Source: Chloroflexota bacterium
GTDB lineage: Bacteria; Chloroflexota; Anaerolineae; Anaerolineales; UBA11579
Assembly: GCA_013112575.1 (NCBI GenBank)
Contig: JABFGG010000005.1
Span: 149,497-213,496, forward strand
Reading direction: 5' to 3'
Length of the DNA: 64,000 bases
Shown here: piece by piece, positions 1-64,000 of the stretch
How the letters are laid out: every line of letters begins with the position of its first letter
Position numbering within the stretch: position 1 is the first letter of the stretch
Notes under the pieces: model-generated
The model's database searches: none
What the model was told of the DNA's origin: nothing
Seen by the model: only the letters and a program-made list of their open reading frames with translations
Made by a program: the position numbers and the translations under genes

Positions 1-481
1 AGATAGGACAGAAATACGAAATCGGCTCCTGGCTTTCCGCAGCGCCTCGCGCCCAATCGATGGCGTTTTGCAAAGCCTTGAGTTGCATGGCGGCCAGGTC
101 GGTATGGTAGATGGCTACCAAATCAAAAAGCATGTTGATGCACTGGTCGACATTCTGGGGAAAGGATAGCCACACAGGCACATCGGCATCTACCAGCGAC
201 TGGATGGCCTGGGATGTGTTCTCTTCCTGATTGGTGAACACAAGATCAGGCTTGAGGGCAATGATCTCATCCACCTCGGGGTTCTTGGTACCGCCAAGGC
301 GCGGCAGGTCGGATAAGGCTTCTGCAGGATGGATGCAGTAATCCGTTATCCCTACAACGGTATCCCCAAAGCCTAAGGTGAAGAGACTTTCTGTTGTGGA
401 AGGCACGAGCGATACCACGCGTTTGGGGGGCGCAGGCAAGTCGGGGATCTGGGAGAGTTGGGCCAGGTCAAGATCGGGCAT
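1..481 (-). CDS. periplasmic substrate-binding protein, BtuF/FhuD-like (class III ABC binding protein); N-terminal part only, gene runs off the window start
   Basis: Own translation of the minus strand from ATG at 481: MPDLDLAQLSQIPDLPAPPKRVVSLVPSTTESLFTLGFGDTVVGITDYCIHP...LGGTKNPEVDEIIALKPDLVF. This pattern is typical of cobalamin/siderophore binding proteins. Absent from the ORF track because it is truncated. Confidence 0.55.
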   Translation of the reverse strand, partial: MPDLDLAQLSQIPDLPAPPKRVVSLVPSTTESLFTLGFGDTVVGITDYCIHPAEALSDLPRLGGTKNPEVDEIIALKPDLVFTNQEENTSQAIQSLVDADVPVWLSFPQNVDQCINMLFDLVAIYHTDLAAMQLKALQNAIDWARGAAESQEPISYFCPI

Positions 482-541
482 AGGGTATGAAGTTGTTTTG
501 TGACTGGTTAGTATTTCTTGAATTACTTATTTTACACACTG

Positions 542-1714
542 CTATTTTAACAAATCAATAGCCGCTGCAGCCATCAGCGCCGCGCCCCTGGGCATGGCCT
601 GCTCATCAAAATCGAATTTTGGGTGGTGATGGCCGTATTTGAGGCCGGCTTCCTCATTCATGGAACCCACGAAGAAGTAGCAACTCTGCGCATCCTGCAT
701 CATAAAGGCCATATCCTCCGACCACATCATACGCAAGTCTTTATCAAGTTGATCTTCAGGCAGCACCGCCTGGGTGATACCCTGGAGCCGCTCGGCAACC
801 GCTGGCGTGTTATACACAGCCGGGGTGACATCCGTAAGTTCAAAAGTGGCCTGGCAACCTAAACTTTGTGCCACTCCCTTAACGATTTCCTCTAACCTGG
901 TCAAGAGGAGGCTTTCTACCTCTGGCTTATAAGAACGCATGGTGCCCTCCATCACAACTGTAGAAGGAATCACATTAAAAGCATGTCCGGCGCGTAATAG
1001 CCCGAAGCTGACCACACCTGCTTCCAGAGGATTGACGTTGCGGGAGACAATGGTTTGCACAGCTGTGATGATATGCGCCGCGGCGGCTACAGGATCAACG
1101 GTAAGGTTAGGTAAAGCGCCATGCCCGCCCACACCCTCGACCACGATCTTAAAGGCTTTTGCCGCCGCCATGACCTCTTCCCCACTCACCCCGATCACAC
1201 CCAGAGGAACACTATTGACCAGATGTAGGGCGAGGCTGTAATCAGGTTTGGGATTTTGGAGCACACCCTCCTCAATCATCAATTCAGCTCCCCCCAACCC
1301 CTCTTCGGCGGGCTGGAACACGAATTTGACAGTGCCAGCCAGCTTATCGCGGTGTTCCTGTAACAACTTGGCTGTGGTCAGGCCAATCGCCATATGCCCA
1401 TCATGGCCGCAGGCATGCATCACGCCTGGGTTCTGGGAAGCGTATTCGGCGCCGGTTTCCTCTTCAATGGGAAGGGCATCCATATCAAAGCGCAGGAGGA
1501 CAACCGGTCCCGGCTTGGCACCCTCGAGGACAGCCACCACGCCCGTCTTCGCAATACCGGTCGCAACTTCCAGGCCCAACTCGTTTAGTTCTTTGGCAAC
1601 CACACCTGCCGTGCGGACTTCCTGAAAGCCGATTTCGGGGTGTTGGTGAAAATCGCGGCGGATGGCTTGAGAATAATCAAACAGTTCGAGGGCTTCTTTG
1701 TATAAACTATGCAT
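542..1714 (-). CDS. M20 family amidohydrolase (N-acyl-L-amino-acid amidohydrolase / hippurate hydrolase type)
   Basis: ORF 542..1741. HACGHDGH metal motif and full-length M20D-like layout. Start moved to ATG 1714 (MHSLYKEALE), which has GGAG 7 nt upstream; the longer start lies inside the upstream terminator hairpin. Confidence 0.85.
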   Translation of the reverse strand: MHSLYKEALELFDYSQAIRRDFHQHPEIGFQEVRTAGVVAKELNELGLEVATGIAKTGVVAVLEGAKPGPVVLLRFDMDALPIEEETGAEYASQNPGVMHACGHDGHMAIGLTTAKLLQEHRDKLAGTVKFVFQPAEEGLGGAELMIEEGVLQNPKPDYSLALHLVNSVPLGVIGVSGEEVMAAAKAFKIVVEGVGGHGALPNLTVDPVAAAAHIITAVQTIVSRNVNPLEAGVVSFGLLRAGHAFNVIPSTVVMEGTMRSYKPEVESLLLTRLEEIVKGVAQSLGCQATFELTDVTPAVYNTPAVAERLQGITQAVLPEDQLDKDLRMMWSEDMAFMMQDAQSCYFFVGSMNEEAGLKYGHHHPKFDFDEQAMPRGAALMAAAAIDLLK

Positions 1715-1726
1715 CAATTTCTCCAT

Positions 1727-1770
1727 AACAAAAAAACGCAAAACGATTGAGCGGTTCTCCGTTTTGCGTT
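1727..1770 (-). terminator. intrinsic terminator after the ricT-like gene
   Basis: AACGCAAAACG (1734-1744) pairs with CGTTTTGCGTT (1760-1770). On the minus strand the hairpin is followed by a T7 run (plus-strand A-run 1727-1733). Confidence 0.55.
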
Positions 1771-1805
1771 TTACGATTTGATGTCTCCTAATTTAAGGTA
1801 ACGTT

Positions 1806-2741
1806 TTAATCGTCCGTCTTTTGGGCTTTATCACCAGATTCGGCTTTACCACAATCGCAGCCACCGTTCTCGTGTCGGTCACAGGGTGATTCTGATTTAC
1901 GACGCAGGGCTTCCAACTCATCCCAAGGCTCGATCTCGTGTTTAAGGAACTCGGCACGCGTGCGTTGTTCATCATCAATACGAACCATGACGGCCTGTTT
2001 TAGAGGCAGGACATCAATGACTTTGCCCTCGCCCACAGGTGTGACGACACGCTTGCCGCGTTTGGGCAACACCTTGCGGGCTTCGACATACTGTTCATAT
2101 TCGTAGATCAGGCAGCAGCGTAAACGACCACACATGCCGGTGATCTCAGAGGGGTCAAGCGAAATTCCCTGAGCCTTGGCCATTTTGATGGAGATGGGGC
2201 TGAACTCTGTGAGGAACTTGGAGCAGCAGCGTTCTTCTAAGCCACAGGCACCCATGCCGCCAATGATCTTGGCAACGTCACGCGGGCCGATACGGCGCAT
2301 TTCGATCTTCGGTTCAGAATATTTTTCCTGCATTTTCTGGCGCACTTTACTCAGATCGACTTCCCCATCATCTTCACTGTTGTATAAAAAGGAAAGGTGC
2401 TTGCCATCAAAACTGTACTCGGCGCGCACGATTTTGACGCCCTTGATCTTGGTCTCCGCCAAACAAGCGCGGCACTCGATCATGGCTTCGATTTGTTTTT
2501 GTTCCCAACTCTGGCGCATGACCATGTCGTGGGCAGTCGCTTTGCGTTCGATCTGTTTCCAGGAGCCTTTGCGTGGTTTGGGCGGGTCTTCCACGAAGCC
2601 CATGATCTGCCCGATCTGACGACCGCGGGCAGTTTCTACGACTGCGAAATCTCCCGCGGCCAGTTCCGCTACATGGGTAGCGTCAAAGTGGTAGAGTTTG
2701 CCGATCTTTTGAAAACGAATACCAACGATTTGTTGTGTCAT
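1806..2741 (-). CDS. ricT: PSP1 domain protein, RicT/YaaT family
   Basis: 311 aa. N-terminus MTQQIVGIRFQKIGKLYHFD and Cys-rich core GMGACGLEERCCSKFL...GMCGRLRCCLIYE are typical of PSP1/YaaT. Confidence 0.8.
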   Translation of the reverse strand: MTQQIVGIRFQKIGKLYHFDATHVAELAAGDFAVVETARGRQIGQIMGFVEDPPKPRKGSWKQIERKATAHDMVMRQSWEQKQIEAMIECRACLAETKIKGVKIVRAEYSFDGKHLSFLYNSEDDGEVDLSKVRQKMQEKYSEPKIEMRRIGPRDVAKIIGGMGACGLEERCCSKFLTEFSPISIKMAKAQGISLDPSEITGMCGRLRCCLIYEYEQYVEARKVLPKRGKRVVTPVGEGKVIDVLPLKQAVMVRIDDEQRTRAEFLKHEIEPWDELEALRRKSESPCDRHENGGCDCGKAESGDKAQKTDD

Positions 2742-2761
2742 AGGTTAGTAATTGGTTACTG

Positions 2762-2835
2762 GTAAATAGTTATTAGGGCCAATAAATAAATCTGGAAGAC
2801 AGTGATTGCGAATAGCCTTCCAAATAACTATTTAC
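2762..2835. repeat. 13-bp perfect inverted repeat in the mrp-ricT intergenic region
   Basis: GTAAATAGTTATT (2762-2774) and AATAACTATTTAC (2823-2835), separated by 48 nt. Confidence 0.9.
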
Positions 2836-2856
2836 TAATTACTGTTTCCTCGTAAC

Positions 2857-3939
2857 TTACTTTATTGTAATCGGAATCGCCTGGGATTGCTGTTCAATAG
2901 CTGCTGCAGCGGCTTTGAGAGCTACTTGCTGGGATATTTCCTTCAGGGACTTGGCAACAGGAGAATCAGGCTGAGAGATCACAATGGGCCGGCCCTCATC
3001 ACCGCCTTCACGCACGGCAGGATCCATGGGGATCAAGCCAATGAACTCCGTATTGGTCTCCTCAGCCATGCGCTCCCCGCCTCCCGAACCGAATACGTCC
3101 ATCTTTTGGCCGTCAGGGAGTTCAAGGTAGCTCATATTCTCAACAACACCAAGGATGTCTACATTTAATTGGTTGAACATTTCCAGGCCGCGACGCGCAT
3201 CTTCTAATGATACTTGCTGCGGCAAAGTGACGATAACGCCACCAGTCACTGGAGCGGTTTGCGCCAGGCTCAACTGCACATCGCCCGTTCCAGGAGGCAG
3301 GTCGATGATGAGGTAATCTAAATCCCCCCAAACCACATCCTCAAGGAATTGTCGAATGGCGGTATGTAGCATGGGCCCACGCCAGATCATCGGTTGTTCA
3401 GGCTTTACCAAAAAGCCAATTGAGATCAATTTGACCCCGTAAGCTTCAGCGGGAGTGAGTTGGCCTTCAGGCCCTGGAGGCTGGGGCAGCCGCTCCACCC
3501 CCATCATGATGGGAATATTGGGGCCATATACGTCAGCATCCAGCAAGCCAACCTTTGCGCCAGCCTGCGCCAGGGAGACGGCCAGGTTAACTGCCACTGT
3601 ACTCTTGCCAACACCGCCTTTGCCCGAGGCTACAGCAATAGAATTGCGCACCTGGGCCGAGCCACCTCCGCGAGTTTTTCCATCGGAGGGAACTTCAACG
3701 ATGACTGCCAATTCAACATCTTTTACGCCTTCCAGGGCAGTGACCGCATCGCGGACAGCTTTTTCGAGTTCGTATTTGTGGGGATGGTCAGGGGTAACCA
3801 GAACGAGAGTCAGTGAAACTTTATCGCCATCAACCTTGATATCGCGTACCAGGTTGGCCGCCACAAGGTCTTTCTTCAGTGCAGGTTCTTGAATAGCGCT
3901 CAAAGCATCAAGGACAAGTTCCTGAGTAACATCAGTCAT
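2857..3939 (-). CDS. apbC: Mrp/NBP35/ApbC-type Fe-S cluster carrier ATPase with N-terminal DUF59/MIP18 domain
   Basis: 360 aa. Deviant Walker A SGKGGVGKST, a conserved Mrp core, and an N-terminal DUF59-like ~90 aa. Confidence 0.9.
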   Translation of the reverse strand: MTDVTQELVLDALSAIQEPALKKDLVAANLVRDIKVDGDKVSLTLVLVTPDHPHKYELEKAVRDAVTALEGVKDVELAVIVEVPSDGKTRGGGSAQVRNSIAVASGKGGVGKSTVAVNLAVSLAQAGAKVGLLDADVYGPNIPIMMGVERLPQPPGPEGQLTPAEAYGVKLISIGFLVKPEQPMIWRGPMLHTAIRQFLEDVVWGDLDYLIIDLPPGTGDVQLSLAQTAPVTGGVIVTLPQQVSLEDARRGLEMFNQLNVDILGVVENMSYLELPDGQKMDVFGSGGGERMAEETNTEFIGLIPMDPAVREGGDEGRPIVISQPDSPVAKSLKEISQQVALKAAAAAIEQQSQAIPITIK

Positions 3940-3950
3940 AATTCGTCGCC

Positions 3951-4310
3951 TTACTTCGCTTTATTTTTCTTCTTTTCTAATTTCTTCAGATGTGTGTCCA
4001 CGTCGCCGTGGGCTTTTTTGTACATCTGATTCAATTCTTTTTCCGGACCGCGGAAACGGCGCACGTTCTGGCTAGAGCAAGCCGTGCAACCACGCATGGC
4101 ACGGAATGAGTCGGCATGGCAGGTAGTGCAACCGTTCAAACGGATCATCATAAGGACAAAGGCCATCTGGTCAGGGTCGTCAATCTCTTTATCGGCAGCC
4201 TTATCAACCAGGTTCGACCAGGACTTGCCCCGCTCATCGCGCAAAGTGGGGATGACTCGGGCTGGAAAGAGCAATTCAGTATCAGGATTGTACATAACGT
4301 AGGCCTTCAA
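3951..4310 (-). CDS. hypothetical Cys4 protein (CX2C-X10-CX2C) with Lys-rich tail
   Basis: 119-aa ORF, 11 nt upstream of mrp. Motif NGCTTCHADSFRAMRGCTACS. No signal peptide. Confidence 0.5.
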   Translation of the reverse strand: MKAYVMYNPDTELLFPARVIPTLRDERGKSWSNLVDKAADKEIDDPDQMAFVLMMIRLNGCTTCHADSFRAMRGCTACSSQNVRRFRGPEKELNQMYKKAHGDVDTHLKKLEKKKNKAK

Positions 4311-4319
4311 TCATACCAA

Positions 4320-4364
4320 TATTATTAAAAGAAATATCCGGCTGGTAGAAATCCAGCCGGATAT
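4320..4364 (-). terminator. intrinsic terminator after nuoI
   Basis: Perfect 12-bp stem ATATCCGGCTGG (4334-4345) / CCAGCCGGATAT (4353-4364) with a 7-nt loop. On the minus strand it is followed by TTCTTTTAATAAT. Confidence 0.6.
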
Positions 4365-4367
4365 CGA

Positions 4368-4994
4368 CTATTCTTTGGCTGCTGCCCGGGCTGCCGCTTT
4401 GGCAGCCTTTTCTTCTTCTTTGGCGATGCGGATATCTTCTTCTCGCCGGTAATTGGTGGGGCGAATCTGGGCGTAATAATCTACAGACATGGAGAGTTTC
4501 TCTTTGTTGTAGATGTGCGCAGAATGGCGGTCATAGGAAGCCAGTTCGTACTGGTGATCCATCTTGATAGCATCGAAGGGGCAGTATTCTGCACAGTAAC
4601 CACAGTTCATGCAGATGTCGATGTCAATATAGAATTCGACCGGCTCAGGCACAGGACGACCGGTATCGGGGTCTTCCGTACGCACGATCCAGATACATTG
4701 CGGCGGGCAAACCTTGGCGCAAATACCACAGGAGGTACAGCGATCCTGTTGTTCACCATCAGGGCCTTCTTCATATAAGAGGAAGGGGATAAAGCGGAAC
4801 TCTTCGGGTACGGGGAGCTTCTCTTCAGGATACTGGACAGTGAAGATGCCCGAGGCGTTTTTGCTGGAACGGTGTGCAACGCCTTCAGGGGTGTAATAGC
4901 GTTTGCCGATCCACTTGAAGTCCTCCACAAAAGTGCCGATGAAGTGACCCATTGTGACCATAAGGCCGCGTAATATACCAAATCCAAAATTCAT
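4368..4994 (-). CDS. nuoI: NADH-quinone oxidoreductase subunit I (2x[4Fe-4S] ferredoxin-type)
   Basis: CTSCGICAKVCP and CMNCGYCAEYCP motifs. NuoI-like N-terminus. Lys/Ala/Glu-rich C-terminal tail. Confidence 0.9.
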   Translation of the reverse strand: MNFGFGILRGLMVTMGHFIGTFVEDFKWIGKRYYTPEGVAHRSSKNASGIFTVQYPEEKLPVPEEFRFIPFLLYEEGPDGEQQDRCTSCGICAKVCPPQCIWIVRTEDPDTGRPVPEPVEFYIDIDICMNCGYCAEYCPFDAIKMDHQYELASYDRHSAHIYNKEKLSMSVDYYAQIRPTNYRREEDIRIAKEEEKAAKAAARAAAKE

Positions 4995-5012
4995 AATATA
5001 GCTCCGTCTTGC

Positions 5013-6779
5013 CTAGCGATCCACTTCGCCGAGGATGATATCAACAGAACCCAACACAACCACAACATCAGCGACTTTAGAGCCAATGCACATCTTTTCC
5101 AGGGCAGTCAGGTTGATAAAGGATGGGGCGCGTACGTGATAACGCCAGGGGTTGGCCTTACCGTTGGACACAACATAAAAGCCAATCTCGCCCTTGGGGC
5201 CTTCTACACGACCAAAAGCTTCACCAGCCGGTACACGCACCTGGTAGGGGTTCTTACCGGTGAGGAAATCGCCATCGGGGATACGCTCCACAGCCTGCTG
5301 CACAATGCGAATGCTCTGACGGATCTCGTCCAGTCGAATCAGGTAACGGTCATAGACATCACCGTGGTAACGAACAGCTACGTCGAAATCGAATTGCTCG
5401 TAGATGCTGTAAGGATCAGCCCGGCGCACATCGTAGGGCACACCGGAAGCACGCAGCATGGGGCCAGCCATAGAGTACTCAATGGCCTCATCGGGGGACA
5501 AAACGCCGATGCCTTCGCAGCGAGTACGCACGATTTCATTGTTGGTCAGGTAACGATCAAGCTCATCTACCTTGCGAGGCAGACGCTCGGTGACCAGTTC
5601 GCCAATGCGCTCAAGGACACCCTCGGGGAAATCACGCGCCACACCGCCAAAGCGGAAGTAGTTATTCATCATGCGCGAGCCCGTGGTGGCTTCAAAGATA
5701 TCCAGCAACAACTCGCGTTCTTCAATAGCATACAGTGAGGGGGTGAAGAAAGCGCCCAGGTCATTGAGCAAGAAGCCAATCGCCCAGAGATGGGAACTGA
5801 TACGGGTCAGTTCTGCCATAATGACGCGGATGTATTCTGCACGTTCGGTGGGTACGCCTTTGGCACCCATCAGTTTTTCTACAGCCAGAGCATAACCGAA
5901 GTTATTGGAGAGGGATGTAATGTAATCAAGCCGGTCGGTGAAGGGCATGTTGTGCAGGAAAGTGTTGCGTTCGCCAATCTTCTCATGATTGCGGTGCAGG
6001 TAGCCCATCACCGGTTTGAGTGCCACTATCGTCTCACCATCCATCAACACGGCCATGCGGAACACACCGTGGGTGGAGGGGTGCTGCGGGCCTAAGTTGA
6101 CGATGACCTGCTCTGTATCCAGATCTTCGATCTCATCATATTCCGCATTGCTGCGACGCAGTGAGTCGTAGAGAGCGTCCTCAATGGCCGGGCTCCAGGA
6201 CTCGGGGTCAAAGCCTTGCGGGTACTGGTTGTTCTTACCGACCGGGTTATGGTCTTCGATGCGATAGACCTGCCCGCCGGGCCAGCGGTTGGCAAAGGGC
6301 TTAACATCTTCTTCAAAGTAAGGCTCTTTCCAATCTTTGCGCATGGGGAAGCCTTCAAAGCCCTCCCACATAAGGATGCGGCGCATGTCGGGGTGATCTG
6401 TAAAATCAATGCCATACAGGTCAAAGGCTTCGCGCTCCTGGAATTCAGCGCCAGGGTACAGTGGAGTCAGTGAGGGAACTGCTGGGTTGTCGCGCGGCGT
6501 TTGCACGGCCAACACGAGGGCCGAACCACCAGTGGATTTATAGAGGTGATAGACCACCTCAAAATAGCTTTCTTCATCCTCTTTCTGCGCCAGGTAATCA
6601 ACCGCGGTAACCGAGGAGAGGAAGTCGTAGCCCAAATCATCGCGTAGTACCTGCGCAACTTCAGTGAGCTTATCGAGTTGGACGATGTAGCCTTCATAAC
6701 CTTTGCGCTCGTCGTGAGTGACAACGCCGGGGAAACGAGCTTCGAGAGTACCTTCTTGTGCGGGGGCCATTTCTGTCAT
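5013..6779 (-). CDS. nuoCD: fused NADH-quinone oxidoreductase subunit C/D
   Basis: 588 aa. The NuoC half carries YPGAEFQEREAFDLYGI. The NuoD half carries NLGPQHPSTHGVFR and a C-terminus DIILGEVDR. No hydrogenase CxxC nickel ligands. Confidence 0.9.
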   Translation of the reverse strand: MTEMAPAQEGTLEARFPGVVTHDERKGYEGYIVQLDKLTEVAQVLRDDLGYDFLSSVTAVDYLAQKEDEESYFEVVYHLYKSTGGSALVLAVQTPRDNPAVPSLTPLYPGAEFQEREAFDLYGIDFTDHPDMRRILMWEGFEGFPMRKDWKEPYFEEDVKPFANRWPGGQVYRIEDHNPVGKNNQYPQGFDPESWSPAIEDALYDSLRRSNAEYDEIEDLDTEQVIVNLGPQHPSTHGVFRMAVLMDGETIVALKPVMGYLHRNHEKIGERNTFLHNMPFTDRLDYITSLSNNFGYALAVEKLMGAKGVPTERAEYIRVIMAELTRISSHLWAIGFLLNDLGAFFTPSLYAIEERELLLDIFEATTGSRMMNNYFRFGGVARDFPEGVLERIGELVTERLPRKVDELDRYLTNNEIVRTRCEGIGVLSPDEAIEYSMAGPMLRASGVPYDVRRADPYSIYEQFDFDVAVRYHGDVYDRYLIRLDEIRQSIRIVQQAVERIPDGDFLTGKNPYQVRVPAGEAFGRVEGPKGEIGFYVVSNGKANPWRYHVRAPSFINLTALEKMCIGSKVADVVVVLGSVDIILGEVDR

Positions 6780-6790
6780 GATGTTTTCCT

Positions 6791-7441
6791 TTACTCCACC
6801 GCGGGGATGACTGTGGTGAGCGGCCCGGATTTGACGCCATCTTTGATGGTTTCATAGTCACGGGGGTCGATAATGTCAGGGCCGAGGATGGGCACGGGGA
6901 TCGGCTCAATGGGCTTGGTGCGGTCACGGAAATTGGTGAAGTGTTTCTCCGTGTCGATCTTTTCCTGGATCTTCATCAAACCGTGCAGCAAAGCCTGCGG
7001 GGTGGGTGGGCAGCCAGGCACGTAAACATCCACCGGGATGTATTTATCCACACCCGAGACAACGTTGTAGCCTTCTTTGAAAGGCCCACCGCCCGATGCG
7101 CAAGCGCCCATCGCCATAACGTACTTGGGGTCAGGCATCTGGTTGTACAGGCGCACGATCTGCGGCAACATCTTCTTGGTGACAGTACCAGAGACGATCA
7201 TCAGGTCCGATTGGCGCGGGCTAGGGCGCAGGACCTCCATGCCGAAGCGAGCCAGGTCATAACGTCCGGCAGCGGCAGAGATCATCTCAATGGCGCAGCA
7301 GGCCAGGCCAAACATCATGGGCCAGACGGAGTAGCGCCGGCCAGCATTGAAGATCTTATCAATGGTGGTGATGGCGACGTTGGCACGCGCTTCCGGGGAA
7401 ATGTCGTAGCCTTCAGTGTTCAAATTGGGGGTTTCAGTCAT
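6791..7441 (-). CDS. nuoB: NADH-quinone oxidoreductase subunit B (N2 cluster subunit)
   Basis: [16 protein letters not shown] and VPGCPP motifs. Start placed at ATG 7441 (MTETPNL), which forms an ATGA overlap with the stop of the upstream ORF. Confidence 0.9.
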
Positions 7442-7659
7442 AATGGGTTTCGCTCCTCGTACCATTCCTGGTAAATGGCCATCAGGATCTCGTCTGTGGC
7501 CAAAGCGGGGTCATCTTGGAAATTGGGGAGTTGAATAATCCAATCGAATAAATTAGTAAGCGATAGTTCTTCCAGATCAACATCGGGATGCTGGGCTTGT
7601 AAGGCCAACACGATCTCGTATCCGGCATCCCAAAAGAGTGGTTGAGTATTTTCGTTCAA
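7438..7659 (-). CDS. iscX: IscX/YfhJ-like small acidic Fe-S assembly accessory protein
   Basis: 73 aa. [21 protein letters not shown]...[32 protein letters not shown] aligns along its length with E. coli IscX as I remember it ([21 protein letters not shown]...[32 protein letters not shown]). TTG start. Confidence 0.6.
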
Positions 7660-7668
7660 TTTGCCACT

Positions 7669-7697
7669 ATTATAGATGGTGGCTTGAAGAGTGTCAA
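7669..7697 (-). promoter_or_regulatory. consensus sigma70-type promoter for the iscX-like/nuoB-CD-I operon
   Basis: Minus strand reads TTGACA (7697-7692), a 17-nt spacer, then TATAAT (7674-7669). Only 9 nt separate the -10 box from the TTG start at 7659. Confidence 0.6.
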
Positions 7698-7708
7698 ATG
7701 TTGGGCAG

Positions 7709-7717
7709 TGATATAAT
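7709..7717 (+). promoter_or_regulatory. candidate extended -10 promoter (TGaTATAAT) for the divergent regulator gene
   Basis: TGATATAAT at 7709-7717. No good -35 box. Sits back-to-back with the minus-strand promoter. Confidence 0.35.
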
Positions 7718-7758
7718 AAAGAAAATATAGATTTGTTTTATTTTAGTCGCTGGTCTGA

Positions 7759-7824
7759 TAGTCCTTAGTCCAGAGGCCACTCCATAGTCACTGGTAAGAC
7801 TGAGGACTTTGGACTACCGGACTA
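7759..7824 (+). repeat. array of five AGTCC/GGACT pentamers forming a long-range inverted repeat directly upstream of the regulator start codon
   Basis: AGTCC at 7760 and 7767. GGACT at 7804, 7811 and 7819. TAGTCCtTAGTCC can pair with GGACTAccGGACTA. Confidence 0.8.
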
Positions 7825-7828
7825 GAAA

Positions 7829-8437
7829 ATGCAAAGCACTCGCCAGAAAATCCTCACCCACCTTGACAGCCACCACTCCGCTTCGGCAGTGGAGATCAGC
7901 CGCGCTTTAGGTATGACCAGGGCCAATGTGCGACACCATTTGAATGTGCTGCAGGAAACGGGGTTAGTGGAATTAGCAGGTCAATTACCCAATGAGGGAC
8001 GCGGCCGCCCTACCCTGCTTTACATGGCTACACACCAAGCACAAACTAATAATCTCGGGAGACTTGCTTCGGTTTTGATCAAAGAGTTCGTGGTCAAACA
8101 AAAACGGAATGTTGGTAAGCGCCTGCAACGCATGGCGAAGATATTGGGTGATGGTATAGATAAAAGTGGCTCGATCACTCAACGGCTATACGCAAGCACC
8201 CGTCATCTCAACAGCATGCAGTACAACTCCCATTGGGAAGCGCATGCCGATGGGCCGCGCGTGATCTTCGGGCAATGCCCCTATGCTGCTATTATTGAAG
8301 AGCACCCGGAATTATGTTCAATGGATGCTTTGTTTTTAAAGGATATGCTAGGGATGGAGGTGGAACAGCTTGGCAAGATAGAGTACAAGCCGGATGGCAT
8401 GCCGCATTGCATCTTCGCAGTGCAAAACACCCCTTAG
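7829..8437 (+). CDS. winged-helix (ArsR/DeoR-like) transcriptional regulator with C-terminal CX12CX30C motif, SufR-like
   Basis: N-terminal HTH RQKILTHLDSHHSASAVEISRALGMTRANVRHHLNVLQETGLVE. C-terminal FGQC-PYAAIIEEHPEL-C-(30 aa)-C. Confidence 0.7.
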   Translation: MQSTRQKILTHLDSHHSASAVEISRALGMTRANVRHHLNVLQETGLVELAGQLPNEGRGRPTLLYMATHQAQTNNLGRLASVLIKEFVVKQKRNVGKRLQRMAKILGDGIDKSGSITQRLYASTRHLNSMQYNSHWEAHADGPRVIFGQCPYAAIIEEHPELCSMDALFLKDMLGMEVEQLGKIEYKPDGMPHCIFAVQNTP

Positions 8438-8520
8438 TCAGTGCACATTTCATCAAGCACAATCGGGGTTGGAAATAAAAAGTAATGATAATATGAACAG
8501 GTTCAACCAGCAGATCTGAT

Positions 8521-10575
8521 ATGAAACACAGATTCTTAATTGCCCTTTTCATCGCCCTCCTGTTTGGCAGCGCCCAGGCCAGTTTCGCCGCGCCTGTTTC
8601 ACAGGAAGCCAGCGAGATCATCTCATTAATTAATGAGTATCGTGCCGAAAACGACCTGGCTCCCCTCAACATCAATGCCCAACTAACCAGCGCCGCACAA
8701 ACCCAGGCCAGTTACCAGGCCTCCATTAATACACTGACGCACAATGGCGCAGGTGGCACATCGGCCACGGACAGGGCAGTCGCGGCAGGCTATGGCGCCA
8801 GCGGTACTCCCTTCATTAGCGAGATCATTTATGCCGGGGGCAACGCTACCCCTGAGAGAGCGCTTAGTTGGTGGAAAAGCTCCAACATCCACAACCCCAT
8901 CATGTTGTCGCTGGTGCGTCACGAGATCGGGGCAGCCGTAGCCACTTCAAATGGGCAAACTTATTACACCGTAGTATTCGGCAATATTCCCGGCCAAACG
9001 ACAGCACTACCACTGGATGCAGACCCGGGCAGTTTGCAAACCGCAGTTCCCACCGACGACGCAGTGATCGCAGCCACCCCCGCTCCTGATGGTTCTATCC
9101 TGCATCTGGTGCAAGCTGGTGAGACGCTGGAAGACATTGCGGCTGCTTATGGCATTTCTGTAGCAGAGCTACAGGCACTGAACAACCTGCAAGAGGGGGA
9201 TGACTTGCCGGTGGCTCTGGTCATTCAGGAGCCTTTGCCGCTAGACCAGATCACTCCTCAAGTTGCCACCGCAACCCTTGTACCGCCAAGCGCAACACCC
9301 TCCCCTGTCACAGTCGACATCCCCACAGCAACGCCCGCTGGCGGGGCTGGTGGGGTAGACGAAGGTGGAAGCGGCTCAACCTCAGGGGAAACGGAGGCAT
9401 CACCACCCAATCAAGGGGTAATTTTCACGACCATATCTTTATTGATCGCCCTACTTGTGTCCCTGGTGTTGAATGTATGGTTATTCCGTTCACGGGAGCA
9501 ATTGCTAAATGAGCTAGACCCCGAACGCCAATCTCGCCGTCGCGGTGTCATCACGCGCGACGCCTTTGCCGAGTTGAGTTACGACGAGCAACGTGAGCGC
9601 TTAGAGGACCTTGCCAGGGTCGCCCTCGAAGACTACCCTCTTGAGGTGACAAACATCACCCCACTGCAATACCAGTTAAACGCTTCCTTCCAGGTTGAGG
9701 GCAAACCCACAGATATTGAAGACGGAGAATCACAGCGTTTCTTTTTACGCATCAGTGCACCGGATTACCAGTCTCAGGACAATATCCGCTCTGAGATGGT
9801 CTATCTGAAATACATCCGGGATAACTCCGACCTCAAGGTGCCCAATCCGCTGGCTACCCACATAGGCGAGTTGATGACCACCGCCGAATCCTTACAAGTT
9901 CCCGAGCCACGCAATGTCATTATGCTGCGCTGGCAGGAAGGCGGCGCTTTGCCCGAAGATGAATTAGGGTCCACCGAACTGGAAAAAGTGGGCGCCTTCA
10001 TGGCCAAATTGCACAACCTGGCAGAAGCATTTGAAGAGCCGGATTATTTCGTGCGCAAACGCTGGGATGTGGACGGCTTGATGGGGGAGAACCTGGACGT
10101 GTCCGTTGACCGGGCCCATGCCAACCTCACAGCAGAACAACTCGTAACCATCAACGCCGCTCTCAAACGCGTGGAGCAGGCTGCTCATGTCCTTGGGGAA
10201 AGTCGCGATACCTTTGGACTGATCCACGCCGACCTCCACCAGAAGAATTACATCTTCGAAAATGGTGTGGTGCGGGCCATTGATTTCGACACTCTGGGTT
10301 GGGGTTATTACGTCTATGACATTGCCGTAACCTTCTCACGTTTGCTGCACCGCAAAGACCTGGGCACGCTGCGCGAAGCTTTCTTACGAGGCTACCGCGG
10401 CGAACGCTCCCTGCCGCCCATCCACGAACAACAGATCGTGCCCCTCGTGGCTGCCCGTCTGGTGACAACCACCTTGTGGTTGGCGGGGCATGCAGAAGAT
10501 ACCATCTTCAAAGACGTGGCCCCCAAGCAGATTGACCATCAGGTCCAGCATTTACGGGCCTTCTTGCAGCGCTAG
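8521..10575 (+). CDS. membrane protein: signal peptide, CAP/SCP domain, LysM, TM helix, cytoplasmic APH-fold (protein-kinase-like) phosphotransferase domain; catalytic motifs intact
   Basis: 684 aa. WWKSSNIHNPIM (CAP), ILHLVQAGETLEDIAAAYGISVAELQALNNL (LysM), TM GVIFTTISLLIALLVSLVLNVWLF, then HADLHQKN and IDFD kinase motifs. Confidence 0.8.
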   Translation: MKHRFLIALFIALLFGSAQASFAAPVSQEASEIISLINEYRAENDLAPLNINAQLTSAAQTQASYQASINTLTHNGAGGTSATDRAVAAGYGASGTPFISEIIYAGGNATPERALSWWKSSNIHNPIMLSLVRHEIGAAVATSNGQTYYTVVFGNIPGQTTALPLDADPGSLQTAVPTDDAVIAATPAPDGSILHLVQAGETLEDIAAAYGISVAELQALNNLQEGDDLPVALVIQEPLPLDQITPQVATATLVPPSATPSPVTVDIPTATPAGGAGGVDEGGSGSTSGETEASPPNQGVIFTTISLLIALLVSLVLNVWLFRSREQLLNELDPERQSRRRGVITRDAFAELSYDEQRERLEDLARVALEDYPLEVTNITPLQYQLNASFQVEGKPTDIEDGESQRFFLRISAPDYQSQDNIRSEMVYLKYIRDNSDLKVPNPLATHIGELMTTAESLQVPEPRNVIMLRWQEGGALPEDELGSTELEKVGAFMAKLHNLAEAFEEPDYFVRKRWDVDGLMGENLDVSVDRAHANLTAEQLVTINAALKRVEQAAHVLGESRDTFGLIHADLHQKNYIFENGVVRAIDFDTLGWGYYVYDIAVTFSRLLHRKDLGTLREAFLRGYRGERSLPPIHEQQIVPLVAARLVTTTLWLAGHAEDTIFKDVAPKQIDHQVQHLRAFLQR

Positions 10576-10732
10576 GGTTCCATCAAAACAGATTAGACTA
10601 GTTGTAATGCTGAAAGACGGAACCCCATGCTCCGTCTTCAAATCCCCCACTAATCTTCATTAAACTGCAAACATGGTAAGATTCCGGCGCGATGATCCAA
10701 CCGCGCTGGACCCACTAATCCCCTGAATTTCG

Positions 10733-12892
10733 ATGCGTAAACTACTCATCAGCCTGGTTTTTGCTGCCTTTGTGCTGCCTATCTGGCAGGTCTCTGCTTC
10801 ACCCTCTCCCGAGCCTGGCAGCGCCCCCCTGTTAACTCCCAGCCAGATCATTAGTGGCATTAACAGCTACCGCGCCGCCAATGGCCTGCCATCCTACCAG
10901 AGCAACAGCACTCTGATGCAATTGGCGCAGGGCCAGGCGGACTACCAGGCTTCAATTGAAACTGTGACGCACACCGGGCCGGGAGGCACGCGTCCCATCG
11001 ACCGGGCCTATTCCATCGGGTATGGGAATGGCAACACCGTTTTCGTTTCAGAGATCATTTACGGAGGCTATACCGCTACGGTTGATATCGCCATCACCTG
11101 GTGGAAAGGTTCCAGCATCCATAACAGCACTATGCTGGCTTCCACCTACCAGGAGATCGGGGCGGGTGTGGCCTCATCGGGGGATCGCATGTTCTTCACT
11201 GCCGTCACCGGCTATGTAGTGGGCGCTCCAGCACCTGAAAATGCAGGCGTCCCCATCGTTGCAGGCGATGATGAAACCAGTACCGAGAGCGAAGCTCCTT
11301 CCGTACCTTCCATCATCATTATCCCTGTCACAAAATCGGAGCCACGCGAGGATGGCTCCATCATCCATACCGTGCGCACGGGTCAAGCCCTCTGGAATAT
11401 TGCCGCAGTTTATGACGTCCCGCTGGAAGAATTGTTAGAGATCAATAACCTGCCCCAAAACGCCATCATCTTTTCCGGCGATGAAATCATCGTTCAGGAA
11501 GCCACAGAGCCGGTCGTAGAAGTTGAGCCAACTACAGATTCCCAGATTGATACTCCTGAACCAACCGAAGCCGTCGCGCCAACCATAGCTCCAACGGAGG
11601 CCGCGGCCATTGTTGAAGAAGCAACTGCAGACGAAGCCGAAGTTAACACTAGTGCCTCGGCCGTCGCTGCCTTACCCCCGGCAGAACAACCTGGCATCAC
11701 GGGGTTCTTCCAAGGCTCCACAGCCCGTTGGATCATGGTGATTGCTTTTGTAGGACTGTTAGGCGTGTTGGGGACCAGCCTGGTGATGCAACAACGTACA
11801 GTCGAAACCGCGACAGTAACCGGCAACCTCGACCCACTGACCACACCGTTAAACGTTGCGCTCTCTTCAGAGTCACAGGAAGAAAAACAATTCGAAGAAT
11901 TACCCAGGAAAGAACAGTTTGAGCACCTGCAACGTCTAGGGGAAGTGGCTTTGATGACCTACGATCTGAAGATCGAAGATATCAAGCCGCATAATCATTG
12001 GCTCAACGCCAGCTTCAAATTACTCAGTGCCTCCGAAGATGGGGCAGATAACCCAGACTATTTATTGCGGATTCATCATCCCAAACTCCACACAGCTGCC
12101 AGAGTACGTTCCGAGATGCAATGGTTGGCACACTTGAGAGAGCATGCAGACCTCCAAGCTCCTGAACCAATTAAGAACATCGAAGACAAATGGGTGACCA
12201 TGATGGATGCGCCCGGCGTACCCGAGAAGCGGGCTTGCACGATACTCACGTGGCCGTCAGGAAAACAACTCACTGCCAAGCAAGTCACTCAAAAGAAAAT
12301 GGGGCAGGTAGGCGCGTGGCTAGCCCGATTACATGAAGCAGGTCAGGAATTCGACCCACCGAAAGGATTCACGCGTCCCAAGTGGGATTGGGCCGGATTG
12401 CAAGGCAAAGCTTTTAATGTAAAGCGAGATGCAGCACGCGCTGATCTCAGTGATGAACAGCTTGAAATCCTGGATGCTGCAAAAGAGCAAATCAAAGACA
12501 CCATGGGACAACTGGAAAAAAGGAAAAACGCTCTCGGCTTGATCCATGGAAATTTAGGTGTTGACAATCTGGTATTTGACGGCGATGAGGCCAAAGCCAC
12601 AGACTTTGCTGCCAGTGGCTGGGGCTATTATGTTTATGATCTGGCCGTCACTCTACACAGCCTGGCAAATCGTGATAACCTGCCCAAACTCGAAACCGCA
12701 TTGTTGAAAGGCTATCGTAATGTTCGCCCTTTGCCGGACGAAGAAGCTACCAATATAAAAACCTTAATGGCCGGGCGCAGCATGTCACAGGTTTATTTGA
12801 TGACAGCCCTTATCGACCAACCAGCCTTCCATAAACAGGCCGAAGAACGTATCCAGGAACAATTCGACTATTTAGCCACATACCTAATTTAG
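10733..12892 (+). CDS. paralog of the preceding gene with the same architecture; catalytic Asp replaced (predicted pseudokinase)
   Basis: 719 aa. WWKGSSIHNSTM (CAP), IIHTVRTGQALWNIAAVYDVPLEELLEINNL (LysM), TM WIMVIAFVGLLGVLGTSLVM, then HGNLGVDN and TDFA in place of HxD...N and IDFD. Confidence 0.8.
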   Translation: MRKLLISLVFAAFVLPIWQVSASPSPEPGSAPLLTPSQIISGINSYRAANGLPSYQSNSTLMQLAQGQADYQASIETVTHTGPGGTRPIDRAYSIGYGNGNTVFVSEIIYGGYTATVDIAITWWKGSSIHNSTMLASTYQEIGAGVASSGDRMFFTAVTGYVVGAPAPENAGVPIVAGDDETSTESEAPSVPSIIIIPVTKSEPREDGSIIHTVRTGQALWNIAAVYDVPLEELLEINNLPQNAIIFSGDEIIVQEATEPVVEVEPTTDSQIDTPEPTEAVAPTIAPTEAAAIVEEATADEAEVNTSASAVAALPPAEQPGITGFFQGSTARWIMVIAFVGLLGVLGTSLVMQQRTVETATVTGNLDPLTTPLNVALSSESQEEKQFEELPRKEQFEHLQRLGEVALMTYDLKIEDIKPHNHWLNASFKLLSASEDGADNPDYLLRIHHPKLHTAARVRSEMQWLAHLREHADLQAPEPIKNIEDKWVTMMDAPGVPEKRACTILTWPSGKQLTAKQVTQKKMGQVGAWLARLHEAGQEFDPPKGFTRPKWDWAGLQGKAFNVKRDAARADLSDEQLEILDAAKEQIKDTMGQLEKRKNALGLIHGNLGVDNLVFDGDEAKATDFAASGWGYYVYDLAVTLHSLANRDNLPKLETALLKGYRNVRPLPDEEATNIKTLMAGRSMSQVYLMTALIDQPAFHKQAEERIQEQFDYLATYLI

Positions 12893-12918
12893 AGACGCAA
12901 TAGCCAAGAGGAGAAGGC

Positions 12919-13638
12919 GTGCAACTTACAAACATCGAACCCACGCGTCGCGGCGAGTTCTGGGCGGGAGCTAAAGCTACCATTCCATTAATTGTGGGGG
13001 CCATACCATTCGGAATTATCTTTGGCGCGCTGGCTGTGCGCAGTGGCTTTTCGCCTGCCGGGGCCGCGGGTATGTCGTTTTTCGTGTTTGCCGGTTCATC
13101 CCAGTTTATCGCCACCAGCCTGGCCGCAGGCGGAGCCACCACCCTTTTCATCGTGCTGACCACCTTTGTGGTCAATCTGCGCCATGCACTATATTCGGCT
13201 ACCTTGGGGCCCTACGTCAAACACCTGCCCCAGCGGTGGCTGCTGCCGCTTGGCTTCTGGCTTACCGATGAATCTTTTGTTGTGGCCGTGCAACGTTACC
13301 GTGCTGAAGACAGCTCACCATACAAACATTGGTTCTTTTTGGGTTCAGCCGTGTTCATGTATGCCAACTGGAACCTATGTACCTGGATCGGCATCTTCAC
13401 CGGGCAGGCCATACCACCGGAATGGGGCCTGGAGTTTGCCATGGTAGTGACCTTCATCGGCATGCTGGTCCCGCTGATCATTGGCCGCCCCACCCTGGTT
13501 GCTGTATTTGTCGCAGGGGTCACAGCAGTACTGGCCAACAATCTGCCCAATCGCCTGGGACTGCTGGTAGCTGCTATGTTAGGTATCTTGGCCGGGGTCC
13601 TGGCAGAACGTTTCTTTGGGGAGCCGGACAATGAATGA
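12919..13638 (+). CDS. azlC: AzlC family branched-chain amino acid exporter subunit
   Basis: 239-aa polytopic protein with AzlC-like sequence, followed by azlD. GTG start with an AGGAGAAGG ribosome-binding site (RBS). Confidence 0.8.
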
Positions 13639-13948
13639 ATGGCTGACCATTTTCGGTATGATGCTGGTGACCTTTGGGGTGCGTTATCCGGTGCTGGCGC
13701 TTGTCGGTAAGATACCTTTACCTGACCCCATCTTTCGTTCGCTCAAATACGTGCCACCTGCTGTTTTGACCGCCATCATCGTGCCCGAAATCCTGTTGAC
13801 TGATGGGCGTATTGACCTGGCGTTCAATAATGCTCCCCTTTTTGCGGGTATCCTCGCAGGTCTGGTGGCCTGGCGCAGTAAGAATCTGCTACTGACGATA
13901 GTTTTGGGCATGTTGGCCTTGTGGGGCTGGACGTGGCTGATTTCGTAA
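13631..13948 (+). CDS. azlD: AzlD family branched-chain amino acid transport protein
   Basis: Small hydrophobic protein overlapping the azlC stop. ATG 13631 ([11 protein letters not shown]) with GGGGAG upstream. Confidence 0.75.
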
Positions 13949-13999
13949 GCTAAACTTTTAATTAACCAAATAACGTTCCTATAGGGAAGGAAAGAATTC

Positions 14000-14557
14000 A
14001 TGAACACCATACGAAAAATCTTTTGGATCTTAAATAAGTTCTTTATGGTGCCTGCCTTTCGCCTGGGGCTTGGTCCCCTTCTCGGCACGCCCATTAGCGG
14101 CTATGTGATGATCATCAAGAACACGGGCCACAAGACAGGAAAACTGCGCTGGACGCCTGTGAACTACGCTATCAAGGATGGCTGCGTATACTGCCTGGCA
14201 GGCTTTGGTAAGGTCGCCCATTGGTATAAGAACATCAAAGCCAAACCATCAGTTGAATTGTTGCTGCCATCAGGCGCAGTAGCCGCCGAGGCCAGGGAAT
14301 TACTAGCGTCACCAGAACGCTTGACAATCATGCGCCAGATACTCAAGAACTCTGGCTTTGCAGCTTTTCTCTTCGGGATCAATCCCTTTACGGTTTCTGA
14401 CAGTGTCCTGGAAGAAAAAACCCAGGATTACATTGTGCTGGGCCTCGAACCAAAAGGTATTGGTTCTGGAGCAGCCGACCCGGGCGGCTGGTTATGGCTC
14501 TTACCAACTTTTGCAACCATCCTGCTGATCTGGTGGTTATTAGTTTCTTTCCGGTGA
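14000..14557 (+). CDS. nitroreductase/deazaflavin-dependent oxidoreductase family (DUF385-like) protein with C-terminal hydrophobic anchor
   Basis: GYVMIIKNTGHKTGKLRWTPVNYAIKDGCVYCLAGFGKVAHWYKNIKAKPSVEL matches the DUF385/F420-binding split-barrel pattern. Confidence 0.6.
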   Translation: MNTIRKIFWILNKFFMVPAFRLGLGPLLGTPISGYVMIIKNTGHKTGKLRWTPVNYAIKDGCVYCLAGFGKVAHWYKNIKAKPSVELLLPSGAVAAEARELLASPERLTIMRQILKNSGFAAFLFGINPFTVSDSVLEEKTQDYIVLGLEPKGIGSGAADPGGWLWLLPTFATILLIWWLLVSFR

Positions 14558-14578
14558 TTGTTTTGACTTTGGTATAAA

Positions 14579-15082
14579 ATGGAAACTACTCACACTGAGG
14601 AGAACATCGTGGAAATACCAATTCCAGCACAGGGGTTTTCAGAAAACCAACTTGCAGTCCGTACAGCCGGATTCTGGGGGGGACCAAAGATCTTATACAA
14701 TGGTGAAGTCGCAGCAAAGGGTGAAGAACGAGGTACCTTTGTAGCGACAAATACAAACGGTACCCAATCAGTTTTACGCATCCGGCCCTCCCTTTTTGGC
14801 TTCGACCCGATACCAAAAGTTGAAATTGATGGTCAGGAATACACCTTAGCGCCTCCCCTTCAATGGTTCGTGATCATTTGGGCCATTGCCCCTATACTGA
14901 TGATTCCAATTGGAGGCGCGCTTGGTTCCCTGTTTGGATTGATTGCAGCCGCAGTAAATCTCCGCATATTCCGCACAGAAATGAGTACGATAGTTAAATA
15001 TCTCGTTTCGGCTTTTGTTTCAATATCAGCAATTGTAGCTTTCTTAATAGCTGCGATACTCCTAAGTACTGTTTTGCAATAA
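14579..15082 (+). CDS. hypothetical membrane protein
   Basis: 167-aa ORF with three C-terminal hydrophobic helices. No recognisable motif. Confidence 0.45.
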   Translation: METTHTEENIVEIPIPAQGFSENQLAVRTAGFWGGPKILYNGEVAAKGEERGTFVATNTNGTQSVLRIRPSLFGFDPIPKVEIDGQEYTLAPPLQWFVIIWAIAPILMIPIGGALGSLFGLIAAAVNLRIFRTEMSTIVKYLVSAFVSISAIVAFLIAAILLSTVLQ

Positions 15083-15127
15083 ATCGTTTCGAAGTTCTGC
15101 TATTCAAATAGTATAAAATCCAAGCTC

Positions 15128-15156
15128 TTGACACTCATTTCAGGATAGGATAATAT
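15128..15156 (+). promoter_or_regulatory. sigma70-type promoter of the SRPBCC-VOC-arsR operon
   Basis: TTGACA (15128-15133), a 17-nt spacer, then TAATAT (15151-15156). Confidence 0.6.
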
Positions 15157-15173
15157 GTAACCATTCAGTTACA
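15156..15173. promoter_or_regulatory. candidate ArsR-family operator (inverted repeat TGTAAC-N6-GTTACA) at the predicted transcription start
   Basis: TGTAACCATTCAGTTACA immediately follows the -10 box. The operon ends with an ArsR-family gene. Confidence 0.45.
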
Positions 15174-15185
15174 CAAGGTTGTTTC

Positions 15186-15638
15186 TTGTCCGCAGAGCCA
15201 CTCAGCATCTCACTCAATATCGAAATTCACGCCCACCCTGAAGATGTGTGGGCTATTGTTGGCAGTGCTGAAGGCATGACGCGTTGGCTAGGCATGACTG
15301 GCTTTCAGCCCAATTCTGGGGCAGAATGGGAAATGTATGTAACCACAGACTACGGGGAATTCCACTTCTATGGAGAAGTTGTAAAAGTTGAGCCGCCCAG
15401 TGAGATCGCCTTCACCTGGATCGAGCATGAAAAGGGCAAAGAGCCCTGGCCCACCAGCACTCTCGTCTCGCTCCAGCTTACAGCGACAAAAGATGGCACC
15501 CGCGTGACCCTACTCCACAGCGGCTTTGAGGCGCTGCCGGAAAAACTAGCCTCAACCGAGTGGCAGGGCCATAAACAAGGTTGGGAGAGCCGCAAAGTAT
15601 TACAAGTGCTAAAGCGTTTGATTGAAGAAGGAGAATAA
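15186..15638 (+). CDS. SRPBCC superfamily (Aha1/activator of Hsp90 ATPase-like) protein
   Basis: 150 aa with an Aha1_N-less SRPBCC pattern (VWAIVGSAEGMTRWLG...). TTG start with AAGG upstream. Confidence 0.7.
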   Translation: MSAEPLSISLNIEIHAHPEDVWAIVGSAEGMTRWLGMTGFQPNSGAEWEMYVTTDYGEFHFYGEVVKVEPPSEIAFTWIEHEKGKEPWPTSTLVSLQLTATKDGTRVTLLHSGFEALPEKLASTEWQGHKQGWESRKVLQVLKRLIEEGE

Positions 15639-15641
15639 AAC

Positions 15642-16010
15642 ATGCCCAATGTTTGCCTAATAGAGATCATGGTTCCAGATGTAGAAGCAGCCCGCCAATT
15701 CTATTGCGACAAGCTGGGTTTTGACATACGCAGTGAGGCATATTTACCAGACGTATTAGTGTTGGAGCACGAAGGGGCGGATTTGATCCTCATCAAAACA
15801 GATAAACCGAGCCAACTCGATTATCCTCACGAAGCGACCTCTGTCCTGGTTTTTGAGGTTGAAGACATCCACCTTGCCGAAAAAGAATATAAAAGTAGGG
15901 GAGTTGAGTTTATACGAGAAATCGGGGATGCCCCTCCCGGGCTTTTCACCGCGTTTCGCGATCCTTGGGGCAATGTACACGGATTGATGCAAATCATTCC
16001 ACGGGAATAG
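15642..16010 (+). CDS. VOC/glyoxalase family protein
   Basis: 122 aa. ARQFYCDKLGF...FRDPWGN pattern of glyoxalase/bleomycin-resistance folds. Confidence 0.75.
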   Translation: MPNVCLIEIMVPDVEAARQFYCDKLGFDIRSEAYLPDVLVLEHEGADLILIKTDKPSQLDYPHEATSVLVFEVEDIHLAEKEYKSRGVEFIREIGDAPPGLFTAFRDPWGNVHGLMQIIPRE

Positions 16011-16011
16011 A

Positions 16012-16332
16012 ATGGTCACCCTCTCCCCTTTCAGAGCTATCGGCGACCCCACCCGCCGCGCCATTCTCGACATTCTGCGTGAAGATGGCCCCCAACGCGC
16101 CGGGGAACTGGCCAAACGTATCCCCAGCATCAGCCGCCCGGCTGTCAGCAAGCATTTGCGCATTCTGCGGCAATCGACCCTGGTTGCCCAGCAACACAAA
16201 GGGCGTGAGCGTTGGTATCAAATCAATCCCGCCGCTCTTAAGGAAGTACAAGCCTGGGTGCAGCGCTACGAAAGCTACTGGCAGGATAATTTGCTAAATT
16301 TGAAGGAAATCGTCGAAAGCCAGATCGACTAG
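16012..16332 (+). CDS. ArsR/SmtB family transcriptional regulator
   Basis: FRAIGDPTRRAILDILREDGPQRAGELAKRIPSISRPAVSKHLRILRQSTLV is a canonical ArsR HTH. Confidence 0.85.
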   Translation: MVTLSPFRAIGDPTRRAILDILREDGPQRAGELAKRIPSISRPAVSKHLRILRQSTLVAQQHKGRERWYQINPAALKEVQAWVQRYESYWQDNLLNLKEIVESQID

Positions 16333-16364
16333 AAATTTAGATCATCGAACTGTTGCTCCAAACT

Positions 16365-16394
16365 GGTCGCCAATTGGCGGCCTTTTTTCGTTTT
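16365..16394 (+). terminator. intrinsic terminator after the arsR-family gene
   Basis: GGTCGCC-AATT-GGCGGCC hairpin followed by TTTTTTCGTTTT. Confidence 0.7.
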
Positions 16395-16400
16395 AGCACC

Positions 16401-16428
16401 TTGACAAATACTATAAGTCGATTAGAAT
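16401..16428 (+). promoter_or_regulatory. sigma70-type promoter of the metal ABC transporter operon
   Basis: TTGACA (16401-16406), a 16-nt spacer, then TAGAAT (16423-16428). Confidence 0.55.
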
Positions 16429-16444
16429 TTAGGCTGGCCTAAAT
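16427..16444. promoter_or_regulatory. palindromic operator ATTTAGGC-TG-GCCTAAAT, DtxR/MntR-box-like
   Basis: Perfect 8-bp arms overlapping the -10 box. TTAGGC...GCCTAA resembles DtxR/IdeR-type iron-box half-sites. Confidence 0.5.
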
Positions 16445-16474
16445 AATATTTTAATAGCACGGAGTATTACATAC

Positions 16475-17437
16475 ATGATTAGCCGAAAATTATTAGTCGG
16501 TGCTTTTGTCGCACTGTCTTTCCTCTTAGTTGCCTGTACCTCAAGCGTTGAACCAACAAACAATGACGACGGCATCCTTGACGTGGTCGCAACCATTGGG
16601 CAGATTCAGGATGTGACCGAGAATATCGGTGGTGACCTGGTCGATGTAACTGTGCTGATGGGACAGGGCGTTGATCCCCACCTATACGTACCGATTGAAA
16701 GTGACCTGGAAGCCTTCCAAAATGCGGATGTGATCTTGTACAGTGGCATCAACCTCGAAGCACAGATGATCGACGTAATGAACCAGATCGGGGAAAGCCG
16801 CGGCGTCCCCACCGTGGCAGTTGCCGAAACTATCCCCCAGGCCCAACTGCTGGATTATGCCGGTGGTGGTCCAGGCACATCCGACCCGCACGTATGGGGT
16901 GACGTGGCCTTGTGGTCCTTTGCCGCCGAGTCCATCCGAGACACCCTGGTGGCAGCCGACCCGGATAATGCTGAAATCTACAATGCCAACTATGATGCCT
17001 ACAAAAGCGACCTCGATGCCCTGCATGGCTGGGCTATCGAGAGCATCGCCAGCATCCCAGATGGGCAACGCAAACTGGTGACCGCCCACGATGCCTTCCA
17101 GTATTTCGGCAAGGCTTACAACATAGAGGTGTTTGCGCCGCAGGGCATCTCCACAGCAGCAGAAGCCAGCGTCGCCGACATTCAGACTGCCGTGGACTAC
17201 ATCGTCACCAACGACGTGCCTGCCATCTTCTTTGAGAGCGCTATCCCCATCGACACGGTTGAAGCAATGATCGAAGGCGCTTCGGCACGCGAACACTCCG
17301 TTGAATTGGGCGGCGAATTGTTCGCCGATACTATGGGCGAACCTGGCACACTCGAGGGCACCTATCTAGGCATGATCGAGCACAATGTGACCGTCATCGT
17401 TGAAGCCCTTGGCGGCACTGTGGCTCAATTACCTTGA
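16475..17437 (+). CDS. metal (Mn/Zn/Fe) ABC transporter substrate-binding lipoprotein, TroA/ZnuA/MntC cluster-9 family
   Basis: Lipobox [15 protein letters not shown] and DPHVWGD histidine motifs. [10 protein letters not shown]. Confidence 0.85.
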
Positions 17438-17477
17438 CAACTATCCTAAGCGGCATTCCCGATCCAGGAAATATAAA

Positions 17478-18251
17478 ATGAACGCGACAAGCTATAAAGA
17501 CCTGCCAGTCTCGGTAGAAGACCTGACAGTTGCCTACCGCTACGAACCCGTGCTGTGGGACGTGGATGTGGATGTGCCGCAGGGCACTTTGATGGCTATC
17601 GTCGGGCCAAACGGGGCGGGCAAGTCCACCCTGATAAAAACGGTCCTGGGCCTGATCGAACCTGCCGCTGGGCGTGTATCGATTTACGGGGAGAGTTTCA
17701 AGGAACAAAGAAACCGTGTGGCTTACGTCCCCCAGCGCGGCTCTGTTGATTGGGATTTCCCCACCGACGCTCTGGATGTAGTCATGATGGGCCGCTACGG
17801 GCATCTGGGTTGGCTGCGCCACCCCGGTGCTGATACTCGCAAGTTAGCCATGGAAGCGCTAGAAAAAGTCGGCATGCAGAAGTATGCCAATCGCCAGATC
17901 AGCCAGCTTTCTGGGGGCCAGCAACAGCGTGTATTCCTGGCACGCGCCCTCATCCAGGATGCTGAGATCTACCTGATGGACGAGCCCTTTCAAGGTGTTG
18001 ACGCCACCACCGAGCGCGCCATCATCGAGGTATTACGCGCCTTGCAGGGCCGTGGCAGCACGGTGGTAGCCGTGCATCACGACCTGGAAACTGTGCCAGA
18101 ATACTTCGATCATGTCCTCTTGTTGAATGTACGTGCCATTGCCTGTGGCCCTGTTGAAGATGTTTTTACGCAGGAAAACCTGCGCAAGACTTATGGTGGT
18201 CGTACCGATATGCTGGCTGCCGCCACCAAGAACGTGAACGGCAACCCATAA
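17478..18251 (+). CDS. metal ABC transporter ATP-binding protein
   Basis: Walker [10 protein letters not shown], signature LSGGQQQR, Walker B IYLMDEP. Start set at ATG 17478 (MNATSYKDL). Confidence 0.85.
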
Positions 18252-18252
18252 A

Positions 18253-19416
18253 ATGGATCTGCTAAAACTGTTCAGTTTGTTATTCACGGATTACACAGTG
18301 CGGAACGTCGCGCTGGGTTCTGCCATTGTGGGTGCGGTCAGCGGCACGATCGGCAGTTTTGCCTTGTTGCGCAAGCAAAGCCTGATGGGTGATGCCATGA
18401 GCCACGCCGCCCTCCCTGGAATCGCGTTGGTCTTTATTATTACCGGCCTCAAAACTCCCGTTGCACTTTTCCTGGGCGCCTTTGGGGCCGCTTGGCTTGG
18501 TGCCATATTGATCATCGTGATCACACGTTATACACGCGTAAAAGAGGACAGCAGTTTGGGTATCGTGTTAGCGGTATTCTTTGGCTTTGGTCTAGTGCTA
18601 CTCAGTTGGATCCAACGCAACAGGGGAGCCAACCAGGCCGGGCTGGACAAATTCCTTTTTGGGCGCGCCGCTGCCATCGTTGAAGCTGATGTGATCGTCA
18701 TGGCCGTGATTGCCACCATCACTATAATTTTGGTAGCGCTCTTCTGGAAAGAATTTAAGCTACTGGCTTTTGATGTTGATTTTGCCGCTTCGTTAGGCTT
18801 TCCGGTAAGGGTACTGGACGTTTTGCTGACGACCCTGATCGTCATGGGTATTGTTGTTGGTCTACAAGTTGTCGGCGTGGTCCTAATGGCCGCGCTCATC
18901 GTGGCTCCAGCCGCGGCAGCTCGCCAATGGACTGACCGGCTAAGCACCATGGTGGTCATCTCAGCAGGATTTGGGGCCTTTTCCGGGGCAGTAGGCGCAC
19001 TCCTCAGCAGTTTAGCCCGGGGCTTGTCAACCGGCCCGATCATTGTCTTAACTGCCAGCGCGATCGCAATTTTTTCACTATTTTTCGCTCCCAACCGCGG
19101 TTTGATTTGGGACTGGCTAAGACAGCGCAGTAATCGAAACCGTCTGGCACAAGACAGGGTCATGGAAGCTCTCTACATCATGGCCAGCAATCATGGTGAC
19201 CCAACACACCCCCATGGCCTCGAAAACCTGGCAGCCGTCCTCCCCCATTACAACGTGAAAGCCACTTTGGAAAAATTGGGTGAGCGTGGCCTGGTCAGTA
19301 TGCGGGGAAAATACTGGTCCCTAACCGACCAGGGGGTGCAAATCGTTGAAGAATTACAAAATGACACCCATGCAGCTGGCGAGGGCAGCATGCTTGAAGG
19401 CAAGGCCAGCACATGA
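18253..19416 (+). CDS. metal ABC transporter permease (TroC-like) with ~90-aa C-terminal DtxR-N-like wHTH extension
   Basis: ABC-3 type polytopic core ending in FAPNRGL. Followed by RLAQDRVMEALYIMASNHGD...VKATLEKLGERGLVSMRGKYWSLTDQGVQIVEEL. Confidence 0.8.
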   Translation: MDLLKLFSLLFTDYTVRNVALGSAIVGAVSGTIGSFALLRKQSLMGDAMSHAALPGIALVFIITGLKTPVALFLGAFGAAWLGAILIIVITRYTRVKEDSSLGIVLAVFFGFGLVLLSWIQRNRGANQAGLDKFLFGRAAAIVEADVIVMAVIATITIILVALFWKEFKLLAFDVDFAASLGFPVRVLDVLLTTLIVMGIVVGLQVVGVVLMAALIVAPAAAARQWTDRLSTMVVISAGFGAFSGAVGALLSSLARGLSTGPIIVLTASAIAIFSLFFAPNRGLIWDWLRQRSNRNRLAQDRVMEALYIMASNHGDPTHPHGLENLAAVLPHYNVKATLEKLGERGLVSMRGKYWSLTDQGVQIVEELQNDTHAAGEGSMLEGKAST

Positions 19417-20519
19417 GTAATGCTTTCTGGATCCAATTAGTTGGTGCTATTGTGGCGATTGCTTGTGCACTGCCGGGTGTCTTCCTGGTCCTGAGGCGCT
19501 CGGCCATGATCAGTGATGCCATCAGCCATACAGTCTTGTTTGGCATCGTGGTCGGCTTTCTGGTCCTGGACGTAGATCCCACCAGCCCAATCCTGATATT
19601 GACAGCAGCACTCAGCGGCTTGTTGACCGTTTGGTTGATCGAGCTGTTACAGAATACTAAACGCCTGAATAGTGATGCCGCTATCGGCCTGGTCTTCCCC
19701 ATCCTTTTTAGCATCGCTGTGATCCTCATCAATACTCAGATCCGCAATGCCCACGTGGACGAGGATGCCGTACTGCTCGGCCACCTCATCTTCGCTCCTG
19801 TCAACCGCCTCGTCCTGCTTGGCATTAACCTGCCTGAAGGTGTGTGGGTCATGGGCGGCATCCTTCTCATCAATCTGACATTCTTAGTTTTGTTCTATAA
19901 AGAGCTGAAGATCACAACTTTTGACCCCGGCCTGGCAGCCGCATTGGGTATCTCCCCTGCCCTGGTGCATTACAGCCTAATGGGTATGGTATCTGTGACT
20001 GCTGTGGGTGCTTTCGACCACGTTGGCGCCATTCTGGTTGTGGCTCTCATGGTGGCACCCCCTGCCACTGCTTACTTGCTAACCAACAAATTGGAAAGGA
20101 TGTTAGTACTCAGTGCCCTGTTTGGCGCGGCTTCTGCCGTGGCCGGTTACTGGGTTTCCAACATTTTTAGTGTCAATGTAGCCGGAGCCATGGCCAGTAT
20201 GACAGGCGTGTTTTTCATACTGGTGCTGGTATTTGCCCCAGAACGTGGCTTGCTGGCCCAACGCCTGGAAACAGCTGAACGCCGTAAGCGCTTTGCGGTC
20301 GAGATGCTCGTGGTGCATCTCATGGCGCACGAGGGCCAGCCAGACGAGTTGGAGGAAAGTTCTATCTCACATTTATCCGAACAATTGCGCTGGCAACCCG
20401 AGTTTGCGCAACAGGTTGTCAGACGCGCCAACCGTGGTAATTACATAAACCGGCAAAATGGGCATCTGGAACTCACGGATAATGGCCGCCAACTGGCCCA
20501 GGATGCCATGCGACGCTAA
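19413..20519 (+). CDS. metal ABC transporter permease (TroD-like) with ~85-aa C-terminal DtxR-N-like wHTH extension
   Basis: ATGA overlap with the previous gene. Core ends in FAPERGL. Followed by RKRFAVEMLVVHLMAHEGQ...ISHLSEQLRWQPEFAQQVVRRANRGNYINRQNGHLELTDNGRQLAQDAM. Confidence 0.8.
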   Translation: MSNAFWIQLVGAIVAIACALPGVFLVLRRSAMISDAISHTVLFGIVVGFLVLDVDPTSPILILTAALSGLLTVWLIELLQNTKRLNSDAAIGLVFPILFSIAVILINTQIRNAHVDEDAVLLGHLIFAPVNRLVLLGINLPEGVWVMGGILLINLTFLVLFYKELKITTFDPGLAAALGISPALVHYSLMGMVSVTAVGAFDHVGAILVVALMVAPPATAYLLTNKLERMLVLSALFGAASAVAGYWVSNIFSVNVAGAMASMTGVFFILVLVFAPERGLLAQRLETAERRKRFAVEMLVVHLMAHEGQPDELEESSISHLSEQLRWQPEFAQQVVRRANRGNYINRQNGHLELTDNGRQLAQDAMRR

Positions 20520-20530
20520 ACGTAGCCAAT

Positions 20531-20564
20531 AAAAAAGACCTCTCGGTTGAGAGGTCTTTTTGTT
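20531..20564. terminator. bidirectional intrinsic terminator between convergent genes
   Basis: AAAAAAGACCTCTC-GGTT-GAGAGGTCTTTTTGTT; A-run and T-run flank a 9-bp stem. Confidence 0.8.
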
Positions 20565-20578
20565 GAAGACTAAACCTA

Positions 20579-20818
20579 CTAACTGCGCACCATGCGCGCC
20601 ACCCACAACAAGACAACAGCGCCGATCACAGCGGTAATGAGTGAGCCGAGCAGGCCTGAAGATGTAAAGCCCACCAAATCTAGCAGCACACCACCGATGA
20701 CCGCACCGATCACACCCACAACAAGATTGCCTAACAGACCAAAGCCGGAGCCTTTCATGATCTGCCCGGCCAGCCATCCGGCTACGATACCAATCAATAC
20801 ATAAAACAAGATGTTCAA
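20579..20818 (-). CDS. GlsB/YeaQ/YmgE (transglycosylase-associated) family small membrane protein
   Basis: MNILFYVLIGIVAGWLAGQIMKGSGFGLLGNLVVGVIGAVIGG is a canonical family pattern. Confidence 0.8.
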   Translation of the reverse strand: MNILFYVLIGIVAGWLAGQIMKGSGFGLLGNLVVGVIGAVIGGVLLDLVGFTSSGLLGSLITAVIGAVVLLWVARMVRS

Positions 20819-20955
20819 AGCTTCCTCCTCAAGTACTTAAAACGGTTTTTCAAGCTTGCATTTTTTATAGGCTTTCCTTGCAAAGCTCTTAATACAGAAT
20901 CATAACATTGATATTATCCTATAGTCACATTACATTCACATCGAAAAAGGATGCT

Positions 20956-21138
20956 ATGGACCCTACAAAGAAAAGCGGATTTTCATACCGTTTCCGGGTA
21001 GACAACCAAAATGAACAGGTGGACGTGACCATCGTACAGAATGAGGACAATCAAATCGTCAAAGTCGTCACTGCCCAGGAATTTACACGCAAAGACACTT
21101 CGGAACTCACTAGCGAAACTGGGGAACTACATTCATAA
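20956..21138 (+). CDS. small hypothetical protein with FlaG-like core
   Basis: 60 aa from ATG 20956 (AAGGA RBS). FSYRFRVDNQNEQVDVTIVQNEDNQIVKVVTAQEF shares RFRVD and the V-x-V...V..V..E pattern with the FlaG encoded at 62987-63268. Confidence 0.4.
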   Translation: MDPTKKSGFSYRFRVDNQNEQVDVTIVQNEDNQIVKVVTAQEFTRKDTSELTSETGELHS

Positions 21139-21142
21139 CAAC

Positions 21143-21736
21143 TTAACTTTTCAGCATCGACCTGGCATGTTCCAGGTCTTCGGGCGTATTGATGTTAAAG
21201 AATGACCGTCCCTGGGGGTCAATGCTCTCTATTTCCGGCTGATCCACAAAGCGGATATCGACCTCATCAAAGAATGAAATCACACGGCGTTGACCGGACT
21301 TAATAGCGCCTTCAATCGGTTTTAAACAGGACTTTTTATACACGGCTCGAAAGGGTTCCGCGAATTCTTTCGGCTCCAGGCGTGGAATGACCGCATCGTA
21401 GTCGGGGGCTAATGAGATTAAATGTTCGACCAAAGGGCGACTCACGAAAGGCATATCGCAAGCTAATAAAAGACAGTACTCGAATTTGGCATGATAGATG
21501 GCTGAATACAAGCCGCCCAAAGCCCCGATATCTGGATAGACATCGGGGTAAACGGGCAAGCCGAATTGTTGATAAGCTTCAGGCTGATTGCTGATGATGA
21601 TGGTTTCAGCCCCCAATCCATCCACCTGCTCCAAGATGAACTGGGCTAAAGATACACCGCCAAAGTCCAGCAAGCCTTTGTCCTGGCCCATACGTGAAGA
21701 TTTGCCCCCAGCCTGTAAAACAATACTCAATTCCAT
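21143..21736 (-). CDS. mobA: molybdenum cofactor guanylyltransferase
   Basis: MELSIVLQAGGKSSRMGQDKGLL is a canonical MobA N-terminus. Start set at ATG 21736 rather than the longer ORF. Confidence 0.8.
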   Translation of the reverse strand: MELSIVLQAGGKSSRMGQDKGLLDFGGVSLAQFILEQVDGLGAETIIISNQPEAYQQFGLPVYPDVYPDIGALGGLYSAIYHAKFEYCLLLACDMPFVSRPLVEHLISLAPDYDAVIPRLEPKEFAEPFRAVYKKSCLKPIEGAIKSGQRRVISFFDEVDIRFVDQPEIESIDPQGRSFFNINTPEDLEHARSMLKS

Positions 21737-21758
21737 ACCGCGATTATAGCGGATGGAA

Positions 21759-22625
21759 TTATGGATTGCGGGGTGTGCGCAAGAAGAGGAACCAGTAAAC
21801 ACCGCCTACAAACAGCGTGCCGCCGATAATGTTGCCGATCGTAACTGGTACCAGGTTTGTGATGAAGAAATTCATCCAGGTGAGATCAGGATAGTCTGCT
21901 GCGGTCTTGCCGATCGATGCCCAAAACTCCGGTGAAGCACCTGATTTTATTAATAAACCGACAGGGATGAAGTACATGTTGGCGACACTGTGTTCAAAGC
22001 CGGCAGCTACAAAGGCAGCAATGGGCGGGATGATTGCCATGATCTTGTCTGTTGTAGTGCGAGCACTGAAGGTCAGCCAGACGGCCAGACATACTAGTGC
22101 ATTACACAGGATGCCCAATACCAACGCTTCTACAAAACCCAATCCGGCTTTTGCATTAGCCGTGGCCAGGGCAGAAGCACCCACTGCGCCACCCCCGTTC
22201 TGATACTGCCCACTCAAAAACAACAGTCCGGCAGTTAAGATGGAACCGACAAAATTGCCCAAATAAACCACGATCCAATTGCGCAGCAGGCGGCCAGTTG
22301 TGATCTTTTGATTGGCCCAGGCCATCACGATCAGGTTATTGCCGGTAAATAGTTCTGCCCCGCCCACGATCACCAGGATAAGGCCCAATGAAAACACGAT
22401 TCCAACCAATAAACGTGTAAGACCATACGGCATGATACCGCCAGAACCGGCAGCCACCGTGGTGGCAAAGATAGCTCCTAAGCCAATAAATGAGCCGGCC
22501 AGTACGGCCAGCAGGAACATACGCCTTTTCCCAAGCCTGGCTTTGCTGACACCAACAGCTTCCGCTTTGGCGGCCATTTCCGCGGGGATTAGGGCATCCA
22601 GGGAGAGATTATTGTTTGTGGCCAT
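21759..22625 (-). CDS. formate/nitrite transporter (FNT) family channel
   Basis: FNT-like six-TM protein (LAGSFIGLGAIFA..., ELFTGNN, FEHSVANMY). Start set at ATG 22625 (MATNNNLSL). Confidence 0.85.
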   Translation of the reverse strand: MATNNNLSLDALIPAEMAAKAEAVGVSKARLGKRRMFLLAVLAGSFIGLGAIFATTVAAGSGGIMPYGLTRLLVGIVFSLGLILVIVGGAELFTGNNLIVMAWANQKITTGRLLRNWIVVYLGNFVGSILTAGLLFLSGQYQNGGGAVGASALATANAKAGLGFVEALVLGILCNALVCLAVWLTFSARTTTDKIMAIIPPIAAFVAAGFEHSVANMYFIPVGLLIKSGASPEFWASIGKTAADYPDLTWMNFFITNLVPVTIGNIIGGTLFVGGVYWFLFLRTPRNP

Positions 22626-22724
22626 GATTACACTCCTAAATAGGACAATGTTACTCCATATCGGCCTGATTATCTCATGTTTGTGATTTTTTTCACGTGT
22701 CAAACGCCCCTCTAGTTGTATGAC

Positions 22725-22751
22725 AAATGCCCCCATTATTTGGGGGCATTT
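22725..22751 (-). terminator. strong hairpin 33 nt downstream of the lipoprotein gene
   Basis: AAATGCCCCCA-TTATT-TGGGGGCATTT, a perfect 11-bp stem. The U-tract is short (part of the stem). Confidence 0.5.
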
Positions 22752-22783
22752 TGGAATTATGGAAATGATTGTTGTTTAGTTAT

Positions 22784-23686
22784 TTAGGGTTCCAGCAACC
22801 AATAAGCAAAGTTGTCAAACTGCACGGTAAAGCTCTCCGTAGGGCCGGTGCCGATAGACATACCCACATAGTTCTTGCCGTTGTAGCGGTCGCTAAACTT
22901 ATGATCGATCTCTTCCCCATTGACATACATCGTAATGTAATCATCTACGGATTTAACGGCGATGACATTGAGTTGACCGCCACCTTTTTCTATGGCGGAA
23001 TGTGCTTTCCAATTCACAATCGTGGTTGCCGAAGCTCCGTTCCAGATCCACAAACGATAACGACCATCACAGGAAAGCTCAAAGATGTGTCCGGCAGAGG
23101 TTTCGGGACCGCGGAAGTACAAACCGTATCGGTCAAGCCCCTCACAGGTCTCCGGTGTTACGGCGATGACTTCGAGATAATAGTCACGGATCTCAGGCCA
23201 GGAATGCACCCAGCGGGTACCGTTCTCGGCTTTTTTAGCAGTCAGTTGGAACTTGCCATCGGCAACCTGAGCGATGACGTCGCCATCATTTCGGGCGTTC
23301 CAATTGTCATAGCCGGTAAAGAAGTCCAACAGATCAGGGTCGCCAAAATCCTCACGGGGATCAAAGGCATCCAACTGCACTTCCGGGCCGAGGGTCTGTG
23401 TGATCGTGGGCGTCAGCGTTGGTGTCAGTGTGTCTGTTGGCAGGATAATGGGTGTATCCGTTACAGCGACAAGCGTCTCAGTCGCCGTGACTGTAGGGCT
23501 GGGCACTGGCGTAGACGTATTCTCAAGCGTCGCGGTTGGCTCGTCGGCTTGCGCTGCTTCCACAGGCTCAATAACACCGGCATCCCCATCGCCAGAACCC
23601 TGGGGCAGAATTGAAGACAGGCTGAATTGACAACTGGAAAGCAGCCCAGTCAAAAGTATGATGAAAATGGTTTTTTGCAGGTTCAT
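22784..23686 (-). CDS. secreted lipoprotein with Thr/Pro-rich linker and C-terminal LamG/concanavalin-like jelly-roll domain
   Basis: MNLQKTIFIILLTGLLSSCQ lipobox. ATG 23686 has a GAGGAG RBS. The C-terminal beta-rich domain ends in FDNFAYWLL. Confidence 0.6.
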   Translation of the reverse strand: MNLQKTIFIILLTGLLSSCQFSLSSILPQGSGDGDAGVIEPVEAAQADEPTATLENTSTPVPSPTVTATETLVAVTDTPIILPTDTLTPTLTPTITQTLGPEVQLDAFDPREDFGDPDLLDFFTGYDNWNARNDGDVIAQVADGKFQLTAKKAENGTRWVHSWPEIRDYYLEVIAVTPETCEGLDRYGLYFRGPETSAGHIFELSCDGRYRLWIWNGASATTIVNWKAHSAIEKGGGQLNVIAVKSVDDYITMYVNGEEIDHKFSDRYNGKNYVGMSIGTGPTESFTVQFDNFAYWLLEP

Positions 23687-23770
23687 GCCATCTCCTCGTA
23701 GCATTACCACTGCTTCTATTGTACAGGATTTGTGCCAGCAACACGCCTCTGGATAATAGCAATCACTAGA

Positions 23771-24937
23771 TCACATTCTGGCAGGATCGAATCCCTTCGT
23801 GAACTCCAATACAAGCTCTGCAACCCTCTGCAAAGTAGCACGCTCTACCAGATTGTTGCGGTCATAAATAGTATGGTAGGCACGCTCAGCACGTAGCCTC
23901 CCGCTGGTCTGGATAGATGTGGCAGGGATGCCATTTTGCAAAAAGGGGAAATGGTCCCCACTGCGATCCGTGTACCATAAAGGGCTGGCATCGGGGGCCA
24001 GCCGGAACAGTTGGGTATTCAGCGAATTGTCCGTCCTGATCGGAAAGATGGAACCGTCCTTCGTGACTATGCGCAAGGATGCACCTGCCCCCACCATATC
24101 GAGACACAATACATGAGCTTGAACATCCGCTCGAACAAGTTCCTGTGCCATTGCCAAAGCCCCATGCATGCCGGTTTCTTCTGCCCCCGTAAATAAAAAG
24201 CGAAGACGGTAGCCTTTGCTTGCCGGAAGATTCGAGAAGTGTTCTGCCAGAGCTAAAAGCACGCCCACCCCTGAAGCATTGTCGATCGCGCCGGGAGAAT
24301 AGCGATTTCTATGGAATAACTGATTGTTGCTCTCTGAAATAAACATCCACAGCCCAGCAAGAGTTGCTAAAAACCCAGCCAGCCAGAAGATCACGGTAGG
24401 CACAATGAGACCAGCCAGTTGAAAAACTGCGAGAATTGCCAGCAGGATGGCGGCCCGCTGGAACAGAAAAAGCTTATAGCCTTGCAGCCACAACAGGCTG
24501 CGGTTCTGAAATGCGAAAGCTCGCGCACTGTCCACATGGGCGCACAGGATCAGTTGGGGTAGGGTTGCTTCCCCACGCGAGGCGATCAAATTCTGGCTCG
24601 TACAGGTATGTGGTCGACGTTGAAAAAAGTACCGGGCCGCCTGGGGTAAAAGGCCGCCCAAAACAGGCAAGAGGAGCGCCAGCCAGGGAATAGCTGGAAC
24701 CACCCACCCCGCTCCAACGAGCAGCAAACCGGCAAGGGGATATATTGGTGCAAAGCGCGGCAGAGGAGCAAAAGGGACGGGTTGCCACTCTATCTCATAT
24801 CCCCATCCATCCAAATGCCCGGCAATGTAATCCTGAGCCTGGCGCTCCGATGTACTCCCGGCAGGTCTTGGCCCGATTGTCTCTGTAATATGCTTAATAT
24901 GTTGGCGGGCGCGTGAGCCCAGTTCGCCAGGCTTCAT
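23771..24937 (-). CDS. M28 family metallopeptidase with membrane-helix insertions
   Basis: Catalytic motifs CAHVDS, DNASGVGVLLALAEHF, FTGAEETGMHGA, LDMVG and YHTIYD. Two hydrophobic blocks are inserted, one before the HxD motif and one after it. Confidence 0.75.
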   Translation of the reverse strand: MKPGELGSRARQHIKHITETIGPRPAGSTSERQAQDYIAGHLDGWGYEIEWQPVPFAPLPRFAPIYPLAGLLLVGAGWVVPAIPWLALLLPVLGGLLPQAARYFFQRRPHTCTSQNLIASRGEATLPQLILCAHVDSARAFAFQNRSLLWLQGYKLFLFQRAAILLAILAVFQLAGLIVPTVIFWLAGFLATLAGLWMFISESNNQLFHRNRYSPGAIDNASGVGVLLALAEHFSNLPASKGYRLRFLFTGAEETGMHGALAMAQELVRADVQAHVLCLDMVGAGASLRIVTKDGSIFPIRTDNSLNTQLFRLAPDASPLWYTDRSGDHFPFLQNGIPATSIQTSGRLRAERAYHTIYDRNNLVERATLQRVAELVLEFTKGFDPARM

Positions 24938-25749
24938 GATGCTTTTACAGAGACCAGCACATAACGGGGCAAGTCATATAAGAAGAAAGGGGATTCGTGT
25001 TTGAAAGAAATTGGCGGGCTACTAGTAATAGCCCCTAACATCTCACGTTGCGCTTCGTGTTCTTTCAGGCCCTGATTAACGATCAGCAACACTCCACCGG
25101 GTTTTAAGCTATCCCAGGCATCAGAAAGCATTTGCCGGGGAGCAAACATCTTGGCGGGTAAACCCCAGCGAAGATGATCGGGCTGAAAAACAAAAGGGAA
25201 GAACATTGTAATCAGGTCGTATGCTTCGGGTTTTCTTTGAAAACCCTGGGGGATATAGTGTGTGCCAGGTAAGTCGCCAATGTGAGCCAGGGCATGGTCA
25301 TAGCGCGACCTCAGATCGGAATATACACGATAGGGATCAACTTCAAAACCCGCTAAATTTACACTGCGGACATTATCCCCACCCTGCCATGTCAGGAAAT
25401 TGTAGAAAGCCTGAACGTAGAACCAATGCGAAACACCGATGTCGGCGACATTGGGAGACATTGGCAAATTTAAACTGGCTTCTTCCCAGCATCGGGCTAA
25501 TAGCTCAAGATAATAGAGGTTCTCGCGATAATTTTGCCGCGTGCTTGAGCGGTGTAGTTTCTGTAATCGATAATGATCGCGTAATTCAATTTCCCGCTTT
25601 TCCACGGCCTCCCGTTCAGTCAGGGGCAAATCGGCAAAAAGGTCTTCTTTTGATTCGTTTTTTATGCTGTGGAGGGGGCGTCTCCAACGGATGCCCTGCC
25701 GCAAAGGGAAATCAATGAAGTTGCGCAGCGACAGCAACGGTTGGATCAT
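24934..25749 (-). CDS. hypothetical protein, possibly a degenerate Rossmann methyltransferase-like fold
   Basis: ORF 24934..25761. ATG 25749 lies 12 nt after GAGGAG. Weak motif resemblance (VADIGVSHW, YDLITMFFPF, LKPGGVLLIVN). ATGA overlap with the M28 gene. Confidence 0.45.
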   Translation of the reverse strand: MIQPLLSLRNFIDFPLRQGIRWRRPLHSIKNESKEDLFADLPLTEREAVEKREIELRDHYRLQKLHRSSTRQNYRENLYYLELLARCWEEASLNLPMSPNVADIGVSHWFYVQAFYNFLTWQGGDNVRSVNLAGFEVDPYRVYSDLRSRYDHALAHIGDLPGTHYIPQGFQRKPEAYDLITMFFPFVFQPDHLRWGLPAKMFAPRQMLSDAWDSLKPGGVLLIVNQGLKEHEAQREMLGAITSSPPISFKHESPFFLYDLPRYVLVSVKAS

Positions 25750-25757
25750 TAGACCAC

Positions 25758-26483
25758 TCACTCCTCACGAGTAGACAGAGTGGCCATTAAGCTATGGTTT
25801 GTACGTAATTCGCGGATGAGTTCCGTTTGGCGTTGAGCTACGTATTGTCGGAGGACCGTGCGCGCCGCCTCGTCTGGTTCCAGGTAAACTCCAATTCGAT
25901 AAAGCCTGTTCATCAGATTTAGTTTCTTATTTACAATACGCCCAGATAACTGTAGCTTTTGGGTCTTTTGGCCGCCGTTCGTCGGTAGGTCCACATCAAC
26001 GATCACATTGCCTTTTTTCCGAAAAAGTCCCGGGACGAACAACTCATAAACCACGAACAATGACAGGCCGCCTATGGAGAGATCGATCAGATCTGCCTGA
26101 ATCGAATTAGGGTTGTTCTGGATCCGCAAGTCAACCTGTATCGGGTCAGGGGGCTGTACCCGGATGTACTGGCGCCGGGCAATAGCAGCACCGGAAGCAA
26201 CAACGGGACCCAGGGCAGCCTGGCCGCTGGCATAATCAACCTGCAATACCTGGGCACTGTACGTTTCCGGGAAATGTTCACTACGAATAAAGGTAGTCTT
26301 GTCCGTATCCAAACAAACGATTTGATACTTACTGGTACTGACCTGAATAGCATCGCCGCGCACAGCTGTAATTGTGGCCGGGAAGGCGATCGGCACCCCC
26401 TTATATTCGTTCATTAACTGCACGGCATCGTGCACACCCAGTAATTCGGAGTAATTTGTGGCGGTGGCTTGAGCGATGGTCAT
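25758..26483 (-). CDS. PilZ domain c-di-GMP receptor with N-terminal YcgR-N-like domain
   Basis: RRQYIR (RRxxxR) and DLSIGG (D/NxSxxG) motifs in the correct order and spacing. Confidence 0.8.
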   Translation of the reverse strand: MTIAQATATNYSELLGVHDAVQLMNEYKGVPIAFPATITAVRGDAIQVSTSKYQIVCLDTDKTTFIRSEHFPETYSAQVLQVDYASGQAALGPVVASGAAIARRQYIRVQPPDPIQVDLRIQNNPNSIQADLIDLSIGGLSLFVVYELFVPGLFRKKGNVIVDVDLPTNGGQKTQKLQLSGRIVNKKLNLMNRLYRIGVYLEPDEAARTVLRQYVAQRQTELIRELRTNHSLMATLSTREE

Positions 26484-26511
26484 GTTGAATGGTTGTATCT
26501 TCGAATAACAG

Positions 26512-27522
26512 TTAGATATCTAAACGCTGCTTGGCAGTATACAGGGACTGGTCAGCCTGTTTGATCAGATCTTCCAGGATCTCCTTTGTAACCGGGCTGT
26601 TTGCATGTTTTTCAGTGTCAAATTGGGCAAAGCCCACACTTAAGCGCACCGGGACTTCATGGCCGTCATCCATTTCCAATACGGAACCATGCATAAGCTT
26701 ATGGATACGCTCAACGACCTGAGCAGCTATCGCGAGATCAGCGCCTGGCAGCACGACCATAAACTCATCACCACCCCAGCGGCCAACCTGGTCATAAATC
26801 CTTGTGCTGTGGCTGATAATAGTTGCCGCCATTTTAAGAATCTTATCGCCTTCGAGATGCCCAAAACTGTCATTGACGTATTTCAAACGGTCAACGTCGA
26901 TCATCATCAAACTTAAGGAGCGCCCCTCTCGCACAGTGCGGTTCAATTCACCGAGAGCAAATTGGCTGACTGCACGGCGGTTCAGGACACCGGTTAACTC
27001 GTCTGTCAGCGCATGAGCCTGCATGCGCGATAACTGGGCACGTAGCTTATTCTCAGTTTCTTTCTGTGCGCTAATGGGTATCCCCAGATAGGTGAGCCCT
27101 TCCCGTCCAACACTATCATCATAGACTGAAGTCACAAAGAGGCGCACCCAAAAGGTCTCGCCATTCACATGGGTAAGGGAGAAGTCCCCACAATCTAGTT
27201 GTTGGGTTGCATGCAAGTCCGTGGAAGTCAGTAATTCCAATAAACGAGCCTGGTCGCGTGAGTCTAATGCATCACCCCAAGAAAATGGATCATTACGCAA
27301 ATCGTCGATAGTACGGCCAGTCAGGCGTTGATAGCTATAGTTTACATGATAAATATCCCCACCCTCCAGTGAAGTCACGAGGTGCAAAATGTTAAAGCGA
27401 TCGAAAAGGATATCGCTAGCATTCGGTCTACTGGAGGTCATATCTGTAAATTCAAGATAATTATCGATGGTCACATTGATGCCAGAATTCCAGCTACTTG
27501 TAGCTTGATTTAGTTTATTCAT
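26512..27522 (-). CDS. PAS-GGDEF diguanylate cyclase with I-site
   Basis: GGDEF in RWGGDEFMVVLPG. RIYD (RxxD) lies 5 residues upstream. N-terminal PAS-like region. Confidence 0.85.
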   Translation of the reverse strand: MNKLNQATSSWNSGINVTIDNYLEFTDMTSSRPNASDILFDRFNILHLVTSLEGGDIYHVNYSYQRLTGRTIDDLRNDPFSWGDALDSRDQARLLELLTSTDLHATQQLDCGDFSLTHVNGETFWVRLFVTSVYDDSVGREGLTYLGIPISAQKETENKLRAQLSRMQAHALTDELTGVLNRRAVSQFALGELNRTVREGRSLSLMMIDVDRLKYVNDSFGHLEGDKILKMAATIISHSTRIYDQVGRWGGDEFMVVLPGADLAIAAQVVERIHKLMHGSVLEMDDGHEVPVRLSVGFAQFDTEKHANSPVTKEILEDLIKQADQSLYTAKQRLDI

Positions 27523-27737
27523 TTTTGTGAGTTATGCAACTACAAAACCATAATCTCCTCTACCAAAAAGGTCCTCAAAATAATAAATCATGAGGAAATT
27601 CCAAGTGAAAAAGCTAACATAAAATAGCCATAAAAATTGTGTAAATATCATTTTGTAAGCTAAACAGACTGTAAGGTAAAAAAGACCTATATTGTGCTTT
27701 AATGTACTTACCCTACAAGGAAACAACCATTGAAGCC

Positions 27738-27950
27738 ATGGGGCCTCGAAAAAACAAAAACGTAGAGTTTGAAGAGATCTTGAACGATGTTATTCAGGAG
27801 TCAATGGACTTCAATTCGACTCTGAAAACGAACATCGCCAAAAACAAAAATAATTCGAACAAGTCGAATGGCAACCAGAAAAAAGCGACTTCGCGTTTTG
27901 GGAACGGCAGTGACCTAGACTCTGATGTGTTCCCGGACCTTTGGGATTAA
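27738..27950 (+). CDS. possible small Lys/Asn-rich protein in an AT-rich island
   Basis: ORF 27702..27950. No convincing RBS. Low-complexity sequence ending in DLDSDVFPDLWD. Confidence 0.25.
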   Translation: MGPRKNKNVEFEEILNDVIQESMDFNSTLKTNIAKNKNNSNKSNGNQKKATSRFGNGSDLDSDVFPDLWD

Positions 27951-28276
27951 ATCTATAAAGACTTTTGGGGGGAAAGCATTTTTGAGTTCAACCCCCTAAC
28001 TCCTCACCATCACCTACAACTCAAGAATTAGCATCACAGCGGAAGCTTCGCGGCCAATCTCGAATTTCGTTATGAAGTTGGCATGATTCTTGTTTGCACA
28101 CAAGCAGGATTACCAAAGCTTATGCTTTCTTTACACAACGCACACGAAGTTTTTACGGACGAGTCCTGCGCTTTTGCTAGAATTTTATGGCAGTACCTGA
28201 GGACTATGGATCGAAATACATGTCGCTATTGCTCGACTCGTATCACTAAAGATTTCAACAACATGGAGGTCGCACT

Positions 28277-29113
28277 ATGGAACGTGAAAGCATCCTCATC
28301 ATTGAAGATGATGAACTTGTAGCAAAAACTATCACCCGGACACTGAAGGTTGACAACTTCAAGATTAAAACAGCCAATTCGGGGGTCGAGGGATTAAAGA
28401 TTGCACGGCGCAGTTCACCTGATCTAATCATATTGGACGTGATCATGCCTGGGATGGATGGCTACCAAGTCTGTAAAGAATTACGCGCCGACCCCATGTT
28501 GGAAGATGTCCCCATCCTTTTCCTGACAGCCAAAAGCAAACAAGAGGACAAGATCATGGGCCTGCAGGCAGGTGCCGATGACTACCTTAGTAAACCATTT
28601 AATGTAGATGAACTCTTGTTGCGCATCCAGGCCATTCTGCGCCGCTCCAAGAAGATTGAAGAAACACCGCGTCCAGGCACTAAGGCTTCTAAAGAAAACG
28701 TTTCTGGTTTCGAGAAATTCACTTCTCGGTTTTCGAACTTATTCTCAAGCGGAAATAATGGCAAGGATGCCCCTTCACCAGAAGACCAGCATCTTCTTCA
28801 AGTGAATGCATACACACTGGACAAACGCTCCTTTGAATTGGACACTCCTCACGAAGGTAACCTTTTGCTGACGCCAGTGCAATTCGATCTGATCTATCAC
28901 CTTATGAGCCATCCAGACCAAGTTTTTTCTCCTGGGCAACTTTTAGAAGAAGTGTGGGATTACCCTGACGATTCGGGTAGCCCTGACCTCGTGCGTGTGC
29001 ATATAAAGAACTTGCGCAAACGAGTTGAGGCTGACCCCTCTTCTCCCTCCTTTATCCGCACTGTTCCAGGTTATGGCTACACGATCAATTCGGCCAAGAA
29101 TGGCAGAGCATAG
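28277..29113 (+). CDS. OmpR/PhoB-family response regulator with unusually long inter-domain linker
   Basis: Receiver (DLIILDVIMPGMDG, LTAK, KPF) plus winged-helix output (LTPVQFDLIYHLM...IRTVPGYGYTI), separated by a ~70-aa Ser/Lys-rich linker. Confidence 0.85.
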   Translation: MERESILIIEDDELVAKTITRTLKVDNFKIKTANSGVEGLKIARRSSPDLIILDVIMPGMDGYQVCKELRADPMLEDVPILFLTAKSKQEDKIMGLQAGADDYLSKPFNVDELLLRIQAILRRSKKIEETPRPGTKASKENVSGFEKFTSRFSNLFSSGNNGKDAPSPEDQHLLQVNAYTLDKRSFELDTPHEGNLLLTPVQFDLIYHLMSHPDQVFSPGQLLEEVWDYPDDSGSPDLVRVHIKNLRKRVEADPSSPSFIRTVPGYGYTINSAKNGRA

Positions 29114-29121
29114 TTGCCAAA

Positions 29122-31239
29122 ATGGCTGCTGAACAAATTGCAAACACTACCGTTGAAGCTAATAAAGTTAAATTTGCCAAACTCCAAGACGCTTCAGACG
29201 ATGTCTGTGAAGTGTTGGGAGAAACGCTCGATCTACATGCTGGTCTACAATCTGCATTAGACATCAGTCTTAAGTTCATTGGAGAGGCATCAGGAGCAAT
29301 TTACGTGGGGGAGCCGGGTTACACGGCCCCAACTTTAACGGTTACCAGTAAAGCTTCCAAGGCCCTAATCATTGATCTGGAAAAATCCGAGAGTCCTCTG
29401 CGGGAAGGCATCTCGTGGACATTGGAGAATGACCTTCCCAGCCGTATAGAAACCGAAGAAGTCTCAGGAACAGTCATCCCGTTATCAACAAAGTTCGGCC
29501 CGCAGGCAGCCATGTATATTGAAGGGGCGATGCTTGATGACACCAGCATCAATGGTTTCCAAAGTATTGCCAAATCGATTGCACGCGCCATTCAAGCTCG
29601 TCGTTTGCAAATAGCAGCTATCAAACAGTACACAGAACTGGCCAATATCCTCACACTTTCGGCCAAGCATGCCCCAAATCTGGAATTTGATGAAATCCAG
29701 ACCATGATGGTCACCAGCCTGCGCCGGGCGATGGATGTTGACGCAGCGGCCATAGTACTGTTACAAGAGAATGATGAAGCCAAGAGCGGCACTAAGATCC
29801 TGGTAGGACGTAGTTCCGAAGAGACATTTTACGAAGCCATCAACCGCGAACCCAGCCTGATGGAAAAGTGCATTGAAGAAAACAAGGTGCTTTTGGTCAA
29901 CGACATCAAAGGGAACCAGGATTTTAATCCATACGTTGATGGCAGCAATTTCATCGATATTCGTTCCATGTTATGCAGCCCTCTTACCATCAACCAACGC
30001 AACTTTGGCGCCTTGTTTGTTTACAACAAACGTGTGGGACACTTCAACTCACTCGACGAAGACTTCCTGGCCTCTATGGCAACCGCCATCGCCAATATGC
30101 AACAGAACATGCAATTGATTCGCCAACTCACCCTGGCCAATGCCAATCTGGTTGCTAATCGATGGGAGTTGCTGCACTCAAGGAATACACTCAGAAGCTT
30201 GTTCGACAGTATCCCAATGTCTATGTACATCGTGGACCACAAATACCAATTGATTGCCATAAATGCCCACCGCGCCAGCCCACAGGGTCAGCACCCCAGC
30301 GACCTGGTCGGAATCCCCTGCTACCAGGGGCTCTACAATAGGAATTCGCCCTGCGACGACTGCCGCGTGGTAGAGACAATCATGACTAATGATGCTCAAC
30401 AGCGCACCTTGCGACGTTGGAATTTGGAAAGTGAGCCACTCGAACAAAATATCATCACCTACCCGATCCTTGATGAAAACAAAAAAACTGCCCAGGTAAT
30501 TGTGGTTGAGGAAGATGTGACCGAACAAAGGCAAATGGAGGCCCACCTAGCACAGTCCGAGAAACTTGCAGCTATCGGTCAATTAGCTGCCGGTCTGGCC
30601 CACGAGATCAACAACCCACTTACAGCCATAATTGCTAACACTCAGCTCCTGCAACGCCAAAAGATCAGGAATGCTGAAGTGAAGGAAGCAATCGACCTCA
30701 TCGGCACAGCCGGTGCGCGCGCCTCCCAAGTCGTACGCAACCTCCTAGACCTATCACGGCAGGAAAGCTACGAATACAAAGAGGGCGGGCTGAATGAAAC
30801 CATTGAGAAAGCCATGGCACTCCTAAAACATGAGATCGTGTCACGTCACGTCCAGATCGAGTTTGAGGCGGATGAAACTTTGGAACCGATCAATATGAGC
30901 GAAGATCATTTAGTTAGTGTCTGGCTTAATTTGATCATCAACGCTTTAGATGCTCTATCCGGTCGAGATGTTGATGCGAGTGAAGAAGCAAAAATTTGGA
31001 TACGGACCCAGCAACGCAAGAATGAAATCCTGGTTACTGTAGCCGACAACGGGACTGGTATTCCGGAAAACCAATTATCCAGGATATTCAATCCTTTCTT
31101 CACTACAAAAGACCCGGGGGAAGGCACAGGTCTAGGCCTGCCTGTCTGCCACCGCATCATCAAGCAACACGGTGGAAATATTATGGTGGACAGCGATATA
31201 GGCACAGGAACAAAGTTCACGATCAATCTCCCGATCTAA
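29122..31239 (+). CDS. cytoplasmic sensor histidine kinase (GAF-like regions, PAS with Cys motif, HisKA, HATPase_c)
   Basis: H-box LAHEINNPLTAI, N-box LNLIINALDA, G-boxes DNGTGI and GTGLGL. No TM helices. Confidence 0.85.
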   Translation: MAAEQIANTTVEANKVKFAKLQDASDDVCEVLGETLDLHAGLQSALDISLKFIGEASGAIYVGEPGYTAPTLTVTSKASKALIIDLEKSESPLREGISWTLENDLPSRIETEEVSGTVIPLSTKFGPQAAMYIEGAMLDDTSINGFQSIAKSIARAIQARRLQIAAIKQYTELANILTLSAKHAPNLEFDEIQTMMVTSLRRAMDVDAAAIVLLQENDEAKSGTKILVGRSSEETFYEAINREPSLMEKCIEENKVLLVNDIKGNQDFNPYVDGSNFIDIRSMLCSPLTINQRNFGALFVYNKRVGHFNSLDEDFLASMATAIANMQQNMQLIRQLTLANANLVANRWELLHSRNTLRSLFDSIPMSMYIVDHKYQLIAINAHRASPQGQHPSDLVGIPCYQGLYNRNSPCDDCRVVETIMTNDAQQRTLRRWNLESEPLEQNIITYPILDENKKTAQVIVVEEDVTEQRQMEAHLAQSEKLAAIGQLAAGLAHEINNPLTAIIANTQLLQRQKIRNAEVKEAIDLIGTAGARASQVVRNLLDLSRQESYEYKEGGLNETIEKAMALLKHEIVSRHVQIEFEADETLEPINMSEDHLVSVWLNLIINALDALSGRDVDASEEAKIWIRTQQRKNEILVTVADNGTGIPENQLSRIFNPFFTTKDPGEGTGLGLPVCHRIIKQHGGNIMVDSDIGTGTKFTINLPI

Positions 31240-31263
31240 TAATTTCTCAACATAAACACACCA

Positions 31264-31292
31264 AAAACGACGGCAAGGGCCGTCGTTTTTAT
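31264..31292 (+). terminator. intrinsic terminator after the histidine kinase gene
   Basis: AAAAACGACGGC-AAGG-GCCGTCGTTTTTAT. Confidence 0.8.
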
Positions 31293-31359
31293 ATTTAGGC
31301 CAGCTTTATCATGTCTTCACGGCCTCTTTATTACCACGTCAAATACCTGATGCTATTTT

Positions 31360-31626
31360 ATGTCTGTTCATGAAGCACCGTTGTTCAAAACGAGTGTTTG
31401 GAAAGGATTTGCTTTGATCGCAGTAACGCGTCTAAATGGCTCTAAGTTTTTCGTGAATGCGGAATTGGTCCGCACCGTGGAAGGCACACCTGACACAGTC
31501 ATCACGCTGACTACAGATGAACGCATCATCGTGCGTGACAACCCGCAAGCTGTGGTCGCAGCCATTATTGAATATCAACGCAGCGTCCGCCAGGCACGCG
31601 TAGTGGAAAAGAAGGAGTCGAAATAA
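31360..31626 (+). CDS. flbD: flagellar protein FlbD
   Basis: IAVTRLNGSKFFVNAELVRTVEGTPDTVITLTTDERIIVRDNPQAVVAAIIEY is canonical FlbD. The real start may be TTG 31414 (MIAVTRLNG), preceded by AAAGGA. Confidence 0.8.
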   Translation: MSVHEAPLFKTSVWKGFALIAVTRLNGSKFFVNAELVRTVEGTPDTVITLTTDERIIVRDNPQAVVAAIIEYQRSVRQARVVEKKESK

Positions 31627-32430
31627 ATGGATATTGCCACCATAATTGGGGTTGTCGGATCCATTGTTGTCATTGGGGTTGTTATGGTGCTGGATGGCGG
31701 CAGTCCTGCCGAATTGTTCAGTCATACTGCACCAATCTTATTGACCCTTGTAGGTTCATTATTAGCGGCAGCCTCTACCCAGGAGATGGCTACTTTAACC
31801 AGCTTACCAAAACTCTTCATGCTGGCCTTTATGGGCATCAAGATCGACTCGCAGAAAGCTATTGATGAATTAACCACAATGGCAGACAAAGCCCGCCGTG
31901 AAGGTCTGTTGGCCCTGGAAAGCGACGCTAAAGGCATTGAAGATGACTTCATGCGCAAGGGTGTCATGATGGTAGTGGATGGTGTTGACCCCTCCCAGGT
32001 AAAAGCCATCATGGAAACAGAGATCAAGCAGATGCACGAGCGCCACCAAAAGGGCATTGACCTCCTGGAAGGTGCTGGCGGCTTTGCTCCTACCTTCGGC
32101 ATTATCGGTACTGTCATGGGCATGATCGTCATCCTGAAACAATTGGATGAACCAGCCACACTAGGCAAGGCCATCGCAAGTGCATTCCTGGCTACTCTTT
32201 GGGGCTTATTATCCTCAAATGTAGTCTATATGCCCGTGGCAGGAAAACTTGCAGTCAACGATGCCAAAGAAAAAGCATACCGCCACATGATCACAGAAGG
32301 GGTATTAGCCCTCCAGGCCGGTGAGAACCCCCGCATAATCCGCGACAAGCTGAGCGCTTACTTACCCCCCAAAGCGCGTAAGAGCGAAGAAGAAGCAGGT
32401 AAAGCCCAACGTGCAGGAGCGAACGCATGA
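31627..32430 (+). CDS. motA: flagellar motor stator protein MotA
   Basis: 267-aa 4-TM MotA/TolQ/ExbB family protein. FAPTFGIIGTVMGMI. Confidence 0.9.
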   Translation: MDIATIIGVVGSIVVIGVVMVLDGGSPAELFSHTAPILLTLVGSLLAAASTQEMATLTSLPKLFMLAFMGIKIDSQKAIDELTTMADKARREGLLALESDAKGIEDDFMRKGVMMVVDGVDPSQVKAIMETEIKQMHERHQKGIDLLEGAGGFAPTFGIIGTVMGMIVILKQLDEPATLGKAIASAFLATLWGLLSSNVVYMPVAGKLAVNDAKEKAYRHMITEGVLALQAGENPRIIRDKLSAYLPPKARKSEEEAGKAQRAGANA

Positions 32431-33188
32431 GTCATGGTGGCGGTGGTGGCGATCGTTGGCTGGTCAGTTATGCAGACCTCATCACGGTGTTGATGATCCT
32501 TTTTGTGGTGCTGTATGCCATGGGTCAGGTAGATATCAAACGTTATGAACAGTTAGCTGATAGCTTAAACGCAGCCTTTACAGGCGCCCCACAACGCATC
32601 GTGGACCCTGAAATATCCACAACTGGTGGCGTAGATGACGAACTCGACGCCGCCCCCATCCTTATCCCTGAGCTGCCCGCCGCGCAAACCACAACAACTG
32701 ATATCGCTGCAGACCTCGTCAGTCTGATGGCGGGGGCGGGCATGGGTGGCGATGTTAATATCCAGGAAAACATCGAAGGTTTACTTATCTCTGTTAGTGA
32801 ACAGCTTTTGTTCGAGGCAGGCACTGCCAATCTGCAATCCCAGGGCTATCCGGCTCTCGACATTGTCTATGAAATCTTGTTGCCTTTGGACAACGAAGTA
32901 CGCATTACTGGACACACTGACACATCGCCGCCAAGGGACAGCCGCTATGCCTCTAATTGGGAATTGTCTGTAGCCCGTGCAGTAACAGTCGTGAACTATT
33001 TAGTGGCAAAAGGATTTCCCCCCGTCCGGCTGACAGCCGAAGGAGCAGGCGAATATCGCCCGCTGTACCCGGCTGACAGTGCCCAGAACCATTACAACAG
33101 CCGCGCAGATATCGTGGTAGTTTATCCAAAAACCCCGAAATTATTCGAGATTGATATTTTCGGCGGCCTCAATACCAGCTTTCCATAA
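32427..33188 (+). CDS. motB: flagellar motor stator protein MotB (OmpA-like C-terminus)
   Basis: ATGA overlap with motA. WLVSYADLITVLMILFVVL carries the conserved Asp. C-terminal OmpA-like domain (NWELSVARA). Confidence 0.9.
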   Translation: MSHGGGGGDRWLVSYADLITVLMILFVVLYAMGQVDIKRYEQLADSLNAAFTGAPQRIVDPEISTTGGVDDELDAAPILIPELPAAQTTTTDIAADLVSLMAGAGMGGDVNIQENIEGLLISVSEQLLFEAGTANLQSQGYPALDIVYEILLPLDNEVRITGHTDTSPPRDSRYASNWELSVARAVTVVNYLVAKGFPPVRLTAEGAGEYRPLYPADSAQNHYNSRADIVVVYPKTPKLFEIDIFGGLNTSFP

Positions 33189-33220
33189 AGCTATAGCATT
33201 TAAAAAAGACGAGAAATCAT

Positions 33221-33898
33221 ATGAAAAAGATGCTTCCCACCCTCAAATACTTATTCACCGGAGCAGCCGCAGTCGCTATATTGACTACGATGGGCATCAA
33301 TCTGCTAATGGCCTATATCATGTTCGCCCCAGACGACCTGCCAAAACCTTTCTATCTGGCATACCAGACCGCCGGCATGACAACCCCGCAAAGCACGGAT
33401 GCTGGTCATCAAGTGCCACATAGCGGAGACCACTCTGATACCCAGCCTGGCATCCCGACAACCATCAATTTCGATGAGGTCCATCCAGGAGAAGGCATTA
33501 TGCTCCCGACCGGATCCAAGGTAGCTAACCTGGCCGATCCCGGCGGACGCAAGTACATCAAGATCGATATCGTTCTGGAATTTGCACCCAATGATGCCAC
33601 CTACTATGAATTAGTTGTGGAATCACATTCAGCCGATAGCGGTGGCGGTGGTGGGCATGGTGGGGAGGAAACTTCTCCCCTGGAAACTTACGTTGAAGAG
33701 TTCAAAGTTGAAGTTAACGATCTGATGCCAGCCATCAATGACAGCCTACTCACATTGATCAGCAGCAAAACCTTCGAGCAGATCAATACTGCCGAGGGCA
33801 AAGAACACTTACGCGTAGAGATCATGGAGTTGGTCAATTCACGGTTGAGCGAATATCACGTGATAGCAGTGTATTTTACAGAATTCGTAGTGCAGTAA
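33221..33898 (+). CDS. fliL: flagellar basal body-associated protein FliL
   Basis: N-terminal TM helix. RKYIKIDIVLEF...HLRVEIMELVNSRL...VIAVYFTEFVVQ is a FliL pattern. Gly-rich insert. Confidence 0.8.
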   Translation: MKKMLPTLKYLFTGAAAVAILTTMGINLLMAYIMFAPDDLPKPFYLAYQTAGMTTPQSTDAGHQVPHSGDHSDTQPGIPTTINFDEVHPGEGIMLPTGSKVANLADPGGRKYIKIDIVLEFAPNDATYYELVVESHSADSGGGGGHGGEETSPLETYVEEFKVEVNDLMPAINDSLLTLISSKTFEQINTAEGKEHLRVEIMELVNSRLSEYHVIAVYFTEFVVQ

Positions 33899-33931
33899 AC
33901 AAGTAAATGTAGAACAAAAGGAAGATGGAAA

Positions 33932-34975
33932 ATGTTATCACAAGGCGAAGTGGACGCTTTATTAGAAGGATCGATCGAAATTGAAGATCGTGACGGCCAG
34001 GGTGATGTCAACCTGGCAGACATGATCAACGACGAAAAACCAAAAGCCAAAGTACAGGAAAACGACAAAAGGGTGCGCGCCTACAATTTCTGGTCGCCTA
34101 ACCGCTTTTCCAAGGAACAGATCAAGGCGATTGAGTTACTGCATGAAGACCTCGCCGAGCGTCTGTCATCCTCCTTACCTTCCTTTATCCGCACAGAATT
34201 CCGTGCGCGTGTCGTGCATATGGAACAGGGTAAATTCGGCGACTTCCTCAAAGATATGTCGGAAGAAGCTCTTTTCCACCTGATCAGCCTGGCTCCATTG
34301 CCAAGTTATATGATCACCACCATCAGTTCAGATATCAGCACATTGCTCTTAGAGTATCAGCTTGGTGGTGGCGAAAACAAGGCCAAGAAAGACCATAAGC
34401 TTACAGATATTGACCGCTCTTTGATCAAAGGCATTGTCAGTCAGATGCTCAACGACATAAAGGCGGCCTGGACAAAAGTAGCCGCAATTGAGCCTGTGCT
34501 GGAAGATAGCACAGCCAATCACCGCTGGGTGCAAATGATGATGGGTAATGATCGCATCCTGATGATCACCTTTGAAGTAGAAGTTCAGGGTGTAACAGGG
34601 GCAATGTCCATGTACCTCCCCTTCAAGACCATCAAACCCATTATGAAAGCCCTCAGCCCTCACGTTGTGCTGGCTGGGAAACGGCAACAAAGAGTAAATG
34701 AGAGCAACCAGGAAGAATTACAGGAAAGCCTCATGAAAGTGACCTTACCATTGCGGGTCTTCCTGGGTTCTACACAATTGACCGTCAATGATTTTTTGGA
34801 GATGCAGCCCGGTGACGTGTTGCGCCTCAACACCTCGGTAAACCGAGATGTCACCATGTATGCTGGCGACCGACCCCGTTTTTCAGCCCAACTCGGCAAA
34901 GTCGGCAGCCAACTTGCTGCTCAGATCACGGATGTCCTGGAGGAAGGACAACGAAGGATGAGCACAGCAAGCTAA
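33932..34975 (+). CDS. fliM: flagellar motor switch protein FliM
   Basis: N-terminal LSQGEVDALL CheY-binding motif, FliM middle domain, and C-terminal SpoA domain. Confidence 0.9.
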   Translation: MLSQGEVDALLEGSIEIEDRDGQGDVNLADMINDEKPKAKVQENDKRVRAYNFWSPNRFSKEQIKAIELLHEDLAERLSSSLPSFIRTEFRARVVHMEQGKFGDFLKDMSEEALFHLISLAPLPSYMITTISSDISTLLLEYQLGGGENKAKKDHKLTDIDRSLIKGIVSQMLNDIKAAWTKVAAIEPVLEDSTANHRWVQMMMGNDRILMITFEVEVQGVTGAMSMYLPFKTIKPIMKALSPHVVLAGKRQQRVNESNQEELQESLMKVTLPLRVFLGSTQLTVNDFLEMQPGDVLRLNTSVNRDVTMYAGDRPRFSAQLGKVGSQLAAQITDVLEEGQRRMSTAS

Positions 34976-35002
34976 ACAGCAGCCCATAAAAAAGGAACGA
35001 AG

Positions 35003-35431
35003 ATGGAAACAAATGTGGATCAAATTCAAGAAGCACAGGAAGTTCCCCAGGTACAAGAGGAACTCACCCCACCGTCAGATGAACAAGCGGCGGCCGAACC
35101 TGTGGAAGCGCCAACTCCCCAACCCGCACCAGTCCCACAACCAGCTCCTGCCGCCACCCCTGACTCACAGGGTGTGCGCATGGATGGTTTGATGGGCGTC
35201 AATCTGGACGTGGTGGTTGAGATCGGCAGGGCTCAAATGTCCATGGGTGAGATCCTGGAACTGCAAAATGGTTCCGTGGTCGAACTAGACCGCGTGGCCG
35301 GTGATGTTGTGGATGTGCTCATCAATGACAAGCTGATGGCCCGCGGCGAAGTCGTGATCGTGGATGACAAGTTTGGCGTGCGCATCACAGACATACTTTC
35401 TCGCGATGAGCCAGGGCGCAAGCACTACTAG
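35003..35431 (+). CDS. fliN: flagellar motor switch protein FliN (SpoA domain) with Pro/Gln/Ala-rich N-terminus
   Basis: VVVEIGRAQMSMGEILELQNGSVVELDRVAGDVVDVLINDKLMARGEVVIVDDKFGVRITDI. Confidence 0.9.
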   Translation: METNVDQIQEAQEVPQVQEELTPPSDEQAAAEPVEAPTPQPAPVPQPAPAATPDSQGVRMDGLMGVNLDVVVEIGRAQMSMGEILELQNGSVVELDRVAGDVVDVLINDKLMARGEVVIVDDKFGVRITDILSRDEPGRKHY

Positions 35432-35929
35432 ATGAACCCCAACAGCAAATTGCAGGTTCAGGTACTCGCCATCCTCGCACGTGTGCGCCATTGGCCGCGT
35501 TGGGCTTTATGGTCCCTGGGCTTCAGTTTAATTGCGGTCGTATGGTTGCTGGCGGCGCTTGGAGGGACCGGGCGCGAAGCCACTTCCATCAATCCTTTGT
35601 GGGTTGCCCTAGACCTGATCATCAAGCTCATTCTTGTACTCGGCTTGATCTACGGAAGCCTATATCTACTACGGCGCTGGCAGGGCAACACCCTGGCCCG
35701 CCCAGATAAGCAGGTCCGGCTTTTAGAATCTACGCGCTTATCCCCGCGCCAGGGTTTGCACCTAGTACAGGCAGGCACTCGCGTCTTGTTGATCGGGGCC
35801 ACTGACAACTCCCTTTCCACCCTGGCTGAAATCGACCAAAGCGAATTGTCCGATCCACAATTGATTTCGGCAGAGCCTTTCTCTGAAAGTCTGGCCAAGG
35901 CTATCAAGAGCGGAGATGGTGCAGCATGA
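35432..35929 (+). CDS. fliO: flagellar biosynthesis protein FliO/FliZ
   Basis: Position between fliN and fliP, with a single-TM and FliO-like C-terminus (RLLESTRLSPRQGLHLVQAGTRVLLIGATD). Confidence 0.75.
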   Translation: MNPNSKLQVQVLAILARVRHWPRWALWSLGFSLIAVVWLLAALGGTGREATSINPLWVALDLIIKLILVLGLIYGSLYLLRRWQGNTLARPDKQVRLLESTRLSPRQGLHLVQAGTRVLLIGATDNSLSTLAEIDQSELSDPQLISAEPFSESLAKAIKSGDGAA

Positions 35930-36681
35930 AACGCAAGTCCCGCCTGATCCTTATTTTGCTATTAGCCGGTTTGCTCCTGGCAGGTTGTGTTGGCAGTCCT
36001 GAGTTCGCTGCCCCCGGTGTAACCCTCACTGTCGATGGGGCTGACGAGCCTGAGCAGGTTAGCACCGGCGTACAACTCCTGGTGTTACTGACCGTGCTTT
36101 CCATGGCTCCAGCTATCCTGATCATGACCACAGGGTTTACCCGCATTGTCATCGTATTATCCTTACTGCGTAATGCCATCGGCACGCCCTCTGTGCCTCC
36201 CAATCAGGTCGTTATCGGGCTTTCCCTGCTGCTCACTTTCTTTATCATGGCTCCAGTCTACGATGAAGTAGACGAGCAAGCCATCCAACCTTACCTGGAT
36301 CAGCAAATCGATCAGGAACAGGCTTTTGAGTTAGCCAGCGCGCCCATCCGGGACTTCATGTTCGAGCAGACTAACCAGAAAGATCTGGAGCTATTCCTGA
36401 GTTTGAACAACCAGGAACGCCCGGAGACCCTGGATGATATACCTTCAGCCGTGTTGTTACCGGCCTTTGTGATCAGCGAACTGCGCACGGCCTTCACCAT
36501 GGGTTTTATGGTCTATGTGCCCTTCCTGATCATCGACATGGTTGTCTCCAGTGTGTTGCTGGCCATGGGCATGATGATGTTGCCCCCTTCGTTAATTTCC
36601 CTGCCCTTTAAATTATTGCTATTTGTGATGGTGGATGGTTGGTATCTGATCGCCCGTTCATTGTCTTTGAGTTTTTTCTAA
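35926..36681 (+). CDS. fliP: flagellar type III export apparatus protein FliP
   Basis: MTTGFTRIVIVLSLLRNAIG and FKLLLFVMVDGW motifs. Confidence 0.95.
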   Translation: MKRKSRLILILLLAGLLLAGCVGSPEFAAPGVTLTVDGADEPEQVSTGVQLLVLLTVLSMAPAILIMTTGFTRIVIVLSLLRNAIGTPSVPPNQVVIGLSLLLTFFIMAPVYDEVDEQAIQPYLDQQIDQEQAFELASAPIRDFMFEQTNQKDLELFLSLNNQERPETLDDIPSAVLLPAFVISELRTAFTMGFMVYVPFLIIDMVVSSVLLAMGMMMLPPSLISLPFKLLLFVMVDGWYLIARSLSLSFF

Positions 36682-36690
36682 CAAGGTGCT

Positions 36691-36963
36691 GTGATGACAG
36701 AGAGTTACGTATTAGGTTTAGCCCAAGAAGTGCTCATGGTCACACTGACCCTGGCCGCCCCCATTCTGCTAGTCAGTTTGTTGATCGGTAGCCTGGTGAG
36801 CCTTTTTCAGGCTGCCACCCAGATCAATGAAACAACACTTACATTCGTACCCAAGATCATTGGTATTGCCCTCGTCCTGATCGTCCTCGGTTCGTGGATG
36901 GCCCAACAATTGATCAGCTTCACCGTCAATATATTCGACGGTCTGCCAGGATTGGTGCAATAG
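36691..36963 (+). CDS. fliQ: flagellar export apparatus protein FliQ
   Basis: 90 aa. LVSLFQAATQINETTLTFVPKI. Confidence 0.9.
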   Translation: MMTESYVLGLAQEVLMVTLTLAAPILLVSLLIGSLVSLFQAATQINETTLTFVPKIIGIALVLIVLGSWMAQQLISFTVNIFDGLPGLVQ

Positions 36964-36979
36964 GAAGGATTTCACGGTT

Positions 36980-37876
36980 ATGCAACAAACACAAACAGGC
37001 TCCGCCCCATATTCGCAATTGCAACGCATTCTCAATAGCGTAACCGCGCTGCGCCCTTTGCCCACCAGCGCCATGCGGCTATTAAAGCTGTTGGATAACC
37101 CAAGTGTTTCCGCAGATGAAATCAGCCATGCTGTTTCGCAGGATATAGCCTTGACGGCCCACGTCTTGCGCGTGGCCAACTCGGCCCTCTTAGGCTACGC
37201 CGTTTCCAGCAATTCCGTGCAGGATGCCACCATGCGCCTGGGTTTTAAGCGGCTGCGCACGATCGTGCTGGGCAGTGTTGCCGCTGGGCCATTGACACGT
37301 CGTTTACACGGGTACCGCCTGGGTGACAATGATCTCTGGGAGCATTCTATAGCCACCGCCAGTGGGGCCAACTGGCTGGCAAGACGTTTAAACTATCCCG
37401 AATCCGAGGAAGCCTACGTAGGCGGTCTACTGCATGATATTGGCAAAGTCTTGTTGGACCAATACATGCAAAACGATTACAACCGCATCGTGGAAGTCAT
37501 GCACAAAAGGCAGATCGCTTTATGGCAGGCTGAAGAAGAAGTCTTCGGCATCGAGCATGCTGCCGTCGGCGGCATGATGGCCGAAAAGTGGCAGTTCCCG
37601 GCCAGCCTGAAGAACACCATCCGATCCCATCACGTACCGGCTCTGGCAGAATCCCACCAAAAACTGGCCGCCATCGTCAACATCGCCAATGCTTTTGCGC
37701 CCGGCGATACCTATTCATTTACAGGGTTGGATGGGCGTCATGTGCATCCATCCTCCATGCGTGTACTCGACCTCAATCCACAGGACATTGAACGGCTGGA
37801 GAATGAGATGAACAAAGCCCTGGGCCTCAACGAGGAATTTGTGCCCAACACGCGTCACGTCACAGGCAGTCTCTAA
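36980..37876 (+). CDS. HDOD domain signalling protein
   Basis: LPTSAMRLLKLLDNPSVSADEISHAVSQDIALTAHVLRVANSALLG...GGLLHDIGKVLL...FGIEHAAVGGMMAEKWQFP is a canonical HDOD pattern. Confidence 0.85.
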   Translation: MQQTQTGSAPYSQLQRILNSVTALRPLPTSAMRLLKLLDNPSVSADEISHAVSQDIALTAHVLRVANSALLGYAVSSNSVQDATMRLGFKRLRTIVLGSVAAGPLTRRLHGYRLGDNDLWEHSIATASGANWLARRLNYPESEEAYVGGLLHDIGKVLLDQYMQNDYNRIVEVMHKRQIALWQAEEEVFGIEHAAVGGMMAEKWQFPASLKNTIRSHHVPALAESHQKLAAIVNIANAFAPGDTYSFTGLDGRHVHPSSMRVLDLNPQDIERLENEMNKALGLNEEFVPNTRHVTGSL

Positions 37877-37877
37877 C

Positions 37878-38264
37878 ATGTTCACTTCAAGCAACAGAAA
37901 ATCAGCATTGCTGGTCACCAAGAATCCCGCCGAACGCGATCTATTGAAGTTGGCGCTGCACCGCATTGGCTACCATGTCCAAACCGCGGACCATGCTTAT
38001 CAAGTCATGGAAAAAGTGGAACACTCAAAACCCGACCTGCTCGTTTTGGATCTATTCCTGTCACAGACCAATGGGCTTGAAATGCTCAAGCAAATCGAGG
38101 ATAGCGTATCCCTCAAATCGATGTATGTCATCGCCATGACCGCTATGGCCTTCCCAGAAGTCGTGGAGCAAGCAAAAGTTGCTGGTGCTAATGACATTTT
38201 GCTCAAGCCCTTCAGCACCGATCTGCTCGTGCAGAAAGCACGCCGCTTGCAGACTGTCGTGTAA
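37878..38264 (+). CDS. stand-alone receiver domain lacking the acidic Mg-binding pair (pseudo-receiver?)
   Basis: ALLVTKNP replaces the usual DD pair. The phospho-acceptor position is retained (LLVLDLFL), as are T (AMTA) and K (LLKPF). ATG 37878 lies 1 nt after the HDOD stop. Confidence 0.75.
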   Translation: MFTSSNRKSALLVTKNPAERDLLKLALHRIGYHVQTADHAYQVMEKVEHSKPDLLVLDLFLSQTNGLEMLKQIEDSVSLKSMYVIAMTAMAFPEVVEQAKVAGANDILLKPFSTDLLVQKARRLQTVV

Positions 38265-38515
38265 AACTTTGTTTAAGCTTGAAGTCGTGTTCACACAGAA
38301 ATCCTTGCTACCCAGGCTCTACTTCTTGCACCTCTTGCCCAACTTTGACAAAGTTTAAAGCGTTCCGTTTTTTATCTCTATAATTTATCGAATCCACATA
38401 GCGTTCCGCTAAGTGTCGGCCATCTGGGGGAATTCTTTAGCACAAAAACTCGTATTTACGGACAATTTATCACAGCTTCACCACAGCTTTATTCCTCAAT
38501 CCACAAGCTGCAATT

Positions 38516-39298
38516 ATGCTACTTGCAGGTTCAAAAATGTTAGTTTCTATTGCCCAAGCGCAACTCTTTTTCCTGGCTCTCACCCGTACACTGGCTATCC
38601 TGATTCAGGTGCCCGTGCTGGGTGGGCGTCTGGTTCCCAATATCGTCAAGGTAGGTTTGGGTATCTCACTGGCGGCCATCATGTTGACCTGGCAACCCCT
38701 GCCCCCGGGTGTTGAAGGTATGCCTTTCATGGCTTTCACCTGGGCCATCGGTCGTGAGCTCCTGATCGGTACACTGGCAGGTTTCGCCGCCGTGCTGACC
38801 TTCGGGGCCATCTCCGTTGCAGGTCACGTTATGGAACTGGGCAGTGGCTTTTCTGCCGGGCAGATCCTCAATCCCGCTTCCGGAGAGAGTGGCTCGGCCT
38901 TGAGCAATTTCGTGGTCATCACCGCTACTCTCCTTTTCCTGGCGATCAACGGCCATCACTTGTTCCTGTTCGGATTACAACGCACCTTTACCATCTTGCC
39001 ATTGAATCAACCCCTGCCCGAACTATCTTTAGAAACCCTGCTTAACATGACGGCGCATTTGATCACAGCAGGCGTTCAGATAGCTTTGCCAGTGGCCGGG
39101 GCTGTGCTCCTCACTGACCTGACCCTGGGCTTGATCGCCAAGGCTGCCCCCCGTGTACAGATCTTCTTTCTGGGCTTTCCTTTAAAAGTAGGCATTGGCC
39201 TGCTTGTGCTCAGTCTGGCACTGGTCATCATTTTCCCTCAATTCACTGTCATTTTCGAAAAGCTGGGAGAGCGCACCTTGGCGCTGATCGGCGGATAA
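38516..39298 (+). CDS. fliR: flagellar export apparatus protein FliR
   Basis: 260-aa polytopic protein, FliR-like (FFLALTRTLAILIQVPVLGG...). The start could also be ATG 38537. Confidence 0.9.
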   Translation: MLLAGSKMLVSIAQAQLFFLALTRTLAILIQVPVLGGRLVPNIVKVGLGISLAAIMLTWQPLPPGVEGMPFMAFTWAIGRELLIGTLAGFAAVLTFGAISVAGHVMELGSGFSAGQILNPASGESGSALSNFVVITATLLFLAINGHHLFLFGLQRTFTILPLNQPLPELSLETLLNMTAHLITAGVQIALPVAGAVLLTDLTLGLIAKAAPRVQIFFLGFPLKVGIGLLVLSLALVIIFPQFTVIFEKLGERTLALIGG

Positions 39299-39299
39299 C

Positions 39300-40361
39300 A
39301 TGGCAGAACGCACCGAAGCCCCAACCCCACAACGTATTCAGGAAGCTCGCCGAGAAGGCCGAGTTGCGAAAAGCACGGAATTGAATGCGGCCATTGCCTT
39401 GTTAGTGGCAGCCTTTCTTTTGCGCGCGCCTGGTTCGGGCCTCTTGGATGCTCTCAAAGATGTCATGACCACGGCCATCATCGACCTCCCCAATGTGACC
39501 GGCGGCCAGGTCGCCCCATCTGAAATGCTTTTCAACACAGGTATGCAGTTGGGCCCCAGTATCGCCATCCTCATCCTGGGCTTACTGGCAACCGGCGTCG
39601 CAGTTTCCCTCGGTCAAACAGGTTTCCTGTGGGCCAGCAAACAGATCAAAGTGGATTTCGATCGCATCAATGCCCTCAAAGGCTTCCAACGATTGTTGTC
39701 CCTGAACGGGCTGGTGGAGCTGGTCAAGGCTGTATTCAAACTGGCCGTGATCCTGTGGGTCGCCTATAACTATTTGGAACCACGCGTTCACGAGTTGATC
39801 GTCTTGGGCCAGATGGACTTCGGTGCTGCTCTTGGACATTGGGCTGAACTGGCCTACTCTCTGATATTGCGCGTGGGCGGTGCTTATTTGGTGCTCGCCG
39901 CGGCAGACTATGGCTATCAACGCTGGCAATGGATGCGTTCTATGCGTATGACTAAGCAGGAGATCCGCGAAGAAGCCAAACAACGCGAGGGCGATCCTAT
40001 GTTACGCCAGCGCATTCGCGGGCAACAACGTCAATTTGCCATGCAACGCATGATGGCCGAACTCCCTAAAGCCGACGTGGTCATCACCAACCCCACCCAT
40101 CTGGCCGTAGCCATTCGCTACACATCAGAGGACATGGGCGCACCCAAAGTGATCGCCAAAGGCGCACGCAATATCGCCAAACGCATCAAGGAAGAAGCGC
40201 GCAAACTTGATATCCCGGTAGTCGAGAACAAACCCGTCGCCCAGGCCTTATACAAGGCCGTCGAAGTCAATCAGGAGATCCCTCCGGACATGTACATCGC
40301 CCTCGCCGAGATCCTGGCCTACGTATACAACCTGCGCAAGGTGCGCAGCGTAAGGGCATAG
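39300..40361 (+). CDS. flhB: flagellar export switch protein FlhB
   Basis: MAERTEAPTPQRIQEARREGRVAKS N-terminus. NPTH autocleavage site in VVITNPTHLAVAIRY. Confidence 0.95.
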   Translation: MAERTEAPTPQRIQEARREGRVAKSTELNAAIALLVAAFLLRAPGSGLLDALKDVMTTAIIDLPNVTGGQVAPSEMLFNTGMQLGPSIAILILGLLATGVAVSLGQTGFLWASKQIKVDFDRINALKGFQRLLSLNGLVELVKAVFKLAVILWVAYNYLEPRVHELIVLGQMDFGAALGHWAELAYSLILRVGGAYLVLAAADYGYQRWQWMRSMRMTKQEIREEAKQREGDPMLRQRIRGQQRQFAMQRMMAELPKADVVITNPTHLAVAIRYTSEDMGAPKVIAKGARNIAKRIKEEARKLDIPVVENKPVAQALYKAVEVNQEIPPDMYIALAEILAYVYNLRKVRSVRA

Positions 40362-40376
40362 AGGAAAATAGAAAGC

Positions 40377-42464
40377 ATGACAACTGCCACGCAAGAAACC
40401 TCGGCCATCGGCCTGCGCAAATTGTTCAGCTCACAAGACGCTGTCATGGCGCTTGCCGTGGTCGTCATCCTGGGCATGATGCTGGTGCCTTTGCCGCCCT
40501 TCGGCATCGATCTGCTGGTCGCATTTAATCTGGCCATCGCCCTGGCTGTCATGCTCATCACCATGTATGTACGCCGGGCCATGGATTTCGCCGCCTTCCC
40601 TACCGTATTGCTGCTCATCACGCTTTTCCGCCTTGGCATCAACGTCGCTTCTAGCCGCCTGATCCTCTTGAACGGTAATGCCGGTAAGGTCATCGACACC
40701 TTTGGTAATTTAATCGTCGGCGGCAATTACATCGTTGGTGTGGTCGTCTTCCTCATTTTGATGGTCATCCAATGGGTGGTGATCAACTCCGGTGCAGGCC
40801 GTGTGGCCGAAGTCGGCGCTCGCTTTACTTTGGACGCCATGCCCGGCAAGCAGTTAGCTATCGATGCCGACCTCAATGCCGGCATCATCGACGAGCAGGA
40901 AGCCAAATTACGTCGCCGGGAAATCCAGATCGAAGCAGATTTTTACGGGGCCATGGATGGCGCCAGCAAATTCGTCAAAGGTGATGCCATCGCTGCCCTC
41001 ATCATTATCCTGGTGAACGTTATCGGTGGCTTTGGCATCGGTGTCATCCAGCGTAACCTCGATTTCCTGGGCGCACTGCAAAGCTACACATTGCTGACCG
41101 TTGGCGCAGGACTGGCCATTCAAATTCCTGCACTACTCGTGTCCGCCTCTGCGGGTCTGATCGTAACCCGTTCATCTTCGGATGCCTCATTGGGCAACGA
41201 CCTCTCCAAACAATTAGCCAATGTCAATGTATTGGTGGGAGGCGCCATCATCATCAGCCTGGTAGCTCTCATCCCTGGCATTCCCAAGTTGCCCTTCCTG
41301 CTGGTTGGTGGGCTATTTGGTGGCGCGGGCTATTTTGTCTGGCAAGGTGAGCAACAACCCGTTGAAACGGTCACAGAAGATTTCCTCCCCATCAGCAAAG
41401 AACCGGAAACACCGGAAGACATGCTACCCATGGTTGTCGTTGACCCGTTGGAATTGGAAGTAGGCTATGGTTTGATTCCGTTGATCGAGGACGGCACGGA
41501 AGAGAACCTCTTACAGCGCATCTCCGGCATCCGGCGACAGATCATGCGGGAGATGGGCTTGATCCTGCCCATCGTGCGCGTACGCGACAACCTGCAATTG
41601 CAGCCCCAAACCTATCGCATCAAAGTGCGCGGCGAAGAAGTCGCTCGCAGCACCATTAAGCTCGGCCATTACCTGGCCATCCCCGGTTCGGGCATTGAAG
41701 AGACCCTGCAAGGCGAGAAAACCACCGAACCCGCCTTTGGTTTGCCTGCAATCTGGATCCGCGATGCTGACAAAGGCCGCGCCGAAATGATGGGCTATAC
41801 CGTGGTCAGCCCCATTGCCGCTATCAGCACGCACCTCTCCGAAGTCGTGCGCGGCTACGGTGGCGACATATTATCCCGCCAAATGCTGTCAGAAATGATC
41901 GAGCAGCTCAAGCTCAGTACCCCCGCGGCCATTGATGGCCTGATACCCGATGTACTCACCCTCGGCGAAGTCCAGGCCGTCCTGCGCAACCTCCTGCGCG
42001 AACGGGTGCCCATCCGCGATCTGGGCGGCATCCTGGAGATCTTGGCCAATACCGCCAGCGTGACCCGTGACCCCAACATATTGGCCGAGGCCGTGCGTCA
42101 GAATATGGCCCGCACCTTATCCAACCAGTACAGCGACCCGGATGGAGACCTGCACGTTTTTACACTGGCTCCCCAATTGGAGGATGTCCTCAAAAGCGCC
42201 CTGGCATCCAATGAGAATGGTGAGATCGCTTTCTCGGTAGATGCACAGACCGCCCAGGGTATTCTTACCCGCCTTGGCCTGCAAATGGAAGAAATGGCCA
42301 AACAGGGTTTCCCGCCTGTGATCCTGGTGCCCCGTGAACTGCGTCTGGCCCTGCGTCGTCTGGTCGAAAAATCATTGCCCAGCCTGGTTGTGTTGGCCTT
42401 TTCGGAGATCAGCAGCCAGACCAAGGTGATCGCACATGGGGCTGTCGAGCCGCTTGGAGTGTAA
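40377..42464 (+). CDS. flhA: flagellar export gate protein FlhA
   Basis: 695 aa. FHIPEP-family motifs (RFTLDAMPGKQLAIDADLNAG, GAMDGASKFVKGDAIA). Confidence 0.95.
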   Translation: MTTATQETSAIGLRKLFSSQDAVMALAVVVILGMMLVPLPPFGIDLLVAFNLAIALAVMLITMYVRRAMDFAAFPTVLLLITLFRLGINVASSRLILLNGNAGKVIDTFGNLIVGGNYIVGVVVFLILMVIQWVVINSGAGRVAEVGARFTLDAMPGKQLAIDADLNAGIIDEQEAKLRRREIQIEADFYGAMDGASKFVKGDAIAALIIILVNVIGGFGIGVIQRNLDFLGALQSYTLLTVGAGLAIQIPALLVSASAGLIVTRSSSDASLGNDLSKQLANVNVLVGGAIIISLVALIPGIPKLPFLLVGGLFGGAGYFVWQGEQQPVETVTEDFLPISKEPETPEDMLPMVVVDPLELEVGYGLIPLIEDGTEENLLQRISGIRRQIMREMGLILPIVRVRDNLQLQPQTYRIKVRGEEVARSTIKLGHYLAIPGSGIEETLQGEKTTEPAFGLPAIWIRDADKGRAEMMGYTVVSPIAAISTHLSEVVRGYGGDILSRQMLSEMIEQLKLSTPAAIDGLIPDVLTLGEVQAVLRNLLRERVPIRDLGGILEILANTASVTRDPNILAEAVRQNMARTLSNQYSDPDGDLHVFTLAPQLEDVLKSALASNENGEIAFSVDAQTAQGILTRLGLQMEEMAKQGFPPVILVPRELRLALRRLVEKSLPSLVVLAFSEISSQTKVIAHGAVEPLGV

Positions 42465-42471
42465 GAGAGCT

Positions 42472-43656
42472 ATGTTAGTCGATACCCAAACCCAATTCCC
42501 CACCCATTCCTTCCAGGCCGAAAATATGTTGGCCGCCCTGGAAAAAGTGCGCATGGAGCTTGGCCCTGAGGCCATCATCGTATCCACTCGCAAAGTTGCC
42601 AGCGGCCCGGCCTGGCAAGTATGGAAAAAACCGGTCGTAGAAGTGGTTGCCATGGGTACTGGGACCCCAGCCCCATCCCAGCAAAGCGTGCCGGTGGAAA
42701 CCTCTCCTGCGATTGTTCCATCACCGCCTGAACCATTGGTGGAAACTCAACCTATCCCGGTAGAAGAGATTGACACCACTGTAGAGCAGGCCATTGATAT
42801 CGCCGAAAAGGCTGTCTCTAAAGAACTGGAGACAACAAGGTCCAAGAATCCTTACCGCATGCTGGGAGACAGCAACAGCCCGCTATCCAGCGTCAAACAA
42901 CGCCTTCTGGAACAGGGCGTGGATGGAGACCTGGTCGAAAGCCTTGCGCGTGTTTGCTTACGCAACTTCAGCCAGCAAGCCCTAACCGACCCACTGCGTG
43001 TCAACGAATACATCCAGCAACAATTGGCCGTCAAGATCCGCAGCCTGTCCCCCCAGGCAGTGGCTGCCAGTCAGGTTGTTAGCCTGGTAGGCCCCAGTGG
43101 GGCGGGCAAGACCAACACCACCGCCAAACTTTTGGCCTATTACCAACAGGAAAGCAAAAAAGAATTGCACTGGCTCAGCGCCGATACTATCCGTGCCGGG
43201 GCCATAGCCCAGGCTCGCGTCTATAGCGAGACTCTCGAGATCCCCTTGCAGTTGGCCTATGGCCCCAGTGAAGCCGCAGACATCTGCAAAGAAGCCAAAG
43301 GCGGTCTCACGCTGGTCGATACACCTGGCTTCACCCCCACTCGCGAGAGCAGTGTCATCCGTATCGGCGACATGCTCAGTGCGCTGCCCCAACAGATCAC
43401 ATTGCTCGTCGTATCTGCCACAGAAAAAGAACAAGACGTTATGGCTGCCATTTCGGTGCTGCGTCCTTTCAATCTGAAGGCCATGATCGTCACCAAGATG
43501 GACGCCACCGACCATTTTGGCAGCATTTTTAATGCTGCCTGGCGCAGTCACCTGCCCCTCGCATTTCTAACCTCGGGGCCAGACGTGATCGACGACCTGC
43601 GTCCCGCAGACCCGCGCGAGTTCGTGGGCACATTATTCGGAATTAGGGCCAGCTGA
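42472..43656 (+). CDS. flhF: flagellar SRP-type GTPase FlhF
   Basis: G1 GPSGAGKTNT, G3 DTPG, G4 TKMD. The ORF extends to 42436; the start is uncertain. Confidence 0.85.
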   Translation: MLVDTQTQFPTHSFQAENMLAALEKVRMELGPEAIIVSTRKVASGPAWQVWKKPVVEVVAMGTGTPAPSQQSVPVETSPAIVPSPPEPLVETQPIPVEEIDTTVEQAIDIAEKAVSKELETTRSKNPYRMLGDSNSPLSSVKQRLLEQGVDGDLVESLARVCLRNFSQQALTDPLRVNEYIQQQLAVKIRSLSPQAVAASQVVSLVGPSGAGKTNTTAKLLAYYQQESKKELHWLSADTIRAGAIAQARVYSETLEIPLQLAYGPSEAADICKEAKGGLTLVDTPGFTPTRESSVIRIGDMLSALPQQITLLVVSATEKEQDVMAAISVLRPFNLKAMIVTKMDATDHFGSIFNAAWRSHLPLAFLTSGPDVIDDLRPADPREFVGTLFGIRAS

Positions 43657-43991
43657 TGAGTGAAGAACTACACAACGAAGAGCTTCAAGCTGAAGAGGAA
43701 CAACCCCAACATCTGCGGGAATCACTTCCGCTACTGCTCGAAAGCACTTACACCATCGCCAAACTGATTGTGATCGTGGCCGGGGCTTTGACGGCAGGTT
43801 TGTCCATCTTTGCAGGAGCCGATCTTTTACACACCGTGCTACGCACTGGTACAACCCTCCTAGGGATAGGTGTCATGATGTGGCTGATCTTCTGGTTCGT
43901 GACCAAAGCCTCGTGGCAGGCTGTCAAAGCCGAACTGAAGGCAGCCGCGGACAAGCTGGAAAACGAAACTACAGAGAGTTCTGAGGCCTGA
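43656..43991 (+). CDS. hypothetical two-TM protein in the position normally held by flhG
   Basis: 111 aa. Acidic N- and C-termini with two hydrophobic helices. TGATG overlap with flhF. Confidence 0.5.
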   Translation: MSEELHNEELQAEEEQPQHLRESLPLLLESTYTIAKLIVIVAGALTAGLSIFAGADLLHTVLRTGTTLLGIGVMMWLIFWFVTKASWQAVKAELKAAADKLENETTESSEA

Positions 43992-43996
43992 TCTGC

Positions 43997-44803
43997 ATGG
44001 AAAACGCGACGAAGCAAGCCGAACAAGAACTGATCAACCAATACGTCCGGACGCGCGATATTGCCATGCGCGATCAGATCATCGAGCAGTTCATCCCCCT
44101 CGTGCACTTCACTTTGGGGCGGTTGGGTATCTCTCGCAGCCTGGGTGAGGATTATGAAGATTTTGCCAGCGAGGGCGTCTTGGGTCTGCTAGAAGCTACC
44201 GAACGTTATGAAACAAGTTTCGGAACGCAGTTCAGCACCTATGCCACCATCAAGATCCGCGGCAAGCTGCTGGATTACATGCGAGCCAGGGATTGGTTAT
44301 CACGCTCTGCACGCCAGCGCGTGCGCACCATCCAAAAAATGACCAATGAATTCTGGCGCACACACCAGCGCGCCCCAAGTACCGAAGAGATCGTGCAGCA
44401 CACCGAGCTAAACCTCGAACAAGTGGAACAAGCCATGTTCGACTCAACCCGCATGATCGTTTCTTTGGATGCGGCCAGCGCGGGGAGCGAGGACGAATCC
44501 CTATCATTGCACGATGTCATTGCAGACGAAGATCAATCTATTCCTGATGAACACATGGACGGGCAGGCTTCCAGGCAGATGCTTGTGGAGGCCCTGGATG
44601 ATCTACCCGAACGCGATCAAATGATCTTGTCCATGTATTACTTTGACGAGTTGACCCTCAAAGAGATCGGGGCAGTCCTCGATATCTCTGAATCAAGGGT
44701 CTCGCAGGTCCACGCCAGCATCATGATGAACCTCAAAGCTCAAATGCTGGCTGCAACCGAGTTAGAGCCTCTGGCCCAAGCCAACAGTGGAGATGGCAGA
44801 TGA
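43997..44803 (+). CDS. fliA: flagellar sigma factor FliA (sigma-28/SigD/WhiG family)
   Basis: Regions 2-4 are recognisable (FSTYATIKIRGKLLDYMRARDW; LKEIGAVLDISESRVSQVHA). Confidence 0.9.
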   Translation: MENATKQAEQELINQYVRTRDIAMRDQIIEQFIPLVHFTLGRLGISRSLGEDYEDFASEGVLGLLEATERYETSFGTQFSTYATIKIRGKLLDYMRARDWLSRSARQRVRTIQKMTNEFWRTHQRAPSTEEIVQHTELNLEQVEQAMFDSTRMIVSLDAASAGSEDESLSLHDVIADEDQSIPDEHMDGQASRQMLVEALDDLPERDQMILSMYYFDELTLKEIGAVLDISESRVSQVHASIMMNLKAQMLAATELEPLAQANSGDGR

Positions 44804-45186
44804 CCAAGATCACCCCGCATTTACTCAATGATACTTTGAACATCGTGGCCTTGGCGCGCGAAGCCGCCCGGGTCCGCGGCAATCAGGTTCAGGCCGAACG
44901 ATTCGCGCCTGTCGAGGAGGGCCTGCGGCATATTGTCGCTGGCAGCCGCCAAACGGATGCCAATGCGCCGGTTACAGGCGTTCTGGCCCAGAACGATTTC
45001 CAAACCTTGATGAGCCTCACGGTTTCAGAAGATAGTGGTGGTGAGAGTAGCCAGTCGGCGGCAGAACGCAACCAGGTCATTCAGGCTATGGCCGCTGGCG
45101 GCATGAACGATATGCAGATTGCCAAGCAAATGGGCATGACGCGTGACGAAATTCGCATCGTATTGCGAGTAGGGAGCCAATCATGA
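44800..45186 (+). CDS. hypothetical protein with C-terminal GerE/LuxR- or sigma-region-4-like HTH
   Basis: ATGA overlaps at both ends (with fliA and flgF). C-terminus ERNQVIQAMAAGGMNDMQIAKQMGMTRDEIRIVLR. Confidence 0.55.
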   Translation: MTKITPHLLNDTLNIVALAREAARVRGNQVQAERFAPVEEGLRHIVAGSRQTDANAPVTGVLAQNDFQTLMSLTVSEDSGGESSQSAAERNQVIQAMAAGGMNDMQIAKQMGMTRDEIRIVLRVGSQS

Positions 45187-45932
45187 TCAAGGGATTTTAC
45201 GCAGCCGCATCCGCCATGCTTGCCAATCTCACACGCCAGGAACATCTGTCGCACAACATTGCCAACATCGACACACCTGGCTTCAAACAAGTCATGACCA
45301 GTATGGATGATTTCGTCGAGACCGGCATTTATTATCCGCAACCCGGCAATATCAACCACTCCTATCTGGGCAATTTAGGGCTTGGTGTGGAAAGCTCTCC
45401 AGCCATCACCGATTTTTCAGAGGCTGGCTTGCAACACACCGGCCAACCGCTTGATCTTGCCATCAATGGCAATGGCTTCTTCCAGGTTGAAACTGACAAC
45501 GGCACACGCTACACGCGTGACGGTCGTTTCAGTCGCGACGCTGAAGGGCAATTGGTCACAGTCGATGGATACCTCGTATTGGACAACAACGAAGCTCCCA
45601 TCACCATCGACCCCGGACTGATCGCTGTTGGCCCGGACGGCAGCATTAGCGTCAATGGCGTCCAAGCAGGCCAGATCGGCATCGCAGGCTTTGAAGACCC
45701 CGCGGTCGAGTTAACTGCTGCGGAAGGCAATTTGTTTGAGGCCACTGGCGGCGCGACCAGCATAGAGGTAGGCAGCATGCAACAGGGTTTCCTGGAGGGT
45801 TCCAATGCGGACCCCGCCCGCCTTACCACTCAAATGGTGCAGGTTGCCCGCGCCTACGAAGCTGCTCAACGCCTGGTGCAAAGCCAGGACGAACTATTGG
45901 GACGAGCCATCTCGACCCTGGGACGCTTTTAG
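45183..45932 (+). CDS. flgF: flagellar basal-body rod protein FlgF/FlgG family (proximal rod)
   Basis: MIKGFYAAASAMLA...HNIANIDTPGFK N-terminus and conserved C-terminal rod motif. Confidence 0.85.
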   Translation: MIKGFYAAASAMLANLTRQEHLSHNIANIDTPGFKQVMTSMDDFVETGIYYPQPGNINHSYLGNLGLGVESSPAITDFSEAGLQHTGQPLDLAINGNGFFQVETDNGTRYTRDGRFSRDAEGQLVTVDGYLVLDNNEAPITIDPGLIAVGPDGSISVNGVQAGQIGIAGFEDPAVELTAAEGNLFEATGGATSIEVGSMQQGFLEGSNADPARLTTQMVQVARAYEAAQRLVQSQDELLGRAISTLGRF

Positions 45933-45948
45933 AGCATAGGAATTAATT

Positions 45949-46683
45949 ATGAGTAATATCAACGAGATCTTACACATTTCCCAGAGCAGTATGCTGGCCC
46001 GCAGCATGATGCTGGACATTGTCAGCCATAACCTGGCCAACAGCCAGACCATTGGCTTCAAAGGCAGTCGGGCCAATTTCCAGGAACTGCTCGATGAAAC
46101 ACGTCAGAATGGTGTTTTGCTGCGTGCTACGCAGGTAATGCCCGAGCAGGGCGCCTTGCAGATCACCAATAATCCTCACGATTTAGCCATCAATGGCGAG
46201 GGCTATTTTGAAGTCACCCTGCCCGATGGCAGCAGCGCCTACACTCGCGATGGCAGCTTTAACCTGGATGCAAACTTGAAGATTGTCACCGCAGATGGCT
46301 ATCCCCTGGTATGGGGTGGAACCATTCCTGCGACTGCAGAAGCAATGCAATTTAATGCAGATGGAAATGTTATGGTAATGCAAGGCGGCGTGTGGAGTTC
46401 AGCAGGTACTATTAATTTGTCTACCTTCGACAACCCCTCGGGGTTGACCGGATACGGACAAAACCTATGGTTGGAAAGCGAGACCTCCGGTACGGCCCAG
46501 AATGGCCAGCCAGCCACGGCTGGTTTTGGCGAACTGGTCGGTGGCGCACTGGAACAATCCAACGTCAACCTGGCCGAAGAAATGTCCCGGATGTTGGCCC
46601 TGCAACGCGGTTTTGAGCTTTCATTACGATCTTTTGAAAATACTAACCAGATGCTGTCATTGGCAATCAGCATGCGGCGGTAA
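45949..46683 (+). CDS. flgG: flagellar basal-body rod protein FlgG (distal rod)
   Basis: HNLANSQTIGFK...GALEQSNVNLAEEMSRMLALQRGFE. Confidence 0.85.
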   Translation: MSNINEILHISQSSMLARSMMLDIVSHNLANSQTIGFKGSRANFQELLDETRQNGVLLRATQVMPEQGALQITNNPHDLAINGEGYFEVTLPDGSSAYTRDGSFNLDANLKIVTADGYPLVWGGTIPATAEAMQFNADGNVMVMQGGVWSSAGTINLSTFDNPSGLTGYGQNLWLESETSGTAQNGQPATAGFGELVGGALEQSNVNLAEEMSRMLALQRGFELSLRSFENTNQMLSLAISMRR

Positions 46684-46707
46684 AGTTTTGAACCATTTGA
46701 CCGATAA
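46681..46707 (+). promoter_or_regulatory. sigma-28 (FliA) dependent promoter of flgM-flgN-flgK-flgL-csrA
   Basis: TAAAGTTT-N11-ACCGATAA compared with the consensus TAAAGTTT-N11-GCCGATAA. The -35 element overlaps the flgG stop codon. Confidence 0.75.
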
Positions 46708-46752
46708 GAAGAGTAGGGACTCTCTATCCCGTTAGCTCTTAGGAGGCATAAC

Positions 46753-47055
46753 ATGCCGAAAATTGAAAACACCAATGCCAGCCAAATCATGCGCTCGCAA
46801 GCCAATAAGGCCCGGCAGGCCGAGCAGCGCAAAGATACTGTGGGAAGCCAGCGCGGAGAGCGTAGCGCCCGCAGTGACCAGACCGCATTGTCTCCCCGCG
46901 CCCGTCTATTATCGACGGCTCGTAAAGCGCTGGAAAGTGCATCTGATGTACGTCGCGAGAAGATCGAGGCCATCCAACAGGAAATTCTCGACGGCAATTA
47001 CCAGGTAGACGTAGAGGAACTCGCCAAGCGACTAAGCTCCTTGCTGGAGTCCTGA
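46753..47055 (+). CDS. flgM: anti-sigma-28 factor FlgM
   Basis: 100 aa. C-terminal RREKIEAIQQEILDGNYQVDVEELAKRL is a typical FlgM pattern. Confidence 0.85.
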   Translation: MPKIENTNASQIMRSQANKARQAEQRKDTVGSQRGERSARSDQTALSPRARLLSTARKALESASDVRREKIEAIQQEILDGNYQVDVEELAKRLSSLLES

Positions 47056-47083
47056 TCCAAGGCGAAACAAAGGAAAGAGATAT

Positions 47084-47593
47084 ATGGAACAAACCAATGA
47101 TTTATTGACCACACTGGAAGACCTGATGGTGCGTGAGTTTCGCGGCTTTCAGCAGTTGCTGTCCCTCACCAAAGAGGAGCGCAGCGCCCTCTCTGAGGCC
47201 GACACGGATAATCTGATCGTCCTCGTGGAAGAAAAAGAGAGCGTGCTGGATGAACTGGGCAAGATAAATGACGCCCGCCGCATGACCACCGATCAATTGG
47301 CACAGAGTACTGGCCTGCCCCCCGAGGAAGCCCGTATCTCTGGCATACTGCCCAAAATAGAAAATGCCATTGCCGAGCGTCTGCGCCGCCTTCAGGAAGG
47401 CACCCTTACCATCGCACAGGAAATACGCGCTCTGACCAGTGGCAACCTGGCCCTGGCTTCAACAGGAATGGACCAGACCGGCGCATTACAAGGCTTTTTA
47501 GTCGGTCTGGCTCAGTCCAACCAGGATTACCGCCCCAACATCAGACCCGAAGGAGAAGGTCCGGTCGTTCTTGAGATCGACCAGCAGGCCTGA
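47084..47593 (+). CDS. flgN: FlgN family flagellar chaperone
   Basis: Position between flgM and flgK. Helical protein with a FlgN-like N-terminus (LEDLMVREFRGFQQLLSLTKEERSAL). Confidence 0.7.
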   Translation: MEQTNDLLTTLEDLMVREFRGFQQLLSLTKEERSALSEADTDNLIVLVEEKESVLDELGKINDARRMTTDQLAQSTGLPPEEARISGILPKIENAIAERLRRLQEGTLTIAQEIRALTSGNLALASTGMDQTGALQGFLVGLAQSNQDYRPNIRPEGEGPVVLEIDQQA

Positions 47594-47602
47594 AACCAAG
47601 TC

Positions 47603-49006
47603 ATGCCCTCTTTGCTCAACGGTATCAACACCGCGCTGCAAGCGCTGTTGGCTCACCAACAATCCATCCAGGTCACTGAACACAACGTGGCCAATGCCAA
47701 CACGCCTGGTTACCATCGTCAGGAAGCCATCATGGCCGCGCAGCACCCCATCACGGCTCCCGGATGGAGCAGTGGTGTGGGACCGGGGCAAATGGGTACA
47801 GGCGTAGCTGTAGATCACATCCGGCGTTTCAATGTTGCCTTCCTCGATTCGCGCTTCCGCCGTGAGTCCGGGGAAGCCGCCCGCTGGAACGTTAACCAGC
47901 AGGTACTGCAACATGCTGAAGCTGCCCTGGCAGAGACCAGCACGGACGGCCTGCAATTTAAACTGAACGACTTCTGGGCCAATTGGCAGGCCCTCAGCAC
48001 CGAACCTGCCAACACTGTATTACGCACAGAACTGCACGAGCAGGCCAACACGGTCAGCGACGCCTTTAACCGCCGCGCCATAGAATTAGGACGCTTGCGC
48101 GAAGATCAAGACCTCTCGATCATCGACCGCGTGGGGGAAGTTAATGCGGTTGCAGATCAAGTAGCCGCCCTCAATGCTCAAATCGCTCACGTCAGGTCCG
48201 TTGGACATGCACCCAACGATCTGCTGGATGAGCGCGACCGCCTTCTGGATCGCTTAGGCGAACTCAGTGGGGCTGTGGCGCACGAACAGCAGAACGGCGA
48301 GATCATGGTATCAATCAATGGGCACGCCCTTGTGGTCGGCACCCAGAGTTTTGACCTGGAAACCGCCCCAGATGCCTTCAACGCAAACCTGGTTGCCATC
48401 AACTGGAATGATGGGCAAAGTTTCTCCCCGCCGAGTGGAGAACTCGCCGGACTTCTGGAAGCCCGTGACAGCACCATCGTAGACCAGATCAACGGCCTTG
48501 ACAGTCTGGCCGCAGCTTTGATCAACCGCGTCAACACCTTGCACCAGAGTGGTTATGGCCTCAATAACAACACCGGAATGGATTTCTTTTCAGGCTCAGA
48601 TGCCATGAGCCTGCGCGTGAGCAGCGACGTGGACAACCCGGCCAGCATAGCTACTGCCGCAGCCGCCGACTCGCCCGGTGATAGCAGCATCGCCCAGCAG
48701 ATCGCCGAGGTCCAGCACGAGTTGCTCATGAATGGTGGCACAGCCACCCTCGGCCAGTATTACAACCAGCAGGCTGCCTCCTTGGGCCTCAACGTCCAGC
48801 AGGCGGGCCAGTTAGCCGCCGACCGGCAATTAGTCGCCGATTCTATGCGCTTCCAGCGCGAATCTGTAACTGGCGTTTCTCTGGATGAAGAAGCGGCAAA
48901 ATTAGTGCAATCCCAAAAGGCCTATCAAGCAGCCGTTCGGATGATGACTGCCATTGATGAAATGCTCGATCAGGTCATCAACCGCATGGGCATAGTAGGA
49001 CGGTAG
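47603..49006 (+). CDS. flgK: flagellar hook-associated protein 1 FlgK
   Basis: HNVANANTPGYHRQ N-terminus and C-terminal SLDEEAAKLVQSQKAYQAAVRMM. Confidence 0.9.
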   Translation: MPSLLNGINTALQALLAHQQSIQVTEHNVANANTPGYHRQEAIMAAQHPITAPGWSSGVGPGQMGTGVAVDHIRRFNVAFLDSRFRRESGEAARWNVNQQVLQHAEAALAETSTDGLQFKLNDFWANWQALSTEPANTVLRTELHEQANTVSDAFNRRAIELGRLREDQDLSIIDRVGEVNAVADQVAALNAQIAHVRSVGHAPNDLLDERDRLLDRLGELSGAVAHEQQNGEIMVSINGHALVVGTQSFDLETAPDAFNANLVAINWNDGQSFSPPSGELAGLLEARDSTIVDQINGLDSLAAALINRVNTLHQSGYGLNNNTGMDFFSGSDAMSLRVSSDVDNPASIATAAAADSPGDSSIAQQIAEVQHELLMNGGTATLGQYYNQQAASLGLNVQQAGQLAADRQLVADSMRFQRESVTGVSLDEEAAKLVQSQKAYQAAVRMMTAIDEMLDQVINRMGIVGR

Positions 49007-49008
49007 GC

Positions 49009-49896
49009 ATGCGAATCACGAACCGTATGATGGCAGAGAATGCCATTCGACATATGAATGAAAATACCAGCCGCATTGGCGAGTTGCAGGAGCAGATCGC
49101 CAGTGGAAAACGTTACGAGACTTTTTCGGACAACCCCAGTCTGGCCGCCGCGGGCATGAGCCTGCGCACCAGCCTGCGTGCTGGAGAAGCTTACCTGGAG
49201 ACAGCCGCGGTGGTCAACGAATGGATCTCGGTGACTGAAAACTCCCTGGGCCAGATGGTCGATATCGCCGGAGAAGCCACCAACCTGGCCTTGGGCGGTT
49301 TATCGGATACAGAAGGGGCTTCCGAACGCCACGTGCGCGGCGTCGAATTGGACACCCTCATCAAACAGGCCATTGACATTGGAAACACTAGCCTGCGCGG
49401 ACAGTACATCTTTTCAGGCTTCAGCACCAACACACAACCTTTTTCATTGGTAAACGGCTCTCCCGACTCGATCAGTTATGCTGGGGATACAGGCACCATG
49501 CAGCGCGCCGTTGGTCCCGGGCAGTTGATCGCCGTCAATTTTGATAGTGATGCAACCTTCTCCCCCTTCTTCTCTGCCTTGGTCGAAGTACGTGACGCTT
49601 TATTAGCTAACGACACCGCTGTCTTGCAAAGCGGCCTGAACAGCCTGGACGCCGCCTTTGACGGCATCAATGACGAACGCACCGCCAATGGGGCTCGCTT
49701 GCGCCAGGTCGAGAACGCCACCGAACGCCTCTCCCGCACACAAACGGAGATCCAGGCCCTGTTAAGCGCCAAAGAGGATGTCAACATGGCGGAAGCCATC
49801 ACCGTCTTGCGTACACAGGAATCCAGTTATCAGGCCGTTCTGGAAGTTGGCCGCCGGGCCATTGCCATGTCAAATTTATTTGAGAGCCTGAGGTAG
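49009..49896 (+). CDS. flgL: flagellar hook-associated protein 3 FlgL
   Basis: MRITNRMMAENAIRHMNENTSRIGELQEQIASGKR; flagellin-like N- and C-terminal domains. Confidence 0.9.
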   Translation: MRITNRMMAENAIRHMNENTSRIGELQEQIASGKRYETFSDNPSLAAAGMSLRTSLRAGEAYLETAAVVNEWISVTENSLGQMVDIAGEATNLALGGLSDTEGASERHVRGVELDTLIKQAIDIGNTSLRGQYIFSGFSTNTQPFSLVNGSPDSISYAGDTGTMQRAVGPGQLIAVNFDSDATFSPFFSALVEVRDALLANDTAVLQSGLNSLDAAFDGINDERTANGARLRQVENATERLSRTQTEIQALLSAKEDVNMAEAITVLRTQESSYQAVLEVGRRAIAMSNLFESLR

Positions 49897-49900
49897 CCCT

Positions 49901-50149
49901 ATGCTGGTACTGAGCCGCAAAGCAGATGAAAGCCTGCAACTGGGCGAGGATATCGAACTTACCATCCTGGCTATCGAAGGCGACAAGGTCAAACTGGGTA
50001 TCAAAGCGCCCCAACACGTGCGCGTTTTACGGCAGGAAGTTAAGCAGGCCATCCAAGATCAGCAGAGCATTGCAGTTGCTCTCGCCAGCGGACCGGAACC
50101 GAAATCCTTCGACTCTTTACGCAAGCTGGTAGCTGAAACCGGCGACTAA
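49901..50149 (+). CDS. csrA: carbon storage regulator CsrA
   Basis: MLVLSRKADESLQLGEDIELTILAIEGDKVKLGIKAPQHVRVLRQEV. Confidence 0.9.
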   Translation: MLVLSRKADESLQLGEDIELTILAIEGDKVKLGIKAPQHVRVLRQEVKQAIQDQQSIAVALASGPEPKSFDSLRKLVAETGD

Positions 50150-50174
50150 ATTTTATTTTTATGGGAAATACTTT

Positions 50175-50198
50175 CGGGCAACCATGGTTGCCCGTTTT
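50175..50198 (+). terminator. intrinsic terminator after csrA at the convergence point of the two flagellar arms
   Basis: CGGGCAAC-CATG-GTTGCCCG followed by TTTT. Confidence 0.75.
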
Positions 50199-50201
50199 GC
50201 T

Positions 50202-50510
50202 TTAAGTCTGTCCCCGTTTCTTTTGTACCCGATACAGAAAAGCCAATAATTCGGCCACCACACGATACAGTTCCGGCGGAATGTGATCCCCCACGTCCAC
50301 TGTAGCCAGGGCCTCGACCAATAGAGCATCTTCCTGAATTGGCAGATCCAACTCACGCGCCCTATCCATGATGCGCTGCGCCACCAATCCCTGGCCGGAA
50401 GCCAGTACACGCGGCGCGTCATCTTTATCCGCATCGTAGCCCAGCGCCACCGCCTGTGGCCTACTGTCCTTTTCTTCTGCTTTGTTGGACCGGATGCGCT
50501 TATTGATCAA
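50202..50510 (-). CDS. FlhB C-terminal-domain-only protein (YlqH/FlhX-like)
   Basis: AVALGYDADKDDAPRVLASGQGLVAQRIMDRARELDLPIQEDALLVEAL...PPELYRVVAELLAFLY corresponds to the post-NPTH part of FlhB. Start set at ATG 50510. Confidence 0.8.
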   Translation of the reverse strand: MINKRIRSNKAEEKDSRPQAVALGYDADKDDAPRVLASGQGLVAQRIMDRARELDLPIQEDALLVEALATVDVGDHIPPELYRVVAELLAFLYRVQKKRGQT

Positions 50511-50514
50511 CATC

Positions 50515-51834
50515 TCAGGCCATCCGATCCTTGATACGGTCAAAGGGCATCGTGGTGTCCATAACAACTGGCGAACCATCGTTGGCAGGTTTAACCGCAT
50601 AGCGCGGCGTATTCAATGTATAACCTAATCCTGATAGACCAGCCTCTAGTGAGGCAAATTCATTCTGTGCAAAACCAACAAGGGTATCACTGCTTGCCCT
50701 AACCTCCCCACCCATTTGTTTGCCAACGATAGAGAAGTCTACTTGCAAATACTCATCGCCTTCAAGGTCAACCTGCAGCAGCATCCGTGTTTGTTGTGGG
50801 TTGATAGCCTGTTCACTTACATCTTGATCATAGGCTATGCGCAACTGTGCCATGTGCGTTTTGTTGGACTGCGCTCCATCTGTCAAGGGGAGGCTGAAGG
50901 ATAGCCATTGAGATGTATCCACACCGGAGGTTCCTGTAGCATTGCTCAACTGTATGGCCCTCAAGCCACCAGTAAATTCCTTGAGTTGCCTTCCCACATT
51001 GGCTTCCCCCTTTCCTATGAGAGCCTGGGACAAACGTTGCAGGGAAAGTAACAAATTATCTGGAAGCTCTCTCAGGGCCGTGTCCACCAATAGGTTCTCC
51101 ACTGAGCGGCCCAGTTGGGACAGGAAGGATTGCAAACGACCCGCCAACTCTCCAGGGGGTTGCCCCCAATCTATAGACAATTGAGCTAAACTGCTCAGTG
51201 CCAGACGCGCCAGGGCTGCGCTTTGTTGGGCCTGATTGGCGGAGTTGGCTACACTCCCCAGATTTATTTTTAATTCAGCCAGTAATTGTCCCAGTTGCGA
51301 AACATCATATTTTGCTAAGGCCAGTGTTTCCAAGGTTAGTGGCAATCCGGCGGCTTTGAGTGCTGCTGCAAAGGCCGCATCCCTTTCTGTCCAGGCTGGC
51401 ATTTGAGCCAGCAGATCGCGCATCTCCGCAAACAATTTTGGGCTTAACTCAAGTTGTTGGCTCAGCAAAGCTCGTGCGATCTCTGTATTCATCGCATCAC
51501 TCTGCAAACCCAAACCTTTTAAAAGATTGTTGATCAACAGCGCAGTTGAAGGGGCTTGTTCCGCCCCTTGTTCCCCTTTGAGAAGTTTTAACGTAATCAC
51601 ATCCTGCTGCAAGCCTGCAATTACGAATTGAGCCTGTGCCCCCTGGTTGAGTAATTCTGCCACGTCAGCGCCAACCACGCGGGCTGTGATCTGCGTGCCG
51701 TTAACGTCCAAAAGCACTTGCTCACCCAGCACCTGCAAAACCTCGGCTCGTACACGCTGATTCAGCCGCAAAGCCAGGGCATTGCCATCTGTGCGCTGCA
51801 CGGGCGGTTGGCTGGGGAGAGGTTGGATTTCCAT
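50515..51834 (-). CDS. second FliK-like (hook-length-control C-terminal domain) protein
   Basis: 439 aa. The C-terminus MLLQVDLEGDEYLQVDFSIVGKQMGGEVRASSDTLVGFAQNEFASLEAGLSGLGYTL resembles the Flg_hook domain. Confidence 0.6.
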   Translation of the reverse strand: MEIQPLPSQPPVQRTDGNALALRLNQRVRAEVLQVLGEQVLLDVNGTQITARVVGADVAELLNQGAQAQFVIAGLQQDVITLKLLKGEQGAEQAPSTALLINNLLKGLGLQSDAMNTEIARALLSQQLELSPKLFAEMRDLLAQMPAWTERDAAFAAALKAAGLPLTLETLALAKYDVSQLGQLLAELKINLGSVANSANQAQQSAALARLALSSLAQLSIDWGQPPGELAGRLQSFLSQLGRSVENLLVDTALRELPDNLLLSLQRLSQALIGKGEANVGRQLKEFTGGLRAIQLSNATGTSGVDTSQWLSFSLPLTDGAQSNKTHMAQLRIAYDQDVSEQAINPQQTRMLLQVDLEGDEYLQVDFSIVGKQMGGEVRASSDTLVGFAQNEFASLEAGLSGLGYTLNTPRYAVKPANDGSPVVMDTTMPFDRIKDRMA

Positions 51835-51848
51835 TTTCTTAGGGTCTC

Positions 51849-51887
51849 ATAATAAAAGATGGGTCACCGGGAACCGGCAACCCATCT
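51849..51887 (-). terminator. intrinsic terminator after flgE
   Basis: AGATGGGT..CCGG-GAA-CCGG..ACCCATCT hairpin. On the minus strand it is followed by TTTTATTAT. Confidence 0.65.
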
Positions 51888-51906
51888 CTATAAAACATGT
51901 CAAGGT

Positions 51907-53112
51907 TTACCGGCCGATGTTGACCAGTTCCTGCAGCATTTGATCGGATGCCGTGATCACACGGGACGCTGCCTGGAAACCACGCTGCGCCAGGATCATG
52001 TTGGTGAATTCCTGTGCCAGGTCTACGGTGGAAGCCTCCAGGTTGCCGGAGAGGATCGTGCCGCGTCCGCCTGTGTCTGCCGCCCCCACCTGGGGGTCGC
52101 CGGAGTTCAAACCGACTTCATACAGGTTCTGGCCGATGCGGTTCAGGCCGGAGGGGTTCACAAAGGTCGCGAGGGACACCTGGCCCATCAACTGTTGCAG
52201 GCCATTGGAATACACCGCGTACACCTCGCCAGTGTTGGAGATCACGCTGAAGCCTGTCAGGCTTCCTGCGCCCAAACCATCCTGGGACAATCCGGAGGCA
52301 TCACTGTTGGCTGCCAGTTGGGTTACGTTGGCCATATCCAGGTTGACGCTGAAAGCCGGTGCGCCACCGCTGGCAGGGATTGTGACCGCCCCACCGCCGG
52401 CGCTGAACTGGCCCTGGGCATCGAAGGTCACCGTGCCGGAGCCAGCCGCACCACTTGATGCTGCCCAATCCCACACGTTGGTCACGCCCTGGCGTGTAAA
52501 ATCAACCGCCACGCTGCGCAGTTGCCCCAGCGAGTCATAAGCGCCCACGGTCACGGAAAAGCTGCCCGTACCGCCGGTTGCGCCATCCAGGTTCCCGCCC
52601 ATGAAGACGTTCTGGGTAGCCTGTGCCAGTGTCGAGTCCGTCGGGACCTGGATATCGCCGATAGCAGTACCTGTGTCGACAACGCCAGCCACGGCTGTCC
52701 AGCCTTGCAAACGCAGACCAGTGGATTCATTCACCAGGAAACCCTGCGAGTCCATGTTGGTAGCGCCGTCACGGGAATAGAAAGTGTTGGTGGCATCAGA
52801 GTAGATGAACAGGCCATCACCCTGGATCGCCATATCCGTCAAGCGCCCCGTGGATTGCATCGTGCCCTGGGAGAAGGTGGTGGTCACCCCGCCCAGGCGG
52901 GCACCTAAACCGATCTGCGTGGGGTTGATACCACCCAGTGTGGCTGTGGGGGCCGAGCCTGCCGACATGGTCTGGGCAAACTGATCTTTAAAGGTAATGC
53001 GGCTGGCTTTGTAAGCCGGGGTATTGGCATTCGCCAGGTTGTCTGCTACTACATCCATGTAAGTCTGGTGCAGGTTCAGGGACGTAATTGCGGTGAACAT
53101 TGAACGTAACAT
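51907..53112 (-). CDS. flgE: flagellar hook protein FlgE
   Basis: MLRSMFTAITSLNLHQTYMDVVADNLANANTPAYK N-terminus and C-terminal LEASTVDLAQEFTNMILAQRGFQA. Confidence 0.95.
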   Translation of the reverse strand: MLRSMFTAITSLNLHQTYMDVVADNLANANTPAYKASRITFKDQFAQTMSAGSAPTATLGGINPTQIGLGARLGGVTTTFSQGTMQSTGRLTDMAIQGDGLFIYSDATNTFYSRDGATNMDSQGFLVNESTGLRLQGWTAVAGVVDTGTAIGDIQVPTDSTLAQATQNVFMGGNLDGATGGTGSFSVTVGAYDSLGQLRSVAVDFTRQGVTNVWDWAASSGAAGSGTVTFDAQGQFSAGGGAVTIPASGGAPAFSVNLDMANVTQLAANSDASGLSQDGLGAGSLTGFSVISNTGEVYAVYSNGLQQLMGQVSLATFVNPSGLNRIGQNLYEVGLNSGDPQVGAADTGGRGTILSGNLEASTVDLAQEFTNMILAQRGFQAASRVITASDQMLQELVNIGR

Positions 53113-53206
53113 CTTTATTGCTCCTTTTGTTGGTCACAAGCTTCCTCTAAAAGGGCCGGCTCGTGATGAGTTTTGATATTGTCAGTTAATTAACTTTCGT
53201 ATGTTT

Positions 53207-53590
53207 TCATTTAGCAAGCACGACGCTATCGATCTGTGTAAAGACACCCTCCCCGCCTTTCTGTGTATCGATGGCTGTCACCACTGTGCGTTCTGGGACG
53301 TTGACAATGAATGCCAGATCGTCCATCAGCACCAGCGATTCCTTGCCGCCGCGTGTCTCGGCCTTTTCAACCGCTTCCACCAACCGGTTCATTCCATCCC
53401 CGGCCATTTGAATCTCACGCGATTGCAAACGCTTTTGGGCGTGGTTAGAAAACTTGACACCGCCCTGCTGGGCCTGATCCAAAGCCTGGGCAAAGGATTG
53501 GTCGCCATCTGCCGCTTTGGCAGGCGCTGGCCGTATACCATTGGCAAGCTGGACGCGCAGATTAGGATCGATGGGTACGTTATTTGCCAT
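53207..53590 (-). CDS. flagellar operon protein of the flgD-flgE intergenic family (TIGR02530-like)
   Basis: FSNHAQKRLQSREIQM...LVLMDDLAFIVNVPERTVVTAID. Position between flgD and flgE. Start set at ATG 53590. Confidence 0.65.
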   Translation of the reverse strand: MANNVPIDPNLRVQLANGIRPAPAKAADGDQSFAQALDQAQQGGVKFSNHAQKRLQSREIQMAGDGMNRLVEAVEKAETRGGKESLVLMDDLAFIVNVPERTVVTAIDTQKGGEGVFTQIDSVVLAK

Positions 53591-54122
53591 TAGCACCCTC
53601 ACTTTGCGGAGTCTCACTACCTGCTTCATCCGTCAAATCTGACGTATCATTGTTTTCGACCGTGTCGCTTTCATCTAAGGTTTTGACCTCCTCCGAGGCT
53701 TCGCTGACGGCGATGACGTTCTCCAGCGGATAGGCTGCATCTTCCAGCCACACCAGGATCTGTCCCATCTCCGCCGAAACACGTGAAGCGGTTCCAGTGA
53801 CGACGATGCCATTTGGCTGCATGATGTCCACTGACTTGCCAACCAGATGAGCCGCATCTACCAGCAGTTCCGATGGGCCGCTGGCATTGATCATTTCGCC
53901 CAACTCCCCAAGTGTGGAATTGATTTTCTGCAATTCCGTCAAAGAGTTCAACTGGGTGAACTGGGCCATCATCTCCTGGTCATTAAGCGGCTCAAGAGGA
54001 TTTTGGTGGCGTAGTTGGGCCAGCAGCATCATCATAAAATCGCTGCTTTGTGTTTCAGTGAGTGAACTACTGCTTGCAGTTGTGCTATTCTGCGTTTGGG
54101 TACTGGTTTGTGTAACTTGCAT
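53580..54122 (-). CDS. flgD: flagellar hook capping/assembly protein FlgD
   Basis: DFMMMLLAQLRHQNPLEPLNDQEMMAQFTQLNSL is a canonical FlgD motif. Confidence 0.9.
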   Translation of the reverse strand: MQVTQTSTQTQNSTTASSSSLTETQSSDFMMMLLAQLRHQNPLEPLNDQEMMAQFTQLNSLTELQKINSTLGELGEMINASGPSELLVDAAHLVGKSVDIMQPNGIVVTGTASRVSAEMGQILVWLEDAAYPLENVIAVSEASEEVKTLDESDTVENNDTSDLTDEAGSETPQSEGANGK

Positions 54123-54133
54123 GGTGACCTCCT

Positions 54134-55318
54134 TTAGATCAAATACTCACGGGTAGACCCGGATACTTGCCAATCGTGTGGCCTGTTACGAGTCTGTATT
54201 TCCGGCTGCGTCTCATCATCCAGATGAAGTTCACGCTGCCCATGTAAATCAAAGGGTTTGGGAGCTTCGCGCTGCTGGCTGCCCGGCCCGATATTGACGT
54301 CCGTCAGTGTGACACCGGCCTCTTGCATGCTCTGCTTGAGTTGTTGCACTTCGGCTTGCAGCAACTGGCTGGTGCTGGACGCATCAGGGGTGATCCACAC
54401 TTGAACACCGTCATTTCCCGAATTCAATTTCAGGTCAATGCGCCCCAGATGTTCAGGGTGGAGTTGCAGCCGTAAAGAGGTCTGCCCGCGGTCTACCAGT
54501 GTTTCCAGGGTGCTGCTGATCTGCTCGAGTATTCGAACAGGACGAGCTTCCGCCGTGCGGGCCAGCTCTCCGGCCTGGAATGATTTGGTTACCTGGGTCT
54601 GTGGGGTTGAAGCTATGCCGTTCACCTCAGGCTCAAGATCAACCTTGGCTTCAACATTGTCCTTTGCTACAGCTTTTACATCCGCCGCAACTTCTTCGCC
54701 TTCGACCTCGATACTTACCTGTGGTCCTTTGGTTTCAGTTGCTTGAACTGGTTCATCCAGTTCTGGGACTGGCGTATCTTCAATTGATTCGACAGTCAGG
54801 GTTTTTTCGCCCTCATTGGCCTGCACCCATTCCAGCTCTACAGCAGCAGGTGTAGGCGTTTCACCCAACGGTTTCGCGGCTTCCAGCTTTTGCAATTCTG
54901 GTTGGAAATCGACTTCACTACTTTGTAGTGGATTGTCAATCGCAACTTCAGTCTGGGTCTGTCCGGGATTAGCTCCCTGGGCTTGTAGCTCTGGAGCCAT
55001 TTCCGTTAACTGGGTTGGCCCTTCAGGCAGTTGGGTCAGCACCAGCCTGGGGTCAAACTGCCAGGGTGTGGCTGGTTCAACCGGTATTCTCTTGCCTGTC
55101 TCCGGGTCGATGATGACCTCAACCGGTTCCTGGGGCATACAGCCAGGATCGACAGCTATGCCGGACAGGAGTTGCTCTGGTTCCAGGTCTTCAAGCATTT
55201 CTTCAATGGCTTCAAAGACTTCGGCAAAGGGCAGCACCGGGGCCTCTGCTTGCGCAGTGGCTTCCAGGCTCTCTGGTGGCGGGCTATTAGCCGCCAGTAA
55301 GATGGGGATATTGTGCAT
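54134..55318 (-). CDS. fliK: flagellar hook-length control protein FliK
   Basis: C-terminal SLRLQLHPEHLGRIDLKLNSGNDGVQVWITPDASSTSQLLQAEVQQLKQSMQEAGVTLTDVNI, with an acidic/Pro-rich ruler region. Confidence 0.85.
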   Translation of the reverse strand: MHNIPILLAANSPPPESLEATAQAEAPVLPFAEVFEAIEEMLEDLEPEQLLSGIAVDPGCMPQEPVEVIIDPETGKRIPVEPATPWQFDPRLVLTQLPEGPTQLTEMAPELQAQGANPGQTQTEVAIDNPLQSSEVDFQPELQKLEAAKPLGETPTPAAVELEWVQANEGEKTLTVESIEDTPVPELDEPVQATETKGPQVSIEVEGEEVAADVKAVAKDNVEAKVDLEPEVNGIASTPQTQVTKSFQAGELARTAEARPVRILEQISSTLETLVDRGQTSLRLQLHPEHLGRIDLKLNSGNDGVQVWITPDASSTSQLLQAEVQQLKQSMQEAGVTLTDVNIGPGSQQREAPKPFDLHGQRELHLDDETQPEIQTRNRPHDWQVSGSTREYLI

Positions 55319-55324
55319 AAAAAA

Positions 55325-55729
55325 TTACCTCCGTGAAGCGATTTCTTTCAGCAAGCTAAGTTTGCTGCTGGAAAGTGAAGTAAGGGTTTGGTAACGCAGT
55401 ACGGTCTGGGTCATATCCCCCAATTCGGCATCAATATCCACGTTGTTGCCGTCTGCGCGTCGCGTGCCGCCCCTTTGGGACTGCACTCGGATATTGTTAA
55501 AACGATCCGCTACTGCCTGGTGGGCATCGGTTGTGGTTTCCATCTGGATCTTGCTACCTGTCCGCAAAAAGCGATTGAGCGCATCTTCAAAATTGACCTT
55601 TTGAGCTGTGTAACCCGGTGTATCCACATTGGCGATGTTGCGCCCCACAACCTCTTGTCGCAGGCTGAGGCCGTCCAGGGCCATGCGGGCGGCTTCAAGT
55701 GCCTTATCGTTTAATATGCCATTGACCAT
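55325..55729 (-). CDS. flgB: flagellar basal-body rod protein FlgB
   Basis: LRQEVVGRNIANVDTPGYTAQKVNFE...VDIDAELGDMTQTVLRYQ. ATG 55729 with a GGGAGGG RBS. Confidence 0.85.
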   Translation of the reverse strand: MVNGILNDKALEAARMALDGLSLRQEVVGRNIANVDTPGYTAQKVNFEDALNRFLRTGSKIQMETTTDAHQAVADRFNNIRVQSQRGGTRRADGNNVDIDAELGDMTQTVLRYQTLTSLSSSKLSLLKEIASRR

Positions 55730-55730
55730 C

Positions 55731-56321
55731 TTAGCCCTCCCACTCATTCATTGAGTAGCTCTGGAAATAGCCCATTACCTTGGGCACGTATGACTGCGTT
55801 TCAGCGTAAGGTGGAATGCCCCCATAGCGGTCCACCGCGCCAGGGCCGGCGTTATAAGCCGCCAGGGCCAGGGACGTATTGCCGCTGTAGCGATTGAGCA
55901 ATTGGCTCAACAAACGTACCCCGCCATCCACATTCTGCACCGGGTCAAAAGAATTGGTCACACCCAGACCGGCAGCCGTGCCTGGCATGAGTTGCATCAG
56001 GCCCTGTGCCCCGGCATGCGAGACGGCATCCGGGTTGTAGTTCGACTCCGCTTTGATCACAGCCCGAACGAGGTCGGCGTCTACACCATAACGCGCGGAA
56101 GCCTGCTGGATCAGCGAGTCAAAATCCGTATTAGCATCAATTGAATAATTCCCTGAACCTGGGAAGACGTAGGTGCCTGATGTGTTCGTAGCACCGGCCT
56201 GCCCCAGCCAGGGTGTACCCGTTGATGCTGCATCCGGGTTTTCGCGCAGACGTTCGATCATCTTTGCCACCAGGTCCAACATCACGGTCTGGAATTTGTA
56301 GGTGAAAATTGAGTCGATCAT
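55731..56321 (-). CDS. SLT-domain lytic transglycosylase embedded in the flagellar operon (FlgJ/SltF functional analogue)
   Basis: [30 protein letters not shown]...[28 protein letters not shown]. Confidence 0.85.
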
Positions 56322-56785
56322 CACGCGTTCCCCAGGTTGGCTTCCAGCGATTGGCGGAAGGCCTTGGCAATATAAAGGTCATCCTGCAATGCTGCCTCCT
56401 GGGCAGCCTGCTTGGCATCGACCTCGTCCTGCTGGTTCTGTTTGAGTTTAAGCAGCACTTCTTCGTCTTGTTTGGCTGCCGTGACTTCATTGCGCTTGGC
56501 CTGTACCTGCATCTTTAGTTCTTCCAGCGCATGCTTTTGCTGTTCGATCTGTTCAAGCACACGTTGCAGGTTGGCACGCGTGTGGTTCAACTTGTCCATA
56601 TTGATCTCACCAGACTGCATCTCCGCCAGTTGTTGGTGTAGGTCAGTTTGTTGCTGCTCCAAAAAGATGAGATACTCTTTGGCTTGCTGCTCCTGTACAA
56701 GTAAGCGGCTGAGTAATATCTCAAGGGCATCCACGATATTGTGGCGATAATCTAAAACAGGTTGTAAAGAGAATTTAATGGCCAT
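56321..56785 (-). CDS. fliJ: flagellar export chaperone FliJ
   Basis: [15 protein letters not shown] followed by a coiled coil. Position after fliI. ATG 56785 lies 11 nt after AAGGAGG. Confidence 0.8.
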
Positions 56786-58118
56786 CTTCCGCATAGCCTC
56801 CTTCACTGATCATTTGCATGAATTTGGTAGTGTCCTGTAATTTTGTGCTGTCATCCTGCCCCTGTTGCAAAAGGGTATTGATGTAGGGCATCGCTTCAAT
56901 GGCCGTATCGATCTCGAGGTCAGATCCCTCCACGTAGGCTCCGATATTGATCAGGTCGCGTGCTTTTTCATAGCTGGCCAGCAAACGCCGGATGTGGCCC
57001 GCATATTCACGATGCTCGGGGTTGGTGATGGCAGGCATCACACGGCTGATGCTCTGTAATACATCAATGGCCGGATAGTGGTTGCGTTGCGCCAGTTCGC
57101 GCGTGAGCATGATGTGCCCATCTAGAATACTGCGGGACGCATCGCTGATCGGTTCGTTAAAGTCATCACCCTCCACCAAAACAGTGAAAAAGCCAGTGAT
57201 CGAACCACTCTCCGCCATCCCTGCCCGCTCCAATAGTTTGGGCAGTAGTGCAAATACGGAAGGTGTGTAGCCTTTACTGGCCGGGGGTTCTCCTACAGCC
57301 AGTCCCACTTCGCGTTGCGCCATCGCAAAGCGTGTCACCGAGTCCATTAAAAAGGTCACATGCATGCCTTGCTCGCGGTAATATTCCGCCATGGTCATTG
57401 CCACCCAGGCGGCTTTAAGGCGTACAAGCGCGGGCTGGTCGGAAGTCGATACCACTACGACTGAACGCGCCAGACCTTCCGGCCCCAGGTCGTTTTCAAC
57501 GAATTCCCTTACTTCACGACCGCGCTCACCGATCAAGGCTACTACGCTGACATGAGATAAGGCGTTGCGGGCGATGGACCCCATCATGGTGCTTTTGCCC
57601 ACACCGCTACCCGCAAAAATGCCGATCCTCTGGCCTTTGCCACAGGTGATCATGCCATCGATAGCGCGCACGCCCGTGATCAGTGGCTCAGAAATGGACT
57701 TGCGTTGCAATGGGTGCGGCGCATAGTTATAGATGGTCCGCGTGCTTTTTGTATTGACCGGACCCAGATCATCAATGGGATTTCCCAAACCGTCTACTAC
57801 TCTTCCCAATAATTCCATGCCAACGGGTGCACGCAAAAAGGTGTTCTGGGGATGTACAGCACTGCCCGGCTTGAGGCCTTGCATGTCGCCCAATGGCATA
57901 AGCAGCACACGCTCGTTGCGGAAACCGACCACTTCTGCCAGCAAAGGACCACTGCCGTTGGCCTCGATCTCACACACTTCGCCCACCTCGCAGTCCAGAC
58001 CGGTCGCTTCAATGGTCAGACTGACCACTTGTGCCACACGCCCGGAGCGCTTAATCGGATCGACCTTGGCCAAGGCGTTGCGATAACGAGAAAGGTCTAC
58101 GTTTCCCATCATGCTCAT
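56775..58118 (-). CDS. fliI: flagellum-specific ATPase FliI
   Basis: Walker A GSGVGKST and an F1/T3SS ATPase core. Confidence 0.95.
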   Translation of the reverse strand: MSMMGNVDLSRYRNALAKVDPIKRSGRVAQVVSLTIEATGLDCEVGEVCEIEANGSGPLLAEVVGFRNERVLLMPLGDMQGLKPGSAVHPQNTFLRAPVGMELLGRVVDGLGNPIDDLGPVNTKSTRTIYNYAPHPLQRKSISEPLITGVRAIDGMITCGKGQRIGIFAGSGVGKSTMMGSIARNALSHVSVVALIGERGREVREFVENDLGPEGLARSVVVVSTSDQPALVRLKAAWVAMTMAEYYREQGMHVTFLMDSVTRFAMAQREVGLAVGEPPASKGYTPSVFALLPKLLERAGMAESGSITGFFTVLVEGDDFNEPISDASRSILDGHIMLTRELAQRNHYPAIDVLQSISRVMPAITNPEHREYAGHIRRLLASYEKARDLINIGAYVEGSDLEIDTAIEAMPYINTLLQQGQDDSTKLQDTTKFMQMISEGGYAEDGH

Positions 58119-58921
58119 TATTGACCGCCCTCCGCGGTTGCCACCAGGTCGTCAAAGGATTTCATCATAGAGGCCAACTGGCTTTCCACGCGTGCGTCGA
58201 TATCGCCGTGCTGTCCTTCAATGAACACTCCACCGCGTGTAATGCTGGGATCAGAGATCAGGTGCACATCCTGCCCAATGGCGGATGCCATCTTTTCATC
58301 CCACAACAAACCAACGGCTTCAGCATCTTTGGGATGCAAATGAACTCGCAGGTCGCCTAATGTACGCGCCTGTGAAACTGCTCTTGACAGGGCCACCTGT
58401 AGCACGTCCGGGTCGAGTTCCACACCCGGCGCAAAGATCGTATTGGCCACCTGCTTCATCATCGCCAGGATCACTGGCTCACTTTGCTCGAACAATTCAT
58501 CCTGCCAGGCTTGGGTCTCAGCCACGATAGTACGCAATAAGGAAAGCATATTGCCTGTCTCGGCTTCGGCCGCATTGATGCCTTCCTGGTAAGCTTGCTG
58601 CTGCAACGCTTCCAGGTCTTGCTGGGTTTCGGCGTCCAGCACACCCCCAACCTGTGCCGCAGCTATCTGCTCTTGGTTCGGCTGGGCAAGCTCTTCCAGG
58701 CGGAATGATGAGGAGACCGGATGGCCCAGATCGGGCAATTGCCAATCGCTTGTCCCTGGTTTCAGCGTACCGCTATCGGTAACTGTGCCAAACACCAAGG
58801 CCAGGTCATCGGGCTGCCAGGGCTGTGCATCCTGGGAGACATTGCTGTCCGGCATCCATTCGGCCACACGTTCAGCGGCATCCTCGGCGGTCAACAGGCT
58901 ATTCGATGATATCTTCGCCAC
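58118..58921 (-). CDS. fliH: flagellar assembly protein FliH
   Basis: Position between fliG and fliI. The C-terminal domain resembles FliH/YscL (LRVHLHPKDAE...GGVFIEGQHGDIDARVESQL). GTG start is uncertain. Confidence 0.75.
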   Translation of the reverse strand: MAKISSNSLLTAEDAAERVAEWMPDSNVSQDAQPWQPDDLALVFGTVTDSGTLKPGTSDWQLPDLGHPVSSSFRLEELAQPNQEQIAAAQVGGVLDAETQQDLEALQQQAYQEGINAAEAETGNMLSLLRTIVAETQAWQDELFEQSEPVILAMMKQVANTIFAPGVELDPDVLQVALSRAVSQARTLGDLRVHLHPKDAEAVGLLWDEKMASAIGQDVHLISDPSITRGGVFIEGQHGDIDARVESQLASMMKSFDDLVATAEGGQ

Positions 58922-59921
58922 CTGCGCCTCCGCTGATCATGATCTCTTCGTCTTCTTCTAATTTCTGCACGGTTTCAACAATGACGCGTTGAGCTGCATA
59001 CACGTTCTTAGCGAGTTGTGGCCCCAACAATTCGACCTCTTCCTGAAGATTTTCGCGCGCCCGCTCCGACATGTTGCGATAAACCAGCTCACGCAGGTTT
59101 TCTGAAGCGCCCTTCAAGGCCAGCGCCAGATCGGATTTGTTGACGTCCCGCAAGATACGTTGCATGGTGCGGTCGTCAAACTGCGTGAGGTCGTCGAAAG
59201 TGAACATGTTCTCGCGGATCTCTTCGACAAGCGAAGGGTTGTCCTCATCCAGCGCATCCATGATCGACTTTTGTACACCGCGATCCACCTGGTTGAGCAT
59301 CTTGACCAGGAATTCAACCCCGCCCGTCGATTTAAAATCGGCCTGGCTGATCACGCTGGACAATTTATGTTTAAGGCTTTGCTCCACGTCCTGCACTACC
59401 TGTGGGGAAACACGCTCCATCCCTGAAAGCTTCAGGGTGATGGCAATCTGCATGTCCTGCGGCATATGTGTGATGATCTCAGCCGCCTGTTTGGCGTCCA
59501 GATAGGACAGCACCAATGCCACTGTCTGCGGCAATTCTTCAGCCAACAATTCGGCGATACGCGCCGGTTCGGCGTTGCGCAGGATCTCAAAAGAGGATAG
59601 CTGCTGGCGCGCCGTGATGCGTTCCAGGATGTCAGCGCCTCGCCGCGGACCAATGGACTGTGCCAGCAATTGACGGGTGAATTCAATACCACCGCTGTGC
59701 CCTACACTATTGGATGTAAATACGTAGGCTTCGGCCAACGCTTCGCGTCGCGCCTCTGGGGGCAGCGTCTTGGCATCTGTGATGGCGAACATCACCCGTT
59801 CCAGGTCGCTCTCACCCAGATACTGCAACACCTTAGAAGATTGCTGCACATCCAGGTTCAACAGCAGGGACGCTGCTTTGGCAACGCCGCTGATCTGGTT
59901 CGTGGTCAACATCTCAGACAT
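58899..59921 (-). CDS. fliG: flagellar motor switch protein FliG
   Basis: 340 aa. FTFDDLTQFDDRTMQRILRDV and a C-terminal charged helix region. Confidence 0.95.
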   Translation of the reverse strand: MSEMLTTNQISGVAKAASLLLNLDVQQSSKVLQYLGESDLERVMFAITDAKTLPPEARREALAEAYVFTSNSVGHSGGIEFTRQLLAQSIGPRRGADILERITARQQLSSFEILRNAEPARIAELLAEELPQTVALVLSYLDAKQAAEIITHMPQDMQIAITLKLSGMERVSPQVVQDVEQSLKHKLSSVISQADFKSTGGVEFLVKMLNQVDRGVQKSIMDALDEDNPSLVEEIRENMFTFDDLTQFDDRTMQRILRDVNKSDLALALKGASENLRELVYRNMSERARENLQEEVELLGPQLAKNVYAAQRVIVETVQKLEEDEEIMISGGAGGEDIIE

Positions 59922-59926
59922 TCAGC

Positions 59927-61570
59927 TTATTCCTCATCCAACCAGATTTGGATGACTTCTGCTACGGTGGCGGGGTCATCGTCGGCCAGGCGTGCTACTA
60001 CCTTTTGCATTTGCTCCTGTTCTTCATCGAGTGGCTGTTGCATCTGGGCTGCCAGCTCAGGCAGTGCTTCTTCCAGAGGAATTGGCATCTCACCTTGCGG
60101 CAGGGCCTCAGGTTCGCCTTGCAACAGCATCGGCATTTCATTGCCCGTGCTTTGCGTCTGGGTAGCCGCCACCTGGGAAACCGGCAGCATCAAGGGCGTC
60201 CACGATTCCAGAGATTGTTTGCGTAAATTCTTTAATAAGCGGTTCACGTACCACAACAGGATCAGCAAAAGCATGCCTGCGCCAACTGCCATACCGATCT
60301 GCATGTACAGGGCTTCCTGCCCCACCGAAGCCAGTTCTTCAGCCTGGGCATCGATGTAAGATCGGTCGAAGGCCAGTGTCTGCACTTCGAGCACGTCGCC
60401 GCGCGCATCATCGATGCCTGCCGCAGCCGCTATCACGGATCGCAAAGTTTCTAGTTGGGTCGCATCCGTAACCCCATCGACCAGCACGGACAGGGATACC
60501 TGTTCTACTTCACCAGAGGCTTCGATCGTCAGGGTCTGTGTCTCGGTGACCTCGTAATTGGTGATCTCTTCATCACGCTGGTAATTGGAACCCGCTTCAC
60601 CGTCGGCCCCCTCTTCAACACCTTCGGGCAAATTGGTCTCCGCACCCGGTACCCCGCCGACCACGTCCCCAGTTGTCGTGTAGCTTTCATTAATAGTTTG
60701 GGAACTGCGCACTACCTGCGATTCAGGATCGTAGGATTGTGTCGTGGTTTCGCGTTCGGTCCAGTCCATCGAAACCTGCGCCTTGACCACCGAACGGTTG
60801 GGGCCTAATGCCTGATCGAGGATCGTTTGGACTTTGCTTTCGATCTGGCTGGCCTCACTCAGTTCTGCAGCACGGCGGCTATCCACCTGGGCCACGTTGG
60901 CATCTGCCCCACTGGCCTCACCGGAGGCCAACATGTTGCCGTTGACATCCACCACAACTACACTGTCCGGGGACAACCCTTCGACACTACTGGCTACCAG
61001 ATGGGTAATGGAACGCACCTGGGCGGCATCCAGCGTGCGGGAGCCGACCTGCAAGGTTACTGATGCGGTGGGGGCTGTCTGGTCACTGGCCAGCAGGGTC
61101 TTTTCAGGGATAACGATATGCACACGCACCGCTTCCACGGCGTTCATGTTCATGATCGTGCGTTCCAACTCGCCCTCTAAAGCCTGCTGGTAATTCACCC
61201 GCTGGGTGAACTCTGTCATGCCAAAGGTGTTGCCGCTGAAAAGTTCAAAACCCACCGTGTCACCTGCAGGCAAACCGTTGCGGGCCATGCGCAGACGCAC
61301 TTCGTATACGTTGGCAGACGGCACCATGATGGTGCCACTGCCATTTAATTTATAGGGAATGCCATCTTCAGTTAGTTGCTGAGTAATCTCCCCGGCATCC
61401 GATTCGCTTAGGCCACTGAATGCCACCACGTAATTGGGTGTGCTCGCCCAGGTCACAAAGGCATAGCTCAGGGCGATGGCCGCCACGATAAAACCCACAA
61501 AGACCATTTTTTCGAGTGCGCCGAGATTGCGCCAGAAAGTAGAGAATTGTTTGCTGATCTGTGAGAACAT
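59927..61570 (-). CDS. fliF: flagellar MS-ring protein FliF
   Basis: 547 aa. N-terminal TM, YscJ/FliF ring domains, second TM, and a C-terminal FliG-binding tail. Confidence 0.95.
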   Translation of the reverse strand: MFSQISKQFSTFWRNLGALEKMVFVGFIVAAIALSYAFVTWASTPNYVVAFSGLSESDAGEITQQLTEDGIPYKLNGSGTIMVPSANVYEVRLRMARNGLPAGDTVGFELFSGNTFGMTEFTQRVNYQQALEGELERTIMNMNAVEAVRVHIVIPEKTLLASDQTAPTASVTLQVGSRTLDAAQVRSITHLVASSVEGLSPDSVVVVDVNGNMLASGEASGADANVAQVDSRRAAELSEASQIESKVQTILDQALGPNRSVVKAQVSMDWTERETTTQSYDPESQVVRSSQTINESYTTTGDVVGGVPGAETNLPEGVEEGADGEAGSNYQRDEEITNYEVTETQTLTIEASGEVEQVSLSVLVDGVTDATQLETLRSVIAAAAGIDDARGDVLEVQTLAFDRSYIDAQAEELASVGQEALYMQIGMAVGAGMLLLILLWYVNRLLKNLRKQSLESWTPLMLPVSQVAATQTQSTGNEMPMLLQGEPEALPQGEMPIPLEEALPELAAQMQQPLDEEQEQMQKVVARLADDDPATVAEVIQIWLDEE

Positions 61571-61577
61571 AGTTCAG

Positions 61578-61880
61578 TTAGACCTGCATACGCATAACTT
61601 CGCGATAGGCTTCTACCAGACGGTCACGTATGCCCATCGCCACCTGAAATTGGATATCGGTTTGCTCTGTAGCGATCATCGCCTGATGGATATCCACATC
61701 CTCTCCGGCAGCCAGGCGCTGCAAGAGGTCATCGCTGTTCTCTTGCGTGCGGCTCAAGGTATCCAGGGCATCTGCAAAGGTCTGCGTGACATTGCTGGCA
61801 GATTGGGTGGGTTTAGGCTTGGTAGCTGGCTGTGCTGCGCCAGTCGCTATACGGGGATCAATTTTGGGAATGTTCATCAT
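61578..61880 (-). CDS. fliE: flagellar hook-basal body protein FliE
   Basis: 100 aa. C-terminal HQAMIATEQTDIQFQVAMGIRDRLVEAYREVMRMQV. Confidence 0.9.
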   Translation of the reverse strand: MMNIPKIDPRIATGAAQPATKPKPTQSASNVTQTFADALDTLSRTQENSDDLLQRLAAGEDVDIHQAMIATEQTDIQFQVAMGIRDRLVEAYREVMRMQV

Positions 61881-61886
61881 CTACTC

Positions 61887-62348
61887 CTAACGACCAATGT
61901 CCAGTGCTCGCAGGGCCATGCTTTTGGCGGCTTCAATGATGGAGAGGTTGGCTTCATACGAGCGCGTCGCCGACAGCATATTGGTCATTTCCACCACAAT
62001 GTTCACGTTGGGATAGGTCACAAAGCCCTCTTCATCCGCATCGGGATGCGAGGGATCGTAGACCTTCGGCAATTCCTCGTCATCCGTGATCACCTCAGAA
62101 ACACGTACGCCCCCAACATCTAATAATGCGTTGGGCGAGGCGTTTTCCGTACGGCGGGCTTTGACCAGGCCGGGCAGGAATTGATCCTGCCCTTGTGGGG
62201 TGAAGACCACATCTTTTCGGCGGTAAGGACCGCCCTCCTCGGTGCGAGTGGTCTCCGCATTAGCTACGTTGTTGGCGATCACGTCCAGACGTAAACGCTG
62301 GGCGCTCAGGCCAGACATACCTACTCGTAATGTGTTCCAAAAACTCAT
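61887..62348 (-). CDS. flgC: flagellar basal-body rod protein FlgC
   Basis: MSFWNTLRVGMSGLSAQRLRLDVIANNVANAETTRT. Start set at ATG 62348 rather than the longer ORF. Confidence 0.9.
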   Translation of the reverse strand: MSFWNTLRVGMSGLSAQRLRLDVIANNVANAETTRTEEGGPYRRKDVVFTPQGQDQFLPGLVKARRTENASPNALLDVGGVRVSEVITDDEELPKVYDPSHPDADEEGFVTYPNVNIVVEMTNMLSATRSYEANLSIIEAAKSMALRALDIGR

Positions 62349-62442
62349 AGACTGTTCCTCATCCACAAACTGGTAAATCCTGCAAGCAGTTGCATGGTAG
62401 CAAAGGCTGCCTGCCAAGACAGTAAAGACCCGGTGAAGTCGC

Positions 62443-62498
62443 TATAAAAAGGGCGTGAACCCTTAAATCCGCACGTCCTGGGTGGACGCACCCAGGAC
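62443..62498 (-). terminator. tandem hairpins downstream of fliS (probable operon boundary)
   Basis: Perfect 10-bp stem GTCCTGGGTG-GACG-CACCCAGGAC (62475-62498). On the minus strand it is followed by AAGGG-TTCACG-CCCTT plus TTTAT. Confidence 0.5.
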
Positions 62499-62554
62499 GC
62501 GCTGTGGAGGAGGAAGATGGATCTTGATCGCCGTATAGTGGCGTTACAAGCAAT

Positions 62555-62878
62555 TTATTCTTGCAGTGAAACCATTTCTTGTTGGGCAATTTCCCAGGCT
62601 TCACGCAGTTCGGTCAGTGTGGTCAGTGCCGGTTCGAAGTCCCCGCCCCGAATACAATCGAGGCACCACTGGTAAAGGCTGAATAAGCCGTTGGACACTT
62701 CGTCGTAATCAAAGTTAAGTGCATCGCGTAGTGCGGAAACAGCCCTGGTTGCCCTGTCCACATCTTTCTGGTGGCAGGCTTTGATGGCTTGATCGTAAGC
62801 CATAATCACCAATTGAATGGGGCTGGCCGACATCACATCGTGTTGGCGATATTCGAGCACACCGTAGGCTGTTTGCAT
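62555..62878 (-). CDS. fliS: flagellin-specific chaperone FliS
   Basis: YRQHDVMSASPIQLVIMAYDQAIKAC...LNFDYDEVSNGLFSLYQWCL. Confidence 0.9.
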   Translation of the reverse strand: MQTAYGVLEYRQHDVMSASPIQLVIMAYDQAIKACHQKDVDRATRAVSALRDALNFDYDEVSNGLFSLYQWCLDCIRGGDFEPALTTLTELREAWEIAQQEMVSLQE

Positions 62879-62986
62879 ATCTTTCGTCTCCAGTAATCAG
62901 CAGATTTGATTTGCTTATGCTTTGTCTTCGACCTTTCGTCCAAAAACTTGAGCATTTACAAATAAAATTTGCCTAAAAAGACATGA

Positions 62987-63268
62987 TTAGCCAAAGAGAT
63001 CGACGAGATCGCCTTCTTGCAGTTCGGCCAGCTCTTCGGGGGGTACGCTGCGGATGACTTTACCGCTGCCTTTGTCCACTACCAGCACATTGACATCGTG
63101 CGTTTCAGCATCCACGCGGAAGCGCAGGGAAACGTCCGAACTGCTGGCCTTGCGCGCATTACCTTCATTGCTGCTTGTGGCCTTGCGGCTGTTGTTGCGG
63201 TTGTAGTCTTTGTAGCGCTGGCTCGTATCTACGCTTGTGCTTGTCGAACCGAATAATTTGAAAGACAT
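62987..63268 (-). CDS. flaG: flagellar protein FlaG
   Basis: SLRFRVDAETHDVNVLVVDKGSGKVIRSVPPEELAEL. Position between fliD and fliS. Confidence 0.8.
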   Translation of the reverse strand: MSFKLFGSTSTSVDTSQRYKDYNRNNSRKATSSNEGNARKASSSDVSLRFRVDAETHDVNVLVVDKGSGKVIRSVPPEELAELQEGDLVDLFG

Positions 63269-63296
63269 TGCTGCCTCCTTTGATAAGCGTTAGCGC

Positions 63297-64000
63297 TTAT
63301 CCGTACGTGCTAATACTGGCCCAGGTTTGCTGCTCAAGCTGCATGTTTAGCAATTGAGCTTGAATCCGGGCATATTGCAATACCAGGTTTTCTTGACGAT
63401 ACTCCAGGCGTTCGGTGAGATCGGTAATATCGTAGTCAATTTCCTTTTTCTCATTATCCAAACTATCGACAGAGTTATCGATAACTCCATCTGTACCCGT
63501 AAAGCGGTTCAGCAGTTGATCCATGCTATTGGCAAAAGAATCAAACAGGCTGGTAATTTCATTTAATTCATCTTCAAGCAATCCATCCAGAAGTGTTTCA
63601 TCAGAGATCGTCATTTGGAGCGAATCGTCCATAGTGATGCCGACCTCTCGTAAACTCTGGTAACTGCCGTCATTGCTGCTATCCGACATAGCTATGCGAA
63701 AGAGATCACTGCGCAATTGACTGAAGATCGAATTGTTTGCCAATGGGCCGCGTGAGTAACTCACCTCCCCATTGGTCGTGGTTTCTGTAATCGAAGTCTT
63801 TAATTGTAGGTAATTCACAGTGCTGTTGAATTTCTGAATAAAACCCTCGATGGCTGTTTTACCCGCCGAGGTATCTTCATCGATCTTCAGTGTGGCCGTC
63901 TCGCCTTCTGCGTCATCGCTCAGGTTCAGGGTCACACCTGTGATCACATCGTCCAGGCCTGTATTGCTGCTGCGTGTCACAGTCACGCCATTGACTTCAA
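63297..64000 (-). CDS. fliD: flagellar filament cap protein FliD, C-terminal part (gene continues beyond the window end)
   Basis: C-terminal RLEYRQENLVLQYARIQAQLLNMQLEQQTWASIS. The reading frame stays open to the window edge. Confidence 0.85.
   Translation of the reverse strand, partial: EVNGVTVTRSSNTGLDDVITGVTLNLSDDAEGETATLKIDEDTSAGKTAIEGFIQKFNSTVNYLQLKTSITETTTNGEVSYSRGPLANNSIFSQLRSDLFRIAMSDSSNDGSYQSLREVGITMDDSLQMTISDETLLDGLLEDELNEITSLFDSFANSMDQLLNRFTGTDGVIDNSVDSLDNEKKEIDYDITDLTERLEYRQENLVLQYARIQAQLLNMQLEQQTWASISTYG

Follow-up and report, generated by a model that had tools for sequence, protein, structure and literature searches.

The window, by which we mean the whole 64-kb stretch of DNA that was analysed, carries on its minus strand a four-gene unit (positions 7659-4368) in which an IscX-family gene is followed by nuoB, a fused nuoCD and nuoI. 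The first of these is an ORF of 73 aa (7659-7438) with a TTG start, whose product has a computed net charge of -14. It is succeeded by nuoB (7441-6791, 216 aa), nuoCD (6779-5013, 588 aa) and nuoI (4994-4368, 208 aa). A previous sequence-only reading of this DNA had described an operon of only these four genes flanked by no nuoA, H, J-N or E-G, and both statements hold. Gene calls and family matches agree on the four genes, and no other nuo gene was found in the rest of the 64-kb window, where the check comprised a count of multi-TM ORFs and a Pfam comparison of ten ORFs (these ten being flagellar, sensor-kinase, sigma-factor or CAP/LysM/APH proteins), nor within 10 kb past the left edge of the window, as read from a longer contig (locus L001) that comes from the same organism. 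Canonical nuo operons consist of 11-14 contiguous genes in the order A-B-C-D-(E-F-G)-H-I-J-K-L-M-N; the window and L001 hold only B, CD and I.

On TIGR01957, NuoB reaches 227.5 bits (cut-off 142.7), and it retains the four cysteines that ligate cluster N2 in the motifs CCxxE, GACA and PGCPP (minus strand, within 7441-6791), which align to NDUFS7. Its best PDB matches are the complex I subunits PSST/Nqo6 (185-198 bits), with MbhJ at 113 bits, and it has a C-terminal extension of ~50 aa. The fused protein is a member of the NuoD family that matches both Complex1_30kDa and Complex1_49kDa of Pfam and scores 448 bits on NF004739 (cut-off 360). Compared with Thermus thermophilus Nqo4 (337 bits), the residues of the quinone site, the His loop QHPSTHG and the tyrosine of DRLDY (DRxDY), are conserved, whereas the large subunits of membrane-bound hydrogenase and FHL reach only 161-169 bits. 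Its C-terminus reads GEVDR, not DPCxxC, and Cys motifs that ligate NiFe are absent. NuoI contains two CxxCxxCxxxCP motifs and a Lys/Ala-rich C-terminal tail; its best NCBIfam matches are NuoI models, yet its score on TIGR01971 (95.2 bits) falls under the cut-off of 113.05.

That the 73-aa ORF encodes an IscX homologue, as had been proposed, is confirmed by sequence and predicted fold alike. The protein exceeds the thresholds of both family models, with 54.6 bits on PF04384 (threshold 25) and 57.4 bits on TIGR03412 (threshold 40.4), the latter match spanning positions 2-62 of the model's 63, and it aligns without gaps to Escherichia coli IscX (1UJ8/2BZT, E 5e-8). An AlphaFold (AF2) model with a pLDDT of 92.1 displays the three-helix IscX fold; the top Foldseek matches are again 1UJ8 and 2BZT, with TM scores of 0.81-0.90, and the next match has E > 2. 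The acidic DDP loop is conserved within a W...DDP...W core. Public gene calls for this protein disagree on its length, giving 57, 73 or 96 aa.

The IscX stop codon and the nuoB start codon share an ATGA at 7441-7438, just as the sequence-only reading had it. A GAGGAG Shine-Dalgarno sequence for nuoB (7458-7453, minus strand) falls within a conserved Glu-Glu pair of the IscX reading frame and precedes the ATG of this ATGA by 11 nt. Start and stop codons of the two genes overlap in 62 of 79 related loci, in 50 by an ATGA and in 12 by another type of overlap. NCBI annotates the NuoB start at an upstream ATG at 7465 (224 aa), which derives from conserved Glu-Trp codons of IscX.

Transcription of the operon is served by a sigma-70-type promoter, TTGACA-N17-TATAAT (7697-7669, minus strand), whose perfect (12/12) match had been noted earlier and is the sole such match between 1500 and 8600. 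Besides the window, 47 related loci match it in 11/12 bases or better at the corresponding position ahead of IscX. The TTG start of the IscX ORF lies only 9 nt past the -10 hexamer, and the mRNA would therefore be nearly leaderless. Upstream of the -35 hexamer, by 9-14 bp, about 32 of these 47 strong-promoter loci carry an element of the form GCAAA-N6-TTTKC (a count that leaves out three poor regex matches), and perfect palindromes such as TTATGCAAATATATATTTGCATAA occur among its versions. The window's form of this putative operator, ACAAATCTATATTTTC (7721-7736, minus strand), is degenerate and is placed 23 bp upstream of -35, which is 10 bp farther than in most loci. At the other end, an intrinsic terminator (4365-4323, minus strand) begins 3 nt past the nuoI stop codon. 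The terminator had been described before; its stem (4365-4333) is 13 bp rather than the 12 bp given then, and is completed by a 7-nt loop and a T-rich tail. In the window this strong terminator cuts the genes downstream off from the operon.

Divergent to the operon is a gene for an ArsR-type wHTH regulator of 202 aa (7829-8437, plus strand; Pfam HTH_20/HTH_5), which is divergent and adjacent in 48 of 65 genome loci and, in operons without IscX, stands ~95-120 nt from nuoB. Its C-terminal domain has three invariant Cys residues (C150-X12-C163 and C194) and a near-invariant H159 among 61 orthologues. SufR is an Fe-S-sensing repressor with four Cys that is encoded divergently from sufBCDS in cyanobacteria. 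The window regulator resembles it in its N-terminal ArsR-type wHTH, its similar length, its C-terminal Cys-X12-Cys with a third Cys, and its position divergent from an Fe-S-related operon. We nevertheless rejected its identification as SufR: on the SufR model TIGR02702 it reaches 29.6 bits where 178.8 are required, with only the N-terminal part matching, it has three invariant Cys in place of four, and its neighbour is nuo, not suf. Because the SufR model failed while the C-X12-C cysteines are present, the likeness to SufR is functional only. From its sequence and position, we regard this protein as the putative Fe-S-sensing controller of the operon, which may bind the operator-like element.

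Three syntenic genes follow the terminator on the minus strand. The nearest (3951-4295) encodes a conserved 114-aa protein that had no match in Pfam, NCBIfam or PDB; its CxxC-X10-CxxC motif keeps all four Cys throughout 29 orthologues. Beyond it is a P-loop ATPase of the Mrp/NBP35/NUBPL family with an N-terminal DUF59 (2857-3939; PF10609 and PF01883), which is annotated as ApbC and is found downstream of the operon in 44 of 49 loci. NUBPL/Ind1 serves Fe-S assembly of complex I in mitochondria, and a DUF59-bearing member of the same P-loop family just downstream of nuoI invites comparison with it and with ApbC/Mrp. Unlike these carriers, however, the window protein contains no cysteine at all and so lacks the cluster-binding CxxC, the corresponding region reading ENMSYLELPDG... 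in ~50 orthologues; its score on the ApbC model (321.5 bits) is below the cut-off of 348, and the terminator stands between it and nuoI. That this 'ApbC' is without cluster-binding cysteines makes a complete set for Fe-S delivery beside the operon less plausible, and the case warns against taking a database name as a function. The third gene (1806-2741) encodes a RicT/PSP1 family protein (NF041131, 189.6 bits), which is present downstream in 33 of 48 loci.

A genome survey was seeded with an IscX alignment. This yielded 365 genome matches, the best 80 of which were inspected, all being Anaerolineae or Chloroflexi MAGs. Among these 80 loci, which were found through IscX, the IscX gene is followed by NuoB in 78/78 cases, by NuoCD in 74/74 and by NuoI in 64/64. 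The IscX-nuoB link first noticed in the window is real and conserved. One locus is labelled Anaerolinea thermophila (L059), and the cluster is also carried by complete genomes, for example CP075367.1 and OZ252150.1, and by the assembly holding NOH12069.1. None of NuoA, H, J-N or E-G was found within 10 kb in the best 80 of the 365 genome loci, and membrane-arm genes are nearby in only two of 80 metagenome loci. IscX is dispensable for this type of operon: of 56 related metagenome operons, 25 have the gene and 31 do not. On a NuoCD tree the nearest neighbour shares the IscX state in 45 of 56 cases (shuffles averaged 27.8 and peaked at 42); the presence of IscX therefore clusters on the tree, with a patchy distribution.

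In E. coli, IscX (YfhJ) is encoded by the last gene of iscRSUA-hscBA-fdx-iscX, and it interacts with IscS and modulates how clusters are built on IscU. Of all ISC proteins it is the one understood least, and its role is still unclear. The window protein belongs to the same family by HMM, sequence and predicted fold and is likewise small and very acidic with the W...DDP...W core, but it heads a nuo operon in Chloroflexi, is coupled to nuoB, and lies outside an isc operon with its iscS, iscU, hscBA and fdx. When E. coli Isc proteins were used in phmmer searches of 85 loci, no iscS, iscU, hscB, fdx or iscR was detected near IscX, save for one weak IscS-like match (E 2e-7) at a single locus; an A-type carrier gene (IscA/SufA-like) is close upstream in 11 of the loci, and a DnaK-like protein was found in one. 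According to PMC5801593, whether IscX occurs seems to hinge on IscS. In the literature searched, we found no report linking IscX to complex I, nor any mention of IscX together with Chloroflexi.

The isolation of the block, which the sequence-only reading had taken as a stand-alone module, is ordinary in this lineage. According to the summary in McGonigle 2020 (PMC7117926), which cites Chadwick 2018, in cultured Chloroflexi, Anaerolinea thermophila among them, nuoBCDI is encoded away from the membrane cluster nuoL-M1-M2-N, and nuoCD is fused in the separate block. The window has this same organization, with a fused nuoCD and nuoB-CD-I away from other nuo genes, as do 80/80 Anaerolineae species loci among the best 80 of 365 genome matches. 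A split that is common in the lineage is the very circumstance that the earlier reading had named as telling against its claim, and since the arrangement is already published for Chloroflexi, the split operon alone adds nothing new. That reading had left the choice between a split complex I and a soluble or alternative-partner Q-module. The split is favoured, and the other option is unsupported, as the NuoD/NuoI clade consists of genes that elsewhere directly adjoin nuoA and nuoH. With NuoD from clusters ordered (A)-B-C-D-I-(A)-H, the NuoD part shares 58-69% identity, and NuoI shares 40-50% with its counterparts in such D-I-(A)-H clusters. Identity of the NuoD part to E. coli NuoCD, or to a NuoF-linked second set in locus L172, is only ~39%. 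L172 itself includes one of the close relatives, in the order A-B-C-D-I-H-J-K-L-M-M-N with a two-NuoM arm, which further resembles the Chloroflexi '2M' complex. These related contiguous clusters are without nuoEFG beside the Q-module. Searches seeded with NuoH reached only clusters of Thermus/Deinococcus, Omnitrophota and further lineages, all in phyla other than that of the Anaerolineae. As published for the lineage, we infer that the membrane arm (nuoA, H and J-N) is encoded elsewhere in this genome, probably with two copies of NuoM. The '2M' summary in PMC7117926 differs in that IscX, the divergent three-cysteine (Cys3) regulator and the Mrp-like neighbour are not mentioned there. What the window holds is an already described kind of split complex I, joined by an accessory, IscX, whose association with it we did not find reported.

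We consider it probable, taking the explanation as a whole, that the operon supplies the Q-module of a split complex I, is controlled by the divergent regulator, and includes IscX as an optional [4Fe-4S] helper. The four genes would provide NuoB, fused NuoCD and NuoI, with clusters N2, N6a and N6b and the quinone site but no adjacent N-module, to an Anaerolineae-type Chloroflexi host whose membrane arm would come from elsewhere in the genome. Transcription would start at the strong sigma-70-type promoter and stop at the strong terminator after nuoI. The ArsR-type regulator probably acts on the promoter via the AT-rich palindromic site upstream of -35, a control that would make expression depend on Fe-S or redox status. 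The operon's first gene is a true IscX homologue that has departed from the isc operon, and its product would be translated just before NuoB from the same mRNA by the start/stop overlap. Most likely it is a lineage-specific helper in loading or regulating [4Fe-4S] clusters in NuoB and NuoI, and not a core subunit. Its assignment as a dedicated Fe-S maturation factor is one that we infer from this setting.

Another explanation would make IscX a part of the complex itself. It could have been recruited to the peripheral arm as a stoichiometric accessory subunit, and there it might shield or mould the face to which the N-module attaches in canonical complex I, or assist in docking an electron donor. 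Cyanobacterial and chloroplast NDH-1 offers a comparison, being a complex I relative with genes spread over several loci, with NuoEFG not beside the Q-module and with small accessory subunits of its own. Its genes are grouped differently from the window operon, however (ndhC-K-J, ndhA-I-G-E and so on), and to our knowledge IscX is not among its small subunits. Coupling to NuoB in 62 of 79 loci would favour matched amounts of the two proteins, and the unbroken adjacency to nuoB (78/78 in the best 80 of 365 genomes, found through IscX), the absence of ISC machinery nearby and the relatives that lack nuoEFG next to the Q-module are also consistent with a subunit. We nonetheless think this unlikely, given that IscX is missing from 55% of related operons and patchy on the NuoCD tree, and that so acidic a protein would be a poor partner for acidic ferredoxins.

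Quite improbable in our estimate is a general modulator of cysteine desulfurase and Fe-S assembly that merely shares the promoter and has no specific relation to NuoB, the nuo operon being a heavy Fe-S consumer under the same Fe-S-sensing regulator. The full IscX fold with its acidic DDP loop, the divergent regulator with SufR-like cysteines and the A-type carrier gene upstream in 11 loci would agree with such a role; yet IscX always directly precedes nuoB in the best 80 of 365 genomes, mostly overlapping it, which is tighter than co-regulation needs, and the regulator pairs with nuoB in operons devoid of IscX as well. A truly stand-alone Q-module, either a soluble reductase of quinone or of something else, or one docked on a membrane partner that is not complex I, would account for the lack of membrane-arm genes within 10 kb (none in the best 80 of 365 genome loci, any in only 2/80 metagenome loci). 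We give this very little credence, as the account in PMC7117926 puts the membrane arm elsewhere in these genomes, NuoD and NuoI are closest to clusters physically joined to nuoA and nuoH, quinone-site residues that work with NuoH are conserved, and hydrogenase-type relatives match much more weakly.

The value of the locus resides in the association itself: IscX stands before nuoB in at least 80 inspected species (the best 80 of 365 genome matches), usually overlapping it, with ISC genes absent nearby. Since related operons exist with and without IscX, they form a natural comparison, which makes it testable whether IscX acts on cluster insertion into NuoB and NuoI or on complex I assembly. A tentative possibility, which we hold as rather doubtful, is that IscX has been drawn from the ISC machinery to one client, as a dedicated maturation factor or extra subunit for the NuoB/NuoI part of a complex I with no N-module beside it, and is co-translated with NuoB under a Cys3 Fe-S-sensing regulator. 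If true, this would be the first natural setting that gives IscX a defined partner. The Cys3 regulator and its conserved site suggest, moreover, that the Fe-S-rich half of complex I may be tuned to Fe-S supply in this lineage.

In the window, the Q-module of complex I is encoded on the minus strand by four tightly packed genes: a 73-aa IscX-like ORF beginning at a TTG codon (7659-7438), nuoB (7441-6791), a fused nuoCD (6779-5013) and nuoI (4994-4368). A promoter matching the consensus at 12 of 12 positions (TTGACA-N17-TATAAT, 7697-7669, minus strand) precedes the first gene, and a terminator with a 13-bp stem begins on the same strand 3 nt past the nuoI stop codon. The N2 cysteines are intact in NuoB, as are the quinone-site QHPSTHG loop and DRLDY tyrosine in NuoCD; NuoI carries both 4Fe-4S motifs, with a score slightly below the TIGR01971 cut-off. 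The best match of NuoCD is Nqo4 of T. thermophilus (337 bits), and hydrogenase-type relatives score about half as high. Neither the rest of the window nor the adjoining 10 kb of a longer contig from the same organism contains a further nuo gene, and an Rfam search of the window returned no RNA family. Because the genes, their overlap, the promoter and the terminator are all present with no other nuo gene nearby, the observation made in the sequence-only reading, a Q-module operon coupled to an IscX-like gene and lacking flanking nuo genes, is confirmed.

The stop codon of IscX overlaps the start codon of nuoB in the tetranucleotide ATGA (7441-7438), and the ribosome binding site of nuoB, GAGGAG, is embedded in conserved Glu-Glu codons of IscX. 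NCBI places the NuoB start at an upstream ATG (7463-7465, minus strand), giving a protein of 224 aa; this ATG is formed in another frame by the conserved Glu-Trp codons of IscX (GAA TGG), and many other loci have an in-frame ATG or GTG at the equivalent −28 position as a by-product. Proteins identical to those of the window occur in NCBI MAGs labelled Chloroflexi or Chloroflexota bacterium, where the operon products are named IscX, NuoB, NuoD and 4Fe-4S dicluster protein, and the neighbours hypothetical, ApbC, stage 0 sporulation family and ArsR family.

The assignment of the 73-aa ORF to the IscX family, originally proposed from sequence inspection, held in both profile and structure comparisons. 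The ORF scores above the cut-offs of PF04384 (54.6 bits) and TIGR03412 (57.4 bits), and its alignment to E. coli IscX/YfhJ spans both proteins from end to end (E 5e-8). Its AlphaFold model (pLDDT 92.1) superimposes on 1UJ8 and 2BZT with TM scores of 0.81-0.90, and there were no other credible matches.

To survey the arrangement, one genome per GTDB species was scanned with an alignment of the IscX-like protein, which yielded 365 confirmed matches. All of the best 80 come from MAGs of Anaerolineae, Anaerolineales or Chloroflexi; the label of one is Anaerolinea thermophila. Counting among these 80 only the loci whose contig extends far enough, IscX is followed by NuoB in 78 of 78, then by NuoCD (74/74) and NuoI (64/64). 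The stop of IscX and the start of nuoB overlap in the ATGA manner in 50 of 79 loci and in another manner in 12. An Mrp-like ATPase lies downstream in 44 of 49 and RicT in 33 of 48, and a divergent ArsR-type regulator lies upstream in 48 of 65. Searches of the same 80 loci with E. coli subunits (phmmer) found no NuoA, H, J, K, L, M, N, E, F or G within 10 kb.

The sequence-only reading had left room for a stand-alone Q-module, soluble or with an alternative partner, as well as for a split complex I, and had named a split common in the lineage as grounds for refuting its proposal. The published record shows such a split. According to PMC7117926, which cites Chadwick et al. 2018, cultured Chloroflexi such as Anaerolinea thermophila possess a complex I that contains an additional NuoM (nuoL-M1-M2-N), with nuoBCDI, including a fused nuoCD, encoded apart from that cluster; the block in the window is exactly this arrangement. 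Membrane-arm genes were also sought directly. One protein search, started from a T. thermophilus Nqo8 sequence that had been reconstructed out of a PDB alignment, gave only Thermus/Deinococcus relatives among the matches listed. A second, seeded with the NuoH that adjoins a related NuoCD on metagenome locus L150, recovered Omnitrophota and other lineages, with no locus assignable to Chloroflexi. The gene order NuoCD-NuoI-NuoA-NuoH is found in L150 and L156, and A-B-C-D-I-H-J-K-L-M-N in one related cluster from the NuoH-seeded search. In another locus, L172 (6646-18532), A-B-C-D-I-H-J-K-L is followed by three antiporter-like subunits (M-M-N), a two-NuoM arm. The NuoD portion of the NuoCD encoded in the window shares 58-69% identity with NuoD of clusters of this D-I-(A)-H type, against only about 39-40% with E. 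coli NuoCD or with a second, NuoF-linked set in L172. By these similarities, the Q-module of the window belongs to a clade of complex I that has nuoI after nuoD and nuoEFG unattached, and whose Q-module genes are elsewhere joined to nuoA and nuoH; this grouping makes a soluble or alternative-partner Q-module unlikely. The stand-alone interpretation is not supported, and the operon is one more instance of the split complex I known from Chloroflexi.

Several of the comparison loci, which come from other phyla, have unusual complex I gene orders. In L172, the second set, a divergent A-B-C-D-F arrangement, adjoins the two-NuoM cluster. In L174 (7913-11110), from an Omnitrophota MAG, D-I-A-H precedes genes for Rieske and ferredoxin proteins, and L176 (6212-8611) encodes a single 799-aa NuoB-C-D fusion, then nuoI, an unassigned gene, nuoA and nuoH.

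The promoter is also conserved: 47 related loci and the window have 11 or 12 of the 12 consensus positions upstream of IscX. In a subset of loci that includes the window, the start codon lies 8-10 nt past the −10 hexamer, which points to a putative leaderless or near-leaderless IscX mRNA; in the window this start would be TTG, and the IscX start is therefore uncertain. A 16-bp element, GCAAA-N6-TTTKC, in some cases perfectly palindromic, lies just upstream of the −35 hexamer in about 32 of the 47 loci; the copy in the window (7736-7721, minus strand) is degenerate and sits one helical turn farther from −35. About 20 loci (L010, L014-L036 and others) share a 5′ leader, GTGAAYGAAAGAACAA, directly after the promoter, past the −10 hexamer; it is absent from the window and may be either an RNA element or a second site for a protein.

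The divergent regulator gene (7829-8437, plus strand) encodes an ArsR-type wHTH protein whose C-terminal part has three invariant cysteines (C150-X12-C163 and C194) and a near-invariant histidine. It represents an unnamed ArsR-type subfamily with a C-terminal Cys-X12-Cys...Cys signature, and across the order this subfamily is paired with GCAAA-N6-TTTKC upstream of the nuoB/IscX promoter. The layout of the regulator is similar to that of SufR, but the protein fails the SufR model, and a PDB sequence search found no solved homologue of the C-terminal domain. We infer that the regulator binds the GCAAA-N6-TTTKC site and senses Fe-S status.

Past the terminator, the minus strand encodes a basic 114-aa protein (3951-4295), an Mrp/NUBPL-family ATPase with a DUF59 domain that NCBI names ApbC (2857-3939; orthologues in loci L004-L087), and RicT (1806-2741). 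The ATPase has no cysteines: the CxxC motif of the ApbC family is replaced by ENMSYLELPDG in about 50 orthologues, and the cysteine usual in DUF59 domains is missing here as well (TPDHPH). Its score falls under the ApbC cut-off, and the database name probably overstates its function. As the protein is cysteine-free and under that cut-off, the parallel with mitochondrial Ind1/NUBPL is limited to family membership. In at least 29 genome loci, the gene between nuoI and that of the Mrp-like ATPase encodes the 114-aa protein, which has an invariant CxxC-X10-CxxC motif and no match in Pfam, NCBIfam or a PDB sequence search; one might speculate that it supplies cysteine ligands in trans to the ATPase. 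The reading of IscX, ApbC and RicT as a single operon for Fe-S maturation was rejected in that form, given the strong terminator after nuoI and the cysteine-free ApbC-like protein.

Elsewhere in the window, tandem paralogues of 684 and 719 aa (8521-10575 and 10733-12892, plus strand) contain, besides a signal peptide and a membrane span, CAP/SCP, LysM and APH-type kinase-like domains, an unusual receptor-like architecture. The window also carries a large flagellar gene set (about 31600-64000), of which Pfam confirmed FlhA (40377-42464), a FliA-like sigma factor (43997-44803), a rod protein (45183-45932), FlgK (47603-49006), the hook protein FlgE (51907-53112), FliI (56775-58118), FliG (58899-59921) and FliF (59927-61570).

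Whether IscX belongs to the machine itself was addressed by a reverse survey, in which metagenome contigs were scanned with an alignment of fused NuoCD and 56 operons with room upstream of nuoB were retained. IscX is present in 25 and absent from 31, and in operons that lack it the regulator gene is often only about 95-120 nt from nuoB. On the NuoCD tree, nearest neighbours have the same IscX state in 45 of 56 cases (shuffles: mean 27.8, maximum 42), a distribution that is clustered yet patchy. Given this patchiness and the 31 operons without the gene, IscX is an optional addition that sits between the promoter and nuoB in some lineages, and the idea of IscX as an obligatory part of the split operon was rejected. 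Optional occurrence argues against a core structural role and is in keeping with a helper that acts in Fe-S loading, assembly or regulation. We rate as most likely an accessory role for IscX in Fe-S loading or assembly of NuoB/NuoI; a role as an extra complex I subunit ranks second, and third is the proposal that IscX is a general Fe-S regulator that only uses the same promoter.

The occurrence of IscX seems to depend on IscS (PMC5801593), which makes its separation from ISC genes here notable: no iscS, iscU, hscB, fdx or iscR was found near IscX in 85 loci. The literature searched contained no mention of IscX together with Chloroflexi, and co-mentions of IscX with complex I or nuoB occurred only in other contexts. 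The IscX-nuoB coupling is thus undescribed so far as our search reached, and the IscX gene, conserved and coupled to nuoB in translation, is real, widespread and optional.

Follow-up and report, generated by a model that had tools for sequence, protein, structure and literature searches.

What is the function of two adjacent genes whose products each carry CAP and LysM modules outside the membrane and a kinase fold inside the cell? The question is raised by the window, a stretch of 64,000 nucleotides from an uncultured Chloroflexota bacterium, in which two ORFs were confirmed exactly at 8521-10575 (+; 684 aa, copy 1) and 10733-12892 (+; 719 aa, copy 2). Both share the same layout of signal peptide, CAP domain, LysM repeat, Pro/Thr/Ala/Glu spacer, one transmembrane (TM) helix and APH-fold kinase domain, which is backed by Pfam, AlphaFold2 (AF2) models and Foldseek. 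Full-length alignment of the two proteins gives 33% identity (E 2e-117). The original prediction had described this architecture, and its ORF positions and lengths, quoted signal peptides and CAP motifs were all found as claimed. The features of the locus are as follows.

7829..8437, +, ArsR/HTH_20-type regulator upstream of copy 1 (Pfam HTH_20 and HTH_5)
8521..10575, +, copy 1, complete catalytic motif set (ORF; Pfam CAP, LysM, APH)
8521..8589, +, copy 1 signal peptide, residues 1-23, MKHRFLIALFIALLFGSAQASFA (hydrophobic segment 4-27; sequence reading)
8623..8976, +, copy 1 CAP/SCP/PR-1 domain, residues 35-152 (Pfam PF00188, E 1.9e-14)
9103..9210, +, copy 1 LysM repeat, residues 195-230 (Pfam PF01476, E 6.6e-9)
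9211..9414, +, copy 1 Pro/Thr/Ala/Ser/Gly/Glu-rich low-complexity spacer (sequence reading)
9415..9486, +, copy 1 TM helix, about residues 299-322 (Kyte-Doolittle peak 2.64)
9496..10572, +, copy 1 cytoplasmic APH/ELK-fold kinase domain, residues 326-684 (AF2, Foldseek, phmmer)
10225..10248, +, copy 1 catalytic loop HADLHQKN, Asp571 = GAC 10231-10233 (codon reading)
10282..10290, +, copy 1 DFD metal-binding motif, Asp588-Phe-Asp590 (motif alignment)
10733..12892, +, copy 2, paralog with the layout of copy 1, catalytic Asp replaced by Asn, fast-evolving cytoplasmic domain
10733..10798, +, copy 2 signal peptide, residues 1-22 (sequence reading, hydropathy)
10859..11200, +, copy 2 CAP domain, residues 43-156 (Pfam E 2.3e-13; 94% identity to the L002 ortholog)
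11366..11494, +, copy 2 LysM repeat, residues 212-254 (Pfam E 2e-7; 96% identity to the L002 ortholog)
11726..11794, +, copy 2 TM helix, about residues 332-354 (Kyte-Doolittle peak 2.46)
11801..12889, +, copy 2 cytoplasmic APH-fold domain, predicted catalytically impaired (Pfam APH; PDB 6EF6 match)
12545..12568, +, copy 2 degenerate catalytic loop HGNLGVDN, Asn607 = AAT 12551-12553 (His and terminal Asn retained)
12602..12610, +, copy 2 DFA motif, metal-binding Asp624 retained, third position Ala (motif alignment)

In hydropathy analysis, each protein shows its N-terminal signal sequence and a single additional hydrophobic helix, at about residues 297-325 in copy 1 and 328-354 in copy 2, and nothing else. 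Because a signal peptide is combined with a single TM helix, both copies are predicted to be type-I single-pass membrane proteins, with the two halves on opposite sides of the membrane, as originally proposed. In copy 1, the signal peptide has Ala-x-Ala sites and no lipobox Cys, and the TM helix is followed by RSREQ...RQSRRRG, with three Lys/Arg within 15 residues downstream and none upstream. The ectodomain of copy 1 was modelled with a pLDDT of 89.6. Its CAP domain best matches the Borrelia CAP protein BB0689 in Foldseek (TM 0.83, rmsd 1.9), and its LysM model is a beta-alpha-alpha-beta unit that matches the T. thermophilus LysM 4UZ2. The spacer is the least conserved part of copy 1; linker and TM helix together are 62% identical to those of L002. 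CAP, LysM and APH matches in both copies all exceed the Pfam gathering cut-offs, and the APH match lies C-terminal to the TM helix, whereas a Pfam scan gave no Pkinase or PASTA match at E<=0.1 in either copy, in line with the predicted non-Hanks, APH/ELK-fold kinase.

The joining of CAP and LysM outside to an APH-fold kinase inside is a rare, uncharacterised design. The fusion was found in about 12 of 1.84 billion (1.84e9) protein cluster representatives, all 12 with CAP and APH and 7 with LysM, and in 5 of 185,579 GTDB species. All named records belong to Chloroflexota, in Anaerolineae or Chloroflexia, and a rough NJ tree without bootstrap support groups the fused kinase domains in a single clade. 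Among NCBIfam-type models, no curated family reaches its own cut-off for either copy; the CotS coat-kinase model TIGR02906 scored 22.6 and 15 against a cut-off of 172.7. A function for this design is not assigned by any curated family or paper found, which agrees with the earlier statement that no characterised member is known.

Our tentative explanation is that copy 1 and copy 2 form a hetero-oligomeric cell-wall receptor with co-receptor logic. After signal peptide cleavage, a flexible, Pro/Thr/Ala-rich stalk would hold CAP and LysM outside the membrane, where they would bind cell-wall glycan, while the single helix would span the membrane and the ATP-dependent APH/ELK-fold phosphotransferase domain would lie in the cytoplasm, possibly under ligand control. 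Copy 1, in which all catalytic residues are present, would provide the enzymatic output. Copy 2 would serve as co-receptor mainly through its strongly conserved ectodomain, and its cytoplasmic domain, intact in some sister lineages and further degraded or lost in others, would be a non-catalytic partner under weak constraint. LysM is an established peptidoglycan- and chitin-binding module. Peptidoglycan is also bound by DalA (RSP1200), a bacterial CAP protein located at the divisome (PMC10470522, PMC5442454).

The kinship of the kinase domains counts against a receptor. The copy 1 domain (APH match at residues 400-630, E 5.4e-20; model pLDDT 95.2, pTM 0.91) retrieved the aminopropanol kinase 6EF6 first in Foldseek (E 2.4e-18), followed by AmiN, YihE and type II homoserine kinase, and 6EF6 again in phmmer against the PDB (1.4e-29). 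The copy 2 domain (APH match at residues 437-662, E 4.6e-21) also matches 6EF6 (E 5.9e-20). The best 150 relatives include kinases fused to NRPS modules and to PhyH dioxygenases, and the best NCBIfam match, homoserine kinase, falls far below its cut-off. By sequence and model comparison, the nearest kin are small-molecule kinases, not Hanks kinases, and the PASTA- or RLK-type protein-kinase signalling suggested earlier is thus an analogy rather than a finding. All characterised or context-annotated relatives act on small molecules, and many family members are single genes without a partner. Family ancestry favours a small-molecule substrate for the putative receptor, and a protein substrate is also possible.

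The same kinship, with (S)-1-amino-2-propanol kinase, amicoumacin kinase and type II homoserine kinase as the nearest solved relatives, supports a rather unlikely alternative: a membrane-tethered kinase of a metabolite, antibiotic or cell-wall precursor, in which CAP/LysM merely localises the enzyme to sites of wall synthesis or turnover, without transmembrane signalling. In its favour, the catalytic set is complete in copy 1 and several other fused members. However, the catalytic Asp is lost in about 5 of 22 fused domains (counting a split copy 2 fragment of L001) with the fold conserved, which is unexpected for a needed enzyme, and one Asp-less case is the only kinase domain of its locus. 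Kinase-less partners, together with the decaying copy 2, point to the ectodomain as the constant element rather than catalysis, and metabolic or biosynthetic neighbours of the fused genes were not found.

The lesion in copy 2 was as predicted at the catalytic base, where GAC in copy 1 corresponds to AAT in copy 2. The copy 2 protein sequence is recorded from six contigs (NCBI and Logan sources), so an assembly error at Asn607 is unlikely; the copy 1 protein has a 100% match in NCBI, encoded on a 922-kb contig and titled 'MAG: Chloroflexi bacterium'. TDFA had been read as part of the loss, which does not hold: the metal-binding residue is the first Asp, which is kept, and the second is replaced by Ala in 18 of 222 standalone relatives that are otherwise canonical. 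The DFA variant is common and hence no sign of lost metal binding, leaving D607N as the only clear predicted lesion. Copy 2 retains the beta3 Arg, the alphaC Glu, the catalytic-loop His and Asn and the metal-binding Asp, so nucleotide binding is probably preserved.

Asn is not what the family normally has at the catalytic position. It occurs in 4 of 21 fused domains and in 2 of 222 distinct domains classed as standalone, both of which are the L001 fragment, so that genuine standalone cases number zero. The Brenner Asn is replaced in 12 of 21 fused and 10 of 222 standalone domains, and half of the fused family has Ser there. This change is compatible with retained activity, because the active MTR kinase 2OLC also has Ser (LIHGDLHTGS). 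In P0018 and P0021, the catalytic Asn persists over about 50% sequence divergence with all other motifs intact, as would be expected of a signalling module that binds nucleotide but has no catalytic role, rather than of an enzyme of metabolism. The sole kinase domain of the locus carries Asn in the L085/L089 lineage. Phosphorylation is therefore not the universal output, and the finding argues against a simple scheme in which a dead partner regulates an active kinase.

The concentration of these catalytic-loop changes in the fused family would also suit a non-catalytic scaffold or inside-out regulator, an explanation we consider unlikely, in which the kinase fold mainly binds nucleotide or ligand, recruits cytoplasmic partners or controls extracellular CAP activity on the wall, and catalysis is dispensable. 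His74, Glu101 and His124 in the CAP domain of copy 1 are invariant across 62 homologs, suggesting a functional extracellular cleft; kinase-less CAP-LysM-TM proteins are common (about 64 clusters among the best 150); and pseudokinases evolved repeatedly in the related CotS/BSK family (PMC2860764). In contrast, copy 1 and its orthologs keep all catalytic residues under strong constraint (88% identity, dN 0.08), and the Asn to Ser change need not abolish activity.

Comparison across loci bears on the receptor explanation through the fate of copy 2. The two paralogs occur as a fused tandem in four related genomes (the window, L001, L002 and L168); other loci have a fused gene with a kinase-less CAP-LysM-TM partner (L023, L086, L089) or a single gene of the family without a partner (L004, L005, L014, L017, P0014, P0016, P0022). 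The ectodomain profile is matched only in its CAP part by the kinase-bearing protein of L023 and L089, and through the LysM region by the partner. Between the window and L002, copy 1 is 88% identical in CAP, 85% in LysM and 88.3% in the kinase domain (dN 0.08), whereas copy 2 is 94% and 96% identical in CAP and LysM but only 56.5% in the kinase domain (dN 0.30). The copy 2 kinase domain thus diverges about 4-5 times faster than that of copy 1, an asymmetry that repeats over three genomes; its dN/dS of about 0.2 is a rough estimate, as dS is saturated. Copy 2 orthologs in L002 and L168 have intact HGD...N and IDFD, the split copy 2 of L001 reads QGNPQAQH in its catalytic loop, and copy 2 of L023 ends directly past the TM helix. 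With intact orthologs, a lost domain and divergence at the rate of the unstructured linker (dN 0.22-0.29), the predicted dead state is recent and lineage-specific, not a conserved design. An obligate allosteric role of dead copy 2 in a dedicated, conserved kinase/pseudokinase pair like HER3 or NFR5, a reading built on the pair first proposed, is therefore quite improbable, even though the tandem is kept in all four genomes, nucleotide binding probably persists and the ORF remains open despite high divergence.

The ArsR/HTH_20-type regulator is syntenic in four genomes, yet in L002 it is parted from copy 1 by an inserted Mrr nuclease gene; its membership in the system is uncertain because it is separable from the pair. 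No conserved neighbour indicating a substrate or response regulator was found across the loci examined.

PASTA kinases (PknB, PrkC, StkP) resemble the pair in being single-pass proteins with an extracellular peptidoglycan-binding module and a cytoplasmic kinase-superfamily domain. They differ in their Hanks-type rather than APH/ELK-fold kinase, in their PASTA sensor instead of CAP and LysM, and in their reversed orientation, with an N-terminal kinase and no signal peptide. HER3/ErbB3 is a receptor paralog with a catalytic-loop Asp to Asn change and an active relative as its partner, but it belongs to a eukaryotic tyrosine-kinase family with a conserved Asn, whereas the Asn of the pair is not conserved among orthologs. 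The best sequence and structure matches, 6EF6, AmiN (6SUI), type II homoserine kinase (2PPQ) and YihE/SrkA (1ZYL), share the fold and catalytic motifs, but are soluble proteins of about 330 aa with 17-26% identity in Foldseek and NCBIfam scores far below cut-offs. CotS/BSK spore-coat kinases are APH-like and became pseudokinases through repeated, independent loss of catalytic residues (PMC2860764), but they are spore-specific in Firmicutes and have no TM helix or ectodomain. DalA, YkwD and BB0689 share the CAP fold, but they lack a cytoplasmic domain, being soluble proteins or lipoproteins, and the DalA model scores 36.5 against a cut-off of 200. Plant LysM receptors (PMC6628658, PMC11572979) are type-I proteins with a LysM ectodomain, in which an active kinase (CERK1/NFR1) is joined by a pseudokinase (NFR5) or a kinase-less partner (CEBiP), the same range that is spanned by L002, the window, L001 and L023. 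They have three LysMs, an RLK/Pelle kinase and known protein substrates, whereas the pair has one LysM with CAP and the ELK fold, and the likeness would at most be convergent.

The two open reading frames were found where the original prediction had placed them, together with the signal peptides and CAP motifs quoted for them. A Pfam scan gives CAP, LysM and APH, in this order and all above the gathering score, in both proteins, and the predicted five-part layout holds.

Copy 1: 8521-10575, + strand, 684 aa; CAP at residues 35-152, LysM at 195-230, APH at 400-630 (Pfam)
Copy 2: 10733-12892, + strand, 719 aa; CAP at residues 43-156, LysM at 212-254, APH at 437-662 (Pfam)

The scores for copy 1 and copy 2 are 54.9 and 51.4 bits for CAP (PF00188, gathering cut-off 21.1), 36.0 and 31.3 bits for LysM (PF01476, 20.9), and 72.6 and 76.1 bits for APH (PF01636, 23.2). 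The two proteins align over their full length with 33% identity, and both are 100% matches to entries from an NCBI "MAG: Chloroflexi bacterium", where they lie on a contig of 922 kb. Membership in the CAP, LysM and APH superfamilies applies to their individual domains only. Neither half of the architecture occurs in any other open reading frame of the 64-kb window. A promoter and terminator scan of 7400-14100 gave fewer matches than shuffled sequence. The 157-nt gap between the paralogs contains an 8-bp hairpin (10614-10638) with the arms AAGACGGA (10614-10621) and TCCGTCTT (10631-10638), a loop of 9 nt and no T-run after it; this could be an attenuator, a processing site or a chance feature.

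The signal peptides of both copies have Ala-x-Ala sites and no Cys (no lipobox), and a Kyte-Doolittle scan finds in each protein the N-terminal signal sequence, one more hydrophobic helix and nothing else. The positive-inside bias is clear in copy 1, with three Lys/Arg after the TM helix and none before it, and weak in copy 2. From the sequence we infer a type-I single-pass topology for both proteins, in which the cleavable signal peptide and the single TM helix would place CAP and LysM outside and the kinase domain inside. An AF2 model of the ectodomain has a pLDDT of 89.6, and its CAP part matches Borrelia BB0689 in Foldseek (E 8e-8, TM 0.83, rmsd 1.9 Å), as well as GAPR-1, P14a and Pry1, indicating the alpha-beta-alpha sandwich fold. 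In the CAP domain, His74, Glu101 and His124 do not vary among 62 homologs, and Glu135 at the fourth cleft position is the consensus residue with conservation below 90%; these residues are assigned to the canonical His-Glu-Glu-His tetrad by motif position only. The C-terminal LysM unit of this model has the E-H-H-E (beta-alpha-alpha-beta) secondary structure and matches the LysM structures 4UZ2/4UZ3 in Foldseek. Binding to GlcNAc-containing glycans is a well-established property of LysM modules. Peptidoglycan binding and a role at the divisome are described for DalA (RSP1200), a bacterial CAP protein (PMC10470522; CAP domain, PMC5442454).

The kinase domain of copy 1 (residues 326-684) was modelled with AF2 from a 65-sequence alignment, with a pLDDT of 95.2 and a pTM of 0.91. 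Its best PDB match in Foldseek is 6EF6, a microcompartment-associated aminopropanol kinase (E 2.4e-18, TM 0.74/0.81, 26% identity), followed by the amicoumacin kinase AmiN, YihE, type II homoserine kinase, and then choline kinases and antibiotic phosphotransferases. A sequence search also reaches 6EF6 from copy 1 (1.4e-29) and copy 2 (5.9e-20). Copy 1 has the entire motif set, namely the beta3 Arg (shared with 6EF6 and the norm in this family), the alphaC Glu, HxDxxxxN (HADLHQKN) and DFD (IDFD). As predicted, GAC at 10231-10233 encodes the Brenner Asp571 of copy 1, and AAT at 12551-12553 encodes Asn607 in HGNLGVDN of copy 2. Copy 2 differs from the motif set of copy 1 only at Asn607 and at Ala626, the third DFD residue, and it still matches the APH profile (E 4.6e-21) despite Asn607. 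An assembly error is unlikely because copy 2 is recorded from six contigs. Copy 2 is a predicted pseudokinase in which the fold is kept and the catalytic-loop Asp is lost.

A motif census covered 243 distinct aligned kinase domains, of which 21 are fused to a CAP ectodomain and 222 were classed as standalone. All 21 fused domains, copy 2 among them, keep the metal ligand, the first Asp of DFD, and the third position is Ala in 18/222 domains classed as standalone. The TDFA of copy 2, previously taken as a lesion, was therefore rejected as a loss of metal binding; third-position Ala is a common variant. Of the 222 domains classed as standalone, 220 have the catalytic Asp, and the two Asn cases are the split copy-2 fragment of the syntenic locus L001, itself of the fused family. 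Among fused domains, four of 21 have Asn at the catalytic position; Asn is not the family norm. The terminal Brenner Asn is replaced by Ser (H-x-D-L-H-x-K-S) in half of the fused family. A second class of dead kinases defined by this Ser was considered and rejected, because the active methylthioribose (MTR) kinase of B. subtilis (2OLC) reads LIHGDLHTGS and thus has HGDLHTGS. Comparison of fused and standalone kinase domains gave six fused-specific sites only, none of them in a recognisable substrate pocket.

No NCBIfam model came near its cut-off with 65 kinase domains of the family. A CotS-type coat kinase had been named as a possible known function, and this assignment fails, with 22.6 and 15.0 bits for the two copies against 172.7 for TIGR02906. 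The two copies also remain below the cut-offs of SrkA/YihE (NF008738, 44.7 and 31.1 bits against 194), type II homoserine kinase (NF003558, 51.3 and 78.9 against 271; TIGR00938, 29.3 and 49.3 against 255.9) and DalA (NF052539, 36.5 and 26.7 bits against 200), and the lipoprotein Cys of DalA is absent. Neither copy has a Pfam match to Hanks Pkinase or PASTA at E<=0.1.

Word-indexed homolog searches recovered only a handful of relatives and missed the paralog, so an exhaustive profile search was required. For this, a profile built from both paralogs and two orthologs was run against 1.84 billion cluster representatives. Among the best 150 of these, both halves are fused in about a dozen clusters, and the rest are about 79 standalone kinases (~340 aa) and about 64 kinase-less CAP-LysM-TM proteins (~350 aa). 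CAP and APH are each present in 12/12 fused representatives and LysM in 7/12. A scan of GTDB with one genome per species (185,579 species) returned five fused loci (L004, L005, L014, L017 and L023), labelled Chloroflexota, Anaerolineales or Chloroflexia. The 75 other loci returned are standalone kinases from Chloroflexota, Actinomycetota, Latescibacterota, Gemmatimonadota, Acidobacteriota and others; a CAP-family gene adjoins the kinase in none of these 75, and L036 has a weak CAP-profile match (31 bits) about 4 kb downstream of its standalone kinase. A metagenome scan added six more fused loci (L084-L089); L085 and L003 are one and the same contig. In a neighbor-joining tree of kinase domains (distance-based, no bootstrap support), all fused proteins group in a single clade, which suggests one fusion event. 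The architecture is real and very rare, and its named records are all Chloroflexota.

The window shares with L001, L002 and L023, and in part with L168, the gene order nuoI-nuoCD-nuoB on one strand and ArsR-copy 1-copy 2-AzlC-AzlD on the other.

4368-7465, - strand: complex-I-like cluster with a NuoB-like Oxidored_q6 protein, a fused NuoC/NuoD (588 aa) and a two-ferredoxin NuoI-like protein

The Pfam assignments of this cluster are those of orthologs in related loci, and its identity is 72-93% among the four syntenic genomes. A Mrp/ParA-type Fe-S ATPase adjoins it in L001 and L002. The ArsR/HTH_20 regulator (7829-8437) has a C-terminal extension of about 120 aa with GQCPYAAIIE.HPELC, and the L023 ortholog has the two-Cys motif too; the regulator could be a redox or metal sensor, and its tie to the pair is positional only. 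The flanking ArsR and AzlCD genes were considered as parts of the system and rejected, being syntenic only in the clade of the window and separated by insertions in L002 and L023. The former carries a gene for a 513-aa Mrr_cat/NA-iREase1 restriction-type nuclease (6228-7769, - strand) between ArsR and copy 1 and is otherwise syntenic. The latter carries, between its kinase-less copy 2 and AzlC, a gene for a 722-aa histidine kinase (9219-11387) whose sequence contains three almost identical repeats, which are probably PAS modules; this gene sits where the window has the copy-2 kinase domain.

State of the copy-2 cytoplasmic domain in the window and the syntenic loci
L002: intact, HGDMQTHN and IDFD
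L168: downstream APH open reading frame of 201 aa, probably P0086 (201 aa, HGDLQTHN, IDFD)
Window: HGNLGVDN and TDFA
L001: QGNPQAQH
L023: copy 2 ends a few residues past the TM helix; the probable PAS histidine-kinase gene is next

Identity between the window and L002 by domain
CAP: copy 1, 88%; copy 2, 94%
LysM: copy 1, 85%; copy 2, 96%
Kinase: copy 1, 88% (dN 0.08); copy 2, 56.5% (dN 0.30)

The dN of the linker between the window and L002 is 0.22-0.29, so the copy-2 kinase domain diverges as fast as unstructured sequence. In pairwise comparisons of three genomes, the C-terminal kinase part is 53, 41 and 41% identical in copy 2 and 91, 80 and 78% in copy 1. Relative dN values were used rather than dN/dS because dS between the window and L002 is saturated. 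Given this saturation, constraint on the copy-2 kinase domain is judged to be much relaxed, not abolished, since the reading frame is open, fold-defining residues persist and dN is well below the saturated dS. Judged by the identities of neighbouring genes, L002 is nearer to the window than L001 is, which means that the Asp/Asn state changed at least twice in this clade. A conserved kinase/pseudokinase pair is thus not borne out: the dead state is specific to a lineage, L002 has an intact domain and L023 has none. Fused genes are split into two or three overlapping open reading frames in L001 (5862-10135), L023 (5995-7844) and L168 (375-2546); the contig names and ~3x coverage suggest long-read indel errors, with real pseudogenisation as the alternative.

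A fused protein adjoins a kinase-less CAP-LysM-TM partner in L086 (partner upstream), L089 and L023 (partner downstream), and the downstream CAP gene of L085 is cut by the contig end. In L023 and L089, the match of the kinase-bearing protein to the ectodomain profile is limited to the CAP part, and that of the partner extends through the LysM region. P0018 and P0021, fused proteins of the L085/L089 lineage, belong to a sub-lineage without LysM, and the sole kinase domain in each locus has HGNLHERN with all other motifs intact. The two are about 50% identical, so the catalytic Asn has been kept for a long time. Members with the Brenner Ser are mostly single genes with unrelated neighbours. No neighbours are conserved beyond close relatives around the single-copy fused loci and in the contexts of the related proteins P0014, P0015, P0016, P0020 and P0022. 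Functional inference from the neighbours of 67 standalone kinase loci is impossible because the commonest family occurs in 6 loci only.

Three features stay the same across the family: a CAP domain outside the membrane, in most cases accompanied by LysM on the same or a partner protein; a TM helix; and a domain of kinase fold whose catalytic machinery is optional. Together with glycan binding by LysM and peptidoglycan binding by DalA, these features point to a cell-wall-associated receptor complex, which we tentatively favour at somewhat less than even chances. In such a complex, catalysis would fall to copy 1, and copy 2 would contribute chiefly by way of its ectodomain. The strongest rival, which we consider unlikely though a real contender, is a membrane-tethered small-molecule kinase. 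The relatives of the kinase domain all indicate small-molecule substrates, but the catalytic Asp was lost repeatedly while the fold was conserved, which speaks against this rival. In four of these relatives (P0092, P0110, P0087 and P0148) the kinase forms the N-terminal part of NRPS proteins with TubC_N docking next, followed in P0092 (2788 aa) by C-A-PCP-C-A-PCP-TE, and in P0139 and P0141 it is fused to a PhyH dioxygenase. These arrangements suggest tailoring or self-resistance kinases for natural products and indicate small-molecule substrates for the ancestral family. A purely non-catalytic scaffold or inside-out regulator is possible but improbable in our estimate. A conserved, HER3-like version of the kinase/pseudokinase pair in the original prediction is the least supported and quite improbable, as the dead state is lineage-specific and the kinase domain is dispensable in L023. 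Overall, the observation behind that prediction is confirmed, and its interpretation is supported in part.

If the proteins of the favoured receptor complex signal, they represent a third solution to sensing the state of the wall from its outer side, and one that draws on a kinase lineage known in other settings for phosphorylating metabolites and antibiotics. They would also offer an initial entry point to envelope sensing in Anaerolineae-type Chloroflexota, a group in which little is known about the cell envelope. It is conceivable, if rather unlikely, that they are the first bacterial type-I LysM receptors, in which CAP and LysM sense wall glycan fragments, a kinase-bearing subunit works with a co-receptor, and the ELK/APH kinase relays the signal inward. 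An equally speculative part of this proposal is that the kinase domain of the co-receptor may be intact, dead or absent. If true, bacteria would have arrived independently at the plant CERK1/NFR1-NFR5/CEBiP logic, and close relatives would document the steps from kinase through pseudokinase to a partner without a kinase. Close genomes provide a natural series in which the co-receptor kinase is intact, changed from Asp to Asn, more degraded or absent, which makes it a good resource for tracing the origin of pseudokinases and asking whether function is kept. The design and this series would be of interest to kinase and cell-envelope specialists; the impact is limited by a tiny, very rare family that occurs only in uncultured organisms and has no conserved partner gene.

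The two existing solutions to wall reading are the bacterial PASTA-Hanks kinases and the plant LysM-RLKs. The PASTA kinases resemble copies 1 and 2 in outline only, since the copies lack Hanks and PASTA domains and are not members of that family; the orientation is opposite and the kinase lineage is different. The likeness to plant LysM receptors is also one of outline, and the copies, with a different kinase lineage, are not members of this group. CotS/BSK is a related kinase family, outside which the copies fall by TIGR02906, and it provides a precedent for recurrent pseudokinase evolution (PMC2860764). Single-pass wall-binding receptors with a cytoplasmic kinase-fold domain are an already known kind, of which the CAP-LysM-APH proteins would be a variant.

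Follow-up and report, generated by a model that had tools for sequence, protein, structure and literature searches.

Why should two signalling genes stand between fliQ and fliR, which encode components of the flagellar export gate? In the window (the whole 64 000-nt stretch of Chloroflexota DNA that was analysed), an initial annotation had placed a 298-aa HDOD protein and a 128-aa receiver (REC) between these genes, and the coordinates and Pfam matches obtained here agree with it (Table 1). It had further held that fliP, fliQ and fliR are almost invariably contiguous, a statement that describes the outgroup Chloroflexi loci (L160–L162 and L168) but is too strong as a universal one; in some proteobacteria the fliP, fliQ and fliR genes are scattered.

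Table 1. Flagellar genes, signalling genes and non-coding elements of the window, numbered from its first nucleotide
Feature	Position	Strand	Details
Hairpin and T-run	31268-31292		3' of histidine kinase gene
Weak phased-box copy upstream of flbD	31285..31365	+	nhmmer E 0.013 to 0.3, varying with model and search space
flbD	31414..31626	+	70 aa, TTG start, opens putative upstream transcription unit; Pfam FlbD 4.6e-25
motA, motB (stator)	31627..33188	+	Pfam MotA_ExbB 2.5e-28; MotB_plug, OmpA
fliL, fliM, fliN	33221..35431	+	Pfam FliL, FliM, FliMN_C
fliO, fliP, fliQ (export-gate components)	35432..36963	+	Pfam FliO 1.3e-14, FliP 1.3e-82, Bac_export_3 1.3e-26
fliQ	36691-36963	+	Pfam Bac_export_3 1.3e-26
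HDOD protein, stand-alone	36980..37876	+	298 aa; ATG start; TAA stop 37874-37876; Pfam HDOD 4.5e-55
REC, single-domain atypical receiver	37878..38264	+	128 aa; ATG 37878; Pfam Response_reg 2.7e-21
Non-coding spacer, REC to fliR	38265..38536	+	~270 nt; 38265-38515 if fliR is taken from the mechanical ORF start
Conserved promoter-/operator-like element	38451..38528	+	Cross-locus alignment; nhmmer; consensus from 54 unique copies
fliR	38537..39298	+	Pfam Bac_export_1 1.7e-53; heads putative downstream unit fliR-flhB-flhA-flhF
flhB, flhA, flhF	39300..43656	+	Pfam Bac_export_2 1.7e-118, FHIPEP 1.6e-242, SRP54 2e-30
Third phased-box copy	62410..62456	-	nhmmer E 1e-4 to 3e-3; upstream of minus-strand flagellar unit

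Gene order at the fliQ–fliR junction

HDOD and REC close the series flbD-motAB-fliLMNOPQ as its final two cistrons; 16 nt separate fliQ from HDOD, and 1 nt separates HDOD from REC. Behind them, a gap containing a promoter-like element precedes fliR-flhBAF. The start of fliR is more likely ATG 38537 than the mechanical start at 38516, because the N-terminus MLVSIAQAQLF fits those of orthologous FliR proteins. The initial annotation had overlooked the non-coding gap; REC does not adjoin fliR. At the other end of the cluster, PAS-GGDEF and PilZ genes lie ∼1–3 kb upstream of the regulator/kinase genes that precede flbD. An OmpR-type regulator is encoded at 28277-29113.

The survey of this junction in related genomes that the annotation had proposed was run, and one or both genes are conserved in nearly all Anaerolineae-like loci. 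All 11 HDOD orthologues examined (42–89% identity) are directly 3' of fliQ. The HDOD-seeded contig scan gave, among the matches listed, at least three Anaerolineae loci and at least 77 paralogues from other phyla, and a FliR-seeded metagenome scan was added to obtain an unbiased junction count. Both fliQ and fliR were present in 40 loci of the FliR-seeded survey, with the order fliQ-HDOD-REC-fliR in 27, fliQ-REC-fliR in 5 and fliQ-HDOD-fliR in 3. HDOD and/or REC was found in 35/36 Anaerolineae-like loci of this survey, and one locus (L126) has neither at the junction. Contiguous fliQ and fliR were seen only in the four distant loci named above (FliR identity ≤40%), one of which is 92% identical to a protein named as coming from a 'Chloroflexi bacterium'. 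Given the loci with HDOD only or REC only, the two genes need not occur side by side. A chance pair of open reading frames was rejected, as the same two genes occupy the junction in dozens of related contigs and their non-synonymous divergence is low.

The gap ahead of fliR spans 60–300 nt across loci. Where additional genes are present at the junction (L084, L091, L092/L097, L151 and L157), they always lie between REC and the promoter-like element. A stand-alone HD-GYP gene comes after the receivers in L151 and L157 (HD_5 scores 1e-42 and 1e-36), and in other lineages HD-GYP, GGDEF, MCP or che genes fill the same slot. Unrelated genes are also found there: L084 has a C11 peptidase and L091 an MBL/LTD protein. 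Location alone is therefore no proof of a motility function. HDOD paralogues of other phyla occur within flagellar/chemotaxis clusters (L015 and L026). A literature search returned no paper in which HDOD occurs together with fliQ, and none that combines Anaerolineae, flagellar and fliR.

The gap and the element ahead of fliR

The element in the gap consists of four TTTA/TTCA boxes with an 11-nt period, followed by −35-like and −10-like hexamers, and its assignment as a promoter is by resemblance to the consensus. It adjoins fliR in 60 of the 64 related loci searched with nhmmer, and the loci that lack it are exactly those that lack the split between fliQ and fliR. The window's own copy at fliR matches less well (E about 1e-8). 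A hexamer resembling TATCCT stands upstream of fliR. Two further, weaker phased-box copies were found in the window. One, upstream of flbD, shows its boxes in the order seen at fliR when read from the sequence and is preceded by a hairpin and T-run. The other, on the minus strand, stands before a unit in which a rod gene comes first, followed by fliF, fliG, fliH, fliI and fliJ.

From the conserved element and the gap before fliR, HDOD and REC most likely end the flbD-motAB-fliLMNOPQ unit, and fliR would be promoted separately. The split between fliQ and fliR is therefore most likely an operon boundary. In the gap itself, the scanner reported neither a canonical intrinsic terminator nor a textbook sigma-70 promoter. 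Without such a terminator behind REC, transcription could continue into fliR, and the arrangement in two operons stays a model. The apparent break in fliPQR, read as an operon boundary with a shared promoter/operator element, gives the first clue here to flagellar gene control in Anaerolineae.

Two other readings of this region were rejected. Against a structured RNA or riboswitch, Rfam had no relevant match to the gap at E ≤ 1, and the fold z-score was 0.26 relative to shuffled sequences. For a sigma-28 (TAAA-N15-GCCGATAA) or sigma-54 promoter, the sequences of the element misfit on inspection. The promoter-like element surfaced solely through the cross-locus alignment.

The HDOD protein and the receiver

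The HDOD protein scores 186.6 bits with PF08668 (cut-off 22.9), aligning over profile positions 2–196 of 196. It also scores above the Pfam HD gathering threshold (46 bits versus 22, 7.7e-12) and passes NCBIfam HDIG (48.4 versus 27.6, E 6.3e-13). Residues H122, H152-D153, H193 and H217-H218 are invariant in an alignment of 32 orthologues, and these five His and one Asp align with the residues of the di-iron site of PDB 3HC1 (profile E 7e-45). The initial annotation had called the protein a catalytically inactive HD relative, and HDOD domains were indeed first described as having lost key HD catalytic residues, according to a paper that cites this work (PMC4114195). For the window protein this description does not hold, given a metal-ligand set that is intact and invariant, its alignment with 3HC1 and the HD and HDIG scores. 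Judged by its sequence, it falls, as do 3HC1 and DVU0330, in the subgroup whose metal site is intact.

The AF2 model (pLDDT 85.7) is all-helical, and its top 12 PDB matches in Foldseek are all HDOD structures (3HC1, 9QZK, 3M1T, 3MEM, 3I7A, 3P3Q/3LJX and 1VQR), with a weak likeness to the HD domain of PgpH besides. There is no match to HD_5 (PF13487) at E ≤ 0.01 and no GYP motif, the residues after H217-H218 being VPALAESHQ. An invariant loop, G111-Y112-R113-L114, is present in the Anaerolineae orthogroup. Among the best 120 HDOD homologues (261–326 aa) no fusion with a receiver was found, only HDOD/HD domains, and neither HDOD nor REC has a predicted membrane segment or a type III-related domain. 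Against the 89%-identical sister contig L087, dN/dS for HDOD is about 0.04, an estimate of selection limited by synonymous divergence near saturation; the non-synonymous divergence of HDOD and REC is comparable to that of FliM, FliN and FliQ.

REC matches Response_reg (PF00072) with 76.3 bits versus 30.2. Alignment to Escherichia coli CheY places T14-K15-N16 at CheY positions 12–14, D58 at D57, T88 at T87 and K110 at K109. This confirms two readings of the annotation, the motif ALLVTKNP in place of the acidic pair and the retention of the Asp, Thr and Lys. The canonical CheY set (D12, D13, D57, T87, Y106 and K109) is nevertheless not complete. When CheY and 59 syntenic receivers were aligned, Asp was found at position 13 in 14/59, Glu at position 12 in 42/58 and Asp at position 14 in 52/59. 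The family pattern is thus E-x-D in place of the D-D acidic pair, with D57, S87, F106 and K109 completing the set in most relatives, and the window's T-K-N has lost more still; the orthologous receivers of L001 and L086 read E-D-D and E-S-D. Position 106 (I107 of REC) is Ile in the window and in L087, and Phe in 58/60 relatives. The annotation had thought conventional phosphorylation unlikely, and we concur for this lineage: the T-K-N pocket, together with the loss of the aromatic switch residue (I106), makes conventional Mg-dependent phosphorylation doubtful. The best-conserved segment of the receiver is β4-α4-β5 (0.62–0.72, versus 0.39–0.57 elsewhere).

A decaying pseudogene is rejected for REC by its low non-synonymous divergence from L087 (dN 0.085) against near-saturated synonymous divergence (pS 0.74). 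The idea that K15 natively imitates the activating D13K substitution of CheY was also discarded, since the residue varies: the 89%-identical sister has Thr there.

The HDOD domain is widespread in signalling, and its mechanism is undefined in the literature found; genetics ties it to motility (PSPTO_4229 and GsmR), and SadB is an adaptor for proteolysis. The best solved relative of the window protein is 3HC1, the stand-alone HDOD protein NP_953345.1 of Geobacter sulfurreducens (GSU; Foldseek E 2e-10). The two proteins are alike in length (about 300 aa), in standing alone and in their aligned metal ligands; however, identity is about 26%, and the aligned 3HC1 sequence is without the G111-Y112-R113-L114 loop. 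We know of no flagellar context for the 3HC1 protein. In its structure, five His and one Asp coordinate two Fe (PMC12075610). Another stand-alone HDOD protein, of about 273 aa, is PSPTO_4229 of Pseudomonas syringae DC3000. Its deletion and its overexpression each lower swimming, in fitness profile it groups with the che genes, and a protein–protein interaction has been proposed; unlike the window protein, it has no neighbouring receiver described in the available portion of the report (PMC11813219).

Fused forms of the same two domains are known, with REC N-terminal. These are GsmR of Xanthomonas, a regulator of motility and flagellar gene expression (cited in PMC4114195), DVU0330 of Desulfovibrio, which keeps the HD residues (PMC4114195), and MmoQ of Methylococcus (PDB 3LJX and 3P3Q), which is among the fold and sequence matches of the window HDOD. 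In the window, by contrast, HDOD precedes REC, the two are separate polypeptides with a stop codon plus 1 nt between their reading frames, and REC is without the D-D pair; the HD site is intact, whereas that of GsmR is degenerate. The c-di-GMP phosphodiesterases of the RpfG type (REC-HD-GYP) likewise pair a receiver with an HD-superfamily metal domain, but the window protein has neither their GYP motif nor an HD_5 match. SadB of Pseudomonas (YbaK-HDOD; PDB 9QZK), the second-best Foldseek match, is an adaptor for Lon-dependent proteolysis of AmrZ (PMC12075610), which shows that the decision between motility and biofilm can involve an HDOD protein as an adaptor for another protein. SadB differs in having an additional YbaK domain, an occluded pocket and one of the five His, where the window protein has all the ligands and no added domain.

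Possible roles of the pair

On balance, genomic context and homology lead us to favour the view that the pair is an accessory flagellar signalling module specific to Anaerolineae, resembling a split REC-HDOD regulator and acting outside the export gate. Its clade-wide presence at the operon end suggests swimming control specific to the clade, not an altered export machine, and the pair, which is real and conserved, is plausibly a motility-regulating module. HDOD and REC would work as a split REC-HDOD (or RpfG-like) response regulator produced alongside the stator, switch and gate proteins. The HDOD pocket may hold two metal ions, probably iron, and the protein could be the subunit that senses a signal or binds a partner, altering the working or assembly of the motor by way of protein contacts, with REC tuning or relaying its action through the conserved β4-α4-β5 face. 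In most relatives the receiver (E-x-D, D57, S87, F106 and K109) is probably still switched by phosphorylation; in the window's lineage that input may have been lost, leaving REC as a phosphorylation-independent partner.

Both domains are already known, existing annotation calls the proteins 'HDOD domain-containing protein', and the organisms are difficult to cultivate. What is added is that a whole Chloroflexi class has built a stand-alone HDOD protein with an intact metal site into its motor/switch/gate operon, usually with an unusual receiver. The clade offers a natural series of HDOD-only, REC-only and neither, together with lineages adding HD-GYP, GGDEF or MCP at the junction. This series points to motor/switch proteins and the receiver as candidate partners, and to the five His and one Asp, the GYRL loop and the β4-α4-β5 face of REC as residues of interest.

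A more specific proposal, which we consider unlikely, is that HDOD is a di-iron sensor in a monoderm flagellar programme, reading oxygen, redox, NO or a nucleotide messenger and acting directly on the stator, the switch or the export apparatus, with or without REC. If true, this would be the first defined biochemical role for an HDOD domain and a new class of flagellar regulator.

About as improbable is that HDOD is an active metal-dependent phosphodiesterase, degrading c-di-GMP, pGpG or a relative locally so as to spare the motor a PilZ-type brake, with REC regulating the enzyme. The complete and invariant H...HD...H...HH set, the HD and HDIG scores and the weak likeness to PgpH are consistent with this, as are the HD-GYP and GGDEF genes at the junction in L151 and L157 and the PAS-GGDEF and PilZ genes near the window's cluster; the REC-HDOD protein DVU0330, with intact HD residues, has weak activity on bis-pNPP (PMC4114195). 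However, the window protein is without the GYP motif and the HD_5 match, and the literature found reports no HDOD protein that hydrolyses a natural nucleotide. GsmR lacked phosphatase and phosphodiesterase activity (PMC4114195), and SadB did not bind c-di-GMP by Biacore (PMC12075610). In addition, HDOD and HD-GYP coexist in L151, which argues that they are non-redundant.

The initial annotation had taken co-translation with the export gate to indicate a type III checkpoint, the pair acting directly on FliPQR, FlhA and FlhB and being placed by assembly or co-translation with the gate. Its tight spacing behind fliP-fliQ would fit, as would the fact that HDOD, where present, is always the gene right after fliQ. 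The operon also encodes FlbD, MotAB, FliL, FliM and FliN, though, so proximity does not mark the gate as the target. Moreover, a gap with a conserved element belonging to fliR separates it from the pair, neither protein has a predicted membrane segment or a type III-related domain, HDOD paralogues of other phyla stand beside motAB-cheW-MCP or fliA rather than gate genes, and elsewhere the slot is filled by MCP, HD-GYP, GGDEF or che genes. With the pair at the 3' end of a motor/switch operon, fliR separate, the slot variable and HDOD-only, REC-only and empty variants in existence, the checkpoint is very doubtful. The junction is most likely an operon boundary that gathers signalling genes, with no specific link to FliPQR seen.

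That REC is the operon's CheY, binding the FliM N-terminus once phosphorylated by CheA, with HDOD as an unrelated passenger, we regard as most improbable. REC is a single-domain receiver, its PDB matches include CheY and CheY-like proteins (1e-8 to 1e-12), and the FliM N-terminus (MLSQGEVDALLEG, read from the translation) is similar to the CheY-binding motif, of the LSQxExDALL type. In Bacillus subtilis, cheY sits inside the fla/che operon, between fliY and fliZ. It is, like REC, a single-domain receiver gene in a large flagellar operon by switch and gate genes, but its operon position differs and its product has the canonical D-D, D, T, Y and K. Against such a role stand the scarcity of Asp at position 13 in the family and the T-K-N and I106 of the window; further, L133 encodes a canonical D-D CheY apart, in a che operon, REC has no CheY-specific NCBIfam match, and neither cheA nor cheW is among the window ORFs scanned. 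Finally, the peptidase and MBL/LTD genes in the slot and the lack of both genes in L126 would suit hitch-hikers at a permissive operon-boundary insertion site, with functions unrelated to motility, but this is hardly credible against retention of HDOD and/or REC in nearly all Anaerolineae-like loci over roughly 45–55% protein divergence, the tight spacing to fliQ, a non-synonymous divergence as low as that of core flagellar genes and other slot inserts that are mostly motility-signalling genes.

The fliQ–fliR junction and its flagellar cluster

The window, from a MAG of the Chloroflexi (Anaerolineae), contains a large cluster of flagellar genes. ORF mapping and Pfam scans agreed with the gene order, coordinates and domains of the initial annotation, placing genes for a 298-residue HDOD-domain protein (HDOD) and a 128-residue receiver (REC) after fliQ, with fliR, flhB and flhA downstream. 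The fliQ stop and the HDOD start are separated by 16 nt, and the HDOD stop and the REC start by 1 nt. Against the general HD domain, too, the HDOD ORF scores above threshold (Pfam, 7.7e-12), and its product is 100% identical to 'MAG: HDOD domain-containing protein [Chloroflexi bacterium]'. The initial picture of the inserted pair is confirmed. A non-coding stretch between REC and fliR had gone unmentioned. This gap covers 38265–38515 and probably extends to 38536, since translation from the second fliR ATG (38537) gives MLVSIAQAQLF, matching the M(L/I)(I/V)S(I/V)AQAQLF N-termini of orthologous FliR proteins; the mechanical ORF start is ATG 38516.

Positions of features in the window and in comparison loci
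Feature	Source	Position	Strand	Evidence or remark
CAP-LysM-kinase tandem paralogues	window	8521-10575; 10733-12892	+	~700 aa each
PAS-GGDEF and PilZ genes (two ORFs)	window	25758-26483; 26512-27522	-	
OmpR/PhoB-type response regulator	window	28277-29113	+	
GAF-PAS histidine kinase	window	29122-31239	+	
Element upstream of flbD	window	31285-31365	+	weaker copy, same box order
fliP	window	35926-36681	+	ORF map + Pfam
fliQ	window	36691-36963	+	ORF map + Pfam
HDOD	window	36980-37876	+	Pfam HDOD 4.5e-55
G-Y-R-L, HDOD residues 111-114	window	37310-37321	+	
REC	window	37878-38264	+	Pfam receiver domain 2.7e-21
Element upstream of fliR	window	38451-38528	+	
111-aa ORF	window	43656-43991	+	no Pfam/NCBIfam match
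439-aa ORF	window	50515-51834	-	no Pfam match
SLT transglycosylase	window	55731-56324	-	
Element upstream of rod/fliF operon	window	62410-62456	-	weaker copy
Histidine kinase C-terminus	L001	1-498		
Element upstream of flbD	L001	510-575		
HD-GYP	L151	4112-4855		fliQ-HDOD-REC-HD-GYP-fliR
HD-GYP and divergent GGDEF	L157	1075-1719; 1805-2884 (-)		REC-REC-HD-GYP plus the GGDEF, ahead of fliR
dCache-HAMP MCP	L092	2473-4848		after REC
dCache-HAMP MCP	L097	1082-3457		after REC
che operon	L133	437-4601		directly upstream of fliR element
HDOD	L015	5977-6918		flhB-flhA-flhF-flhG-fliA-x-HDOD-HK
HDOD	L026	6010-6864		motAB-cheW-MCP-HDOD-DUF2802-flgF

On the plus strand, the OmpR-type regulator, the GAF-PAS histidine kinase and a hairpin with a T-run are followed by flbD, motA, motB, fliL, fliM, fliN, fliO, fliP, fliQ, HDOD, REC and the gap, then by fliR, flhB, flhA, flhF, a 111-aa ORF and a FliA/WhiG sigma factor gene, and finally by rod genes, flgN, flgK and flgL. 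The minus strand carries rod genes, fliF, fliG, fliH, fliI, fliJ, an SLT transglycosylase gene, fliK, flgD and flgE. No che genes were found among the window ORFs scanned, and no FlhG was seen in the window; in many clusters, that of L015 (see below) included, a MinD-like flhG takes the position of the 111-aa ORF. The 439-aa ORF lies between flgL and flgE. FlgH and FlgI (L and P rings) had no match among the flagellar-cluster ORFs scanned (about 31400–63986, ORFs below 110 aa being covered unsystematically), which, together with the SLT transglycosylase gene inside the fliF-fliJ operon, is consistent with a monoderm-type flagellum. Some 1–3 kb ahead of the genes for the regulator and the kinase lies a PAS-GGDEF diguanylate cyclase gene; next after it comes the gene for a 241-aa protein carrying a PilZ domain at its C-terminus, in a YcgR/MotI-like layout. 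The two suggest c-di-GMP control of motility in this organism. The two CAP-LysM-kinase paralogues, an unusual combination of CAP (cysteine-rich secretory), LysM and aminoglycoside-phosphotransferase-like kinase domains, appear unrelated to the flagellar cluster.

Conservation of the arrangement and the receiver signature

At E ≤ 1e-5, HDOD has 440 homologues. The 120 best-scoring ones are 261–326 aa long with HDOD/HD domains only, and their named sources are Anaerolineae or Chloroflexi. HDOD directly follows fliQ in every orthologue with retrieved context (11 loci: L001–L003 from the genome collection and the contigs of homologues P0105, P0106, P0093, P0046, P0115, P0065, P0002 and P0003). To avoid seeding on HDOD, a second survey of metagenome contigs was seeded on a FliR alignment, and 80 loci were annotated with HMMs. 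In the 40 with both fliQ and fliR, the order was Q-HDOD-REC-R in 27, Q-REC-R in five, Q-HDOD-R in three and Q-R in five. Four of the five Q-R loci are the most distant (FliR identity ≤40%), with fliQ and fliR 14 nt apart or overlapping, and the FliR of one of them, L161, shares 92% identity with a protein whose name gives a 'Chloroflexi bacterium' as its source. FliQ and fliR genes are separated in 35 of 36 Anaerolineae-like loci (not de-replicated; 48 distinct receiver sequences). The contiguity of fliQ and fliR in the distant Chloroflexi loci argues that the split is derived within Chloroflexi.

Sixty receivers beside fliR in syntenic loci were aligned to E. coli CheY. The family departs from the usual pattern, E-x-D standing where D-D is expected: position 12 is Glu in 42/58, position 13 is Asp in only 14/59 and position 14 is Asp in 52/59. 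The phospho-acceptor set is kept, with Asp at position 57 (55/59), Ser or Thr at 87 (60/60) and Lys at 109 (58/60), and position 106 is Phe in 58/60. The window receiver goes further, having T14-K15-N16 at positions 12–14 against an intact D58, T88 and K110 at 57, 87 and 109, just as first read (Asp, Thr and Lys retained, acidic pair replaced). It shares with its sister in locus L087 (T-T-N) the absence of any acidic residue at positions 12–14 and, alone among the 60, an Ile at position 106 (I107 in the window). That REC is an ordinary CheY is unlikely. The family is most conserved in β4-α4-β5, the usual partner-binding face of receivers.

The two sister receivers differ by a dN of 0.085 against a pS of 0.74, which argues that REC is maintained by selection. 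The dN/dS values of HDOD (about 0.04) and FliM (about 0.06) are rough because synonymous sites are near saturation. It is unlikely that the two genes are pure hitch-hikers.

A phased-box element at a probable operon boundary

When the spacers between REC and fliR from eight loci were aligned, a conserved element emerged. Its profile matched immediately ahead of fliR in 60 of 64 loci with enough upstream sequence, the only misses being L126 and the four outgroup loci in which fliQ and fliR are contiguous. Fifty-four unique copies give the consensus anTtTTTACGcnatnTTTAGnnnngCTTCAtcnnnccTTTACTGAca-N17-gTATcCT. It consists of four TTTA/TTCA boxes with an exact 11-nt period, the last overlapping a cTGACA hexamer that stands 17 nt from the TATcCT hexamer. 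From this geometry we infer a promoter of the sigma-70 type, preceded by phased operator boxes. Four direct repeats of 11-nt period overlapping the −35 region resemble OmpR/PhoB-family operator arrays. The upstream fliR ATG (38516) overlaps the −10-like hexamer.

Three flagellar transcription units in the window have the element upstream, and it may define an Anaerolineae flagellar regulon. The OmpR/PhoB-type regulator and its kinase, directly upstream of the flbD operon with the hairpin between, are candidates for the master regulatory system that acts on these boxes. In L001 the C-terminus of a histidine kinase ends just before the flbD element; L002 looks different.

Since the conserved element precedes fliR, HDOD and REC are best described as the last cistrons of a flbD-motAB-fliLMNOPQ unit, with fliR heading the next. 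The gap contains no Rfam family, unusually stable fold or canonical terminator, and some read-through from REC into fliR may occur. Extra junction genes fall between REC and the element, which stays beside fliR. The junction acts like a docking site where genes of motility signalling settle. In other Anaerolineae-like contigs the occupants include stand-alone HD-GYP, GGDEF and MCP genes and, in L133 and L134, a che operon with CheD, a canonical D-D CheY, CheB-CheR and two CheX; the P0046 contig has two receivers, and L084 and L091 carry unrelated genes. Among the matches listed, 77 loci from other phyla encode HDOD paralogues, and in two of them, L015 and L026 (a KSB1 MAG and an unclassified bacterium), a stand-alone HDOD gene sits in a flagellar/chemotaxis cluster. 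The association of HDOD with flagellar genes has arisen more than once.

The HDOD metal ligands and a proposed role for the pair

Seven HDOD residues (H122, H152, D153, K156, H193, H217 and H218) are invariant in a 32-sequence alignment. A PDB-sequence profile search matched 3HC1, a Geobacter HDOD protein (7e-45), and the invariant His/Asp columns align to His/Asp of this structure, which binds two iron ions via five His and one Asp, ligands that SadB mostly lacks (PMC12075610). HDOD also passes the NCBIfam HDIG model. The description of HDOD as a catalytically inactive HD relative is therefore unsupported. The AF2 model is confident (pLDDT 85.7). In Foldseek only HDOD structures gave it significant matches, and the HD domain of PgpH came next with a weak one.

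An enzymatic phosphodiesterase role is a live rival. Weak bis-pNPP activity is reported for DVU0330, a REC-HDOD protein whose HD residues are intact, and none for GsmR (both PMC4114195). Neither a GYP motif nor an HD_5 match was found in HDOD (Pfam scan and sequence).

The data establish the gene anatomy, its conservation across the clade, the element at the boundary, the intact metal ligands, the atypical receiver residues and the signs of selection. From these we favour, as an inferred role, a module for motility signalling that corresponds to a REC-HDOD or RpfG-like regulator split in two. Its HDOD subunit, with two metals, would sense or serve as an adaptor and act on the motor or on assembly. 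REC would be a modulator that most relatives can probably phosphorylate and that works without phosphorylation in the window lineage. The module fits the adaptor role of SadB (PMC12075610) and the published genetics linking HDOD to motility (PMC11813219 and, for GsmR, PMC4114195). The proposal of an export-gate checkpoint found no specific support.

Both domains are already known and the proteins carry generic annotations, and we found no paper describing an HDOD/receiver arrangement at fliQ-fliR. The split module of HDOD and an atypical receiver resides in the flagellar operon and is conserved across Anaerolineae. It provides a comparative handle on what HDOD does and an initial look at how flagellar operons are controlled in Chloroflexi, in organisms that are hard to handle experimentally. 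The four residues G-Y-R-L immediately preceding the first metal-binding His are fully or almost fully conserved in the 32 Anaerolineae orthologues and missing from the aligned 3HC1 sequence, and may form an orthogroup-specific surface or loop feature.
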